Source: Phyllobates terribilis (lineage: Eukaryota). From it: a stretch of 64,000 nt of DNA. The notes under the pieces were generated by a model. The model had not been told where the DNA came from and ran no database searches. It saw only the letters and a list, made by a program, of their open reading frames with translations. Every line of letters begins with the position of its first letter. Within the stretch, counting starts at the first letter, position 1. The position numbers and the translations under genes were made by a program. This document shows, one piece after another, positions 1 to 64,000 of this stretch. Location of the stretch: contig NW_027362761.1 of the NCBI RefSeq assembly GCF_046119375.1, positions 201,934,001-201,998,000 of the forward strand, read 5' to 3'.

Positions 1-290
1 AATAAAACTTTTGATGGTTCTGTAATCACACCCCAATATCTTAGCAATTTCAAGAGTGCTGCATCCCTCTGTAAGACAATTTTTGACTTTTCTGAATCAG
101 TAAATCTCTCTTTTGGCCCATTTTGCCTGAGGAAAACAAGCTGCCTAACAATTCTGCATACCCTGATAAAGGGTGAGGTATCCATAGGCTGCAGCGTCCC
201 TCATTACAAAAATACACATCACCTGATCTGCTTCATCCAATAAGCATTCACATTTATACAGCTTGGAGTTGGACCATATGCCTAAAATTG
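1..290 (-). mobile_element. Tc1-family 5' fragment running off the window edge
   Basis: The minus strand reads MGQKRD...EIAKILGCDYRTIK, like the 18493 family. Confidence 0.6.
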
Positions 291-1339
291 ATGACATAGT
301 TAAAATACTCACATAATAATTCTGCACACAGTGTATGTTTCATGCAATTTTCTAAATTATTAAAGATGTTTTAATATATCACCCACAACTAAATATATAT
401 TCTTGTCTTCTACCAGTATAGAAACCTATGCAAAACGTGACTTCGCTAATAAGACATATTAAAAACAAAATATGGCAGATGCCATGTTAAATTAAATGAA
501 TACAGCAGATTGTTCTACATTGGGTAAGTGTTAAAGGGGTTGTCTACTAATTGTCATCAGGTTTATTATGTGGCCTGATCTAGGGGTGTGAAGTTCGCCA
601 CTCGTCAAATTAAATATGAGCAGCAGCACTCGCCACAAATCTTACTCCAGTCCCTGCTGGAGTAAGATTTGTGGCATAGCAGAGGAGCACATAGAGGTGC
701 ACGACATTCAACCAACGCTCCTGATTCATGAATCAGGAGCGTCTGACTCCAGCACATCTCCTCATCAAAACCGGTGTGAACAATGCTGGTCTTGATGAAT
801 CTGGCCCTTAGTACCCATACATTCCCATTGCTGAAGCCCAAGTTGGATGCCTGACAAATGCCTGACATAGAATGACTGCAGACTTGTATCCCAAGGCCGG
901 ACAACCTCTTTAATATTGTCTTATTATATTGGGCCAAAGGGACTTTTTGGGTCCCTTAGATTCCAGGGCTTGTAAAAAACTGAACCCCTGTGCCCACTAT
1001 AGTTACGCTCCTGTGTCCAATCATCCAATCTCTTTTTCTGCTAAGTCTGCAGAAAAAAAATAAAATTGATGGAAACTGATGACAAAACTGGTTTCGTATG
1101 GAATGATTTCCGTGTCCTTTCACCTCAGTTTTCAAGTTTCCCTGAGCTAGACTGAGAAATGATAAATGTTAATTATGGCTTCAAGGTCTTGTGCGCAAAC
1201 TGTGTCAGGCAAGTAAGAAAACTGCCAAAAATACTCTATGTGAACGCACCCTGAGAAGTCTATATATGCATCAGTAGAGCACTTGATATGGATCTGAACC
1301 ATAAGATCTGGCAAACTCTTTTTTAAAATGGCACAGCTA

Positions 1340-1609
<270 letters not shown>

Positions 1610-4600
1610 CTAGAAAAGCCTCATGAGTTTGAAAATTACTTGCAATATATGTAATCAATATGTCATGTCAAAAGTGGCTGTGAGATATGAATTTATCTAA
1701 GCAATTATTCCCGTCCTTCCTAAATGTGATCTAAAGGATAACGTTTCTCCTTGTGGAGAGTGAAAAGCCAGGCCTGGCATGTCAAAGTGAGGAGACTTAT
1801 ATGCCATGCATGCTCCTAGATGTGAGCCACGACTGGCGAAATGTAGAGTTCATTGTGCAAAGAAAAATACCAACTACTTTAAAATTATTACACTACGCTA
1901 AAACCCAATTCTTAAAAAGAAAAGACAACAATATCTGAACAAGGCTTTGTCCCCAATGCATTAGAAGGCATCAAGAGTCTACAAGGCTTGCCACCGTGAC
2001 TGGCTGCGGTGAACAGACATCCAGTTTGCTTTTCGAGGGTAGAAATCTATCCTGTCAACTCTGAAGCTTGCAGGCACCAGACAGATATCTCTCCTGACTC
2101 TCACATGTATATGAGAAAGCAGTTTCCAGACTGGCAACAGCTTATCTCCCCTGAAATGAAAAGGATCAGGCATTGAAATTCCAACTGCCTGACATCATAT
2201 GTTGGGCAGAGTCAGGAGGCTCCCATGTGTTTATCCAAATGTCATCTAATGTGTATGGGGGTCTTAAATGGGCTAATTTTAAAATAATTTATCAGCTATA
2301 AATAAGATAAGATCGACAGATTAGGGAACTTTTATCCTCAATTGGGAACTTTTATCCCTGTTACAAGATAGCGTGGCAGGCCAGACGCCCGACAACTACT
2401 CCATTCATTCCTTATGATGCTGCTGGAAAAAGCTGTGCGCAGTGCTCAGCACCCCCATAGGGAATGAATGGAGTGCAGGTCGCAGATGTGCACTGCCACT
2501 CCATTAGAAGTTCCTCGTTCTGCCGATCATTGAGCCCCTGCCAATCGACAAGTTATCACCTAGTTTTAACAGGACTACCCCTCTAACAGTATTTCTACGA
2601 GAGAGATATCTGAAGTCAAGTCTCACATGAGTGTGAGATTTTCATCCTCTGAAAGCAAACAATGATGGATCCCATTCAATGCCTAGAGGTAAGGTTCCTG
2701 AAAACAGTCATAAACTGAAATACAAAGAATGGTGGAAAGTTGCATAACTCCTTTAAAGAAGTACACAAGAGATGCTCAGAAAGGAGATACATAAGTTGTT
2801 GATTTATTATTTTTATATAGAAGGAATAAAGGCAATCATCCAAATTATGGACCATAGTTTACAAGTCATCCAAGTCACATCACATATGACGGAGCTACTG
2901 ATAATGTCATTCAATATCATAACATGTAAAGCAGACGATAGAACTTATTTGCCTTGAAATTCCTTCATTAATAAAAAATCAAAACTTTCCCTGCTGCAAT
3001 GAAAAAAAAAAATATTTCGACAGACATATCCCATGTCCTTAGATGCACTTTGAGTTAAAAAATGCCTGTAGCCATGGTTCCCAAATTCTGCAATTTTATA
3101 CCATATTTCCATAGTATATTACAACGAGTTTGTCTCTACATACCCCAGAGAAAAAGAAGAATCTCTAATAGATTTACTTTGTAACATTTTAGGATCATAT
3201 AAACAGCAACCTAAAATTGTGAACAGCAAATACAGAGTATGGCACAGTTTTCTCCCCAAAACTAAGCGCCATGACAGATCGACACAGAAGCCAGCATGCA
3301 TCGTACTTCAAAGGAAACAGCGTTGCTAATTTCAGCAGCGCACCCAGTTACCCCACAGTAATCCGGTGAGCAGTCACCGGGACACCACAGATGTGCACCA
3401 CACAGGGAAAAGCTGCAATTTACAGTCGCTATTTATGTGTAATTTTAGCCCACCGGCCAATGCAATAACAGGAGAAGTATATTGGTAGGCAGCAAAATTT
3501 CCACAGTTCTCTAAGTGTTATATTTAAGTCTGGTGAGACACAAAGCAGCAATTCATTCTCTTAATCACAGTGTTTCTTGTATGTGCTGTTTATGTGCAAG
3601 ATAATTGCCGAGATGCTGCACTTCACCTTAGGGGTGTTCTTCATTCCACTCGTGACTGTTTGTGTTCAGTGTATATTTAGGTCCTTACCATTTAATTTAT
3701 CATTTACACTCAAGAGATCTATCTTATGTGCAGAATGGATTATTTGGCCCCCTTTAACACCCAGTAAACAATACCTACAATACCTACAAAATATAGCTGT
3801 TCCTGTGCAAGAACCTTCATAATATATGGTACATACTTTTATTCATATCAGACACTATACTTGTTTGGGTCAGAACACCACACAGGAACAAAAATGTAAA
3901 TGCATCGGTGGCAAACGGAAGCAGAAAAGACCAACTGTCTAATGGTAGCCAAATGGAAAAATCCAGCATCCGCAGGAAATGTGGTAAGTATATTAAAACA
4001 TTATTTTATTAGCAACATAGTTAAAAAAGGGAAACATTTAAAATCAAAACATACAAAGAGAATAAAAGGACACGGGTCTACGCGTTTCGAGCATAGCCGC
4101 TCTTAGGCCTCTTTCACACATCCGGATATTTCCAGTACTGGAAAAAACAGTACCGGAGATTTCCGTGTCCGTGTGTCTGATACATGTAGAAACCCTGTGC
4201 CGCGTCTGTATCACATGTACCAGCGCCTGGGAATCAGCGGTAGTGTTAGCTCTGTTCCCAAGCACTGGGTGCTGAACGCTGCCCTCATCATTGTCCCCTG
4301 CTGGAGCTGCTATCGGCGCTAGCAAAGGACAATGATGACAGTAGTATTCTGCTCCCGCTGGTGTACAAATAAGAATAAAATAAAAATAATCCTTATACTC
4401 ACCTATCCGAAGATGTACCTTGCTGTAATCCACCTGACCGATCACGCCAAGGAGAATGACTCGCTGCAGCGAGCGAGCCCCTGCTCTGTACTTAACTCAC
4501 TGAGTGACAGGGCACAGCTCGCTGGAGCGAGTCATTCTCCCCAGCGTCAGCAGTCACACGGGTTACAGCATGGGACATCTTGGGACAGGTGAGTATAAGG

Positions 4601-5159
4601 ATTTTGTTATTTTATTCTTATCAGCAGGAGCAGAATACTACTCTCATCATTGTCCCTTGCTAGCGCTGATCGCAACGCCGTCAGGGCACAATGATGAGGG
4701 CAGCATTCAGTAACCTAACTCTAGTGCTGATTCCCAGGAGCCGGTATGGGTCACACTGATGACACAATGATGTCATCTGTGTGTCATCACTGTGCATGTA
4801 TGTTGGACGTTTTGCGGGCTGTGCTGTGAGAAAAACGGCCATGTCAGTGTGTTCTGCCCATGGACACACACTGACATTAGAAGAGACCCATTCATTTGAA
4901 TGGGTCTACGTGTGTCAGTGTCTCCAGTATGTGTGTAAACGGACACCACACGTACTCAAAACACTGACATCTGAAAGGCACCTTAGTCAGGACTAAGAGC
5001 AGTTATGCTCGAAATGCATAGACCTGTGTCCTTTTATTCTCTTTGTATGTTTTGATTTTTAATATTTCCCTTTTTTTAACTATGTTGCTAATAAAATAAT
5101 GTTTTAATATACTTACCTCATTTCCTGCGGATGCTGGATTGTTCCATTTTGCTGCTATA

Positions 5160-5320
5160 CAGTGGGGAAAAAAAGTATTTAGTCAGCCACCAATTGTGCA
5201 AGTTCTCCCACTTAAAAAGACGAGAGAGGCCTGTAATTGAAATCATAGGTAGACCTCAACTATGACAGACAAAATGAGAAAACAAATCCTGAAAATCACA
5301 TTGTCTGATTTGGAAAGAAC
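5160..5320. mobile_element. Solo TIR fragment of the 45595-47121 Tc1 family
   Basis: Near-identical to 45595-45750. Confidence 0.85.
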
Positions 5321-6268
5321 ATTCAGCAAAATTTACAGCATGCTCTGATTTAAGCATGGATTTTTGGGCAACACAGTTTTTAAAACCCCATCCACAAGCA
5401 GTGTACTGTAACTCGCTGTGGATTTGCGGTAAGATATCTCCACCACAATGTCTGTGTTGGGGTTTGTAGGCCCTTGAACTAATTAGAATTTTGATTATGG
5501 TCTGTCCAATGCAAAAAATTAATTCCCCCGAGTAATTATTTCCCAATTTTTATTCTGTTCAATGAAAGCATAGCCAAAAACATTCTCTGCCTAACTACGA
5601 GGTACAACGTATTAAATAGGATTGTCAGGCAGTTAATTCTTAGCAACCAGTCTGTCAGGGACTACGATGAGACAGGCATACTATCTCCATAATCTCCACA
5701 TTTATCTGATTTTTGGGAGAACAAAACATTCAAAGCCTACAAATAGTTGAACTGGTTTACAGCCTATGGCTTTGTTCACATGACTGTAATTTCAGTCCGA
5801 GTGCTAAATGTGGAAAAAGCTGATATCACACGGTCTACACTAGGACCAATTGGGCTGTTCAGATGACATTTTTTCTCATGGATCGAATGTCAGCATGAAA
5901 AAAACTGAAGCATGCACTAGTCTCTTCCATATTCCAGATGAGACTCAAGTCTATGGATGCGTAAAAAAAAAATCAGATCCCATACAGATCAACAGTATAG
6001 CATCCAATTTTTAATAGATATATTGCCATTCTTACAGAAGCACTCCTTTGAAATGTTTTTCTCTAATCCTGTGTATCTACGTATGTTGTGTACTCTCAAT
6101 GTATTAATAAGCTTACTTATCGCCATCTTATCCAGCACTGCTGTGCTCCTCTTCTCGGTGAGGTGACTGCTCTTCAGAATCTCAGGGTCATGATGCACTC
6201 TGCGTGACCCAGAAGCGACTTTTACAATGTAATCCTATGGAGCATCAGAATGAGGCTCCAAAGACTTA

Positions 6269-6606
6269 GGGTACGTGCCCACGATCAGTATTTGCAGAGT
6301 TTTGGATGCAGCTCACCTGCGCTGCGTCCCAAATGCTGCATTCCACATTAGAGGCACAGTGGATGGGATTTATAGAAATCCCATGCCCACTATGCTTCTA
6401 TTTGCCGCCGTGTAAACTCACCGGCAGCGCGGCTTTACGAGCCGTAGTATGTCAATTTCTGTTGCGGAGAAGCTCTCCGCAACAGAAATGTCCCCAATTG
6501 AATGTATAAGGTGCGGTAACTCCTCATGTGTTGAATGAACACATGCGGACGTAGCAAAAATACGCTGCGTCCAAAGCACTGCTATAGCCTGATCGTGGGC
6601 ATACCC
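6269..6606. mobile_element. Harbinger MITE
   Basis: TTA TSD and TIR GGGTA.G.GCCCACGATCAG. Confidence 0.8.
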
Positions 6607-7491
6607 TTACATTGTAAAATAGACTTCCGGCTCACGCATAGAGCATAAAGTGAGCAGGATAGTCTGAAGAGCAGTGACCACTGACCTCACTGAAAAGAGA
6701 TGCAGAGCGGCGATGGATCCTCGAGAAGGCAGCAATAAGTGAGTATATTAATACACTGACAGTACACTATATACATATATACACAGATATAGAGATTAAA
6801 ATGTGCATGAGAGGGCTTCTATAACATAGGAAATGCTGAATGCCGTACGGATGCCAATATAGATGAGAAATTGGCTGCTTTTTCTGGTTGAAAATTAGAT
6901 AATTTTTTTTTTATAGGCTTGTGTAACCGTAGCCTAAGGGTACGCTCACACTGCTGTATAACACGGCCGAGTGCTATCTGATGTTTTATTGGGCAGCACT
7001 TGGCCCAATGTTATACTATGAGGCAGTGTAGATCTGCAATTATTTTCCTATGCCGATTCGGTATGAGAAAACAATCGCAGCATGCTGCGAGTGCATCCGA
7101 TATTCAGATCACATGCTCCCATACAAGTCTATGGATGCGTGTGAAAATCAGACTGCACTCGGATGTCATCGGATGTCACTCGGGAGAATTGGATCACACT
7201 AATATGACACTCCGCTCACACTCTGACAGAGTTTGAGTCGAGTGTCATTAGCATAATCAGCCCGATTCTCTCACCTGTGAACATATATTAAAAGTCAAAA
7301 ATATTGCACTTGGTGGAAGATAGCTGACCATCACCTTGACATATTGTAGAACTTGTACAACAATTGATACAACTTCTAGCATTTTTAGTTACATCCTTTA
7401 TTTGGAAAGCACAAACATGAAGATAGTCATTAGTATAAAAACATGAAAAATACAGTAGACATGACAGAGGCCTCCAGGACATGACACTTAC

Positions 7492-7534
7492 ATTTCATTT
7501 GCTTGGAAATGGGCTTATTGGGATCAAGCCAATG
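7492..7534 (-). CDS. frmd3: FRMD3 internal coding exon (equivalent to exon 3)
   Basis: 43-bp exon between tttcAG and GTaagt. Translates HWLDPNKPISKQMK plus 1 nt, joining the previous exon in phase 0 and the next in phase 1. Confidence 0.93.
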
Positions 7535-8169
7535 CTGAAAAGAGAAAGCAGATGTCAGTGATATAAGCGGAGTAAACAGGCACTATGAAGGCAAAAAACC
7601 TTGTAGAGCGACAGACATGGCCATATGAAGCATAATAATATATAACGGTAATATATTAAATACAACAATCGTTTTACTTTGAACATTTCAATGACATTTT
7701 ATACGGCTATTTGTATGTGCAAGTACTCGGTTTCACTGTACGATCAGTGGGAAAAAGAATAATGAGTGAAATAAAAGTTACGGAAATAGAAGCCTATAAA
7801 TATTTCGCCATAATCTAGGTCTTTGTATTCTTATGCACAGTGTGACTGTCATGCAGAGATTTTAAAGCAATAAACATTCCTCTCTGGAAGTGAATAGCTA
7901 CTTTCTGTGTTTCCTTCTTACTGGTAATATTTCTGTTATTCTAACCATTTAAGTGCGTTCTCTAATTATTCTGAATGACTCTGTACATTAGTTTTATTGT
8001 ATGCGCAACAATACTACAGATTATAAAACTCATGGGTTCTTCCATACACATATCGGTTTGTGTGCAAAGGATCTGCAATGTTTTATGTGCAGATGAATGC
8101 ACACAAAATGTTTAATGCATAGTATACATTTTTTGGCAGTCAATGTGTGATGCATAGGCATACAGTGTA

Positions 8170-8332
8170 GCCTTTTGTTATATCCCTCGTAGACTGTGAG
8201 CCCTCGCGGGCAGGGTCCTCGCTCCTCCTGTACCAGTCGCTGACTCATTTTGTTAAGATTATGTAAATGCTTTTGTTATGTATATCCCTATCACATGTAA
8301 AGCGCCATGGAATAAATGGCGCTATAATAATA

Positions 8333-8361
<29 letters not shown>
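8170..8361 (+). mobile_element. 3' tail of an L2/CR1-clade LINE or SINE
   Basis: GACTGTGAGCCCTCGCGGGCAGGG...TGTAAAGCGCCATGGAATAAATGGCGCTATA followed by (TAA)n. Confidence 0.7.
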
Positions 8362-8363
<2 letters not shown>

Positions 8364-8702
8364 TGTAAATGTCTGCATAAAAATATTCCGGATATTCAGT
8401 TCTAGTGAAAGAACTAAAACTGTATGAAGTACCTAAAAACACTGTAAAGTTATTGTTGCTAAAGTAAAGGCTCAGTCAGAACGTCATTTGGTTATGATGT
8501 CAGTGCTAATGTGGGGCTATCAGACTATTCCGACACCTCTAATTAGCAGAAATGAAGAGAAGTTCACTGCCAGCTCCTTTCTGAAGTTGTGAGCTGACTG
8601 ATATCTGACATAGAGGGACATAGGCCAGGACCCTCAGGTATGGGTCTGCTTATAGCCTAATCATCAGGCTCTTTCTTCTGTGGAAGATTGTTTGCCAAGT
8701 GT

Positions 8703-9268
8703 TACTGCATCTGTACATGTGGATTACATGCGTTTCAATGTGCGGATGGTACCCGGGTCTGGAGGAGAGGAGACTCTCCTCCGGACCCGGGTACCATAGA
8801 ACCTGTAAAAAAAAGAATAAAATAAAAAATAAATATTATACTTACCTTCTGACGGCCCCCGGTGTCCTTGTCTTCGCTTGCCGGCAGATCAAGGTGGACA
8901 GTGTAGTGTACCGCGAGCTGCCGGCAAGCCAGGACGGATCCAATAAAGACTCCGGGGGCCATCAGCAGGTAAGTATAATATATTTTTTTTTTTTACCATT
9001 CTTTTACGGTCACACTATATAAATCCATGCCGGTTGCATGGATTTATATAGTGTGACCAAGTTGTCAAGCACTTTCCAAGTGATGCTAAAATCGCTTGGA
9101 AAGCGCTTGTCAACCCGCATGCGGAAATGCATGTGAAGAACGCTTCACATCCGCATGTCCCTGGCAGGAAAACGCATGTACAATCCGCATGTCCAATCCG
9201 CATGCGTTTTTTCTGCCAGGGAGATGCAGAAACGCTCAGGAAAAAATCTGCATCGTGGGCACTTAGCC
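8703..9268. mobile_element. Harbinger MITE family A, 5'-truncated copy
   Basis: Collinear with the 3' part of the 57460-58318 copy and ends GTGGGCACTTAGCC-TAA. Confidence 0.8.
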
Positions 9269-9454
9269 TAATACATGATAATCCAGACATAACCAATGCA
9301 GCAAAGGATAATCTTAAGGTTTTGTGCCAGAGTAGACACCATGTTGGGCAGAATTCTGCAGCTGACGTGGAGCTTTCATTGGAAAAGTCAGCTGATGCAC
9401 CAACTTCTACTTAGACCTTTCTAAGTGATATAAACCCTTCAGGACCCACCTATA

Positions 9455-11091
<1,637 letters not shown>

Positions 11092-12513
11092 TATATTACC
11101 TACCACCGAAAAGTATGAAATCTGTTCCAGCTGAGTGCTGAAAGCTGCCTAACATTTTATTAAATACCACTCCATTTTATTTTTTTCTTTTTCATTTCAT
11201 CATCAGATAGGTATACTGTAAGTAATGTATGTTCCATATTGGTAGTAGACTACTTACCAGTCACCGACTTCTGCTGTTCCCAGCAGCACTTTGGGCTTCT
11301 TCTGTCCAACGTGGCCACAATTTTGCCTGGCCGGATTACTCCAGTGTCCGCTGGACGGACAGGAAGTAACTCATCAATGTAAGTCTATGAGACTCAGAAC
11401 GAAGCTCTCATAGAGCTACATTAAGGGGTCACTCACACTAGTGTACAGCATCCGATGACTCTCACATGTGAGAGAATCGGATGCTATATGCAATGACCCT
11501 CGGCTCAATCTCCGCTGTGGGAGTGATCCAAGTGTCATTTTAGTGTGATCCAATTCTCTCGCATGTGAGAATCGGATCAAAGGTGCAGAGACGATGGAGA
11601 ACTTCATTTCATGCATATGTGTCTTTTTATATAGTGTATCTAAACTTCTGGTTTCAACTGTATATCTTAGAGAAATCTGCTTCTTTTCCTCCTTGACTGA
11701 TCATTCATTTTCAAAATTCTCAATTTATTAGTAAAATGTATTGAGCAAAAACAGATTGCCATTTCCTATTGTAGGCAATATAAAAATATGTCTTCACTTA
11801 ATACAGATTTTACCCATAAATTAAGAATTTTGAGACTGAATCAGTCGAGGAGGAGAAAGAAGCAGATTTCTTTAATAACATATATTACAAAGTTGCCTAT
11901 TTTCGCTTTTACTAATAATTCATATAAAAAAAATGTAAATGACGATTACTTCTTTGGCCCCATTAGGAGTCATATCAAGTCCAGCACTATCCCTAGCATT
12001 GCACCAAGGTAGCTGATACATTTTAGTTGCATAATGCATCACACCGGGGAATCTATGCCCCACATTTATCATGCCTTAATTTATCATGTCTCATTTTGGC
12101 AGGGTCTGCTCAGGTTAAAATATTTGACCATTGGAGCCAGTTTTCAACATTTGTCTTCTTGCTCAAAAAAAAAAAACGGGTAAGAAGAGTGAATAACTGT
12201 ACTGCAAAAATTTTCATAAACGTATTCACAGCGAGAATAAAAAGAAATTCAGAGAGTCTGACCATTCCAAATGCACAAGATTTATTAGATATCATGCATC
12301 TCTGAAAAAAAAAATGGTACATTTGTAATTAACTGCACTCTTAAATTTAATTGCTACAAAATTGCCCTAATTAAAAATTGTGGACCTACGGTATGTGTTA
12401 TTTGTGGGAAAACAGGTCATATGATGCATTCCTGTACCGAGGGTGGAAAACTTTCTTTACATTTTCTGATAAACGTATCAAATTGCCCTCATGATTAAGG
12501 TGTGTATCTTTAA

Positions 12514-12928
12514 AGCACCACTCCAGCGTTTTTTTTTTATTGCACCGCTGGAGTGGTGCTTTAAATGTAATTCCCCTGCCCCCGTCTGATGCTCACCTTC
12601 AGGCGTTTTCATCTGTTTTCGCTGCCGATCCCATCGACTTCAGGAGAAAAGTGACCTGTCGGCAGCTCCAGTGTTTCATGGAGTGGTGCGGAGGTCACTT
12701 TAAGTCTATGAGAGCCTCGTTCTGGCTCTCATAGACTTGTATTGAGAGCTTGTGGTGTAGCTTCTGACTTCTGGTCAGTCAGGAGCTACTGTCACAAGAG
12801 GGCGCCGCGGGATTGGAGTGGTACCAAAAAAAGGTGAAGATGCTGGAGGGTGATTATGTGACCGGGGGCTTACATTTAAAACGCCACTCCAGCGGTGAAA
12901 AAAAAAACAATAACGCTGGAGTGGTGCT
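12514..12928. mobile_element. Kolobok/T2-type MITE with terminal hairpins
   Basis: TTAA-AGCACCACTCCAGCG...CGCTGGAGTGGTGCT-TTAA. Confidence 0.8.
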
Positions 12929-13555
12929 TTAAGACCTTTGCAGAATGATTCAGATGTGAGCAGCGAATAGTATCCACCAAACACATAATTGAATGTCATC
13001 CCAGAGTTCTCTCTCTCTATGGGCATGCTGCAGACAAAATAAAATCCTTCTTTTCTTCTAGCAGCTGTTATGTTAGGATTACCATGGTTACATAAGCATG
13101 TCCCCAATGCGGACGGCTGATTGGGAACCTGAATGCTTACAAATCTGCAGAAATGCTTCTGTCCGTGCTGCTATTGCTACAACTGAAGCTGAACACTCAT
13201 ATTTTAAAGGACCAATTGTCTTAGTGTCACACTGTGTCCAAGGACAACGGTCAGAGGTTTAACTATCACTATAGCAGTCATAACATGGCGTCCTGGTGTC
13301 AGGGGGTCAGACCACCAGTAAGTACACTAAGGACAAAAAAAAAGAGAGGAGAGGAGCATGCGCAACATTATTTACTATACATCGCACCTAGCACAAAGTC
13401 TTTGTATTACCGAGCATCTTGGAAGTCAGCCCCAGTTTGCTTTAGTGTCAGGTCAGGGCAGAGAAGGAGGGCGAAGGCTCCTAGCACGGCAGCAGTCTAC
13501 AGATCTGTCCCAGAATGTCAGGACCAGGAGGCTGTCTGCAGGTCTTTATTATTAA

Positions 13556-14247
13556 GGGAAAAAGAAATCCAAACCTACAGGACCCTGTGTAAAAAAGTGA
13601 TTGCCTCCTCCCCTTAAAACATAAATTAACTGTGGTTTATCACATCATTGGGAAGCAGAGTTCAATTTCCCAAGCCACATACAGGCCTGGTTACTGCCAC
13701 ACCTGTTCTCAATGAATAAATCACTTAAATAGGACCTGCCTGACAAAGTGAAGTAGACCAAAAGATCCTCAAAAGCTAGATATCATACTGCGATCCAAAG
13801 AAATTCAGGAACAAATGAGAAACAAAGTAATTGAGATCTCTCAGTCTGGAAAAGGTTATAAAGCCATTTCTATAGCTTTGGGACAACAGTGAACCTCAGT
13901 GAGCCATTATCCACAAATGTTGAAAACATGGAACAGTGGTGAACCTTCCCAGGAGTGGCAGGGAGACCAAAATTACCCCAAGAGCACAGTGACGACTCAT
14001 CCAAGAGGTTACAACAACATCCAAATAAATGCAGGCTTCACTTGCCTCAGTTAAGGTCAGTGTTCATGACTCCACCATAAGAAAGAGACTGGGCAAAAAT
14101 GGCATGCATGGCAGAGTTCCAAGGCGAAAACCACTGCTGAGCAAAGTACATAAAGGCTCGACTCAGAAAACATCCTGATGATCGCCAAGACTTTTGGGAG
14201 AATACTCTGTGGACTGACGAGACAAAAGTTGAAGTTTTTGGAAGGTG
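13556..14247 (+). mobile_element. Degenerate Frog Prince-like Tc1, 5' half
   Basis: Decayed frame RSKEIQEQMRNKVIEISQSGKGYKAIS...LWTDETKVE resembles the Frog Prince transposase as recalled. Confidence 0.75.
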
Positions 14248-14249
14248 TA

Positions 14250-14705
14250 CAGTGGGGAAAATAAGTATTTGATACACTGCCGATTTTGCAAGTTTTCCCA
14301 CCTACAAAGAATGGAGAGGTCTGTAATTTTTAACGTAGGTACACTCCAACTGTGTAGTTTTTCTTTAAGAAGCCCTCCTACTCTGTACTCATTACCTGTA
14401 TTAATTGCACCTGTTTGAACTCGTTACCTGTATAAAAGACACCTGTCCACACACTCAGTCAATCACACTCCAACCTCTTCACCATGGCCAAGACCAAAGA
14501 GCTTTTCAAGGACACCAGGGACAAAATTGTAGACCTGAAAAAAAGGCTGGGATGGGCTACAGGACAATAGGCAAGCAGCTTGGTGAGAAGGCAACAACTG
14601 TTGACACAATTATTACCTATGATAAAAATTACAGACCTCTTCATTCTTTGTAGGTGGGAAAACTTGCAAAATCAGCAGTGTATCAAATACTTATTTTCCC
14701 CACTC
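14250..14705 (+). mobile_element. Internally deleted Tc1 derivative (456 bp)
   Basis: TIR CAGTGGGGAAAATAAGTATTTGATACAC, TA flanks, and an N-terminal stub [18 protein letters not shown]. Confidence 0.85.
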
Positions 14706-14771
14706 TATATACCGTATTTTATATTTTATGTGTATATGTTATTTTACACATATATTAGCAGAAAAGAGTAA

Positions 14772-15408
14772 GGCCTCATTTAGACGTCAGTGATTTCTCA
14801 CGTACTCAGTCTGAATATCATTAAAATGGGTTTCCATCTGATTTTCATCAGTGTTTGGTCAGTGTGTCAGTTTTTACCATCAGTGTTTCATCAGTGATTT
14901 TTACATATATAAAGAAATAGCAAAGCCTCTCCTATTCATCGCAATGTTAATCACGGACAGCGCATGGATTTGTCCATTGATGCCATCCATGTGCTGGCCA
15001 TGATATTTTTCCAAGACCCATGGACTTGTATTAGTCATTTTGATCCGTGACGTGAATTAAAAACAGACATGTCTCCATGATTTTTTGCGGACACACAGCC
15101 TGCAAAAACAATAACATTTGAACAGCTCCAAAGATTATAATGGGTATGTGTTTTATCTGTGAAAACTATGTTTAGAATAAGTATGTGAGAAACAGATGTC
15201 TGAATGAGACCTAAGGCCATGTTCACACATTCAATATTTGGTCAGGATTTACATCAGTATTTGTAAGCCAAAACCAGGAGAGGGTGATAAATACATTAGT
15301 GGTGACGTGTTTTTATTGTACTTTTCCTTTGATTGTTTCATTCCTGGTTTTGGCTTACAGATACTGATGTAAAATATTGACCAAATACTGATACGTGTGA
15401 ATGTGTCC
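14772..15408. mobile_element. Two abutting Harbinger-type MITEs (14772-15211 and 15215-15408)
   Basis: GGCC...GACC and GGCCATGTTCACAC...GTGTGAATGTGTCC, sharing a TAA. Confidence 0.7.
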
Positions 15409-15749
15409 TTAGAGAATCTGCTGCATATCTGGCCATAGGCAGAAATGCTCCGGATTTTTTCCTGAGCGTTTCTGCATCTCCCCTGGCAGAAAAAACGCAT
15501 GCGGATTGTACATGCGGATTGTACATGTGGATTGTACATGCGGATTGTACATGTGGATTGTACATGCGGATTGTACATGCGGATTGTACATGCGTTTTCC
15601 TGCCAGGAACATGCGGATCTGAAGCGTTCTTCACATGCATTTCCGCATGCGGGTTGTCAAGCGCTTTCCAAGCGATTTTAGCATCACTTGGAAAGTGCTT
15701 GACAACTTGGTCACACTATATAAATCCATGCAAACGGCATGGATTTATA

Positions 15750-17399
15750 CAGTTATATGAAAAAGTTTGGGCACCCCTATTAATCTTAAGCTTAATGTTT
15801 TATAAAAATTGGTGTTTTTGCAACAGCTATTTCAGTTTGATATATGTAATAACTGTTGGACACAGTATTGTTTCTGCCTTGAAATGAGGTTTATTGTACT
15901 AACAGAAAATGTGCAATCTGCATTCAAACAAAATTTGACAGGTGCATAAGTATGGGCACCTCACCAGAAAAGTGACATTAATATTTAGTAGATCCTCCTT
16001 TTGCAAAAATAACAGCCTCTAATCGCTTCCTGTAGCTTTTAATGATTTCCTGGATCCTGGATGAAGGTATTTTTGACCATTCCTCTTTACAAAACAATTC
16101 TAGTTCAGTTAAGTTTGATGGTCGCCGAGCATGGACAGCCCTCTTCAAATTATCCCACAGATGTTCAATGATATTCAAGTCTGGGGACTGCGATGGCAAT
16201 TCCAGAACATTGTAATTGTTCCTCTGCATGAATGCCTGAGTAGATTTGTAGCGGTATTTTGGATCATTGTCTTGCTGAAAGATCCATCCCCAGCGTAACT
16301 TCAACTTTGTCACTGATTCTTGAACATTATTGTCAAGAATCTGCTGATACTGAGTGGAATCCATGCGTCCCTCAACTTTAACAAGATTCCCGGTGCCAGC
16401 ATTGGCCACACAGCCCCAAAGCCTGATGGAACCTCCACCAAATTTTACTGTGGGTAGCAAGTGTTTTTCTTGGAATGCTGTGTTTTTTTGCCGCCATGCA
16501 TAATGCCTTTTTGTATAACCAAACAACTCAATCTTGGTTTCATCAGTCCACAGGACCTTCTTCCAAAAAGAAATTGGCTTCTCCAAATGTGCTTTTGCAT
16601 ACCTCAGCCGACTCTGTTTGTGGCGTGCTTGCAGAAACGGCTTCTTTCGCATCACTCTCCCATACAGCTTCTCCTTGTGCAAAGTGCGTTGTATAGTTGA
16701 CCGATGCACAGTGACATCATCTGCAGCAAGTTGATGCTGCAGCTCTCTGGAGGTGGTCTGAGGATTGTCCTTGACTGATCTCACCATTCTTCTTCTCTGC
16801 CTTTCTGAAGTTTTTCTTGGCCTGCCACTTCTGGCCTTAACAAGAACTGTCCCTGTGTTCTTCCATTTCCTTACTATGATCCTCACAGAGGAAACTGACA
16901 GGTTAAATCTCTGAGACAGCTTTTTGTATCCTTCCCCTGAACAACTATGTTGAATAATCTTTGTTTGCAGATCATTTGACAGTTGTTTTGAGGAGCCCAT
17001 GATGCCACTCTTCAGAGGAGATTCAAACAGGAGAACAACTTGCAAGAGGCCACTTTAAGTAGCTTTTCTCATGATTGCATACACCTGGCTATGAAGTTCA
17101 AAGCTCAATGAGGTTACAAAACCAAAAAAAGTGCTTTAGTAAGTCAGTAAAAAGTAGGTAGGAGTATTTAAAACAAGAAAATGATAAGGGTGCCCATACT
17201 TATGCACCTGTCAAATTTTGGTTGAATGCAGTTTGCACATTTTCTGTTAGTACAATAAACTTCATTTCAAGGCAGAAACATTACTGTGTCCAACAGTTAT
17301 TACATATATCAAACTGAAATAGCTGTTGCAAAAACACCAATTTTTATAAAACATTAAGCTTAAGATTAATAGGGGTGCCCAAACTTTTTCATATAACTG
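15750..17399 (-). mobile_element. Full-length Tc1 element with IR/DR-type TIRs (1650 bp)
   Basis: About 210-bp TIRs starting CAGTTATATGAAAAAGTTTGGGCACCC, with an inner DR AAGTATGGGCACC and a TA TSD. Inserted into the hairpin of a Harbinger MITE. Confidence 0.95.
15978..17000 (-). CDS. Tc1 DD34E transposase, uninterrupted 340-aa ORF
   Basis: Starts MGSSKQLS. Contains a paired-like HTH, GRPRK, WTDETK, FQQDNDP and SPDLNIIE, with 34 residues between the second D and the E. Confidence 0.92.
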   Translation of the reverse strand: MGSSKQLSNDLQTKIIQHSCSGEGYKKLSQRFNLSVSSVRIIVRKWKNTGTVLVKARSGRPRKTSERQRRRMVRSVKDNPQTTSRELQHQLAADDVTVHRSTIQRTLHKEKLYGRVMRKKPFLQARHKQSRLRYAKAHLEKPISFWKKVLWTDETKIELFGYTKRHYAWRQKNTAFQEKHLLPTVKFGGGSIRLWGCVANAGTGNLVKVEGRMDSTQYQQILDNNVQESVTKLKLRWGWIFQQDNDPKYRYKSTQAFMQRNNYNVLELPSQSPDLNIIEHLWDNLKRAVHARRPSNLTELELFCKEEWSKIPSSRIQEIIKSYRKRLEAVIFAKGGSTKY

Positions 17400-18492
17400 T
17401 ATAGTGTGACTTGAGAGAATGTAAAAAAATAAAAAAATAAATATATACTTACCTTCTGATGGCCCCCGCAGTCTTGCTTCACCGTCCCGGCTGCCGGCAG
17501 CGGTACACTGAAGGACCTGCCGACGTCAGCGTTGCGTGACCCGTCACATGACTATGACGTCAGCGCAGGTCCTTCAGTCCATCGCGAACTGCCGGCAAGC
17601 AAGGAGGAGTGCAGCGCGGGCCATCAGAAGGTAAGTATAATATTTATTTTTTATTTTATTCTTTTATTTCACAGTTTCTGGGGTACCCGGGTCCGGAGGA
17701 AAGTCTCCTCTTCTCTAGACCTGGGTACCATCCACACATTAGAACGCATGGAATGCGCATCTACATATATAGTGATGCGTAATCCATGCGGTCTAATGCA
17801 AGTCAATGGCGGCGAAAACGCAGCGCTTCCGCAAAATAATTGGTAGTGCTGCGTTTTTTTCCGCAATGATAATCCGCAGCGGAAATTTCCGCAGCATGTG
17901 CACAGCACATGCGGATTATCATTGGGGAACATGGCAGGCCTTCTACCATGCGTTTTTTAAGCGTTTCTGCAGCATTTTTGCCGCTGCAGAAACGCTTAAA
18001 AAACGCATCGTGGGCACACAGCCATAGTGATTGTACTCTATTATGATTTTTTCCATAGTAAAATCTGCTGCTAAGTACAGAACGAGTAGTACCACAAGCT
18101 GCTGAGAAAATCTGCAACAAAAAACTGAGCAGCGCTGCAGATTTGTCATCTATAACATGTCAATTTATGCTGCAGATCTTTATATTGTATTTCACCTTTT
18201 GCAATGCCAAAGGTGAAATGGCGGTAAATCTGCAGCACTGTGCAGAAAAGGATGGAAAAAAAATGAATGTTCATGCTCAAGGGGTGGGGGGGGGTTGGAG
18301 CATTTATTGTGGGCCAAGATTATTAATTGACTCCATGACTGCACTGGAAAACTTTCCTTATGAATCAGCAGTACAATAGTCCAGCATAGTAACATAAAGG
18401 GTGTAGTTTGGAGGTGGCGGGAGTCAAAGGGGTGCGCCAACAAGCCATTTTGATTGGGCCGATATATGTTGGTTGAGGGTAGTACCATTGTA

Positions 18493-19552
18493 CATTGTGT
18501 TCCAAATTATTATGCAAATAGGATTTCAGTGTCATAAAGATTTAATTTTTTGTTTCTCAAATTAAACTCATGGATGGTATTGTGTCTCAGGGCTCTTTGG
18601 ATCACTGAAATCAATCTTAAACACTTGTGATAATTAGTTTGCCAGGTGAGTCCAATTAAAGGAAAACTTCCACATTATTAAGCAGGTCACAGGTTTCAAG
18701 CATTATGGAAAAGAAAAAAGAATCTTTCTGCTGCTGGAAAAGGTCAACTAGTTCAATGTCTTTGACAAAGTATGAAAACATTAGATATTTTAATAAAACT
18801 TAAAAGGGGTTTCCCACGAACAAAAGTTCAATTTATTCATGAGATCTTGGAATAATATTAAGTTCCACAATAGGAAGTGATTAAATAAAATGTTCCTGTG
18901 TTGAGATAATCTTATAAATGTGCCTCTGCTGTGTACTGTGTAATGGCTGTGTCTGACCGTACAGGAACATGGTCTGATCATACCACAGCTCCTGCGCAGA
19001 GAAGGACGCAAAAGAGTATACAGACATTACAGCAGGGGATCACAGCTGATTCTTATTATGAGGTAAAACTTTTCTCTGCCTGCTTTTATACAATGTTTTA
19101 CCTCACAGAATCATCTGTAATCCCATTCTGTAATGTCTGTATACTCTCTGCTTCCTCCACTGCCCAGGAGCTGTGGTATGATCAGACCATGTTCCTGCAC
19201 GGTCAGACACAGCCATTACACAGTACACAGCAGGGGCACATTTATAAGATTATCTCAGCACAGGGACATTTGTTTTCATTTTATCCAATTATGGAACCTA
19301 TTATTATTCCAAGATGTAGTGAATAAAATGAACTTTTGTGAACTTTAAGTGTGATCATCGTACTGTGAAGAGATTTGTGGCCGATACAGAACACAGAAGG
19401 ATATGTGCAAATAAGGGCATAATGAAGAAGGTTTCTGCCAGACAAATTCATTGGATTAAGAGAACAGCTGCTAACTTACCATTACAAAGGAGCAAACAGG
19501 TATTTGAAGCTGCTGGTGCCTCTGGAGACCCGCACATCTCAAGGTGCAGGAT
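18493..19552 (+). mobile_element. Truncated Tc1-family element interrupted by a Kolobok MITE
   Basis: Starts GTTCCAAATTATTATGCAAAT. The transposase N-terminus (..KLKCDHRTVKRFVAD..) is restored when 18804-19344 is removed. Confidence 0.78.
18804..19344. mobile_element. Kolobok/T2-type MITE
   Basis: TTAA TSD and long internal inverted arms. Removing it restores the Tc1 frame. Confidence 0.8.
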
Positions 19553-19557
19553 CCTCA

Positions 19558-21305
19558 GAGCACACGTCAAACTCTGGCCCATTGGCCAAATCTGGACTGC
19601 ACGATGAGTGTATTTGGCCCAAGACACAACCCGCCTGGCATCACACTTTCAACTGTGTCGACATCCTGGATGCCAATAGAGTTGAAAGCAATGATGAAAG
19701 AGGGAGCGGTAAGCTGAGGCTGCCTCCACTATCATTCTCCCTCTTCATCTGACATTTCAGTACAGCGGCAGCGATGACGTCACTACTGAGGAGTGCAGAA
19801 GTTCAGAGCGCTTGTTGCCAAGATCAGAGCAGCAAGGGAGAGGTATTTTTTTGTTTTAATGTGGGGCCATTATACTGTATGGAAGACTATGTCGGGCCCA
19901 TTATACTCCGTTATACTGTATGGAGGACTACGTGGGGCCCATTATACTGTATGGAGGACTATATGGGGCTATTATACTGTATGGAGGTCTATGTGGGGCC
20001 CATTATAGTGCATGGAGGGCTGTGCGGGGTCATTATACTGTATGGAGGGCTGTGTGGGGCCATTATACTGTATGGAAGGCATTGCAGTGTACCCATTATA
20101 CTGTATGAAGGACTATGTGAGGCCCATTATACTTTATGGAGGACTATGTGGGGCCATTATACTTTATGGAGGACTATATGGGGCTATTAAACTGTATGGA
20201 GGTCTATGTGGGGCCCATTATAGTGTATGGAAGGGAATGCAGGGCCTGTTATACTGTATGGAGGACTATGTCGGGCCCATTATACTCCATTATACTGTAT
20301 GGAGGACTAAGTGGGGCCCATTATACTGTATGGAGGACTATATGGGGCTATTATACTGTATGGAGGTCTATGTGGGGCCCATTATAGTGCATGGAGGGCT
20401 GTGCGGGGTCATTATACTGTATGGAGGGCTGTGTGGGGCCATTATACTGTATGGAAGGCATTGCAATGCACCCATTATACTGTATGAAGGACTATGTGAG
20501 GCCCATTATACTTTATGGAGGACTATGTGGGGCCATTATACTTTATGGAGGACTATATGGGGCTATTAAACTGTATGGAGGTCTATGTGGGGCCCATTAT
20601 AGTGTATGGAAGGGAATGCAGGGCCTGTTATACTGTATGGAGGACTATGTTGGGCCATTATACTATATGGAGGGCTGTGCGGGGTCATTATACTTTATGG
20701 AAGGCATTGCAGTGCACTCATTATTCTGTATGGAGGACAACGTGGGGCCCATTATACTTTATGGAGGACTACGTGGGGCCCATTATACTGTATGGAGGAC
20801 TATGTGGAAGATATTATACTGTATGGAAGGCAATACAGTTATGGGGTCACCATACTTTGCTGAGAGGCAGGTACAGTAGGGTCAACATACAGTACGGGTG
20901 GAGGGTACTGTGGAGGAATTCACTGTGTGGGTATCCTACTGTGTTTGGCGGGCACTTTTATTGACAACATTCTTTATGTTCTGTATTATTCAATGTTTTT
21001 ATACTTTGTTATTACATATTTAAATTAGGCAATTGGGCCATATGCTTTTTACTGCTCTTATATATTATTCCAGTATGTCCAATTTGTAAATAAGTTTATT
21101 TTATTCTAAGATCTATTAATTAAAATGTACTTTGTTTGTGGGACACACTCTTTAACTTTGTTTCCATATGAAAAGCTTCATCGTTATATTTGATGATATG
21201 GAAAAACTTTCTCAATTATAGACTTTTTTTAAATAAATATCAAGGTTGGCCCGCGACTTTGTCCACGTTTTTAATTTTGGCCCTGTGTGTATTTGAGGTT
21301 GCTCT
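19558..21305. mobile_element. Degenerate hAT/Charlie-like non-autonomous element containing a minisatellite
   Basis: Ends resemble GTCAAACTC.GGCCC and GGCCC...TTTGA. TSD not resolved. Confidence 0.5.
19861..20830. repeat. Minisatellite of about 28 bp with a 379-bp higher-order period
   Basis: Unit GGGGCCCATTATACTGTATGGAGGACTATGT. Track ORFs recur at a 379-bp offset (20012/20391 and 20136/20515). Confidence 0.9.
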
Positions 21306-21959
21306 AAGCAGAAGGTCTGGGTGGGCACACGGGCGTCGGTGCAGCAGATGGGTGTAGCATGTGGGAAACAGAGCGCAAAGTAACTAGAAGCCACATTCAG
21401 ACGCGTATAGGCAAGCTAAAAGTTTTAATAAAGTCCTGGAAACCTCAGACAAACAGGTGGGATGCTGGAAACTGCAGGAAAAGTCCAGGAGACAACAGGC
21501 AAGGAGGCAGGATGCTGGAAACCGTTGGAAGATGGGAGACGTCCAGGAGACCACAGGCAAGCAGGCGGGATACTGGAAACCACAGGCAGATGGAAGACAT
21601 CCAGGAGACCACAGGCAAGCAGACAGGATGCTGAAAATAACAAGCAAGCAGGAGACTGCAGGTGGAATGCTGGAAACCACTGGCAGCCAGGGAACGTCAA
21701 GGAGATCACAGACAGGTAGCAGACAAAACTCCAGAGTAACATGAAAGTCTAAGACCATGGAAGCCGCACAAAGCCAAGAAGATGTCCTTAAAATCACAGG
21801 TGAACATGTAGAAGAGGTCCTAGAAGAAAGGAGACAGGTAGCAGACAGAACTCCGGAGAAAGTAGAAAGTCTGAATACCCTGGAAGCTGCAGACAGCCAG
21901 GAAGACGTCCTGGAAACTGCAGGAAGTTGCGATACTGAAAATCGCAGGCAAGTAGATAG

Positions 21960-22530
21960 TGTAAGGTAGCGCTATTCATCATGTTGAGGGGCACTCACTT
22001 CACCGGGTCAATTAAAGCATACATGCAACGTTTTCCGGTAATCTACAGTCCAGCAGTTTATTAAACATCATAAACTGCCTATAACATAGTCCATCTCAGT
22101 GGCTCGCAGGCATGTTACACATGTAATATCCAAGAGCCTTTCCAGTGGCAGATATGCCCACTTGGCTTCAGATACAGCCTTCAGCAAGGTTACAATATCA
22201 ATGTCCATATCAAGCAGAGTTTTTACCTTTGCCGGGTCTAGCGGCTTCCATCAGCTCTGTTCTGCCAAAGCTGTGGCTTAAGGCTCACCAGGTGTGGCCC
22301 CCCCCCCAGGCCACGTGCCTTCCAGGGCTCATGGTGTCCCAGACACAGGGATCAGGTCTTTTGTCTTCCCCCCACTGTTTCAAAACCACCAGGATTTATA
22401 TATCCTTCTGTGCGCACAGGACCTGTGATGATGTCACAGTCATGTGATCAGTCACCTGAAGGGGAGGTACGTGGTCAGCCAGAACACACCCCCTGGACAT
22501 TTTAGTAATGCAGCAATACGCTGCATTACA
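21960..22530 (-). promoter_or_regulatory. 3' LTR of the CGN-FXR1 element
   Basis: 571-bp copy of 27299-27865, preceded on the minus strand by the polypurine tract AGAGGGGGGG-TATA (about 22531-22544). Confidence 0.88.
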
Positions 22531-22586
22531 TATACCCCCCCTCTGTTCAAACTTGTGGGGTTGAACACATAATATGCACAATCACA

Positions 22587-24800
22587 TTATAACCCACGGT
22601 TCACAGAGAGACCATGTACTGGACATTTGCGCTGCTCAGCCCCTGGAACATTAGTCATCAACATTAGCTCATTCCTTAGGAACCTACCATCTGTCATTGT
22701 CACTAACTTCGTCAAGTCACATTTCCGAGTCGTAACCTTGTCAGACCTCCCCCGCTCCCAGCGGTCAATACAGCAGTGTGACTCACTTGCCCTTGTATCT
22801 AAGGTCAGGTCCGACTTCGTACTGTCCCGTACTCTATTGGGTCGTTTGTATGGGCCTCTCAGACCTGAGTTACTGGAGGTCTCACTACCTCTAAACCCAC
22901 AACCCACGCCCACTATCCTCAGGACATCTTGAAAGGTCTCTAACTTCTACTGTAGCCGTTCTATTATTTAGAGGGCCCTTTCTCTGTCTGGTCTCACAAT
23001 TTATAGATGGCTGCCATCTTCTGCTGCTCAGGCGATGCTGTCTTTCCATTCGCAGTCTGGCGAGATTCAACTGTTCTACCTCTCGCAGGTAGGTCACTCG
23101 GTACTCCATCAGCATTCGTATATATGCAAGGTTTTTTTCCGTTCCTACAGCGGAGAATGACACCATGCCGTCTTCATCCGGTATCCAGTCCTGATGATCA
23201 CGTGGACTTCTTACTTTCATCACACCAGACTTCATTACCATCATTTGCATGGCTTGGCCATTTCTCCCAATGAGCTTTCTTACCAGAGCATGAGGCACCC
23301 GGATGACCTCTTCCCGCAGACTTTGAGCTTTTCTCATAAGCTCCAGTTGTCTAATGGCTTGTTCCGTCTTCAACCGGACAAACCGCCTAGTGCGAACACA
23401 TCGCCAGTGCATGTCACTTAGGATAGCCACCCTCTTCACTGTGACTTCGGTTGTAGACAGGACCACCAGCTGTTTAGCTTCTGAGGTCGAGTACACCTTA
23501 CAGGCTCCCATGGCCTTCTTAAACTCCTCATGCACGGACTCGCTGGTGCATTTGACGCGCCCCCTGGCCCGTGGGGTACTCGGCAGCCGGGCCTCTGGTT
23601 GCCGGGGAATATCACGGTGGCTGGCCCGGTCCGTGACTCAGGGCTGTCAGTGAAATGGGGGAATGCTTTTATATGGAGATTTTTGGTATTTTTTCATGAC
23701 GCCACCTGTGGATTCTGGTAAGAGGTTACCAGCGCTGCGGCAGTCCACTGAGGCTGATGTTAGGGGGCAGCTATGATGGGACGGCTCCCCACAGGTGGAG
23801 CGGGCCTCAGGGCAGAGTAGATAGATAGATGGTGGAATGGTGTGCTGGGCGTTGTAGTGCGGTGAGGATCAGTGGTGCCGGTGAAGAAACAGACAGAGGC
23901 TGTTCGATGCAGTCGTCCAAGGTTTTACTTCCAGTTCTTAGGCAAATCACAAATGCACTTTGCAGGTGAAGGCCTCCTTCGTCGCGCTGCGTTCACCGGG
24001 CAGGGGTTCAGTCCTTTCTGAGCAAATTTAGGAATGCCTGGCGGAACCCCACTTTCATATGTACCTATCTTGACCTTTTCCACACTCGGTCCTTCTCACC
24101 GTGGTCCTACGCTGCTCACTCTCATTCCCGCTCGGGTATGCTGAAGTCCTTCCTGTACGTCGGATCCGGGATCAACCTGACCCCCTGGGGTTTTGAGTGT
24201 AGCAACCGATCCCTCCTGATCACCTGGCAGGAGCGGGGCGTACGGGTGCCGTCCTGCACGCGCCGTACCCCCTGGGATCCCTCAAGTAGAATGGAGCCTG
24301 CTCCCTGCTCCCCTCCGGGGCCTCGATCCTGGGCCCTAACTTGTGGAGCAGAGCTCTGACTGAGCCTCTGCTCCCGGACTGTTCGTCTGAACAGCCCTAA
24401 CTAGAACTGCCCACTGTACTGGACTGAACTGAACTCAACTCTCCTAGACCTAATATGGCTTCCTATATATACTTACTGTATATGTGCTCCGTGTATCTGT
24501 TTCCTCCATCCACACCCACTATTGGTTCCCCCTACCTTTGGGTTCCCCCCCTACTCCAGCCAGGGCCAGGGCTCAGCAGAAAACTACATTGCGTCTTGCC
24601 CCTCCTGCTGGCCTGGAGCAGTGTTGTGTTGGATGTAGGTGGTTGGGGTTCCGTGCAGCACTCCCTCCTTACCTGAGAGAAGGGAGACACCACACCTCGG
24701 GGTGAGGTGCAGTATCTCTGTGGCGACTGAACCCTCAGGGGCGCCACACATTCAGTCTCTCAAATCTTCAGCTACATCTATGAGGCACTTGTACCGAGAA
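22587..24800 (-). pseudogene. fxr1: Intronless FXR1-derived segment (KH0 region, KH2, RGG/C-terminal region), split by a solo LTR
   Basis: YKCLIDVAEDLRD (about 24800-24757), then after the solo LTR CTSESVHEEFKKAMGAC..KRVAILSDMH..VP..LV.KLIGRNG..KSGV..EDGMV.F..VGT..YLREVEQL. In a shifted frame, DSTKSDLTLDTRASESH matches FXR1 DNTESDQTADTDASESH. Confidence 0.87.
23553..24748 (-). mobile_element. Gypsy-type solo LTR nested in the FXR1 segment
   Basis: TGACGCGCCCCCTGG...CAGGGGCGCCACA with a 4-bp TSD CATT (23549-52 and 24749-52). Ends are shared with the 29203-30388 copy. Confidence 0.85.
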
Positions 24801-25307
24801 GTTTCTGTTTCCCCAGTGGTCTCCAAACGATCATCAGGTTCAGGATTCAGGGACAACTAACTTTCAGCTTCTTCACCCTGTATGCTTCCCCTGAGCTGAC
24901 TCACAGCTATGAATTCAAGAATTCTCCTCAGGTCCACCTTCTCATGGTATAAAGGATTAAGCGCACCTTGTTTGCCCTTTCCCTTCTCCAAGGCGGCCTC
25001 GTTCACTCATTGGTACTTGCCAGGCGAGCTCGAAAACTTTTTCCTCTAGCTCAGCTACTCGCCTCTTAGCAGCCCATCTCTGAAGCTCTTCCTGCTTCAA
25101 CTGCTCCTATATCAGTAGAGTGCTCTCAGACCTCTCTGTCTCCAATGCGCCCACTCGGCTCTCGACAGCCAGTCTCTCAATCTTCTATTGCTTCAAATGG
25201 GCTTCTAGCGTCTCCTTGAGCTCCTTGATCTCGGCTCTTACATCCACTGAATCATCCAAGCTCGCATTATTCGAGGTGGTATTTACTTCATACCTCCCTT
25301 CTCCAGT

Positions 25308-26200
25308 GGCAAACTCCTGACCCTGGTCTGTGGCTTCTCTGATAGACTCCTCCATCTTTTCCCGCTCAGCTTCCATCCTGCCGATTCTATCCTTAAGGCA
25401 CGTCTCTGCCCTCTGGAGTTCATCACAGAACATCTGCAGCTCCTTCACCTGAGCTTCCAGTCCTAGGATCTTTCTGCGGAGAACATCATTCTCATCACGG
25501 GTGTCCTGTAGAGTGGTCTCAATCACTTGGTGCATGTGCTCTGCATCTGCCTTATCATCCTCTAATTTTTTCTTAACCTTGAGGATATCCTCATAGTCTC
25601 TCTTGGTTTGTTGCAGTTCCCTATTGAATTGTTCACACAGTTGTTCTAGGTCTTGATCATGTCCAGAAACTTCATCCTTCAGCGCCCCTTTTAAGGCAGA
25701 TAGCTCCCTATCCCTCTGGTGTAGACCCTCATCCAGACTTTGCTTCTCCTGAATCAGCTCTGACTGCACCAGGGAGAGACGCTTTTTCATCTCGTACAGC
25801 TCATCTTCAGACTCCACTTTCTCAAGCTTCAACTGAAAAACCTCCTCTTTGGTTTTGCGGAGGTTCTCTTTATTTTTCTGGAACATTTCCTTCCATTTGT
25901 TGATTTCCTCGCTGCTTTCCTCCAGTTCTCGCTGCAAGTTCCTCACAACCTGGTTTATTTTCTGCCGTTCAGACACCAGGCTCAACTGGTCCTAGGACAC
26001 GTTCTCCATGTTTTCCTTAGTTACTGCACGTCGCTCTGATACTGCTGCCTGACAGGCTCCAGCTCTTGGTCATGTTTGGCCACCTCCTCTTTCAGTGCCC
26101 CTTTCAGGGCTGTTGGTTCCTGATCCTTCAGTCTCAGTAGATCATCCAGCTTGTAACGAATCTGCAGAACTGCATCCAACTCTTCCACCTGATCTTCATT
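25308..26200 (-). pseudogene. cgn: Intronless cingulin coiled-coil rod fragment inside the LTR element
   Basis: ORFs 26021..26311 and 25185..25985 contain [58 protein letters not shown] and IETTLQDTRDENDVLRRKILGLE, all collinear with the cingulin rod. They are joined by a 1-nt frameshift and two stops near 26023-25990. Confidence 0.88.
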
Positions 26201-26721
26201 GTTGTCCGATACTGTACCGGAGGTTGCTACTGGCAACGTCACCTCCTCTTCCCTCCTGATCTCCTCTGCTTCTAAAGGAGGATCCACACTTGGAATAAAG
26301 GCACACAGCATTGCATTTTCTTTATTTACCCTTTCAGCAAAGGCTACAGGAGCAACTTTTTTGTGGCCTTTGCGCCTTCGACGACGAGAGGGGGGACTTT
26401 CTCACCTTGTTTAACTCCTCCTGACTGAACTCTTTTTCTACTTTCGTAGTGTCACTGTCAGCTGTGGGGTCTGTGTCACTCCCCATGGTGTTATGGACCA
26501 ACAAGTCACCTCCCACTTTGATGTTAACCCCTTCTTCTGGAGCTAATCAGTTAGCAACGGTCGAATTGTCATTTTAAGGCGGTACCAACACACGACCAGT
26601 AACCAATTTTGGTATTCTACGCTCCACCCTCTTTTGGACAACCACACCTGTAGGGTTTTTTTAAAAAAAAAAAAAAACACGCGATAGTCTTAGGACCCAG
26701 TTCACAACATCTCTTACCACC

Positions 26722-27015
26722 TCACTGGGAACTCTGGGATAGTGCCAGCACCACAGGAGAACTCAAGGAATGGTCTGCTGCCGCCATTCTGTAACATGCC
26801 AACAGCTCCCGCCATTCCTGTACCACGTCCTGCTGCAGCTGCAACAGGCACTTTAATCGCTCAATAGCTTCAGTTTCATTTTCTGCTCCCTTCAGAGCCA
26901 TCTTTATCAGCTCCTGCATTTCTTCAGGACACTCCATTTTGCTGCAGAACGTTTGCAGCTGGTCATCCCACCACTTCTCCATTCCGTCTGGGGATACTGC
27001 TCCATTCATAGCCAT
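26722..27015 (-). CDS. Short upstream helical ORF of the LTR element, unknown product (about 97 aa)
   Basis: The 3' part of track ORF 26722..27234 (MAMNGAVSPDGMEKWWDDQLQ...) lies between the PBS-proximal repeats and the main ORF. No homology recognised. Confidence 0.35.
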   Translation of the reverse strand: MAMNGAVSPDGMEKWWDDQLQTFCSKMECPEEMQELIKMALKGAENETEAIERLKCLLQLQQDVVQEWRELLACYRMAAADHSLSSPVVLALSQSSQ

Positions 27016-27277
27016 CGCGGTATGCTGTTCACACAACTCTCCCTGGAAAAATTTTCGCGGCCCCACCGAGCCACAGCAAACCGGGTTTGAGTGCGACGAC
27101 AATTTTCGTAACCCCGCCGAGTTACAGCCAGATGCTTTGATCTTCGTGGCCCCGCCGAGCCACAGCAAACCAGGTTTGAGTGCGACGACAATCTTCGCGG
27201 CCCCACCGAGCCACAGCCAGATGCTTGCATCCATGTTAGTCGTCCTGTGCCATTACCCCTTGCAACCAGGCTGCAGT

Positions 27278-27296
27278 TGCCCGCATTCTCTAACCA
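27278..27296 (-). other. Primer-binding site, tRNA-Ala type
   Basis: TGGTTAGAGAATGCGGGCA lies 2 nt from the 5' LTR. It nearly complements the 3' end of vertebrate tRNA-Ala(AGC), ...TGCCCGCATTCTCCACCA (recalled). Confidence 0.8.
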
Positions 27297-27298
27297 AT

Positions 27299-27865
27299 TG
27301 TAAGGTAGTGCTATTCATCATGTTGAGGGGCACTCACTTCACTGGGTCAATTAAAGCACACATGCAACGTTTTCCGGTAATCTACAGTCCAGCAGTTTAT
27401 TAAACATCATAAACTGCCTATAACATAGTCCATCTCAGTGGCTCGCAGGCATGTTACACATGTAATATCCAAGAGCCTTTCCAGTGGCAGATATGCCCAC
27501 TTGGCTTCAGATACAGCCTTCAGCAAGGTAACAATATCAATGTCCATATCAAGCAGAGTTTTTACCTTTGCCGGGTCTAGCGGCTTCCATCAGCTCTGTT
27601 CTGCCAAAGCTGTGGCTTAAGGCTCACCAGGTGTGGCCCCTCCAGGCCACGTGCCTTCCAGAGCTCATGGTGTCCCAGACACAGGGATCAGGTCTCTTGC
27701 CTTCCCCCCACTGTTTCAAAACCACCAGGATTTATATATCCTTCTGTGCGCACAGGACCTGTGATGATGTCACAGTCAGTGATCAGTCACCTGAAGGGGA
27801 GGTACGTGGTCAGCCAGAACACACCCCTTGGACATTTTAGTAATGCAGCAAGCCGCCGCATTACA
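27299..27865 (-). promoter_or_regulatory. 5' LTR of the CGN-FXR1 element
   Basis: 567 bp, TGTAAT...TTACA on the minus strand. Contains a TATA-like GATATATAAATCC and an AATAAA on the minus strand. Confidence 0.88.
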
Positions 27866-28329
27866 GTAGCGATACTGGAAACCGCAGGCAGGTAGGTGAG
27901 CAAGGTTACTGGAAACCGCAGACAAGTAGGTGTCGTCCTCCATTGACAGGTAGCTGGTTACTGGAAACTGCAGACAAAATTTCTCCATCTCCTTCACTGT
28001 GTCAGAGCGCAGAAATTGGACTGTACGCCGATGTCATCCAAGTTCAGTCCGAATATGAGATCGAACTCTGGTATGCAGCATTTTTTTTCCTTGGACCATA
28101 GTATAACATTGGTCCGAGTGCGATCCGATGTTTTGTCGGATCACACTAGTACCAATCATACAGTGGTGTGAACGAGCCCTTATGATGAGCTATTAGATTG
28201 AAAAGGGCCCATATATTGTTGTTGCACAGGGGCCCTTTTCTGTCTGTGACCACCCATCATGTATGATAGATACACACATACACACATATGTGATATATAC
28301 ACACACACTTGTATATGTAGACAGACATA

Positions 28330-29085
28330 CCGTATTTTTCGCACAATAAGACGCACTTTTTTTCCCCCAAATTTGGGGGGGAAATGGGGCTGCGTCTTAT
28401 AGTCCACATGTAGCTTACCGGAGTGGATGGCGGCGGTGGAGTGAAGTCATAGGAGTCAGGGTCACCGCTGCAGGAAGCCGGCGGCGTCAGGAGTGGGGCG
28501 ATGCTGTGGCCCTGGGCTGGGAGGAGGGGTGTGTCCCAATGGTGAGAGGCAGGAGTCAATGTTGGTGATGTGAGGCTGCAGAGGAGTCCCTGCTGCTCAC
28601 ATTGATCTCCAGGCGGTGGACTTCAGGAAAATGGCGCCAGAGCATGCGCAGATTGAGATCTTGGCTCAATGACGAGTTGAGATTTCAATCTGTACATGTG
28701 CTGGTGCCATTTTCCTGAAGCCCACAGCCGGGAGATCAATGTGTGCAGCGGGGACTCCTCTCCAGCCTCACATCGCCAACAGTTTCCTGAAGCCCACTGC
28801 CGGGAGATCAATGGCTCCTGCCTCGCACCGCCAGGACACCCTGTCCTCCCAGCCAAGGGCTCACAGCACTGCCTCAGTCATGCTTCCGACAGCAGCAACT
28901 CTGCTCCTACCCCCTGTGACCCCGCTCCACCGCCGCCCAATCCCCCCCACCTCCCGGTAAGCTATATTCGGACTATAAGACGGATCCCCATTTTCACATT
29001 AAAAATTATTTTTTTTCCTATTTTCCTACTCTAAGTTTGGGGTGTGTCTTATGGTCCTGTGCGTCTTTTAGTCAGAAAACTACGG
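28330..29085. mobile_element. Tc2/pogo-type MITE
   Basis: TA-CCGTATTTTTC...GAAAACTACGG-TA. Confidence 0.75.
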
Positions 29086-29202
29086 TATATACACAAAGAC
29101 AGGGGCGGAACTACCGCCCGTGCAGCCCGTTCATTGAACGGGGGCCCCGAGGGAGAGGGGGCCCCTCCAGGCTCCAGCAGGGCCGCCATCAGGGCATGTC
29201 TG

Positions 29203-30388
29203 TGACGCGCCCCCTGGGCCATATTCTTTAGGGGGAATATCCGGAGCCGGATCAGATGGGAGTTGTAGTCTTCCGAGTGGCTGTGACCCGGTCCGTGCCC
29301 AGGGTGTCAAACTCAGTGTTATGTGGCAGTCCTACAGATGTTATTAAGAGTTCTTTTGTGTCGACTACGCCACCCGTTGTGATGCGGTCACTGTGGCCGC
29401 CGCTGCAGCAGGGTCCGCTGAGGCTGATGGTGGGTGCGCAGCTTGGTGGGATAACCCCCAACGGGAGGGGTATAGCCTCAGGGGGGACAGGTGCAGAGGA
29501 TGGGGGTTGTGGTGGTGCAGTGCAGACGGCAATGAAGACAGAGTCGGGTTGTGCAGTTAAGGGTGTTTACTTACTGCAGATGTTGTACTGGTCACTCCAG
29601 CTTCGAGTGACCACCCGAGCCGTGCTGCGTCCACCAGGTCCTGGATCCAGCCAACCCCCAAACAAGTCCGGAGCGTGGCCCTGAGCTCTCCTTCTGTCCC
29701 GTTCTCTGGCCGTCCCCACCAGTGATCCACCTAGGTCCAGCTCCCTCGGGCCTTCTGTTGGGACACCCTTGGCCTTGGGTTCCCTGACCCTTCATGTGGT
29801 GTGCCTTCGGGGTGGATGTGATGGGTGACCGTGACAAATGCTGCCCACGGTCTCCGGTCTCTGGCTGGGGTGTGTTTTTGCCCCCACCAGTTTGGGATCC
29901 GGTACCCTGTGCCGACTCTTCACCCGGGGATTTAATTTGGGTTCTTGGAGTCCTCTTTTCTGTTTCCCTCTCTGGGTCTCTCTTCTCCTCTCTCACTCTG
30001 GGTCTCTCTTCTCCTCTGCTTGCTGACTTGTTCTCTGCATCTGACCCTGATCTTAGTTGGTGCCCACCTTATATACACCCTCTATGTGTGAGCTCAGGTG
30101 ACCAGCACCCAATGAGCTCCTATCTTTACCCAGGCTGCTCCCCCTATCTGCCCCTACACTACTTGGGATGTACCACCCCCCTCCCACTCCAGCCAGGAAC
30201 AGACTCGGTCGTACCTGCACATTTCTAAGTGGGAGTACCGTCGGTCTGCTCCTCGGAAATGGGATGTGTGTAGTGCATGCAGCCTACCGAGCTCAGTTCC
30301 ACACTCCTTCCTTACCCGGGAGTGGAATATCACACCTCTGGGTTGAGGTGCAATACCCCTGTAGCAGCCGAATCCTCAGGGTGCTACA
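29203..30388 (-). mobile_element. Gypsy-type solo LTR, related family
   Basis: TGACGCGCCCCCTGG...CTCAGGGTGCTACA with a 4-bp TSD TCTG. Confidence 0.85.
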
Positions 30389-30705
30389 TCTGCCCTGACT
30401 CCAGTGTGGGGCCCAGCCGGTAGGGGCCCCCTTGGAGCCCCGTTGGGGGCCCCCTCTTGTGAGTCTCTCTCCTCATGAGGCCCCCGGCCCCATGCTAAGC
30501 GCCGGTCCGGGACATCTCAGCGCTGCGCCTTCATGATTCCCCTGACTTCCGGTCATGTGACGGTGCCGTCACATGGCCGGAAGTCAGGAGAACCTGGTGT
30601 CAGCGATTTGGACGAGTGCCAGGATTCTGCAGGGATCGCATGGGGGTAAGTATAACAAGTTTTGTTTTTTTCAAAATACAATTTACTAGGAGTGGGGGGA
30701 ATGGG

Positions 30706-30708
<3 letters not shown>

Positions 30709-30740
<32 letters not shown>

Positions 30741-31330
30741 ATAAGAGATGCACATGGGGAGATAAGAGATGCACATGGGGGGAGATAAGAGATGCACATG
30801 GGGGAGGGGGATAAGAGATGCACATGGGGGAGGGGGATAAGAGATGCACATGGGGGAGGGGGATAAGAGATGCACATGGGGGAGGGGGATAAGAGATGCA
30901 CATGGGGGGAGGGGGATAAGAGATGCACATGGGGGAGGGGGATAAGAGATGCACATGGGGGAGGGGGATAAGAGATGCACATGGGGGAGAGATAAGAGAT
31001 GCACATGGGGAGGGGGATAAGAGATGCACATGGGGGGGAGATAAGAGATGCATGTGGGGGAGGGGGATGAGAGATGTGCACATGTGGGGGAGGGGGATGA
31101 GAGATGTGCACATGTGGGGGGGATGAGAGATGCACATGGGGGGATGAGAGAGGGGCACATGTGGGGGAGGGGGATGAGAGAGGGGCACATGTGGGGGAGG
31201 GGGATGAGGATGAGAGAGGGGCACATGTGGGGGAGGGGGATGAGAGATGTGCACATGGGGGGGTGGTGAGAGCTGCTCATGGGGGGGTGAGAGCTGCACA
31301 TGGGGGAATTGGGAGAAAATGAGCTGCATA
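30709..31330. repeat. (TG)n followed by a G-rich minisatellite of about 24 bp
   Basis: Units of GATAAGAGATGCACATGGGGGAGGGG. Confidence 0.92.
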
Positions 31331-31789
31331 TCGGGGAATTAGGAGTAGGGGGATAATGAGCTGCACATAATGAATGTGGGGTGGGGGAGAGTAAATGATA
31401 AATGACGATGGGGTGGGGAGAGCACGGACATGATATAATGAATTGGGGCAGGGGGTGCATGTAAATAATGAATGCGGGGAGCAGGAAGTATAGAGTAGAA
31501 GTTCTAATTAAATTATATATTAAGTGCCTATTTACAGTTAATGGGGGCACCGTGGTGGATTACAATTTATATTTGGAATGGTAGGTTGCATAATAACTAA
31601 CCATATATTGATGGTGGATGCACGTCTGTATTCAGCTGCGTAATGTAGAAGTTGGGGAATGTGCTCTAGATAACTGTGTTATTTTATGCAGAGACGAGTC
31701 CTGGCTGGAAGACGTGATGGCGGTCTGTGCTGGATGAAGGAGAAAAGCGTAGCTGAAGGACTTCACCTAGAGACGTCACCAGTGAGTCA

Positions 31790-32040
31790 GTGCATTACAT
31801 GTACACTTACACTATATACTATGTACCGGGCTCCTGTGTATAATGTCACTGGTGATCACTGTATTACCTGTACACTATATACAGAGCTCCTGTGTATAAT
31901 GTCACTGGTGATCACTGTATTACCTGTACACTGACACTATATACAGAGCTCCTGTGTATAATGTCACTGGTGATCACTAGATTACCTGGACACTTACATT
32001 ATACATACCATGTATAGAGCTCCCGTGTATAATGACACTT
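31790..32040. repeat. Tandem repeat of about 47-52 bp
   Basis: Units of CTCCTGTGTATAATGTCACTGGTGATCACTGTATTACCTGTACAC. Confidence 0.85.
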
Positions 32041-32534
32041 ATGGTAATATTAGTAATGTGGTGGTAATATTAGTAATGTGGTGGTAATATGTGGTCTGGT
32101 CATGGTGTGGCAGTTTTTCTCCCTTCTGTGTGGTATTATTCGGTCACTATGTTGTGGTAATATGTGGTCTGGTGATGGTGTGGCGGTATTCCCTGTATGT
32201 GGTATTATTGGTCATTTTAAAAAAAAATGTATATGACACATTCCCTTAAAGAAAACTAAATAAAAATATATCTAAAAAGAGTATTGGATATTTTAAGAAA
32301 ATTTTAATAGGTTAGAGTAGGGCCCGGCCAGAAGAGTCTACCTTATCGTGGTGGCGGCTTTAAAAATCTTTTGGCCAAAACAAAAGCTGTTGGCTATGTA
32401 TGTGGCACCGTCACATGGCCGAACGTCAGGAGAACCTGGTGGCAGCGACATGGACGAGTGCCAGGATTCTGCAGGGATCGCATGGGGGTAAGTATAACAA
32501 GTTTTATTTTTCTTAAATACAATTAATTAACTAG

Positions 32535-33050
32535 GAGTGGGGGGGATGAGAGATGCACATGGGGGGGGATGAGAGATGCACATGGGGGGGATGAGAGATG
32601 CACATGGGGGGGGATGAGAGATGCACATGGGGGGGATGAGAGATGCACATGGGGGGGGGATGAGAGATGCACATGGGGGGGATGAGAGATGCACATGGGG
32701 GGGATGAGAGATGCACATGGGGGGGATGAGAGATGCACATGGGGGGGGGATGAGATATGCACATGGGGGGGGATGAGAGATGCACATGGGGGGGTGAGAG
32801 ATGCACATGGGGGGGATGAGAGATGCACATGGGGGGGATGAGAGATGCACATGGGGGGGTGAGAGATGCACATGGGGGGGATGAGAGATGCACATGGGGG
32901 GGTGAGAGATGCACATGGGGGGGTGAGAGATGCACATGGGGGGGTGAGAGATGCACATGGGGGGGTGAGAGATGCACGGGGGGGATGAGAGATGCATCGG
33001 GGGGGTGAGCTGCACATGGGGGGGATGAGAGCTGCACATGGGGGGGTTAT
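32535..33050. repeat. G-rich minisatellite of about 21 bp
   Basis: Units of ATGAGAGATGCACATGGGGGGG. Confidence 0.92.
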
Positions 33051-35579
33051 GTTTACATAACTTTGTTGCCTTATGAAGCGCAGGGGGGGGGCCCCAAAAA
33101 ATTTCTTGCACAGGGGCCCACTACAGTCTGTGTCCGCCCCTGCACAAAGACATATGTAGAGTGAAATCTCTCTATATTATATATGTACACTAAAATATAT
33201 ACAGTATACTATGAAATATATCAGTGACAGGAAAAGATAAAAGCTTTATTCCTATGGTTGAGCAGTTCTTGGTGCTGGTGGTTGTGATGCTGATGTGATC
33301 TCTCACTCCTCATCAGTTGGTGCTTGCACTGTGTCACAATAAGATGTAGCAGATTGAAGATAGAGGAAGGAGGGCAGGGAGAGGTTTGGGTGGGGTTTGG
33401 AGTGGGTGTGATAAGTGCTGGCTTATAGGCCACTGCAATGCATGATGGAACTTGTAGTAATGGAACACGGGAATTCAGAACAAAGGAATTGTCGATTAAC
33501 CTCATCAGAGCTGCAGCCGGTAATAAGGTAGTGCTGCTAGAGCATGATAATAGGTAATATCATAGCTAACTGTCCCGGATTCAGCGGGACTGTCCCGCCA
33601 CGTCAGGGCTTTGTCTCGGCTTCTTATACTTACCTATATTCTACATCTTCATCGCTCCGTAGCTCCTCCTCCTCAGGGGGTAGGGCTCCATCTCTCTGCA
33701 TAAATTAAATTCTTCTCTTTTTTTTTTGTGATCTGTGCTCCCCAAGACTTGAACCAACAATCTCATGTTAGCAGCTTTAGCGATGAGGCAAAGCCCACAA
33801 TGATATACATGAGAGAATTTGGTAGGAAAATAATTTTGGTGAGTCCGAAAATTATTTTCCTATGTGAAGCCGTAAGTCACGGCTATTGGTTGGAGACCCA
33901 CAACATTGTAAGACGGACTGAGTCAAATAAATAGGACACGGTGAGGCTGCTTTTTTGTTTATTTACCTTGCGAGAATTTGGCAATCTTGAGCAGTATTGT
34001 AGTCAATGAACCCAGAAGCAGAATATTCTATTATACATAGACATAAATTATATATAACAGTGTATTACTATAATAGTACTAAAAATAATGAAATTCAATT
34101 ACAAAAAAGTTATTTTCTCTTTTTTTGTGAGTCTCCCTTCCTGGGACTCAAACTGACAACCTCTATAATTGCAGGAAGGAGCTAAAGCTACTGAGCCACC
34201 ATCTCTGGTGATGTAACTAAGAGAATTTTGTGTACTTTATCTGTATTGCAGCCACTAATCCCACAGGCAGATTATACTGAGACATAGAGATACATTGTAT
34301 ATAACAGTGTATTTTTATGTCTCTGTATTGTATTCTAGAGGGAGATTAAAAGAAAGATTTTGTTTTCCTATAAAATTACTAAAACATAATGAAAAACAAT
34401 TACATAAATGTAATTTTACTGCGCTTTTTAAAAAAAAATCACAAATCAGCTAATAACATTGACATATTTGGTGTTCCTGTAATCGTCATGACCCGCACAA
34501 CACAGCAATCAGATTATTTACAGAGGTCAGTAAATAGCGTAAAAAATGGTGTGACTGATATTATTACATTTTTAAATGTAATAAAAATGTAACGCTGAGT
34601 CAGTGTTCACACGTAGCGTAAACGCTACTGTTTTTCTACTGTGTTTTTTTCTGTACGTTTTCTAAAAGTGTCCACACCACACAACGCAATAACAATCTTC
34701 TCTGATTATGACGTGTGTTTTTTTTAAATGCGTTTTTTTTAATCTCCGCATAGAAGCCTATAGAAGAAAAAAGCATCAAAACTGCAGCAATGTCTTTAGA
34801 CGCATTGAGGGTAGAGATTTTATAAATTCACATCCACTTTGCTTGGACATTTAGACTGTGTTCACATGTAGCGTAAATGCTGAATATTTTCTGATGGTTT
34901 TTTTGCACAGAAATTCTGCTGTGTTGAATTGTCCAATCAAAGTAGATGTGATTTCATGAAAACTGCGCCCCCTGTGGCCCAAAGATGCTGCTAAACTGTG
35001 CGGGTTTGGTGCTTTTTTTTTCTCTGGAGGCTTCTATGCGGCGCCTAAAAAAAACACATGTAAAAAACTGCATTTACTTTTTTAAGTGCAGAATCAAAAC
35101 TTTTCTGTACTATAAAAAACATATTAAAAACGCGGCTTCACATCTACACAAAAAACGCACTGCTTTAAAGATGAGAAAGTTCTGGCGGCTCTGACTATCA
35201 ATGAATGAACAAAAAATAAATCCACAGGTCCCAACTAGAGATGAACACAGTTGACATTGCCCCAGCCTCGGATAATCAAAAGCCGCGCCAGGAACGTCGG
35301 ATGGTAAGAGATTCGCGGCCTCCCGTCTAGCCGCCAGGTACCATTAATCTGGAAGCTGGACCAGAGTCCAGTGAATCGATCTGGTCATCTCTAGTCCCAA
35401 CCGTTCTGAATACAGCGGACAGTCCCAGATTTGGGTCTACGCCCTGCAGTCTCAGGCGTCTGCTGAATATCCCTGACTGCCAGCGCTCCTCTGACATCTC
35501 CTCCTGCCAGGGGAGAAAGAAATGGAAAATGAGCATGGATTGGGGCATGACCAAAATTTGCCACTATGTGCGACACCTT

Positions 35580-36596
35580 CCGTATATACTCGAGTATAAG
35601 CCGAGTTTTTCAGCACATTTTTTGTGCTGAAAAAGCCCCCCAGGGTCGGAGGAGCGGGGCACACACTGTAACCGGCTGCTGCAGCTACCACGTGTGCCCG
35701 CTGCTAAAGGGAAATGAATATTCTCTCTTCTCCACTCCCAAGAGCGTGGAGAAGAATATTCATTCTCTTTAGTAGCGGGCACGGAGGAGAGCTGAGCCTC
35801 GGCTCCTGCTGACAGTGCCTCCTACTAAAGAGAATGCATATTCACTCTTCTCCATGCACATAGTACCGGCGGGGAGAGGACTGAATATGCCGGCAGCTCA
35901 CGTCAGTGTCTGACAGCGCATGGCTGTTACGCCATGCGCTGCTCAGATGCTGACATAAGCTGCTGCTGCAGCAGAACAGGACGCAGCGCTGGAGCAGATG
36001 TGAGGAAGGAAGGTGAGTATAAGTGTTTGTTTTTTTATGTGTGCAGTGATAGGGCCATACATACCAGGATTGTCGGATGAGGAGACCATACATACCAGGA
36101 TTGGGGGATGAGGAGGCCATGCATACCAGGACTGGGGGATGATGGGTGCCATGCATACCAGAATTGGGTCTGACGGGGCCATGCATACAAGGATTGGGGT
36201 GAGGGTGCCATGCATACCAGGATTGGGGGATGAGGGTGCCATACATACCAGGATTGGAGAAGAGGGCACCATACATACCAGAATTGGGGATGAGGGTGCC
36301 ATGTACACCAGGATTGGGGATGAGGGTGCCATGCTTACCAGGAATGGGGATGAGGGTGCCATGCTTACCAAGAATGGGGATGAGGGGGCCATGCTTACCA
36401 GGAATGGGGATGAGGGGGCCATACATACCAGGATTGGGGGATGAGGGGGCCATGCATTACCAGGATTGGGGGTGACGGGACCATGCAAATTTACCACCCT
36501 AGGCTTATACTCAAGTCAATAAGTTTTCCCAGTTTTTTCTGGTAAAATTAGGTACCTCGGCTTATACTCAGGTTGGCTTATACTCGATTATATACA
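35580..36596. mobile_element. Tc2/pogo-type MITE with a 30-bp minisatellite
   Basis: CCGTATATACTCGAGTATAAGCC...GGCTTATACTCGATTATATAC, with an internal CCATACATACCAGGATTGGGGATGAGGGTG array (about 36050-36490). Confidence 0.7.
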
Positions 36597-37157
36597 CTAA
36601 TCTGTCCCTCTTTCTCTTCTTAAAAAGTTGTCAGGTATGGTAATATTGCTAAAATAACATAATGATTGTACTGAGAGGCACATAATAGCAAGATTTATGG
36701 AAAAAAAACAGTTATGGTACTGGACAACCTCTTTAACATGTAATTTGGCCTGGTAAGATGTTTTTGATTCAAAAAGCTTTTGATTCCAGTAACTGAGATC
36801 ACGCAATGTCGCAAATTCAACAAATAACCATTTTCAGTTCTTACAACCTATAAAATATTTGGACACTCTAATTTGGAAAAGTTCATTACGAGTTTTCTAA
36901 GTTTTGAAAAAACGGTTGATGATTTGAACATTGTACTAACTCATTTGTATCAACCATTTAGGAAAATCAGAGAAAAATATTATTTGCATAATAATTTGGA
37001 ACATGGTGTACACTGCACCTTTTGCTCCAGGTGAGGAAAGTCTAAATATAGCTCTGGATGAAGTGGACACAAAAGCTGTGTGTGTACCATTAGCCACAGG
37101 ATGATGGCTATGATTTACAGTTGGCCTCCCAAAGCTACACCAATTTTAGCTATTTAA

Positions 37158-40100
37158 CCACTTCGCGCCAGAGCCTGTTTTTGCCTTCGTGACCGGGCCA
37201 ATTTTTTCAATTCTGACCACTGTCACTTTATGAAGTAATTACTCTGGAACACTTCAACGGATTCCCCTGATTCTGAGACTGTTTTTTCGTGACATATTGT
37301 ACTTCATGATAGTGGTAAAATTTCTTCGATATCACTTGCGTTTATTTGTGAAAAAATCGGAAATTTGGCGAAAATTTTTAACATTTTGCAATTTTCAAAC
37401 TTTGAATTGTCATGCCCTTAAATCAGAGAGATATGTCACACAAAATAGTTAATAAATAACATTTCCCACATGTCTACTTTACATCAGCACAATTTTGGAA
37501 CCAAAATTTTTTTTGTTAGGGAGCTATAAGGGTTAAAAGTTGACCAGCGATTTCTCATTTTTCCAACAAAATTTACAAAAACATTTTTTTAGGGACCACA
37601 TCTTATTTGAAGTGACTTTGAGGGGCCTTAATGACAGAAAATACCCCAAAGTGACACCATTCTAAAAACTGCACCCCTCAAGGTGCTCAAAAGCACATTC
37701 AAGAACTTTATTAACCCTTCAGGTGCTTCACAGGAATTTTTGGAATGTGGAAGAAAACAATGAACATTTAACTTTTTTTCACAAAAATGTTACTTTAGAC
37801 CCAATTTTTTTATTTTCACAAGGGTAACAGGAAAAAATGGAATAAACAATTTGTAGTGCAATTTCTCATGAGCGCGCTGATACCCCATATGTGAGGGAAA
37901 ACCACTGTTTGGGCACACTGCAGCGTTCGGAAGGGAAGGAGCGCCATTAGACTTTTTGAATGTAAAATTTGTTTGAATAATTAGCGGACGCCATGTTGCA
38001 TTTGGAGAGCTCCTGATGTGCCTAAACAGTGGAAACCCCACACAAGTGACACCATTTTAGAAACTAGACCCCTTAGGGAACTTATCTAGATGTGTGGTGA
38101 GCACCTTGAACCCCAAGGTGCTTCACAAAAGTTTATAATATTGAGCTGTAAAAATAAAATTTTCACATTTTTCCCACAAAAAAGTTTTTCATCCCTTAAT
38201 TTTGCATTATCATAAAGGTAACAGGATAATTTGCACCATGAAATTTGTTGTGCAATTTCTCCTGAACACGCCGATACCCCATATGTGGAGGCAAACCACT
38301 GTTTGGGCGCACGGCAGGGTTTGAAAGGGAAGGAGCGCCATTTGACTTTTTGAATGTAAAATTTGTTTGAATAATTAGTGGACGCCATGTTGCATTTGGG
38401 GAGCCCCTGATGTGCCTAAACAGTGGAAACCCCCCACAAGTGACACCATTTTGGAAACTAGACCCCTTAGGGAACTTATCTAGTTGTGTGGTGAGCACCT
38501 TGCACCCCCAGGTGCTTCACAGAAGTTTATAATATTGAGCCGTAAAAATAAAATGTTCACATTTTTCCCACAAAAAATGTTTTTCATTCCCTAATTTTGC
38601 ATTATCATAAGGATAACAGGAGAAATTGCACCATGAAATTTGTTGTGCAATTTCTCCTGAGTACGCCGATACCCAATATGTGGGGGAAAACCACTGCTTT
38701 GTTGTACGGCAGGGTTCGGAAGAGAAAGGAGCGCTATGTTGGCTGGGATAGGTTGCAGACACCATGTCACATTTGAAGAGTCGCTGACATGCCGAAACAG
38801 CAGAAACCACCACAAGTGACCCCATTTTGTAAACTACACCTCTCAAGGAATTCATCTAGGGAAGTAGTGAGTATTTTTACATTTTTAAATTTATACCATT
38901 GGGCAGTGAAAAAAACATAATTATATTTTTACCGCAAAAAGATGTTTTACCCTCAGATTTTACATTTTCACACAGGGCAATGGGTAAAATTGGTGCCGAA
39001 ATGTGTCACACAATTACTTCTAAAAGTGGCAATACCCCATATGTGACTGTATCGTACCGCTTAGCCATACGGCGAGATCTGGGAGGGACGGAGCGCTATT
39101 TGACAATTGGAGAACAAATTATTGTAGAATAGGCATTTGGATTTGGGAGCACAAAATTTTCTGAATTTCTTTTGGGGGGCAAGGGCCATTTCGCTTTTCC
39201 AGAACCTTTCAGCTACCAGTAACTTGGAATATTTTTAACAGATGACGGACCTGAGAGGGGACTAGCTTTTTTTTAGGACTGAGTTGAAGCTTTTATTGGG
39301 AGCATTTTACGTAATATTTATCCGGTGCTTGAGGCTGAGCACTTACATCGGGGTTTCCATCTAAATTTCCAAGTGATGTAATTCAGATGAAACCCCTGCG
39401 GGATCCATTCATTGTAATGAGGCAGCAGAGTTACTCTGGACTCCATCTGGCCTCTGTTTAGCAGTGTCCTTTTTTTCAGAAGTGCACAAAACTGTGGCCA
39501 ACCGCACTTTTATGCACGCCTAAAAAAACTGACACCGTGGGATCACAGTTCAGATGGCATCCACAGTGGCCTATATCTGCCTCATTACAGGGAATCTTCC
39601 GTCATGGGTTCCGTCTGAATCACGTATTTCAGAGATTTACACGGAGACTCTGGTGTAAGCGCTCAGCGCAGAATAAATGTGAGCAGAGCCTTACTGCGAT
39701 CTTTGGGAGACATAATAAACAAATCAGTAGCAGGTGAAGAATTGGTTTTATTTATTTTTTACGCCATTCCTCGTGCAGTATAAGTGATGAGATTACTTTA
39801 TTCTTCGGGTTGGTGCGATTACAGAGATACCAGATTTATATCGGGTTTTTATGATTGACAGCTGTCACACACTAAAAGACGCTTTTTTTTGCAAAATCTA
39901 GTTTTTGCATCGCCATGTTTTGAGAGCTATAATTTTTCCATATTTCGGCCGACAGAGTCATGTGACGGCTTGTTTTTTGCGGGATGAGTTGACATTTTTA
40001 TTGGTACCATTTTTGGGTACGTGACATTTTTTGATCGCTTTCTATTCTGTTTTTTGGGAGGTAAAATTAACAAAAACCAACAATTCAGGAATTGTTTTTT

Positions 40101-41168
40101 GAGGGTTTTTTTTATGCCGTTCTGCGTGTGGTAAAAGTGATAAGGCGGCATTATTCTTCGGGTCAGTACGTTTACAGCAATACTACACTTACTGTATATT
40201 TTTTTTATGTTTTGGCGCTTTTACACAATAAAATAATATTATAGAAAAAATATTTTTTTTGCATCGCTTTATTCTGAGAGCTATAACTTTTTTATTTGCG
40301 GAACAAGATGACGTTTTCAGCGGTACCATTTTTATTTCCATTTTGCTTTTTGATCGCATTTTTTTCCACTTTTTGTTTGGCGATATGATGAAAAAGCCTA
40401 GTTTTTTGCTCCGTTTTTTATTTATTTTTTATTACAGTGGGCACAGAAGGAGTCAATTAGTGTGACAGTTTTATAGATCGGGTGGTTTCGGACGCGGCGA
40501 TACCAAATATGTGTACTTTTTTTGTTTTTGCATAAATATACGGATTTATTGGTTTAATATTTTATTTATTTACTTTTATTTATTTTGTGATTTTTTTTAA
40601 ACAGTTTGAAAACATTTTTTAGACTTTTTTTTTACATTTTTACTTAGTCCCTGTATGGGACATTAATTTTTATTTTTCTAATCACTGATCTCATGCAATG
40701 TAATAGACATGTATTACATTGCATGACATCTTTTCTGACTGTTTCACAGTCAGTGTCTCCTGTTGACTCAGCTGCAGGGCTGAGCTCAGCAGGACACCAT
40801 ATATGGCAGATCTGGAGGCGGTCATGTGACCTCCAGCTGCCATAACAACAGCAGGTCCTGGAAGATATCAGGTGGCCGTCGGAGAGGTAAGTTGACGACC
40901 CCCTCTCCTCTCACTATCTTCTATATGCCGCGATCACTATAGATCGCGGCATTTAGAAGATAGCAAAGGGTTAACATCATTGGGACCTGATCCAATCAGG
41001 TCCTGATGATGTCCCCTGTCAGAGCTATCGCTCTGCATCGGAACCGCAGCGCTTGCAGGACCCTGAGGGTCCTGAGGGCTGCGGGATCACCCACCATTTT
41101 TAAACGTCGGCACTGCACAGAGCCCAGGAAGCGCCGACGTTTATGTACAGTGGGCGGTCCTGAACCGG
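37158..41168. mobile_element. Non-autonomous piggyBac-type (Uribo-like) element, about 4 kb
   Basis: TTAA flanks with CC...GG ends and internal tandem repeats of about 394 bp. No transposase ORF. Confidence 0.7.
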
Positions 41169-41179
41169 TTAAACCTTTA

Positions 41180-41341
41180 GGCCATGTTCACACGTTCAGT
41201 ATTTGGTCAGTATTTTACATCAGTATCAAAAATACAGAAGTGGTGATGTGTTTCTATTATAATTTTCCCCTGAATTTTCCACTCCTGTTTTTTTTGACTG
41301 ATGTGAAATACTGACCAAATAATGAATGTGTGAACGTGGCC
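41180..41341. mobile_element. Short Harbinger MITE
   Basis: TTA TSD with GGCCATGTTCACAC...GTGTGAACGTGGCC. Confidence 0.82.
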
Positions 41342-41454
41342 TTAGATGCTGCAATCAGATGTGTTGTTTGTTTCTTGTTATGGCATTTTTATCAATGAAC
41401 GAGCGCCTATACCTCATCAGAAGAGTAAACTAACACTTTAAGCAGTTCTATACA

Positions 41455-43002
41455 CACTGCTCAAAAAAATAAAGGGAACACTCAAATAACACATCCTAGA
41501 TATGAATGAATGAAATATTCTCATTGAATACTTTGTTCTGTACAAAGTTGAATGTGCTGACAACAAAATCACACAAAAATCATCAATGGAAATCAAATTT
41601 ATTAACCAATGGAGGCCTGGATTTGGAGTCACCCACAAAATTAAAGTGGAAAAACACACTACAGGCTGATCCAACTTTGATGTAATGTCCTTAAAACAAG
41701 TCAAAATGAGGCTCAGTATTGTGAGTGGCCTCCACGTGCCTGTATGACCTCCCTACAACGCCTGGGCATGCTCCGGATGAGGTTGCGGATGGTCTCCTGT
41801 TGGATCTCCTCCCAGACCTGGACTAAAGCATCCGCCAACTCCTGGACAGTCTGTGGTGCAACGTGACATTGGTGGATGGAGCGAGACATGATGTGGGGAA
41901 CGGGCTGGCCAGTCCATAGCTTCAATTCCTTCATCTTGCAGGAACTGCTGACACACTCCAGCCACATGAGGTCTGGCACTGTCCTGCATTAGGAGGAACC
42001 CAGCGCCAACCGCACCAGCATATGGTCTCACAAGGGGTCTGAGGATCTCATCTCGATACCTAATGGCAGTCAGGCTACCTCTGCCGAGCACTGGAGGGCT
42101 GTGCGGCCCTCCAAAGAAATGCCACTCCACACCATTACTGACCCACTGCCAAACTGGTGATGCTGAAGGCTGTTGCAGGCAGCAGATCGCTCTCCACGGC
42201 GTCTCCAGACTCTGTCACGTCTGTCACATGTGCTCAGTGTGAACCTGCTTTCATCTGTGAAGAGCACAGGGCGCCAGTGGCGACTTTGCCAATCCTGGTG
42301 TTCTGTGGCAAATGCCAAGCGTCCTGCACGGTGTTGGGCTGTGAGCACAACCCCCATCTGTGGATGTCGGGCCCTCATACCACCCTCATGGAGTCGGTTT
42401 CTAACCGTTTGTGCAGACACATGCACATTTGTTGCCTGCTGGAGGTCATTTTGCAGGGCTCTGGCAGTGCTCCACCTGTTCCTCGCACGAAGACGGAGGT
42501 AGCGGTCCTGCTGCTGGGTTGTTGATCTCCTACGGCCCCCTCCATGTCTCCTGGTGTACTGACCTGTCTCCTGGTAGAGCTTCCAGCCTCTGGACACTAC
42601 GCTGACAGACACAGCAAACCTTCTTGCCACAGCTCGCATTGATGTGCCATCCAGGATGAGCTGCATTACCTGAGCAACTTCTGTGGGTTGTAGAGTCTGT
42701 CTCATGCTACCACGAGTGTGAAAGCACAACCAACATTCAAAAGTGACCAAAACATCAGCCAGAAAGCATTGGTACTGAGATGTGGTCTGTGGTCCCCACC
42801 TGCAGAACCACTCCTTTATTGAGGGTGTCTTGATAATTGCCAATAATTTCCATCTAATGTCTATTCCATTTGCACAACAGCATGTGAAATTGATTGTCAG
42901 TCAGTGTTGCTTCCTAAGTGGACAGTTTAATTTCACAGAAGTTTGATCTACTTGGAGTTATATTCTGTTGTTTAAGTGTTCCCTTTATTTTTTTGAGCAG
43001 CG
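41455..43002 (-). mobile_element. Tc1-family element with a disrupted transposase
   Basis: TIR CACTGCTCAAAAAAATAAAGGGAACAC. ORFs 42070..42843 (VLFTDESRF) and 41713..41979. Confidence 0.9.
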
Positions 43003-43008
43003 TATATA

Positions 43009-44533
43009 CAGTGCATTGTGAAAGTATTTGGCCCCCTTGAACTTTTCTACATTTTGCAACATTTCTGGCTTCAAACATAAAAAGATATAAAATTCTATTT
43101 TTTTGGGAAAGAATCAACAACAAGTGGGACACAATTATGAAGTGGAACGAAATTTATTGGATATTTTAAACTTTTTTAACAAATTAAAAACTGAAAAGTG
43201 GGGCGTGCAATATTATTCGGCCCCCTTGAGTTAATACTTTGTAGCGCCACCTTTTGCTGCGACTACAGCTGCAAGTCGCTTGGGGTATGTCTCTATCAGT
43301 TTTGCACATTGAGAGGCTGAAATTCTTGCCCATTCTTCCTTGCAAAACAGCTCGAGCTCATTGAGGTTGGATGGAGGGCGTTTGTGAACAGCAGTTTTCA
43401 GCTTTTTCCACATATTCTCGATTGGATTCAGGTCTGGACTTTGACTTGGCCATTCTAACACCTGGATATGTTTATTTTTGAACCATCCCATTGTAGATTT
43501 AGCTTTATGTTTGGGATCATTGTCTTGTTGGAAGATAAATCTCCGTCCCAGTCTCAGGTCTTTTGCAGACTCCAACAGGTTTTCTTCCAGAATGGTCATG
43601 TATTCGGCTCCGTCCATCTTCCCATCAATTTTAACCATCTTCCCTGTCCCTGCTGAAGAAAAGCAGGTCCAAACCTTGATGCTGCCACCACCATGTTTGA
43701 CATGTTACGCCAAACATATCGTTTTGCATTGTGGCCAAAAAGTTAGATTTTGGTTTCATCTGACCAGAGCACCTTATTCCACATGTTTGGTGTGTCTCCC
43801 AGGTGGCTTGTGGCAAACTTCAAAAGAGACTTTTTATGGATATCTTTGAGAAATGGCTTTCTTCTTGCCACTCTTCCACTCTATGGACAGACTCTCCCGC
43901 CTCAGCTGTAGATTTCTGCAGTTCATCCAGAGTGATCATGGGCCTTTTGGCTGCATCTCTGATCAGTCTTCTCCTTGTTCGAGATGAAAGTTTAGAGGGA
44001 CGGCCGGGTTTTGTTAGATTTGCAGTGGTCTGATACTCCTTCCATTTCAATATGATCGCTTGCACAGTGCTCCTTGAGATGTTTAAAACTTGGGAAATCT
44101 TTTTGTATCCAAATCCGGCTTTAAACTTCGCCACAACAGTATCTCGGACCTGCCTGGTGTGTTCCTTGGTCTTCATGATGCTCTCTGCACTTGAAACAGA
44201 ACCCTGAGACTATCACAGAGCAGGTGCATTTATACGGAGACTTGATTACACACAGGTGGATTCTATTTATCATTACCAGTCATTTAGGACAACATTGGAT
44301 CATTCAGAGATCATCACTGAACTTCTGGAGTGAGTTTGCTGCACTGAAAGTAAAGGGGCCGAATAATATTGCACGTCCCACTTTTCAGTTTTTAATTTGT
44401 TAAAAAAGTTTCAAATATCCAATAAACTTCATTCCACTTCACGATTGTGTCCCACTTGTTGTTGATTCTTCCCAAAAAAATTTGAATTTTATATCTTTAT
44501 GTTTGAAGCCAGAAATACTTTCACAATGCACTG
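43009..44533 (-). mobile_element. Tc1 element with internal deletions
   Basis: TIR CAGTGCATTGTGAAAGTATTT and TA TSD. Fragments MKTKEHTRQVRD... and FQQDNDPKH...SPDLNPIE. Confidence 0.92.
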
Positions 44534-44547
44534 TATATAGTATAGTT

Positions 44548-44602
<55 letters not shown>
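44548..44602. repeat. (TA)n microsatellite
   Basis: Pure TA run. A second run lies at about 47698-47733. Confidence 0.9.
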
Positions 44603-44605
<3 letters not shown>

Positions 44606-44879
44606 GCTCTTATCTTCTCGGGATAAAAATCCTCTTCACAATTTATTATACTGATGAACTTATTACTACATTGTCTCTTCACTAAAGTGAAGGCGTATTC
44701 TTACTTTGAAAGCGGACATCAAAGAGATAGTAAACTGAAGGAATAGCGCTACATTAAAGATGAAGACACCCAGCTTTCTTTATTTCACTGGTAATTTAAG
44801 ACATTCAAATCAAGCTCTCGGATCACCACAAAAATGAACCCTAACACTGTCAATACACCTTACATGATTGTTCGGCTAA

Positions 44880-45082
44880 GGTCACAGCCCCACCATCAGT
44901 ATTTGGTCAGTATTTTTTCTCAGGAGTGGGAGCCAAAACCAGGTGAGGAGCAATCAGAGAAAAAGTAGAATAGAAACAAGTCACCAATTCTGCATTTATC
45001 ACCCACTCTTGCTTTTGGCTCCCACTCCTGAGAAAAAATACTGACCGAATACTGACCAAATACTGATAGTGGGGTAGTGGCC
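44880..45082. mobile_element. Harbinger MITE family C
   Basis: TAA TSD, palindromic, about 200 bp from frmd3 exon 2. Confidence 0.8.
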
Positions 45083-45238
45083 TAAAAGCTATTTTCCCGA
45101 CTCCCCCATACAAATACACAGCTGGCTCAGCTAAGCATGTATGTGTTTTCAACTGGGAGAGGGAAATAAGCTGCAGCCAGACTCCATCATGTTCAATCTT
45201 TCATTTCCCTGACATTTTGATTTTCCTTGATGTATTTA

Positions 45239-45394
<156 letters not shown>

Positions 45395-45594
45395 CTAGAA
45401 AATAAGATGAGAAAAAAAGTATAATATTAGCCCTGGCAACAATTAAGTATCCCTTTTATTTCTTGTAACTTCAAAACAAGTTGTTATATGTGTATAAATA
45501 AGGAATAACACTACAGGTGCTTCTCACAAAATTGCAGTATCATCAAAAGGTTAATTTATCTCAGTTCTTCAATACAAAAAGTCAAACTCATATA

Positions 45595-47121
45595 CAGTGG
45601 GGAAAAAAGTATTTAGTCAGCCACCAATTGTGCAAGTTCTCCCACTTAAAAAGATGAGAGAGGCCTGTAATTGACATCATAGGTAGACCTCAACTATGAG
45701 AGACAAAATGAGAAAACAAATCCTGAAAATCACATTGTATGATATGGAAAGAAATTTTTTTCAAATTTTGGTGAAAAATAAGTAATTGATCAATTACAAA
45801 AGTTCATCTCAATACTTTGTTATATATCCTTTGTTGGCAATGACAGAGGTCAAACGTTTTCCGTTTTTCACAAGGTTGGCACTGTTGCTGGTATGTTGGC
45901 CCATTCCTCCATGCATATCTCCTCTAGAGCAGTGATGTTTTGAGGCTGTTGCTGGGCAACACGGACTTTCAACTCCCTCCAAAGGTTTTCTAAAGGGTTT
46001 AGATCTGGAGACTGGCTAGGCCACTCCAGGACCTTGAAATGCTTCTTACAAAGCCACTCCTTCAATGCCCTTGCTGATTGAAGGAGGTTTGCACTCAAAA
46101 TCTCACGATACATGGCCCCATTCATTCTTTCATGTACATGGATCAGTCGTCCTGGTCCCTTGGCAGAGAAACAGCCCCAAAGCATGATGTTGCCACCCCC
46201 ATGCTTCACAGTAGGTATGGTGTTCTTTGGATGCAACTCAGCATTCTTTCTCCTCCAAACACACCAAGTTGTGTTTCTACCAAACAGTTCTACTTTGCTT
46301 TCATCTGACCATATGATATTCTCCCAATATTCTTCTGGATCATCCAAATGCTCTCTAACAAACTTCAGACGGGCCCGGACATGTAATGGCTTAAGCAGGG
46401 GGACACTTATGGCACCGCAGGATCTGAGTAGTGTGTTACTGATGGTAGCTTGTGTAACGTTGGTTCCAGCTCTCTGCAGGTCACTCACTAGGTCCCCCGT
46501 GTGGTTTTGGGATTTTTGCTCACCGTTCTTGAGATCATTTTGACCCCACGGGGTGAGATCTTGTGTGGAGCCCCAGATCGAGGGAGATTATCAGTGGTCT
46601 TGTATGTCTTCCATTTTCTAATTATTGCTCCCACAGTTGATTTTTTTCACACCAAGCAGCTTGCCTATTGCAGATTCAGTCTTCCCAGCCTGGTGCAGGG
46701 CTACAATTTTGCTTCTGGTGTCCTTCGACAGCTCTTTGGTCTTCACCGTAGTGGAGTTTGGGAGTATGACTGTTTGAGGTTGCGCACAGGTGTCTTTTAT
46801 ACTGATAATAAGTTCAAACAGGTGTCAGTACTACAGGTAATGAGGAGGACAGAGGAGCCTCTTAAAGAAGAAGTTACAGGTCTGTGAGAGCCAGAAATCT
46901 TGCTTGTTTGTAATTGACCAAATACTTAATTTTCCACCAAAATTTTAAAAAAATTTCTTTCCAGACAAAAAATCAGACAATGTGATTTTCAGGATTTGTT
47001 TTCTCATTTTGTCTCTCATAGTTGAGGTCTACCTATGATGTCAATTACAGGCCTCTCTCATCTTTTTAAGTGGGAGAACTTGCACAATTGGTGGCTGACT
47101 AAATACTTTTTTTCCCCACTG
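45595..47121 (-). mobile_element. Tc1 element with a disrupted transposase
   Basis: TIR CAGTGGGGAAAAAAGTATTTAGTCAGCC and TA TSD. ORF 45868..46488 contains WSDESK and SPDLNPLE. Nested in an older Tc1-like remnant (about 45514-47313). Confidence 0.92.
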
Positions 47122-47613
47122 TATTATATAGAGTCATTACAAACAGAGTGATCTATTTCAAGTGTTTTTGTCTGTTAATGTTGATGATTATGGCTTACAG
47201 CCAATGAAAACACGAAAGTCATTATCTCATTAAATTAGAATACTTTATAACACCAGCTTGAAAATGATTTTAAAATCCGAAATGTTGGCCTACTGAAATG
47301 TATGTTCAGTAAATGTAGCGCCGGCAGGGGACAATGATGAGGACAGGGGACAATGATGAGGGCAACTTTCAGCACCCAGCACTTGGGAACAGCGCTAACT
47401 GTACTGCTGATTCCCAAACGCCGGTACGTGTGCTCCTGATGTGGCACACATGAGCCACACAGGTACATACAGACACGGATATCACCGGTACGGGTTTTTC
47501 CGGTACCGGAAATATCCGGACGTGTGAAACAAGCCTTAAGTGGAGAACCAAGCTGATTTCTATGGTAAAGATATATTTCAAAGCTTCTAAAATTAGTTTG
47601 TATTATTGATTTA

Positions 47614-47694
47614 CTGTATTTTTCGGACTATAAGACGCACTTTTCTCCTCCAAAATTTTGGAGGAAAGTGGGGGGTGCGTCTTATAGTCTGATA

Positions 47695-47735
<41 letters not shown>

Positions 47736-49084
47736 TGTGGGTGGTGTGGGGGAGCGGCAGCGGCGGAGGAGCGGGACACAGGAGACAGCAACCACCTGCT
47801 GCAGCCTACACTGTGCACGCTGCTAAAGAAAATGAATATTCACTGCTCCCCACGCCCATGGGCGCAGTGAATATTAATTTTCCTTAATAGCGCGCATACT
47901 GTACCTGCAGCACGGCTCCTGGTATGTATGGCCCCCCTCATGCCTCTTTCTGGTATGTATAGCCCCCCCTCATCCCGGTATGTATGGCCCCCTCTCATCC
48001 CTCTTCCTGGTATGCTTGGCACCCCTCATCCTGGTATGCTTGGCGCCCCCTGATCCTCATCAATCTTCGCACAGAAAAAAATCAAACAATTATACTCATC
48101 TCCTCTCTCCTCCAGGGCTGCGTCCTGCTCTGCTGCCAGCACTCATCTCACCTTGTGAGCCACGCATGGCATTACTGCCATGCGCCCTCACACTATGAGA
48201 TGCTGTGCCGGAATAGTCACTGCTCCCCATGCCTGGACTGTGTGCGTGGGGATCAGTGACCATTCACTCACCTTAATAGCGGGCACACTGAACCCGCAGC
48301 ACAACTCCTGATGCCGCTCTGTGGGCTGTGTGCCCGCTATTACAGACCATGAATATTCACTACAACCCACGCCCATGGGTTGTAGTGAATATTCATGATC
48401 TTTAATAGCGGGCACACGTGACCGCCGAGCGGCAGCAGGAGCCGTGCTGCGGGTACAGTGTGAGCGCTATTAAGGTGAGTGAATGGTCACTGATCCCCAC
48501 GCACACAGTCCTGGCGTGGGGAGCAGTGACTAATCCGGTACAGCATCTCACAGTGTGAGGGCGCATGGCAGTAACGCCATGCGCAGCTCACACAGTGAGA
48601 TCCCTGTGGGCAGCAGAGCAGGACGCAGCGCTGAAGGAGAGAGGAGGGGAGTATGATTGTTTATTTTTTTTTGTGTGCAGCGTGATAGGGATCAGGGGGT
48701 TCCAAATATACCAGGATGAGGGGTGCCAAGCATACCAGGAAGAGGGATGAGGGGTGCCAAGCATACCAGGAAGAGGGATGAGGAGGGCCATAGATACCAG
48801 GAAGAGGGATGAAGGGTGCCATACATACCGGGATTAGGGGTACCATACATACCAGGATGAGTGATGAGGGCCACGTATAACAGGAAGGAGGGGGCCATAT
48901 ATGCCAGGATGGGGGATATTAACAGAATTGGGGGACAAAACATAACAGTGTCAGCAGCAGATCCCCTCCCCCTTAACAGGGCATCATGACCACATTTTTT
49001 GCTTACATTTTTTTTTCTATTTTCCTCCTCTAAAACCTAGGTGTGTCTTATGGTCTGATGCATCTTATAGTCCGAAAAATACGG
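47614..49084. mobile_element. Tc2/pogo-type MITE
   Basis: TA-C(T)GTATTTTTCGGACTATAAGA...TCTTATAGTCCGAAAAATACGG-TA. Confidence 0.8.
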
Positions 49085-50303
49085 TATATAAAGTTTGTAG
49101 AAATAACAGTGACCATTTAAGAACTTCACTCTAAAGAACTGTTGGTAGTCCTGACAGTTGAATACCCATCAATATCCTTGGGAGATACCATGACTTTAGA
49201 TAGAAAACCCTATAACTTCATTTGTATTAAATTAATGCTACTGTCAAATCAACACTGTGCTAAAAAACACACTTTAATTGGTGCTTCCAAACAATACTTA
49301 AAATGTTATAATACATACATAATACATATTATAATAATAATACTTCTGTGCGATTACACAATTTGGTACAATATAAAGTAGTAGTCAAAACACAACAGAA
49401 TCATGCTGCACCCAATAGTGAAGATCTGTTGGCACCACCCAAAGCTCTAGTGCCCAAACCAAGCATTCTCCCTGTTTAAGAGGATAATTTTTCCACCATC
49501 TTTCCTTCCTCTAATTTTTTTTCCCATCAATTCCATTTAAACGGGGTTTCCAAAATTAGGCAATGTGGTAAAATAACAATAGATCCTATACTCAGTCCAT
49601 CTGATCAAAAATGTCATAAAGTAAAGATTGTATCTATGAACAACATCTTTAGTAAGAGTAAACTTAAATGTAAAAGTTAAATGTAATTTTCTGGCATAAA
49701 TATACTTCATCTGCTGAGACCATACTGCGTCCTCCTTTGTACTGTACTTTTATTACAAAGCTACAGCACAGAGATTAGTGATAACAGATAATGCTCTTTA
49801 GAGTACTTTCTTATAGGTTGTTGCTCTCATTAATCTATGCCTGGAAGTTTGTAACTAAAAATATAATGCAAGCTCCTAGATTCCATATACATTATATTGC
49901 ACGTACTAGCACACTTTGTATTGCATCCTTATCCCACATTTTGTTAAACCCCCTTTTATTGCTTAGCGATAGCTAAATAAATGTAAAATTAACCTTAAAT
50001 CTTGCGCTTGTGCTTTGCAAATCAGTGACTATTCCGGGGGCGTTGATTGCCTCAGATTAATCCACCCTTTCATTGTTTAAGCACCCCACTGTGGGTGTGA
50101 GTGACGAGAACTGGGGCCATGTGTTTTCTGTCTGAATGAAGCATGAGTGCTGCAATGCTAATCATTGTGTATGGGATTGACTAAAATGAGGAAGTACAAG
50201 CTCCCAAAGATTAGAAACTTGTTACATATCAGGTGGATAAGTGAGAAGTAGTAATTCTGCATGTAATCATTTTGCATACTTTTCCTATAGAACACTTCTT
50301 TAA

Positions 50304-51409
50304 AAAGAACCTGCAACCTTGGAAAACGCTATTTGTCTGCAGATATAGGCTTAATCTGCAGGTGATGTTACAGTGCTGTCCGGCTGCTATACTGAAAGTG
50401 CAGCTACCAGGAGAAAATAAAATGAACTTATTTTCCCCTGGGAGCAGTCAGCTTTCAGTCATAAGGGCGTGCACAGCGCAGCTACATGCACTGTCAGCGA
50501 CAGCGGTAAGCATGCCTCTGCACTTTGATTAACAGCTGGCTCTGCAGTGTGTGTATGAAGAGCGAGCTGTCAATTAAAATGCCAGTGATTGCTTACAGAC
50601 ACTGCTTACAGTGTTGTGAGCGGTGCCAGTACACGCCCCTATAACTAAAAGTCAGAGACTACCAGGAGTAAAGCCCCCGTCTCACATAGCGAGATCGCTA
50701 GCGAGATCGCTGCTGTGTCACGGTTTTGGTGACGCAACAGCGACCTCACCAGCGATGTCGCTATGTGTGACACTTTGCAGCGATCAGGCCCCTGCTGTGA
50801 GGTCGCTGATCGCTGCAAAGTGTCCTGGACCATTTTTTGGTCCTTGCCCTCCCGCTGGTCAGCACACATCGCTGTGTGTGACCAGCGGGAGCAGCGATCA
50901 GGCTGGTAACCATGATAAACATCGGGTTACTTGGGGCACACGCGCACCTAGTAACCCGTTGTTTATAATGGTTACGAGCCTGCTAAAGTGAGCGGTAACC
51001 TCCCGCTCAACCAGGATAAACAAAGGGTTACTAGGTGCGCGAGTGCCCCTAGTAACCCGATGTTTATCATGGTTACCAGCCTGCTCCTGCTTCAGCAGGC
51101 TGGTAACCAGGAGCAGGACATCGTGGAAAGATTCTTTCCACGATGTCGCTGCTCCCCTGATCGTTGGTGAGCCTGCCTGTTTGACAGCTCACCAGCGACC
51201 ACATAGCGACGCAGCAACGATCCCTGACAGGTCATATCGTTGTCGGGATCGTTGCAGTGTCGCTAAGTGTGACGGGGCCTTAAAATAGGTTCAGTTTCTC
51301 CTGGTATCTGCACATCAGTAAGATGGCCGGGCAGCACTGTAATGCTATTACTTGCAGATTAACCCTATAGCTGAAAGTAAATTGCGTTTTCCAAGGTGAA
51401 ATGTTCCCT
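50304..51409. mobile_element. Kolobok-type MITE hosting a Harbinger insertion
   Basis: TTAA flanks and inverted CCTTGGAAAACGC / GCGTTTTCCAAGG. Confidence 0.65.
50672..51280. mobile_element. Harbinger-type MITE family B
   Basis: TAA TSD with ends AGCCCCCGTCTCAC and GTGTGACGGGGCCT. Confidence 0.82.
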
Positions 51410-51413
51410 TTAA

Positions 51414-51867
51414 GGCTATGTTCACACACGTTGGCAGGAAAACAGCTGCGTCAAAAAAGCAAGTTTTCCTGCGTTTTTTGATGCATTTTTTTCACTGCCA
51501 TTCAGTCTCTGTATGTTTAGGCATGTACATAAAGTTCTGTGAAAAAAAAAAGAATCCCATTCTATTTTGCCATCAAAAACGCTGCAAAAACGCAGGTGCG
51601 TTTTTTGCTGCGTTTTTGCAGGGTTTTTTACACTACTCATTACTTCCTATGGATGAAAAAATGCTGCAAAAACACTGAAAGAAGTGACATGCTCTATTTT
51701 CTAAAAATGCAAGCAAGGCAGAAAATACGCAAGAAACAAAAGGCAACGTGTGAACAGAGAATTCTGGTTTCTCATAGACTTTGCTGGTACCGCTAGATGC
51801 AGCTGAAAATTTACATAAAAATTTGCTGCAAAATGTGCAGCAAAACACAATGTGTGTGAACATAGCC
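51414..51867. mobile_element. Harbinger- or Kolobok-type MITE
   Basis: GGCTATGTTCACACAC...GTGTGTGAACATAGCC flanked by TTAA. Confidence 0.75.
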
Positions 51868-51928
51868 TTAAGGTGTTGTTCAGCTAAAAAAAAAAGTTGT
51901 TAAATCTACCTAAATTGGTACAATGTAA

Positions 51929-52131
51929 GGCCACGGCCCCACTATCAGTGTTTGGTCAGAATTCGGTCAGTATTTTTTCTCAGGAGTGGGAGCCAAAACC
52001 AGGAGTGGGTGATTAATGTAGAATTGGTGACTTGTTTCAATTATACCTTTTCTCTGATTGTTCCTCACCTGGTTTTGGCTCCCACTCCTGAGAAAAAATA
52101 CTGACCAAATACTGATAGTGGGGCTGTGGCC
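51929..52131. mobile_element. Harbinger MITE family C, inverted copy
   Basis: Reverse complement of 44880-45082. Confidence 0.8.
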
Positions 52132-52536
52132 TTAAAAAAGTGCCCCAATCCTCAGCTACAAGCTATGGTCCCGGATCCTGGCAGGTCCTCTTCCAATTTA
52201 TGGCCAACAGTGTTGTGTGTTTCCTGTGTTAACGCATGACAAGAACTTTAAATGAAGGGGCTGGCTAACTGATGATGCAAAGGCTAAGCCAGCCCCTTTC
52301 TCTCTTCATACACGGCTCTGATCACAAGTTGATCCCGGAAGTGCTGTCCACTGTTGGACACAAAAACAGAACAGAACTTGACTGGCTCTTTCAAATGTAT
52401 GCATACCTTTTATTTCTTTGGCTTGATAAAGGCCCTGTGTGGCTGAAACGTTGCATATGAATTTTTGGTGTACCAATAAAGCACCCTAAAGGAGGACATC
52501 TAGTGCCTTGGTTCCTGTATTTTTCTGTACTGCTAC

Positions 52537-55130
52537 TGTGGCACCCCAGGGGTCTGGTTACCACAGTAATAGAAATATTACGTCTGAGAGCAAGTGGGAG
52601 GTTCCCTGGTCAGGAGCCCTTAAACATGCAACACCTCCTGTCCCAAACCAGATAGGGGAGGAATCTGCCCTATATAAACTGGATCTGGGGTGGGGTTAGT
52701 GGAGTCAGAGCCTGGAGTTAGTTCCAGACACAGGGAAAGTAACAGCGAGGAGCTCTGTAGGAGCAGGAGCTGAAGACCAGGGACTTGAGCTAAGCGGAGT
52801 TCGTCCTGGCAGAAGACGCTAAGAACCGGACACAGGAGTTCGAGGCTGTGGGGACTTATACAGTGGGTACGGAAAGTATTCAGACCCGTTTACATTTTTC
52901 ACTCTTTGTTTCATTCCAACCATTTGGTAAATTCGAAAAAGTTCATTTTTTTTCTCATTAAAGTACACTCTGCACCGCATCTTGACTGAAAAAAACAGAA
53001 ATGTAGAATTTTTTTCAAATTCATTAAAAAAGAAAAACTGAAATATCACTTGGTCATAAGTATTCAGACCCTTTGATCAGACACTCATATTTAAGTCACA
53101 TGCTGTCCATTTCCTTGTGATCCTCCATGACCTGGTTCTACTCCTTCATTGGAGTCCAGATGTGTTTAATTAAAGTGATAGGACTTGATTTGGAAAGTCA
53201 CACACCTGTCTATATAAGACCTCACAGCTCACAGTGCATGTCAGACCAAATGAGAATCATGAGCTCAAAGGAACTGCCCAAGGAGATCAGAGACAGAATT
53301 GTGGCAAGGCACAGATCAGGCCAAGGTTACAAAAGAATTTCTGCATTACTCAAGGTTCCTAAGAGCACAGTGGCCTCCATAATCCTTAAATGGGAGAAGC
53401 TTGGGACCACCAGAAGTCTTCCTAGACCTGGCCGTCCAGCCAAACTGAGCAATCGTGGGAGAAGAGCCTTGGTGAGAGAGGTAAAGAAGAACCCCAAGAT
53501 CATTGTGCCTGAGCTCCAGAGATGTAGTAGGGAGATGGGAGAAAGTTCCACAAAGTCAACTATCACTGCAGCCCTCCACCAGTCGGGCCTTTATGGCAGA
53601 GTGGCCTTAAGGAAGCCTCTCCTCAGTGCAAGACATATGAAAGCCCGCATAGAGTTTGCTCAAAAACACATGAAGGACTCCCAGACTACGAGAAATAAGA
53701 TTCTCTGGTCTGATGAGACGAAGATAGAACTTTTTGGTGATAATTCTAAGCGGTATGTGTGGAGAAAACCAGGCACTGCTCATCACCTGCCCAATACAAT
53801 CCCAACAGTGAAACATGGTGGTGGCAGCATCATGCTATGGGGGTGATTTTCAGCTGCAGGGACAGGATGACTGGTTGCAAATGAAGGAAACATGAATGCT
53901 GCCAAGTACAGAGATATCCTGTATGAAAACCTCTTCCAGAGTGCTCTGGACGTCAGACTTGGCCGAAGGTTCACCTTCCAACAAGACAATGACCCTAAGC
54001 ACACAGCTAAAATAACAAAGGAGTGGCTTCAGAACAACTCTTTGACCATTCTTGACTGGCCCAGCCAGAGCCCTGACCTAAACCCAATTGATCATCTCTG
54101 CAGAGACCTGAAAATGGCTGTCCACCAACGTTCACCATCCAACCTGACAGAATTGGAGAGGATCTGCAAGGAAGAATGGCAGAGGATCCCCAAATCCAGG
54201 TGTGAAAAACTTGTTGCATCATTCCCAAGAAGACTCATGGCTGTACTAGCTCAAAAGGGGGCTTCTACTCAATACTGAGCAAAGGGTCTGAATACTTATG
54301 ACCATGTGATATTTCAGTTTTTCTTTTTTAATAAATTTTCAAAAATTTCTACATTTCTGTTTTTTCTCCAGTCAAGATGGGGTGCAGAGTGGACTTTAAT
54401 GAGAAAAAAAAACTTTTTAGAATTTACCAAATGGCTGCAATGAAACAAAGAGTGAAAAATGTAAAGGGGTCTGAATACCCTCCGTACCCACTGTATATAC
54501 CCAGCAGCAGAAACCCGCCGGCAGGGGATTTCAGGTCCTCTGGCCATAGAAGCCCGGAGGCTCAGTCACGAGCAAGGGACCAGCAGAGCCATCGAGGAGC
54601 GGGGGCTATCAGAAGGCCCCAAGTCACCAGCCATACGGGTGAGCACCACACGGTACACTCAGGGACGTGCGCTACTTCCACTCGCTTACAGCAAGGTAGC
54701 CAGGAAGAGTGCAGATAGACGGGGAGGCCTACAACTCCACCTGGCCAGGAGAACTCCAGTTTGCTCACAGACTGACCAGGCCTCTTATGCTAGCCAGTAC
54801 TCCCGGGAGGGTCTGCCTTATCACCATCAGTAAAGACCCTGAACTGCACTGCAAAGCCTCTGAGTCGTTCCTGCTGCGCTCGTGCACCATAACTCCCATC
54901 ATCCAAACTCACTACCCTGAGGCTATACTCCTCCCGTGGGGAGTTATACTACACTCTGCTGCCCTCACAACATCAGCCTCAGAGGTCTGCTCAGCAGCGG
55001 CGGTTCTTATAGACCGCAATCCACGGGTGGCGTAGTCGGACATTGCATTATACTGATACAGAGACTGCCACAACCTGGGTCTGACCACCCTGAGCCAAGG
55101 GACCGGGTCGCCACTACTACTCCCAGCATT
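52537..55130 (+). mobile_element. Related solo LTR in the opposite orientation, interrupted by a Tc1 and truncated at its 3' end
   Basis: Begins TGTGGCACCCCAGGGG, has a TATA-like CTATATAAA near 52670, and shows 3' similarity to the other two solo LTRs. A Tc1 is inserted at 52861. Confidence 0.65.
52861..54493 (+). mobile_element. Full-length Tc1 whose transposase has a single in-frame stop
   Basis: TIR CAGTGGGTACGGAAAG and TA TSD. The frame runs from ATG 53259 to 54278, broken only by TGA at 53844-46 (WG*FSAAG). Confidence 0.93.
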
Positions 55131-55131
55131 G

Positions 55132-56050
55132 CCCTGAAGCGTTTTTGCTGCGGAATTTCCGCAGCAAAAACGCTTAAAAAACGCTTGGTAATAAGTGCCT
55201 CATGGTCCCCAATGATAATCCGCATGTGCTGTGCACATGCTGCGGAAACTTCCGCTGCGGATTATCATTGCGGAAAAATACGCAGCATGTCCATTAATTT
55301 TGCAGACATGCAGCGTAACTGCCGCCATTGACTTGCATTGAATCACTTAATATCCGCATCACTACATGTGCACGTGCGGATATTAAGCGATTCAATGTGT
55401 GGATGGTACCCGGGTCTGGAGAAGAGGAGACTCTCCTCCAGACCCGGGTACCATAGAACCTGTTAAAAAAAGAATTTAAAATAAAAAATAAACATATACT
55501 TACCTTCCGATGGCCCCCGGTTCTTTCTCTGCTGCGTCCGGTCTCTTGTACGGCTCGCGGTGGTGTGAAAGGACCTTCCATGACGTCATTTAGTCATGTG
55601 ACCGGTCACACGACCGCTGAAGTCGGCGGTCGCATGACCTGTCACATGACTAAATGACGTCATGAAAGGTCCTATCACAACTGCGAGCTGTACAAGAGAC
55701 CGGACGCAGCGGAGAAAATACCGGGGGCCATCCGAAGGTGAGTATAATGTTTTTTTTATTATTTTTTACCATTTTTATTCTTTTTTTCAACTATTAACTT
55801 GGTCACACTATATAAATTCATGCCGGTTGCATGGATTTATAGAGTGTGACCAAGTTGTCAAGCACTTTTCCAAGTGATGCTAAAATAGCTTGGAAAAGAG
55901 CTTGATAACCCGCATGCAGAAATGCATGCAAAAACGCTTGACAAACGCTTCTGCCTGGCAGGAAAAACACATGTAGAATCCGCATGCGTTTTTCCTGCCA
56001 GGGACAGGCGGAAAAAATATGCAGCATTTCTGCATCGTGGGCACTTAGCC
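55132..56050. mobile_element. Harbinger MITE family A, 5'-truncated copy
   Basis: Collinear with 57460-58318 and ends GTGGGCACTTAGCC-TAA. Confidence 0.8.
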
Positions 56051-56053
56051 TAA

Positions 56054-56380
56054 GGCTATGTGCCCACGTTGCAGAAATGAAACAGAAAATTTCTGCTTCA
56101 TTTCTGCAAGTCCTCTCCCGGAAAAACGCATGCGGAATCGCCTTGCGTTTTTAATGCATTGCACAAGGCAATTCCGCTTGCGGAAACGCAAAATTATTGG
56201 ACATGCTGCGGATTTTTGAACGCAGCATAAACGCTGCGGAAAAATCCGCAGCATGGGCATAGAGCTTGCGGAATCCCCTTGGGGACCATGGGGAGCGGAT
56301 TACCTAGCGTTTCACATGCGTTTACGCTGCGGAAATTCCGCAGCATATACTCATGAAAAACGCTACGTGGGCACGCAGCT
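56054..56380. mobile_element. Harbinger MITE abutting the previous copy
   Basis: TAA-GGCTATGTGCCCACG...CGTGGGCACGCAGCT-TAA. Confidence 0.75.
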
Positions 56381-57459
56381 TAAGGGTCTTTCAAATGTGA
56401 TCTGTAATTTACATAGCTTTTTAATTTAAGCATTTAACATTTCTTAGCTGACAACTTTGTTAATTAGTCTGTATTATTTGTTAGACCTCTATAGGCAAAG
56501 TCAGCTCCCTTTAGCAATAAATTCCACATTCCTATAGCAGATTTAATTGTAGAAGTAAGATGTTTACTGTGTTTGTTTTGAAACACTAATGATTTCTGAA
56601 TAACTGACCTAACCTACACATTTTCAAGAAATAAAAGATTTCTGGAGGGTGAAAGACGATAAGATGGACTGCTGTCAGCCTATCTGCTGACTGATGGTTT
56701 GCATATAATGTACAGCTGAAATCATCTCACAAATCCCTTAAGTACGGTACGAGCATATGGTGAGTGAATTACCAGGATTTTCCCATTTGTTTTCTGCTGT
56801 ACTGCTTACAAGATTTTGTAGGCAATTAAAAGGATCCAACAGTTCACCATTAACCACTGATTTACACTGAGTGATGAAATGTGGTATAACTCTTGAATCC
56901 CGAGGAGGGCATCCCTGGCATGGAGGCAATGTATAAACAAAACAACCAGCATGCCCTTTCCTTTCCATTTACATTGTAACTGGCAATTATTGTAATATTT
57001 ATATCATATCTTACAAATACACTGACAAGTCCAGCATAGTATAGGTAGCTCAAAAGTCAAGAAATGCAGGAATGTTCAAACTGATGGTCAAGATTAATGA
57101 TATCCTCAATGCTGAGAAATACAGGCAAATACTTATCAATCATGCAAAACCAAACGGGAGGCGTCTGATTGGCTCCAATGTCTTTAAGAACTATTGTCAG
57201 TGTAAAGAGGTACAAAAAGTGCTGGAAGTGATGATATGGCCCTCACAGATCCCTAATCTCAACATCAAGTCAGTCTGAGATTACATGAAGACAGGGGTGG
57301 ATTAAGAGTAGCAAGGGCCCCGGGCAGTTTAGAAGGCGCGCCCCCCCCCCACACACACACACCTGATGTATCACATGTCACATGATCCCCTGTGATAGAT
57401 CATGTGATAGTTCACGTGAAATTAATTTGGCACAATATTAATTATAATATTTTTTTTTA

Positions 57460-58318
57460 GGCTGTGTGCCCACTATGCGTTTTTTAAGCGTTTCCACAGC
57501 AGCAATTCCACTGCAGAAACGCTTAAAAAACGCTTGGTAGAAGGTCTGCCATGTTCCCCAATGATAATAAGCATGTGCTGTGTACATGCTGCGGAAATTT
57601 CCGCTGCGGATTATCATTGCGGAAAAATCCGCAGCATTACCAATTATTTTGCGGAAGCGCGGCGTTTTCGCCGCCATTGACTTGCATTAGAACACATGGA
57701 ATCCGCATCCCTGCATCTGTACATGCAGAATCCATGCGTTTCAATGTGCGGATGGTACCCGGGTTTGGAGAAGAGGAGACTCTCCTCCGGACCCGGGTAC
57801 CATAGAACCTGTAAAAAAAGAATAAAATAAAAAATAAAGATTATATTTACCTTCTGATGGCCCCCGGTGTCTTTATCCGATGCATCCTGGCTTGCCGGCA
57901 GCTCGCGATGGTCTGAAAAGGACCTGCTGTGACGTCATTTAGTCATGTGACGGGTCACGCGACCGCTGACGTCGGCAGGCCATCAGAAGGTAAGTATATA
58001 TTTTTTACCATTCTTTCACAGTCACACTATATAAATCCATGCTGGTTGCATGGATTTATATAGTGTGACCAAGTTGTCAAGCACTTTCCAAGTGATGCTA
58101 AAATCACTTAGAAAGCGTTTGTCAATCTGCATGCGGAAATGCAAGTGAAGAACGCTTCACATCCGCAAGTCCCTGGCAGGAAAACGCATGTACAATCCGC
58201 ATGTAAAATCCGCATGTACAATCCACATGTACAATCCGCATGCGTTTTTTCTGCCAGGGAGATGCAGAAGCGCTCAGGAAAAAAATCCGGAACATTTCTG
58301 TATCGTGGGCACATAGCC
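57460..58318. mobile_element. PIF/Harbinger MITE, complete reference copy of family A
   Basis: TIR GGCT.TGTGCCCAC, TTA TSD and internal palindromes. Confidence 0.85.
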
Positions 58319-58339
58319 TTACATTAATTGTATGACTCA

Positions 58340-59350
58340 ATATTGAGCACACGTAGCCATCTATACACAGCGGGAGGCTGCACGGTGCCATCTATACACA
58401 GCGGGAGGCTGCACGGTGCCATCTATACACAGTGGGAGGCCGCACGTAGCCATCTATACACAGAGGGAGGCCGCACGTAGCCATCTATACACAACGGGAG
58501 GCCGCACGTAGCCATCTATACACAGCGGGAGGCCGCACGTAGCCATCTATACACAACGGGAGGCCGCACGTAGCCATCTATACACAACGGGAGGCCGCAC
58601 GGCGCCATCTATACACAGCGGGAGGCCGCACGGCGCCATCTATACACAGCGGGAGGCCGCACGGCTCCCCCCGCAGAGACAGCAGGAGGCCGCACGGCGC
58701 CATCTGTACTCAGCAGGAGGCCGCACGTAGCCATCTATACACAGTAGGAGGCCACACGGTGCCATCTATACACAGCAGGGGGCCGCAAGGCGCCATCTAT
58801 ACACAGCAGGAGGCCGCACGGCGCCATCTATACACAGCGGGAGGCCGCACGGCGCCCCCCCAGAGACAGCAGGAGGCCGCACGGTGCCATCTATACACAG
58901 CAGGAGACCGCAAGTAGCCATCTATACACAGCGGGAGGCCGCACGGCGCCATCTATACTCAGCAGGAGGCCGCACGTAGCCATCTATACACAGCAGGAGG
59001 CCGCACGGCGCCATCTATACACAGCAGGGGGCCGCACGGCGCCATCTATACACAGCAGGAGGCCGCACGGCGCCATCTATACAAAACAGGGGGCCGCACG
59101 GCGCCATCTATACACAGCAGGGGGCCGCACGACGCCATCTATACACAGCAGGGGGCCGCACGGCGCCATCTATACACAGCAGGGGGCCGCGCGGCGCCAT
59201 CTATACACAGCAGGGGGCCGCACGGCGCCATCTATACATAGCGGGAGGCCGCACGGCGCCATCTATACATAGTGGGAGGCCGCACGGCGCCCCCCCCAGA
59301 GACAGCAGGAGGCCGCACGGCGCCAATTATACTCAGCAGGAGGCCGCACG
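58340..59350. repeat. Minisatellite of about 29 bp
   Basis: Units of GCCATCTATACACAGCGGGAGGCCGCACGGC. Confidence 0.92.
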
Positions 59351-59453
59351 CAGTCACGCACAAACACAAACATATACAGACATATACATACATGCATAAA
59401 CACATTTGAAACACAAAAATACATATAAACAGACATCACACAATGATATCTGC

Positions 59454-59488
<35 letters not shown>

Positions 59489-60275
59489 TACACACTCACC
59501 ATCCCCCGGCACCATTCCTCCTGCCTGCTCTGACTTCTCCGTTGCAGCAGTGCAGGCCGGGCGCGCACTGCGTGACGTCACACTAGCAGACACGGCCGTG
59601 CACAGGGCCATGTCTCCTTGCAGTGACGCGGCCGGGCCAGCACAGGGAAGTTAACTGCTGCAGTGCTGGCCCGGCCGATGAAGAAGTAGCGGCGGCCGCT
59701 GCTGGGGGAGCGGTCCGGGGCCCCACCCTCCCGCTACTGCTACCGGTATGTGCCGCGGCGGCCCGCACATATAATGAGGGCAATCCGGCATTAGACACCC
59801 CGCCCGGAGCCGCGGGCCCCCTGCAGGCTCGGGGCCCCGGGCGGTAGCCCGGATTGCCCTCATTATAATCCGCCTATGCATGAAGATCAAGGAGTCCTGG
59901 ATGTGATGATATGACCCCAACAAAGCCCTGGTCTCTGAGCTTTCAGGATTTGCACAAGCCTACATACACAGAAGATATGTGGTTACTTCTCCAAGATGTT
60001 TGGAACAACCTCCCTGACGAGTTCCTTCAAAAACTATTTTCTAGTGTACCTAGAAAAATTTAAGCTTTGATGCTATTTTTAAAACAATGGGAGGTTACAC
60101 CAAATATTGATGGGATTTAGATTTCTCTTTTGTTCATTCACTTTGCATTTTGTTATTTGATCAAAATAAACTATTAACACGTCTATTTTTTTTAAAGCAT
60201 TCTTACTTACACCTGCCTAAAACTTTTGCACTGTATTAAATATCTATGATGTATTCCCTAACTTGCAATATTTAA

Positions 60276-60828
60276 AGGGAATCTGTTAGCAGGTTTTCGC
60301 CATTTAATCTGAGAGTAGCATAATATAGGGCACAAGAGCCCGGTATCCAGGGATGTGTCACTTATTTAGCTGTGTGCTGTAGTTTCAATGCTATCAATAT
60401 TTTATCAGCAGGACATTAACACTGACTACAGTTCATGCACAGGAAGCTGCCAGTCAGGGTGTGGGCCGGTTATATACAGTTTAATGAGGTGGTCAAAAGG
60501 CAAAAGTAATTTTCCTCCTAAATCCCTATTTTTTTAATGCCATAATCTAAACAAACTATTTTCCAATATACTTGCATTAAAATTTCCCTATCCTTCCCTA
60601 ACTACACTAACGGCTTTTCTTTCTTTTTTTTCACTTCATTTTTGATGACGCTTCGTTTGAGAATCCGGACCACCCCTTTAACTCTTAGCACATCTCTATC
60701 AGAAAAAAAAAGATATTCTATAAAAGCTACACCAAGCAGTCCAGTGATACAAAGTTAGAATCAGGCTTTATTGCCCTATATTATGCTGCTCTCAGACTAT
60801 ATAGCAAAATCCTGCTGACAGATTCCCT
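60276..60828. mobile_element. Kolobok/T2-type MITE
   Basis: TTAA-AGGGAATCTG...CAGATTCCCT-TTAA. Confidence 0.82.
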
Positions 60829-61029
60829 TTAATGTGTATCTACCAAATAACACAAACGAATTAAAGTAGTTCCCCCACCATTCCTCCTATCTTTATTCCG
60901 CAATGAAAACTATGTGAACTATATAACTAAGTCTTTTCTATGTGTCCTGGGACATCAGTCTTTTCTCGATCAGTTTCTCAAATCTCTAACACTGAATCAA
61001 TCTAATTTGTTTGTATTCATAGACCCTAA

Positions 61030-61642
61030 AGGCCCCGTCACACTTAGCGACGCTGCAATGATCCCGACAACGATACGACCTGTCAGGGATCGTTGCTGCG
61101 TCTCTATGTGGTCGCTGGTGAGCTGTCAAACAGGCAGGCTCACCAACGATCAGGGGAGCAGCGACATCGTGGAAAGAATCTTTCTACGATGTCCTGCTCC
61201 TGGTTACCAGCCTGCTGAAGCAGGAGCAGGCTGGTAACCATGATAAACATCGGGCTACTAGGGGCACACGCGCACCTAGTAACCCATTGTTTATCATGGT
61301 TACCGCTCTGCTACGGTGAGCGGGAGGTTACCGCTCACTTTAGCAGGCTCGTAACCATGATAAACAGCGGGTTACTAAGTGCGCGTGTGCCCCTAGTAAC
61401 CCGATGTTTATCATGGTTACCAGCCTGATCGCTGGTCCCGTTGGTCACACACTGCGATGTGTGCTGACCAGCGGGAGGGCAAGGACCAAAAAATGGTCCA
61501 GGACACTTTGCAGCGATCAGCGACCTCACAGCAGGGGCCTGATCGCTGCAAAGTGTCACACATAGCGACATCGCTGGTGAGGTCGCTGTTGCGTCACCAA
61601 AACCATGACACAGCAGCGATCTCGCTATGTGAGACGGGGGCT
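61030..61642. mobile_element. Harbinger-type MITE family B, inverted copy
   Basis: TAA TSD. Near-identical reverse complement of 50672-51280. Confidence 0.82.
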
Positions 61643-62195
61643 TAAAAATGTGTATGTGTTTGACCAGGTCTGGAAAACAAAGGAAAATACCCCAAAAGCC
61701 GTCGCTAGGGAATGTCTTAAGATGCAATAAAGAGAATTTAGATAGGACCTCAAATCAGCTTATTTTTTCTATCTATTCCCCATGTTAAAAGGGTATTTTA
61801 GGATAAAGGGGAAACAGTATTATTTTTCTTATATGGTTGAGGATTAGAAGCTGATACATTGGGGAATGTTCTAGGTCACTTTATAGAAAATATGATGGTT
61901 GTCTGGTTAGTCACTGAAGAGCAGTCTTGGGAACTTTGTTTCATATATTAATGAGTGACTTGTTAACAAACAAGGAGCTTGCCTCACTTTTTGAGACAAC
62001 CCAGACAGAATTCTTGATGACCAGATTAACGCACCACTTCAGCATTTTGTTTTTTTTATTTCACCCCTGGAGTGGTATCAATAATGTAAGTTCCTTGACC
62101 CTAGAATTATACTCACTAGCCGCTGTCTTCTACTTCTCCCGGCGCCGCTTCGATCCCGCACAGTCATCTTGTAACGGTCACAACCTCTCAATGTA

Positions 62196-63845
62196 CAGTT
62201 ATATGAAAAAGTTTGGGCACCCCTATTAATCTTAAGCTTAATGTTTTCTTAAAATTGGTGTTTTTGCAACAGCTATTTCAGTTTGATATATGTAATAACT
62301 GTTGGACACAGTAATGTTTCTGCCTTGAAATGAGGTTTATTGTACTAACAGAAAATGTGCAATCTGCATTCAAACAAAATTTGACAGGTGCATAAGTATG
62401 GGCACCTCACCAGAAAAGTGATATTAATATTTAGTAGATCCTCATTTTGCAAAAATAACAGCCTCTAGTCGCTTCCTGTAGCTTTTAATGATTTCCTGGA
62501 TCCTGGATGAAGGTATTTTTGACCATTCCTCTTTACAAAACAATTCCAGTTCAGTTAAGTTTGATGGTTGCCGAGCATGGACAGCCCTCTTTAAATGATC
62601 CCACAGATGTTCAATGATATTCAAGTCTGGGGACTGGGATGGCCATTCCAGAACATTGTAATTGTTCCTCTGCATGAATGCCTGAGTAGATTTGGAGCAC
62701 TGTTTTTGATCATTGTCTTGCTGAAAGATCCATCCCCTGCGTAACTTCAACTTTGTCACTGATTCTTGAACATTATTGTCAAGAATCTGCTGATACTGAG
62801 TGGAATCCATGCGTCCCTCAACTTTAACAAGATTCCCGGTGCCGGCATTGGCCACACAGCACCAAAGCATGATGGAACCTCCACCAAATTTTACTGTGGG
62901 TAGCAAGTGTTTTTCTTGGAATGCTGTGTTCTTTTGCCGCCATGCATAACTCCTTTTTGTATGACCAAACAACTCAATCTTGGTTTCATCAGTCCACAGG
63001 ACCTTCTTCCAAAAAGAAATTGGCTTCTCCAAATGTGCTTTTGCATACCTCAGCCGACTCTGTTTGTGGCGTGCTTGCAGAAACGGCTTCTTTTGCATCA
63101 CTCTCCCATACAGCTTCTCCTTGTGCAAAGTGCGTTGTATAGTTGACCGATGCACAGTGACACCATCTGCAGCAAGTTGATGCTGCAGCTCTCTGGAGGT
63201 GGTCTGAGGATTGTCCTTGACTGATCTCACCATTCTTCTTCTCTGCCTTTCTGATGTTTTTCTTGGCCTGCCACTTCTGGCCTTAACAAGAACTGTCCCT
63301 GTGTTCTTCCATTTCCTTACTATGTTCCTCACAGTGGAAACTGACAGGTTAAATCTCTGAGACAGCTTTTTGTATCCTTCCCCTGAACAACTATGTTGAA
63401 TAATCTTTGTTTTCAGATCATTTGACAGTTGTTTTGAGGAGCCCATGATGCCACTCTTCAGAGGAGATTCAAACAGGAGAACAACTTGCAAGTGGCTACT
63501 TTAAGTAGCTTTTCTCATGATTGCATACACCTGGCTATGAAGTTCAAAGCTCAATGAGGTTACAAAACCCAAAAAAGTGCTTTAGTAAGTCAGTAAAAAG
63601 TAGGTAGGAGTATTTAAAACAAGAAAATGATAAGGGTGCCCATACTTATGCACCTGTCAAATTTTGTTTGAATGCAGATTGCACATTTTCTGTTAGTACA
63701 ATAAACCTCATTTCAAGGCAGAAACATTACTGTGTCCAACAGTTATTACATATATCAAACTGAAATAGCTGTTGCAAAAACACCAATTTTAAGAAAACAT
63801 TAAGCTTAAGATTATTAGGGGTGCCCAAACTTTTTGATATAACTG
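62196..63845 (-). mobile_element. Second full-length copy of the same Tc1 family (1650 bp)
   Basis: Same TIRs and TA TSD. The ORF (63446-62442) ends 6 aa early because of a GGA>TGA change. Confidence 0.95.
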
Positions 63846-64000
63846 TAAGTATATAAGAGCCTTGTTCGGGCGTCGTTCTGGCTCTCATAGACTTACATTG
63901 AGAAGTGACCTTCACCTCATCCAACAAACACTGGATCCATCCAGCAGATCAGAAACTGCAGAAGACGGCCGAAGTGGCGCCAAGAACAGCCAAAGATGGC

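Follow-up and report, generated by a model that had tools for sequence, protein, structure and literature searches.

The capture of host genes by LTR elements is known and is usually a dead end. Acutely transforming retroviruses, which by v-onc transduction gain host mRNA at the cost of viral genes, exist as defective proviruses that need a helper. A capsid-forming Gag is normally required by LTR elements, and BARE-2, a non-autonomous LTR element with gag only, makes its own Gag and borrows Pol. LINE-1 ORF1p, which multimerises through a coiled coil and also has an RNA-binding domain, forms a coat on the RNA that encodes it. The maize LTR retroelement Bs1 carries three transduced host gene fragments joined into one chimeric ORF, which is reported to be transcribed and translated (PMC13317346), and crocodilian ERVs have captured the mRNAs of KIT-ligand and nectin3 (Chong et al. 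2014, PMC4299795); the latter keep gag and pol, no viral domain having been lost when KIT-ligand was gained, and nectin3 having replaced env only (PMC4299795).

The stretch of Phyllobates terribilis DNA analysed here (64,000 nucleotides, referred to as the window) contains at 21960-27865 an LTR retroelement whose sense strand is the minus strand. Like Bs1 it is an LTR element without pol whose ORF is a mosaic of host gene fragments from separate transductions; however, Bs1 has a plant host, a low copy number and captured enzyme fragments, whereas the frog element has an animal host, a core predicted to be an RNA-binding module that is under selection in two frog families, and many recent insertions. 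With the crocodilian ERVs it shares intronless host-derived ORFs that are monophyletic with the host gene as sister, occur in more than one species and are under purifying selection, but here all retroviral genes are gone and the captured genes code for RNA-binding and coiled-coil proteins of the cell interior rather than for ligands of the cell surface. Host mRNA has been captured at the expense of viral genes, with dependence on a helper, as in the acutely transforming retroviruses, although neither an oncogene nor infectious spread is indicated and the family has been in the germline for tens of millions of years. Any likeness to LINE-1 ORF1p and BARE-2 would lie in a possible working mode only, as there is no homology and both types of module, KH domains and coiled coils, come from the host. 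The features of the element, in sense order and with its relatives designated L001-L008, are the following.

27866-27869 (GTAG) and 21956..21959 (ATAG), no strand: 4-bp target-site duplication with one mismatch.
27299..27865, minus strand: 5' LTR, 567 bp, TG..CA; L002 and L003 have homologous LTRs.
27278..27296, minus strand: PBS-like sequence TGGTTAGAGAATGCGGGCA, slightly damaged, 2 nt past the end of the 5' LTR.
27051..27228, minus strand: 89-bp tandem repeat in the leader, with four hairpin copies (5-bp stem, loop YCRGYGGG).
26722..27015, minus strand: leader ORF of 97 codons, starting MAMNGAV, upstream of the main ATG.
26656..26677, minus strand: homopolymer tract separating the leader ORF from the main ORF, T15 A7 in the sense direction.
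26484..26486, minus strand: ATG in ACCATGG, start of the acidic N-terminus (MGSDTDP); the same Met is kept in L003 and L004.
26357..26386, minus strand: putative basic patch, by sequence reading, out of frame in the window copy.
25308..26185, minus strand: cingulin rod fragment (tblastn), corresponding to residues 553-946 of Bufo cingulin less an internal deletion.
25010..25307 (approximate), minus strand: ancestral coiled-coil linker, common to the cingulin-free relatives by sequence comparison.
24878..24964, minus strand: LONP1-derived fragment (ALNPLY... and RRILEFIAVSQLRGS); 16 codons present in L003 are deleted.
24753..24793, minus strand: start of the FXR1-derived part (KH0 N-terminus, YKCLIDV), interrupted by the solo LTR.
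23553..24748, no strand: solo LTR of another element, 1,196 bp with TG..CA ends, a secondary insertion.
22900..23552, minus strand: FXR1-derived KH0 and KH2, then a long helix; the KH2 GRNG motif is kept and KH1 is absent.
22587..22899, minus strand: tail derived from the FXR1 C-terminus, with degenerate RGG region and stop codon, homologous to the tail of protein P0160.
22531..22548, minus strand: polypurine tract AGAGGGGGGG, adjoining the 3' LTR and kept in all relatives.
21960..22530, minus strand: 3' LTR, 571 bp, TG..CA, direct repeat of 27299-27865.

Paired LTRs, a PBS and a polypurine tract had been claimed from the sequence, and all are present. The LTRs (571 and 567 bp, both TG..CA) differ by 12 mismatches and 2 gaps in 571 aligned columns (97.2% identity), a divergence that gives the window copy an age of about 4 My. 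Paired LTRs with TG..CA ends are likewise seen in L001-L007. The PBS, which we take to match the 3' end of tRNA-Ala, is preserved as an undamaged 18-mer, TGGTGGAGAATGCGGGCA, in L004 and L005, both young and intact relatives. Four relatives (L001, L002, L004 and L005) have perfect 4-bp target duplications, and for L004 a paralogous empty site exists.

The interiors of the elements measure 3.2-3.7 kb and are filled by a leader and the chimeric ORF. Pfam searches reveal no coding capacity for gag or pol (PR, RT, RNase H, IN), with no match to Gag, RT or IN in the window or in the proteins of its relatives; Gag CA, NC and other domains give nothing above noise, the single match to Gag_p30, in protein P0158 (E 0.031), being below threshold. 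Because this coding capacity is lacking the element is non-autonomous, and a search for an autonomous partner found none. The family is a non-autonomous LTR retroelement of poison frogs (Dendrobatoidea) without gag, pol or env, much as the original prediction had proposed: it is multi-copy, lacks gag and pol, and has an ORF under purifying selection. No published description of the family was found in the searchable literature, in keeping with the claim that none was known for this architecture.

From 26486 to 22587, less the insert, the main ORF amounts to about 900 codons, which agrees with the predicted length once the solo LTR is removed, and the predicted strong-Kozak start at 26486 is borne out by ACCATGG and by conservation of the Met in L003 and L004. 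The reading path passes through frames -3, -1, -3 and -1 (with a short -2 stretch), then the solo LTR, then -2 and -3, with premature stops near 26023, 25994, 25187, 25109, 25009 and 24859. In all there are about 5-7 shifts of frame and 5-6 stops, little different from the predicted 4 and 5 or so. The solo LTR is bordered by a target duplication, AATG (24749-24752 and 23549-23552), is missing from the corresponding point in L002, L003 and L004, and has no further copy in the window or in the loci compared. The window copy is dead.

Two host genes, cingulin and FXR1, had been recognised in the interior; both are there, and LONP1 is a third. The cingulin part is a rod fragment only: the L003 ORF is 64.6% identical over 395 aa to Bufo cingulin residues 552-946, and the head domain (the ZO-1 interaction region) and the tail are absent, there being no match to Bufo residues 1-551 or beyond 946. 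What had been taken for a novel helical linker proves instead to be the ancestral coiled coil together with the LONP1 fragment, whose L003 version matches human LONP1 residues 383-425 in a PDB search (E 1.6e-12). This match comprises only about 43 plus 12 residues situated upstream of the AAA+ module, and the AAA+ and protease domains of Lon protease (LONP1) are not in the element. Patches homologous to the basic patch occur in Ranitomeya proteins P0010-P0012 and in the Anomaloglossus ORF, and on sequence comparison none is evident in the Dendrobates proteins.

The FXR1 region had been described as KH0-KH2-RGG, and KH0, KH2 and a degenerate RGG tail are indeed found, with the correction that KH1 is missing. 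KH0 matches Pfam KH_9 (E 2.9e-14, 53.6 bits against a cutoff of 24.2) and FMRP residues 148-213 in the PDB. KH2 matches PDB 2qnd (E 7e-16), is a type I KH fold with GRNG (GxxG) kept, and has the GxxG motif in 13 of 14 aligned element sequences. An AF2 model of the window FXR piece (pLDDT 82) gives KH-fold matches that include 2qnd, and the piece models as a KH fold. The tail has weak Pfam matches to FXR_C1 and FXMRP1_C_core. A 61-column deletion that removes KH1 is common to all dendrobatid elements; the Anomaloglossus element has KH1 without GxxG. The N-terminal tandem Agenet/Tudor domains are absent, as homology begins at the KH0 N-terminus in every member, and the elements carry pieces of FXR1 rather than FXR1 genes.

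The element FXR domains are monophyletic (support 99/97) and sister to R. imitator FXR1, the one FXR1 representative in the tree, rather than to FMR1 or FXR2 (100/98), and their branching order mirrors the host phylogeny. A single clade with frog FXR1 as its sister means that capture happened only once and long ago: the FXR1 piece (KH0, KH1, KH2 and the C-terminal tail) was taken up before the Aromobatidae/Dendrobatidae split, KH1 was deleted later in the dendrobatid branch, and about 390 cingulin rod codons and two small LONP1 pieces were added upstream in the Phyllobates branch. FXR1 is thus the old core of the family and cingulin a later addition, seen only in Phyllobates copies. We place high confidence in this account of the identity and history of the element.

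The element is no one-off, as copies at other loci show. Three more P. terribilis copies (L002, L003 and L004) have the same architecture, so that cingulin and FXR1 segments occur together between homologous LTRs at no fewer than three other loci. L002 and L003 are degenerate, and most of the Phyllobates copies seen are broken; L004, the only intact cingulin-bearing copy seen, has LTRs 98.8% identical and a single uninterrupted ORF of 998 codons that runs through leader, cingulin, LONP1 and FXR, a continuous reading frame in a natural copy. Neither of the two outcomes named beforehand as refuting the prediction therefore holds. Relatives in Dendrobates, Ranitomeya and Anomaloglossus have the FXR1 part and no cingulin segment, and carry an additional N-terminal domain. 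Intact ORFs with young LTRs are found in D. tinctorius (L001, 900 codons; L007, 895 codons) and in R. variabilis (L006, 917 codons, with 99.7% identity between its LTRs). A 793-codon ORF is present in R. imitator L008, for which no flanking LTR pair was found, and A. baeobatrachus L005 (LTRs 99.1% identical) is split into ORFs of 398 and 698 codons.

Nei-Gojobori estimates on tblastn alignments of paralogues, decayed copies included, give dN/dS values for KH0-KH2 of 0.20-0.27 within Phyllobates (Z -3.6 to -4.2) and 0.36-0.39 between Dendrobates and Ranitomeya, with 0.38-0.55 for the whole ORF. In the cingulin, linker and LONP1 parts constraint is mild (0.33-0.84, with intervals that sometimes include 1). 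The ORF has been kept open under purifying selection, strongest on KH0-KH2; without selection, an ORF of 800-1,000 codons would not be expected to stay open across dS > 0.7, and in other copies selection has kept it intact over tens of millions of years.

The leader has features of its own. The hairpin array is present in every leader in all genera sampled, with compensatory changes in 4 of 5 pairs and 96.7% paired cells, and none of 500 shuffles reaches the observed covariation score. The leader ORF is found in L002-L004 only, without a relative in Pfam or PDB; in L004 it is fused in frame to the main ORF, coding sequence standing in place of the homopolymer tract. Neither this separate 97-codon ORF nor the hairpin array upstream of the ATG figured in the original prediction.

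A plausible explanation is that the protein serves the element itself, in a manner resembling Gag or LINE-1 ORF1p. The coiled coils would multimerise the protein, while KH2 and the basic and RGG-like regions would bind element RNA, perhaps at the conserved hairpin array, to form an RNP much like those of Gag/NC or LINE-1 ORF1p. Such an RNP might favour RNA stability, packaging or access to reverse transcriptase and integrase, which would be supplied in trans by an autonomous partner. We consider this mechanism quite possible, at a little short of even confidence, and the explanation as a whole, in which it is blended with the far firmer identity and history, to be evenly balanced. More tentatively still, this may be a lineage that dropped gag, pol and env and substituted a self-encoded RNP protein built from host parts (the KH domains and tail of FXR1, and coiled coils that include the cingulin rod) that recognises its own covarying leader hairpins; this protein would then be a convergent, cis-acting one of the LINE-1 ORF1p type that has sustained the transposition of a helper-dependent family in poison frogs over more than 36 My.

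The protein might instead act on host factors, as a mimic or decoy that pairs or competes with FXR1, FXR2 or FMRP and so blunts FXR-linked control of the element, be it translational repression or small-RNA silencing, or that hijacks FXR granules and ribosome association. This would suit the retention of KH0, KH2 and the tail without Agenet/Tudor domains in all members, and the placing of the strongest constraint on KH0-KH2; Siomi and colleagues are said to have located in 1996 the region of FXR homo- and heteromerisation inside what is now KH0, which the element keeps. However, the element domain shares only about 40-44% of its residues with host FXR1 and has a long branch, where a strict mimic would be expected to be closer, and the added coiled coils and leader hairpins are left unexplained, so that we regard such a role as unlikely.

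A neutral origin, in which pieces of host mRNA caught by template switching hitch-hike and the ORFs are intact merely because they are young, gains something from the youth of the open copies (LTRs 98-99.7% identical), which could be open by chance, from the number of broken Phyllobates copies and from the weak constraint on the cingulin, linker and LONP1 parts. It is already disfavoured, and in our estimation very improbable, by the KH0-KH2 dN/dS of 0.20-0.39 (Z down to -4.2), by ORFs of 793-998 codons open in four genera, in copies differing by dS > 0.7, and by the retained GxxG. Purifying selection, and the annotation of several copies as protein-coding by NCBI, could reflect one or a few copies domesticated to serve the frog, the rest being by-products, but intact copies in each species lie at non-orthologous loci with young LTR pairs and target duplications, the mark of a family that is still transposing and not of a single-copy gene that has become fixed, and there seems hardly any chance that domestication is the explanation.

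With service to the element itself as our preferred reading, the family presents a captured RNA-binding module kept under selection in elements that have neither gag nor pol, and of which new insertions were arising, in at least five species belonging to two frog families, as recently as the past few million years. It offers a natural system in which to ask what a non-autonomous retroelement gains from an RNA-binding protein of its own, whether host KH and coiled-coil modules can replace functions of the Gag or ORF1p type, and how such families add to the very large, repeat-rich genomes of dendrobatids. A practical point is that copies are at present labelled as host genes ("cingulin-like", "fxr1-like" or "restin homolog"), and seven to nine "cingulin-like" proteins of P. 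terribilis derive from the sister copies.

The minus-strand element of the window is bounded by two direct repeats, at 21960-22530 (571 bp) and 27299-27865 (567 bp), which are its LTRs and both of which have the form TG...CA. On the minus-strand reading TGGTTAGAGAATGCGGGCA begins 2 nt past the upstream LTR and the polypurine run AGAGGGGGGG lies directly before the downstream LTR; the paired LTRs, PBS-like site and PPT of the original prediction are all located in this copy. A search for tRNA genes, made as a check on the PBS, found none. The element is flanked by a 4-bp duplication with one mismatch and sits in a 58-bp satellite-like tandem repeat that is present on both sides of it (21427-21959 and 27866-27990), in a window sequence with zero N. 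Twelve mismatches and 2 gaps separate the LTRs, giving an identity of 97.2%, and at 2.5e-9 per site per year, the rate applied to LTR dating in Dendrobates tinctorius (PMC11152451), the 2.1% divergence corresponds to an insertion about 4 My old.

Neither the ORFs nor a Pfam scan of the interior suggested gag, pol or env, in keeping with the predicted absence of gag and pol. Instead, the interior has the following parts, given in sense order (the minus strand of the window).

Interior of the window copy
First part of interior, sense: leader with an 89-bp tandem repeat
26722-27015, sense, after the tandem repeat: leader ORF of 97 codons
Between leader ORF and ATG, sense: T15A7 tract
26484-26486, sense: ATG within ACCATGG
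3' of the ATG, sense: acidic stretch, then basic patch
26185-25308, sense: cingulin rod fragment, matching residues 553-946 of Bufo gargarizans cingulin
Between cingulin and LONP1 pieces, sense: additional coiled coil
24878-24964, between the coiled coil and the FXR part: short LONP1 fragment
FXR-family block: Pfam KH_9 (E 2.9e-14), PDB matches to FMRP KH0 and KH2
23553-24748: solo LTR of 1,196 bp with duplication AATG, splitting the sequence that codes for the KH0 N-terminus
End at 22587, sense: FXR C-terminal-like tail

The solo LTR belongs to an unrelated element and is missing in sister copies; the window and 118 kb of retrieved frog loci were searched without revealing a second copy. The frame path and stop count of the window copy (about 5-7 frame changes and 5-6 premature stops) uphold the earlier reconstruction of an ORF of about 900 codons. 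Its FXR block has no KH1 between KH0 and KH2. When the 214 FXR residues of this copy were modelled with AlphaFold (mean pLDDT 82), the model matched FMRP KH1-KH2 (2qnd) along with many KH domains of type I, at a TM-score of about 0.8 and an rmsd of about 2.2 A over about 80 residues.

Searching with the cingulin piece returned seven to nine P. terribilis proteins, "cingulin-like" or uncharacterised, on at least five chromosome-scale contigs, and three of these loci (L002, L003 and L004) were fetched. L002 and L003 are degenerate, with 84-92% identity to the window copy, and carry the parts in the same order between homologous LTRs. L004 has LTRs that are 98.8% identical and one unbroken ORF of 998 codons (protein P0160), which takes in, in this order, the leader ORF, the basic patch, cingulin, the coiled coil, the LONP1 remnant, KH0-KH2 and the tail. 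An uninterrupted paralogue of the L004 flank (1465-1887, against 4663-4774 and 10008-10322) lies 3 kb upstream, and this "empty site" confirms the insertion boundaries. Cingulin and FXR1 therefore co-occur repeatedly, between homologous LTRs in all three loci, and a natural copy is intact; the original prediction had named as telling against it that cgn and fxr1 never co-occur elsewhere and that a consensus has no continuous ORF. Identical junctions in independent loci contradict an assembly chimera, and the sister copies, together with the selection described below, contradict a one-off neutral capture.

In an exhaustive search with the FXR piece the best matches were to non-FXR genes: proteins of 700-900 residues in Ranitomeya variabilis, R. 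imitator and Dendrobates tinctorius, and shorter ones in Anomaloglossus baeobatrachus. The loci that encode them hold LTR elements belonging to the window element's family.

Relatives of the window element in other frog genera
L001, D. tinctorius: 900-codon ORF, LTRs 97.8% identical
L007, D. tinctorius: 895-codon ORF, LTRs 98.5% identical
L006, R. variabilis: 917-codon ORF, LTRs 99.7% identical
L005, A. baeobatrachus: two ORFs of 398 and 698 codons, LTRs 99.1% identical
L008, R. imitator: 793-codon ORF, no LTR pair found in a search of its flanks

The family shares the PPT, a related PBS (the 18-mer TGGTGGAGAATGCGGGCA in both L004 and L005), 4-bp target duplications and leader motifs, and throughout it the end of the ORF runs on through the PPT into the 3' LTR. 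The Dendrobates, Ranitomeya and Anomaloglossus relatives are without cingulin and LONP1. NCBI annotation of frogs treats the copies as host genes, named "cingulin-like", "RNA-binding protein fxr1-like", "restin homolog" or uncharacterised (P0001-P0017, P0158-P0161, P0291), and some of these gene models splice over lesions.

A maximum-likelihood tree of vertebrate FXR1, FXR2 and FMR1 places the element FXR domains in one clade (99/97), sister to R. imitator FXR1 (100/98). Within the clade Anomaloglossus branches first, then Phyllobates, then Ranitomeya with Dendrobates, an order that agrees with the host phylogeny. This topology indicates a single capture of FXR1, which would predate the aromobatid-dendrobatid split; an age of about 36 My is cited for the common ancestor of Dendrobatidae in PMC11152451. 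KH1 is still present in Anomaloglossus copies, its GxxG lost, and a KH1 deletion of 61 columns is the same in all dendrobatid copies.

Cingulin, LONP1 and the leader ORF were found in Phyllobates copies only. LONP1, the third captured host gene, is represented by two small pieces of the mitochondrial Lon protease (window 24878-24964; L003 8294-8578); the L003 version is the fuller one and matches residues 383-425 of human LONP1 (E 1.6e-12). As the two pieces map to regions of LONP1 about 170 residues apart, the fragment from which they came had undergone a deletion or alternative splicing. All the captured pieces are colinear with proteins and intronless, as would be expected had they been taken from mRNA. 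The leader ORF (about 97-122 codons; window 26722-27015, L003 6235-6603, L004 6001-6198) shares its reading frame with the main ORF in L004, the intact copy, but is separated from it by a stop and the T15A7 tract in the window and L003. It has no Pfam match, and its only matches in the PDB were spurious, to a designer-repeat motif of 10 residues; this ORF, too, may be a captured fragment. The ancestral coiled coil has no relative in the PDB.

Relatives outside Phyllobates carry N-terminal QKG-type 18-nt coding repeats, a Cys-rich motif and a beta-rich domain (L005 5663-6859; P0011 1-250; P0159 60-300). By eye this N-terminal domain looks retropepsin-like, with DSG/DSR and IIGRD-type motifs, and it could be the last remnant of an ancestral gag-pro. 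Neither Pfam nor a family-profile search of the PDB gave a match, an AF2 model was unusable (pLDDT 36), and a homologue search returned family members only, with no Gag-Pol and no autonomous partner.

Selection on the ORF was estimated as dN/dS (Nei-Gojobori with bootstrap), with values that are inflated by decayed copies.

dN/dS of the chimeric ORF
L004 against window, L003 and L002 copies, KH0-KH2: 0.20-0.27 (Z -3.6 to -4.2)
Same comparison, tail: about 0.40
Same comparison, cingulin: 0.33-0.65
Same comparison, linker and LONP1: 0.56-0.84
Same comparison, leader and N-terminus: 0.63-0.70
D. tinctorius against Ranitomeya, KH0-KH2: 0.36-0.39
D. tinctorius against Ranitomeya, whole ORF: 0.38-0.48 (Z -4.6 to -5.7)
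Two D. tinctorius copies against each other, overall: 0.45

ORFs of 800-1,000 codons are still open across lineages at dS > 0.7, which argues for selection on coding capacity, and the GxxG of KH2 is retained in 13 of 14 element sequences.

Every leader contains one to six copies of a hairpin with a 5-bp stem, an 8-nt loop YCRGYGGG and a 3' CGAAG (four copies at window 27053-27218, minus strand; other arrays at L001 5476-5821, L007 4361-4822, L006 5542-5645, L008 4616-4719, L004 5786-5901 and L005 5318-5343). Compensatory changes occur in four of the five stem pairs, between copies and between genera, and four stem variants swap both partners (GUGGC/GCCAC, GUAAC/GUUAC, GUGGA/UCCAC and GCAAC/GUUGC). 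Pairing holds in 96.7% of all cells and drops to 23-48% when the partners are slid, and none of 500 shuffles attained the observed covariation score. Where the loop motif occurs outside leaders, no complementary arms flank it, and an Rfam scan of the element, hairpins included, gave no family match. The array is a candidate cis-acting RNA signal, for packaging, dimerisation or protein binding.

The window element thus belongs to a helper-dependent LTR family whose sole gene is a host-derived chimera under selection, chiefly on its KH module. We infer that the element uses this protein as an RNA-binding factor that multimerises, in a role like that of Gag or ORF1p, possibly acting on the leader hairpin array, while the enzymes would be supplied by a partner element. 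The main rival to this explanation is that the protein acts on the host's FXR proteins, as a decoy for them or by hijacking them. That the gene is a neutral passenger, or instead a domesticated host gene, is disfavoured in either case by the selection data and by the young, non-orthologous, LTR-flanked insertions. The nearest precedents are maize Bs1 and the captures of KIT-ligand and nectin3 by crocodilian ERVs; a search of the literature found no description of this family.

Elsewhere in the window there are six ORFs or fragments of Tc1/mariner (Sleeping Beauty-type) transposases (9674-10754, 15978-17045, 42070-42843, 45868-46488, 53127-53846 and 62442-63491), a content consistent with Tc1-rich dendrobatid genomes. 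Two of these are near-full-length (355 and 349 codons) and lie in copies that are 98% identical across a shared 300 bp. Long tandem arrays occupy 19859-20832, 58356-59350, 30740-31285, 32538-33046 and 37848-38734, and include two distinct 31-bp arrays, G-rich arrays of 22-26 bp whose GC skew is strong, and a repeat of 394 bp.

Follow-up and report, generated by a model that had tools for sequence, protein, structure and literature searches.

A captured FXR1 module in a poison-frog LTR retrotransposon, with evidence of protein-level purifying selection during transposition

Background

The capture of host genes by LTR elements is already known, and the captured pieces are usually regarded as hitchhikers or as material from which host genes may arise. 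In maize, the LTR element Bs1 carries fragments of three host genes, and titles cited for it speak of a single hybrid ORF and of mutations in its ATPase fragment that are not random (PMC13317346). LTR-mediated retroposition, as described in the main text of Tan et al. 2016 (PMC5131818), produces partial, intronless captures, also from several genes, by template switching, and some of these captures went through later rounds as non-autonomous elements. Endogenous retroviruses (ERVs) of birds have repeatedly and independently captured a host RNA-binding domain, the cold-shock domain, according to one section of PMC12287698, and the VANC proteins of Vandal transposons are accessory proteins borne by a transposon that serve the element (described in PMC13317346). 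Literature searches on fxr1 in LTR retrotransposons of frogs and poison frogs, the broader of which were judged by title and start of abstract and covered main texts outside subscription journals, found no paper on such an element, and "fxr1" is absent from the main text of the Dendrobates genome paper. Here we describe a locus that resembles LTR-mediated retrocopies in that part of a host mRNA, copied without introns, sits between LTRs. It lies in a 64,000-nucleotide stretch of Phyllobates terribilis DNA, hereafter the window, and all features of the element given below are on the minus strand.

Results and Discussion

The element in the window

The FXR1 module is housed in a pol-less LTR element at 21960-27865. 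Its 3' LTR (21960..22530, 571 bp, TG..CA) and 5' LTR (27299..27865, 567 bp) differ by 2.1%, with 12 mismatches in 567 aligned bases and 4 further gap bases, and the 4-bp target duplication agrees at 3/4 bases. The primer-binding site (PBS; 27278..27296), presumably for tRNA-Ala, is near-identical to that of an autonomous Gmr1-like partner described below, with which the polypurine tract (PPT) and the sequence preceding it (22531..22565) share 30 identical nt. Pfam finds no reverse transcriptase (RT), RNase H or integrase in seven longer frames of the window, in the annotated P. terribilis protein P0001, or in two open copies of the family. With paired TG..CA LTRs, PBS, PPT, target duplication and dispersed copies, the element is a non-autonomous LTR retrotransposon. 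The K2P distance between its LTRs is 0.0215, which gives an age of about 4.3 My if one takes the rate used in PMC11152451, 2.5e-9 per site per year.

The window copy is dead: compared with an open copy it has nine stops, seven frame-shifting indels and a nested TG..CA insertion of 1,196 bp (23553..24748, with an AATG target duplication of 4 bp) that splits KH0 and is probably a solo LTR of another family. Pieces 70-85% similar to this insertion occur at about ten other loci. A short, hairpin-like inverted repeat opens the LTR (22505-22530 and 27840-27865 of the window); it is present in the copies inspected and missing from the start of the partner's LTR. Elsewhere the window holds several transposase frames of Tc1/mariner type with inverted repeats, recognised by motifs, at 9674-10766, 15978-17054, 42070-44209, 45868-46587, 53121-54278 and 62442-63500, two of which are near-identical copies of one another.

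Copy number and a Gmr1-like partner

Copies of the family exceed one thousand by a wide margin. Searching with the protein yielded 4,337 first-look candidates, and the 150 that were scored are all 87-100% identical; the exact 30-nt PPT motif occurs 2,560 times in the 10.6 Gb genome, with the FXR1 core present at 35 of the first 60 sites. Copies have different flanks and thus occupy independent insertion sites; a 4-bp target-site duplication is found in 22/22 copies with clean ends; and the LTRs of a copy are 94 to 99.8% identical to each other (99.2-99.8% in young copies). The closest annotated proteins come from poison frogs; P0001 matches the window module at 83% identity. At about 115.5-116.7 Mb of one sequence (G000 C12) and on small contigs (C30 and C62), many copies with equal scores lie together, which suggests that these copies were amplified inside larger tandem or segmental repeats and not by retrotransposition. 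One copy contains a nested Ty3/Gypsy element of chromovirus type, with Gag, protease, RT, RNase H, integrase and chromodomain (L046:3887-7687).

FXR1-family sequence is absent from 23 PPT sites, 22 of which were examined; at least 20 belong to one family of autonomous type (L182-L235), whose ORFs encode an integrase (residues 79-248) ahead of the RT (549-708; L196) and a SCAN domain in Gag (L227). Integrase before RT is the defining order of Gmr1-like Ty3/Gypsy elements, and the partner family, by its domain order and SCAN-containing Gag, is to all appearances one of them. Such elements occur in frogs (PMC4131045). The partner is abundant, and many of its copies are internally deleted. Since the PBS, the PPT region and the 3' end of the LTR are common to both, we infer that the partner mobilises the FXR1 element in trans. 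No protein match links the window family's ORF to the Gag and protease of the partner, and the FXR1 element, which has no gag-PR-IN-RT-RH ORF of its own, is a derivative of the Gmr1-like group, not a full member.

Layout of the captured ORF

Elsewhere in the family a single ORF of about 1,000-1,170 codons fills the interior; it consists of an N-terminal part, a cingulin coiled coil, a linker, a 41-codon LONP1 fragment and the FXR1 module. The N-terminal part (26123..27020 in the window) carries a relic of a Gmr1-type protease in relatives from other frogs; a Gag origin of the N-terminal 225 residues was considered and dropped, there being no match. The cingulin fragment (25299..26122) is intronless, 67% identical to Pseudophryne cingulin and 81-92% identical to the host gene in nucleotides, with dS of 0.10-0.17 and omega of 0.7-1.8 against the latter in six copies. 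This is a younger, neutrally evolving capture, the lateness following from a dS tenfold lower than that of the FXR1 module. The cingulin part is being trimmed by in-frame deletions. The linker matches only generic coiled coils in the Atlas, and prolines are not avoided in the coiled-coil part (8/218 shared vs 14/417 private changes, p 0.82), so that even the coil gives no sign of selection. The LONP1 fragment (24875..24943; E 5e-11 for the family protein P0008) is 54 nt shorter in the window copy and, like cingulin, evolves neutrally.

The module itself is contiguous and without introns in the order of host exons 5 (end), 6, 7, 9, 10, 11, 12 and 14, as mapped on the host gene, and therefore derives from a spliced mRNA. 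Its first 13 codons, from about FXR1 residue 126, lie at 24755..24793, followed beyond the nested insertion by the main part of KH0 with its C-terminal helix (23346..23550), the junction of the KH1 deletion (23314..23345), KH2 with its GxxG loop and an I304M replacement (23092..23313), the FXR1 helix after KH2 (the CC2/NES region, residues ~360-380; 23011..23091) and, in a second frame, a C-terminal remnant from the end of exon 13 and exon 14 that has lost the RGG box (22590..22946), the host's RG-rich stretches being deleted or altered. The two frames are parted by a frameshift near 22890: that at 22894-23637 matches Pfam KH_9 (KH0, E 1.5e-16) and weakly KH_1 and FXMRP1_C_core, the KH_1 match of KH2 falling under the curated cut-off, and that at 22590-22946 weakly matches FXR_C1. 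Sequence matches of the module in the PDB are to FMRP only.

An earlier note, made from the letters of the window alone, had described a module that lacks KH1 and the Agenet/Tudor region and keeps the GxxG loop. This is borne out: nine residues separate the QLE of the KH0 helix from EEVIRVP of KH2, 60 codons (exon 8 and three more) are missing relative to host FXR1, together with three further codons in the window family, no Tudor/Agenet domain is found in the module, and the loop reads GRNG (23257-23268). Its estimate by eye of 40-50% identity to FXR1 agrees with the 49% measured for amino acids (63% for nucleotides, over 180 codons; host FMR1 gives 47% and 53%, and KH2 is 42-47% identical to its host counterpart). 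The placing of the module's start at 23548 needs correction, given that KH0 is split by the insertion and begins upstream of it, and the "single-KH protein" has two KH folds, KH0 and KH2, only one of which has a GxxG loop. The 214 stop-free codons are there as described and lose their value as evidence of selection, since the window copy is dead and a stretch of such length is within chance; the 195-codon core is free of stops in 19/35 sampled copies.

The host loci of FXR1 and FMR1 were found through the Tudor family, and among the 27 candidates scored there was no third locus; FXR2, annotated in Pelodytes (P0029), may be absent from the P. terribilis genome. Of microsimilarity at junctions, today's host sequence shows just 4 matching nt at the edges of the KH1 deletion, the capture junctions themselves having diverged too far. 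Loss of KH1 by deletion is preferred to cryptic splicing, for which the present host exon 9 offers no in-frame AG where one would be needed.

Protein-level selection on the FXR1 core

A first sample of 60 copies, picked through their FXR1 protein and long ORFs, gave a shared dN/dS of 0.30 in the core and 0.85 elsewhere; such picking biases omega (0.81 for private variants), and the sample was therefore replaced by one chosen regardless of protein. This decisive sample started from the first 60 of the 2,560 PPT matches in genome order and retained 31 copies with at least 500 aligned codons, two of them a near-identical tandem pair; a variant present in three or more copies was counted as shared. 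In the core, shared variants comprise 39 nonsynonymous and 56 synonymous changes (dN/dS 0.27) and private variants 137 and 50 (1.06; p 2.7e-7 against shared), whereas in the non-FXR1 rest of the ORF the two ratios are 0.91 and 1.01 (shared variants, core against rest, p 2.1e-7). The depletion persists without CpG changes and at a five-copy threshold, and it is limited to the coding frame and the antisense frame that shares its third positions, other frames giving 1.5-3.3. Maximum-likelihood omega for the core is 0.36 in 11 young copies and 0.46-0.48 in all, as against 0.93-1.02 for the rest, and pairs of young subfamilies give 0.26-0.38. The GxxG loop is retained in 35/36 sampled copies and 13/14 element proteins. 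Against host FXR1 the core has dN 0.35-0.39, dS 0.9-1.4 and omega 0.27-0.42 (kappa 3), values that include the host branch and are near saturation. A star-like set of 30 copies chosen by the linker shows 18 nonsynonymous and 16 synonymous shared changes (0.43, p 0.12; without CpG changes 0.19, p 0.03), and in this set the core is indistinguishable from cingulin (p 0.41).

By part, the shared dN/dS is 0.13-0.16 in KH0, 0.30 in the first helix, 0.36 in KH2 and 0.26 in the second helix, as compared with 0.74 in the FXR1 C-terminal part, 0.97 in cingulin and 0.91 in LONP1. Selection thus acts on KH0, KH2 and the helices beside them alone, with the C-terminal part near-neutral. Upstream of the module no stop is shared and 25 are private, and indels are in frame in 29/30 shared cases vs 43/87 private ones: the whole ORF has been kept open, and its amino-acid sequence has been kept in the FXR1 core only, in variants inherited through transposition only. 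We are highly confident that the core was under purifying selection at the protein level while the element transposed.

The earlier note had reached a similar view, that most of the divergence from FXR1 accumulated under protein-level selection inside the mobile element, and had named dN/dS among copies as a check; the contrast of shared with private variants, its frame specificity and the subfamily values uphold it, the shared ratio in the core being far from 1. Its reasoning was weak. It set out from LTRs said to differ by about 3% (2.1% as measured) and from the open stretch; the LTRs date only the insertion in the window (about 4 My), not the capture, and the stretch is compatible with chance. 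A better match to another KH protein or to a fast-evolving paralogue, raised as an objection, was not found, the elements being sister to frog FXR1 with support of 100/98.

An AlphaFold2 model of a young-copy module (pLDDT 90.7, pTM 0.56) predicts intact KH0 and KH2 folds, KH0 superposing on that of FMRP (4OVA) at 0.7 A, and a single 41-residue helix that leaves KH0, spans the deletion without a break and enters KH2, with the CC2 helix after it. Column conservation in 11 element proteins correlates with that in 40 host-family proteins (Spearman 0.35, 194 columns). The hydrophobic positions of CC2 and the basic residue after GxxG are kept, N202 is replaced by T in the window family, and conservation is lowest in CC1 (31%). 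The element is covered by contigs from four runs of unclear type.

Relatives in other frogs and history of the capture

A profile search of 1.84 billion representatives was the source of more diverged members; a protein search restricted to near-equal length found nothing, the relatives being longer. Relatives that lack KH1 through the same deletion appear in the annotations of Ranitomeya imitator, R. variabilis and Dendrobates tinctorius. Two proteins of Anomaloglossus baeobatrachus (P0019, P0022) are Tudor-less FXR1 copies in which KH1 is present with a dead GxxG loop, possibly an earlier stage of the same capture. Several relatives (Ranitomeya, Dendrobates, Hyla) retain the Gmr1-type protease relic (E down to 8e-13), which is absent from the two Anomaloglossus proteins, P0022 being the one tested, and some relatives' proteins terminate in translated sequence of the same PPT. 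A second, Ranitomeya-type family in P. terribilis was sought and rejected, the best identity being 57% among 150 scored of 4,179 candidates. Several frog annotations name such copies "fxr1-like", "FMR1 homolog" or "cingulin-like" genes.

The tree places the 14 modules together (100/98) next to frog FXR1, Anomaloglossus being the first to branch off. Changes common to 14/14 modules, S191C and I304M among others, support this grouping, which long branches could also favour. Host FXR1 differs by 0.007 between P. terribilis and Ranitomeya, and the elements stand about 0.8 substitutions per site from host FXR1; if they were inherited vertically, the capture would be older than the split of these frogs (PMC11152451 cites about 36 My for the Dendrobatidae). 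The order of events would be capture, loss of KH1 function, deletion of KH1 and, in the window family, capture of cingulin.

Nine annotated proteins of Hyla sarda (P0089, P0183, P0302-P0308), on at least five scaffolds, include longer ones with the protease relic, a long coiled coil and, from about residue 121, a KH0-KH1-KH2 module of FMR1. Some copies have an intact KH1 loop, others a broken one. Hyla modules nest within FMR1, and a single origin of dendrobatoid and Hyla modules is rejected (AU p 7e-5, from 23/32 rows with a quick LG+G4 tree); the phylogeny points to a separate capture, of FMR1, at the same boundary, both captures beginning at about residue 121-127.

What the module may do

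The neighbouring unselected captures act as an internal control, and a piece selected beside them points to a benefit for the element. The reading that we prefer, with a probability of about 0.4, is that the module serves as an RNA adaptor in cis. The element's own RNA would be bound by KH2 and linked by KH0 to BICD2 and dynein or to host FXR granules; the coupled RNA would thereby arrive at the particles of the helper, which would probably favour its transport and copying, and the 800 upstream codons would be a passenger whose frame is kept just to let the ribosome arrive at the module. We infer that the protein is made, binds RNA and acts in cis, and likewise the choice of partner. The benefit would fall mainly on the encoding copy, since a protein that helped all copies alike would decay in a family of thousands, where copies with a broken gene would gain equally. 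Direct binding of BICD2 by human FXR1 requires residues 127-199, FXR proteins recruit mRNA to dynein, and segment 176-201 is modelled at the interface with BICD2, as set out in parts of one preprint (10.64898/2026.09.25.754448); the proposed link to BICD2 is an analogy drawn from that preprint and from the coincident boundaries. Both captures start at the BICD2-binding boundary and KH0 is the most constrained part, which speaks for an adaptor. Against it, the modelled interface is not specially conserved (element segment 176-201 is 35-65% identical to host FXR1, no better than the remainder of KH0), N202 is replaced by T, and KH1 is lost. A complex prediction that paired the element KH0 (95 aa) with peptides of two frog BICD exons, each in duplicate, was folded without the alignment and with the coiled coil cut in two; its score of 0.00 speaks neither for nor against the link. 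In human FXR1, N202S breaks the FXR1 network and loss of KH1 function (G266E) lowers mRNA binding, to judge from parts of a second preprint (10.1101/2023.11.05.565677), so that the KH1-less protein may bind RNA poorly.

The same selection data would fit a chaperone or packaging aid that acts in cis and needs no motor, coating and protecting the element's RNA or keeping it translated and passing it to the helper's Gag much as a nucleocapsid does. The retention of GxxG and of the basic residue after it, and an element with no match to Gag, agree with this, which we nevertheless consider rather unlikely. Somewhat less unlikely is a decoy against silencing, in which a protein devoid of Tudor and KH1 enters host FXR1 or FMR1 complexes and weakens the silencing of transposons by small RNAs: Drosophila dFmr1 silences transposons with Piwi and Aub and needs its Tudor/Agenet region to bind Piwi (parts of PMC6381874), both frog captures omit exactly that region, and the hydrophobic positions of CC2 are retained. 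Such a factor would act in trans, however, and be open to exploitation by cheating copies, CC1 has diverged most in the window family, with N202T besides, and no frog data were found for a role of this kind.

Shared variants alone do not separate selection on the element from selection on the host, and many copies are annotated as genes in RefSeq, as would be expected if one or a few LTR-flanked loci had been domesticated and the dispersed copies were dead spin-offs. This we regard as improbable: the dS of 0.9-1.4 to the host is at least five times the 0.18 expected for two chromosomal lineages over 36 My at 2.5e-9 per year (figures from PMC11152451), and the copy tree has many nested lineages, with LTR identities spread over the whole range given above. 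A frame kept open only to evade nonsense-mediated decay, or a region constrained as RNA, would suit the upstream 800 codons, where omega is near 1 and stops and frameshifts are purged; for the core this is largely refuted, and very improbable overall, since amino-acid changes are depleted about fourfold, synonymous sites are not, and the effect is confined to the coding frame.

That a second capture, of the other paralogue, took place in Hyla suggests that proteins of the fragile-X type stand at a step that limits the success of retrotransposons in vertebrate germ lines, an idea that a module of 200 residues makes testable. A bolder version, which we regard as doubtful, is that Gmr1-type parasites of frogs at least twice exchanged their own Gag and Pol for a stolen fragile-X module, taken from FXR1 in the poison-frog case and from FMR1 in Hyla and both times cut at one boundary, as a ticket onto BICD/dynein RNA transport to the germ-line sites of helper particles. 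If true, non-autonomous elements would have gained a new way to survive, one that has contributed to the giant genomes of poison frogs. The module can also be read as a deletion experiment made by nature on FXR1, in which KH0 and KH2 persist without KH1.

Comparison with known systems

The module shares with host FXR1 and FMR1 the KH0 fold, a KH2 with GxxG, and the CC2 helix, and departs from them in having no Tudor/Agenet, KH1 or RGG box and in N202T and I304M; it is not a full member of the fragile X family. The element is like Gmr1-like elements in its PBS, 30-nt PPT region, LTR end, 4-bp target-site duplication and the protease relic of its relatives, whereas the body of its LTR differs and the frog FXR1 family has no Gag, protease, integrase or RT. 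VANC belongs to a DNA transposon and acts by demethylation at the DNA level (from the account in PMC13317346), and is an analogy for the decoy only. The bird elements are retroviruses, not Ty3/Gypsy, and number 46 ERVs, with no selection test in the section of PMC12287698 that describes them. The cases of Tan et al. are young retrocopies at few insertion sites, and "purifying" does not occur in the main text of PMC5131818, whereas the frog capture is old and has been selected while transposing. The frog element works in the manner of Bs1 and of the retrocopies of Tan et al. Unlike Bs1, it belongs to a vertebrate, occurs in thousands of copies, was recently active, is found in several genera, and has one RNA-binding module under selection; what is new is that one captured piece has, very probably, been selected during transposition beside unselected pieces of the same ORF.
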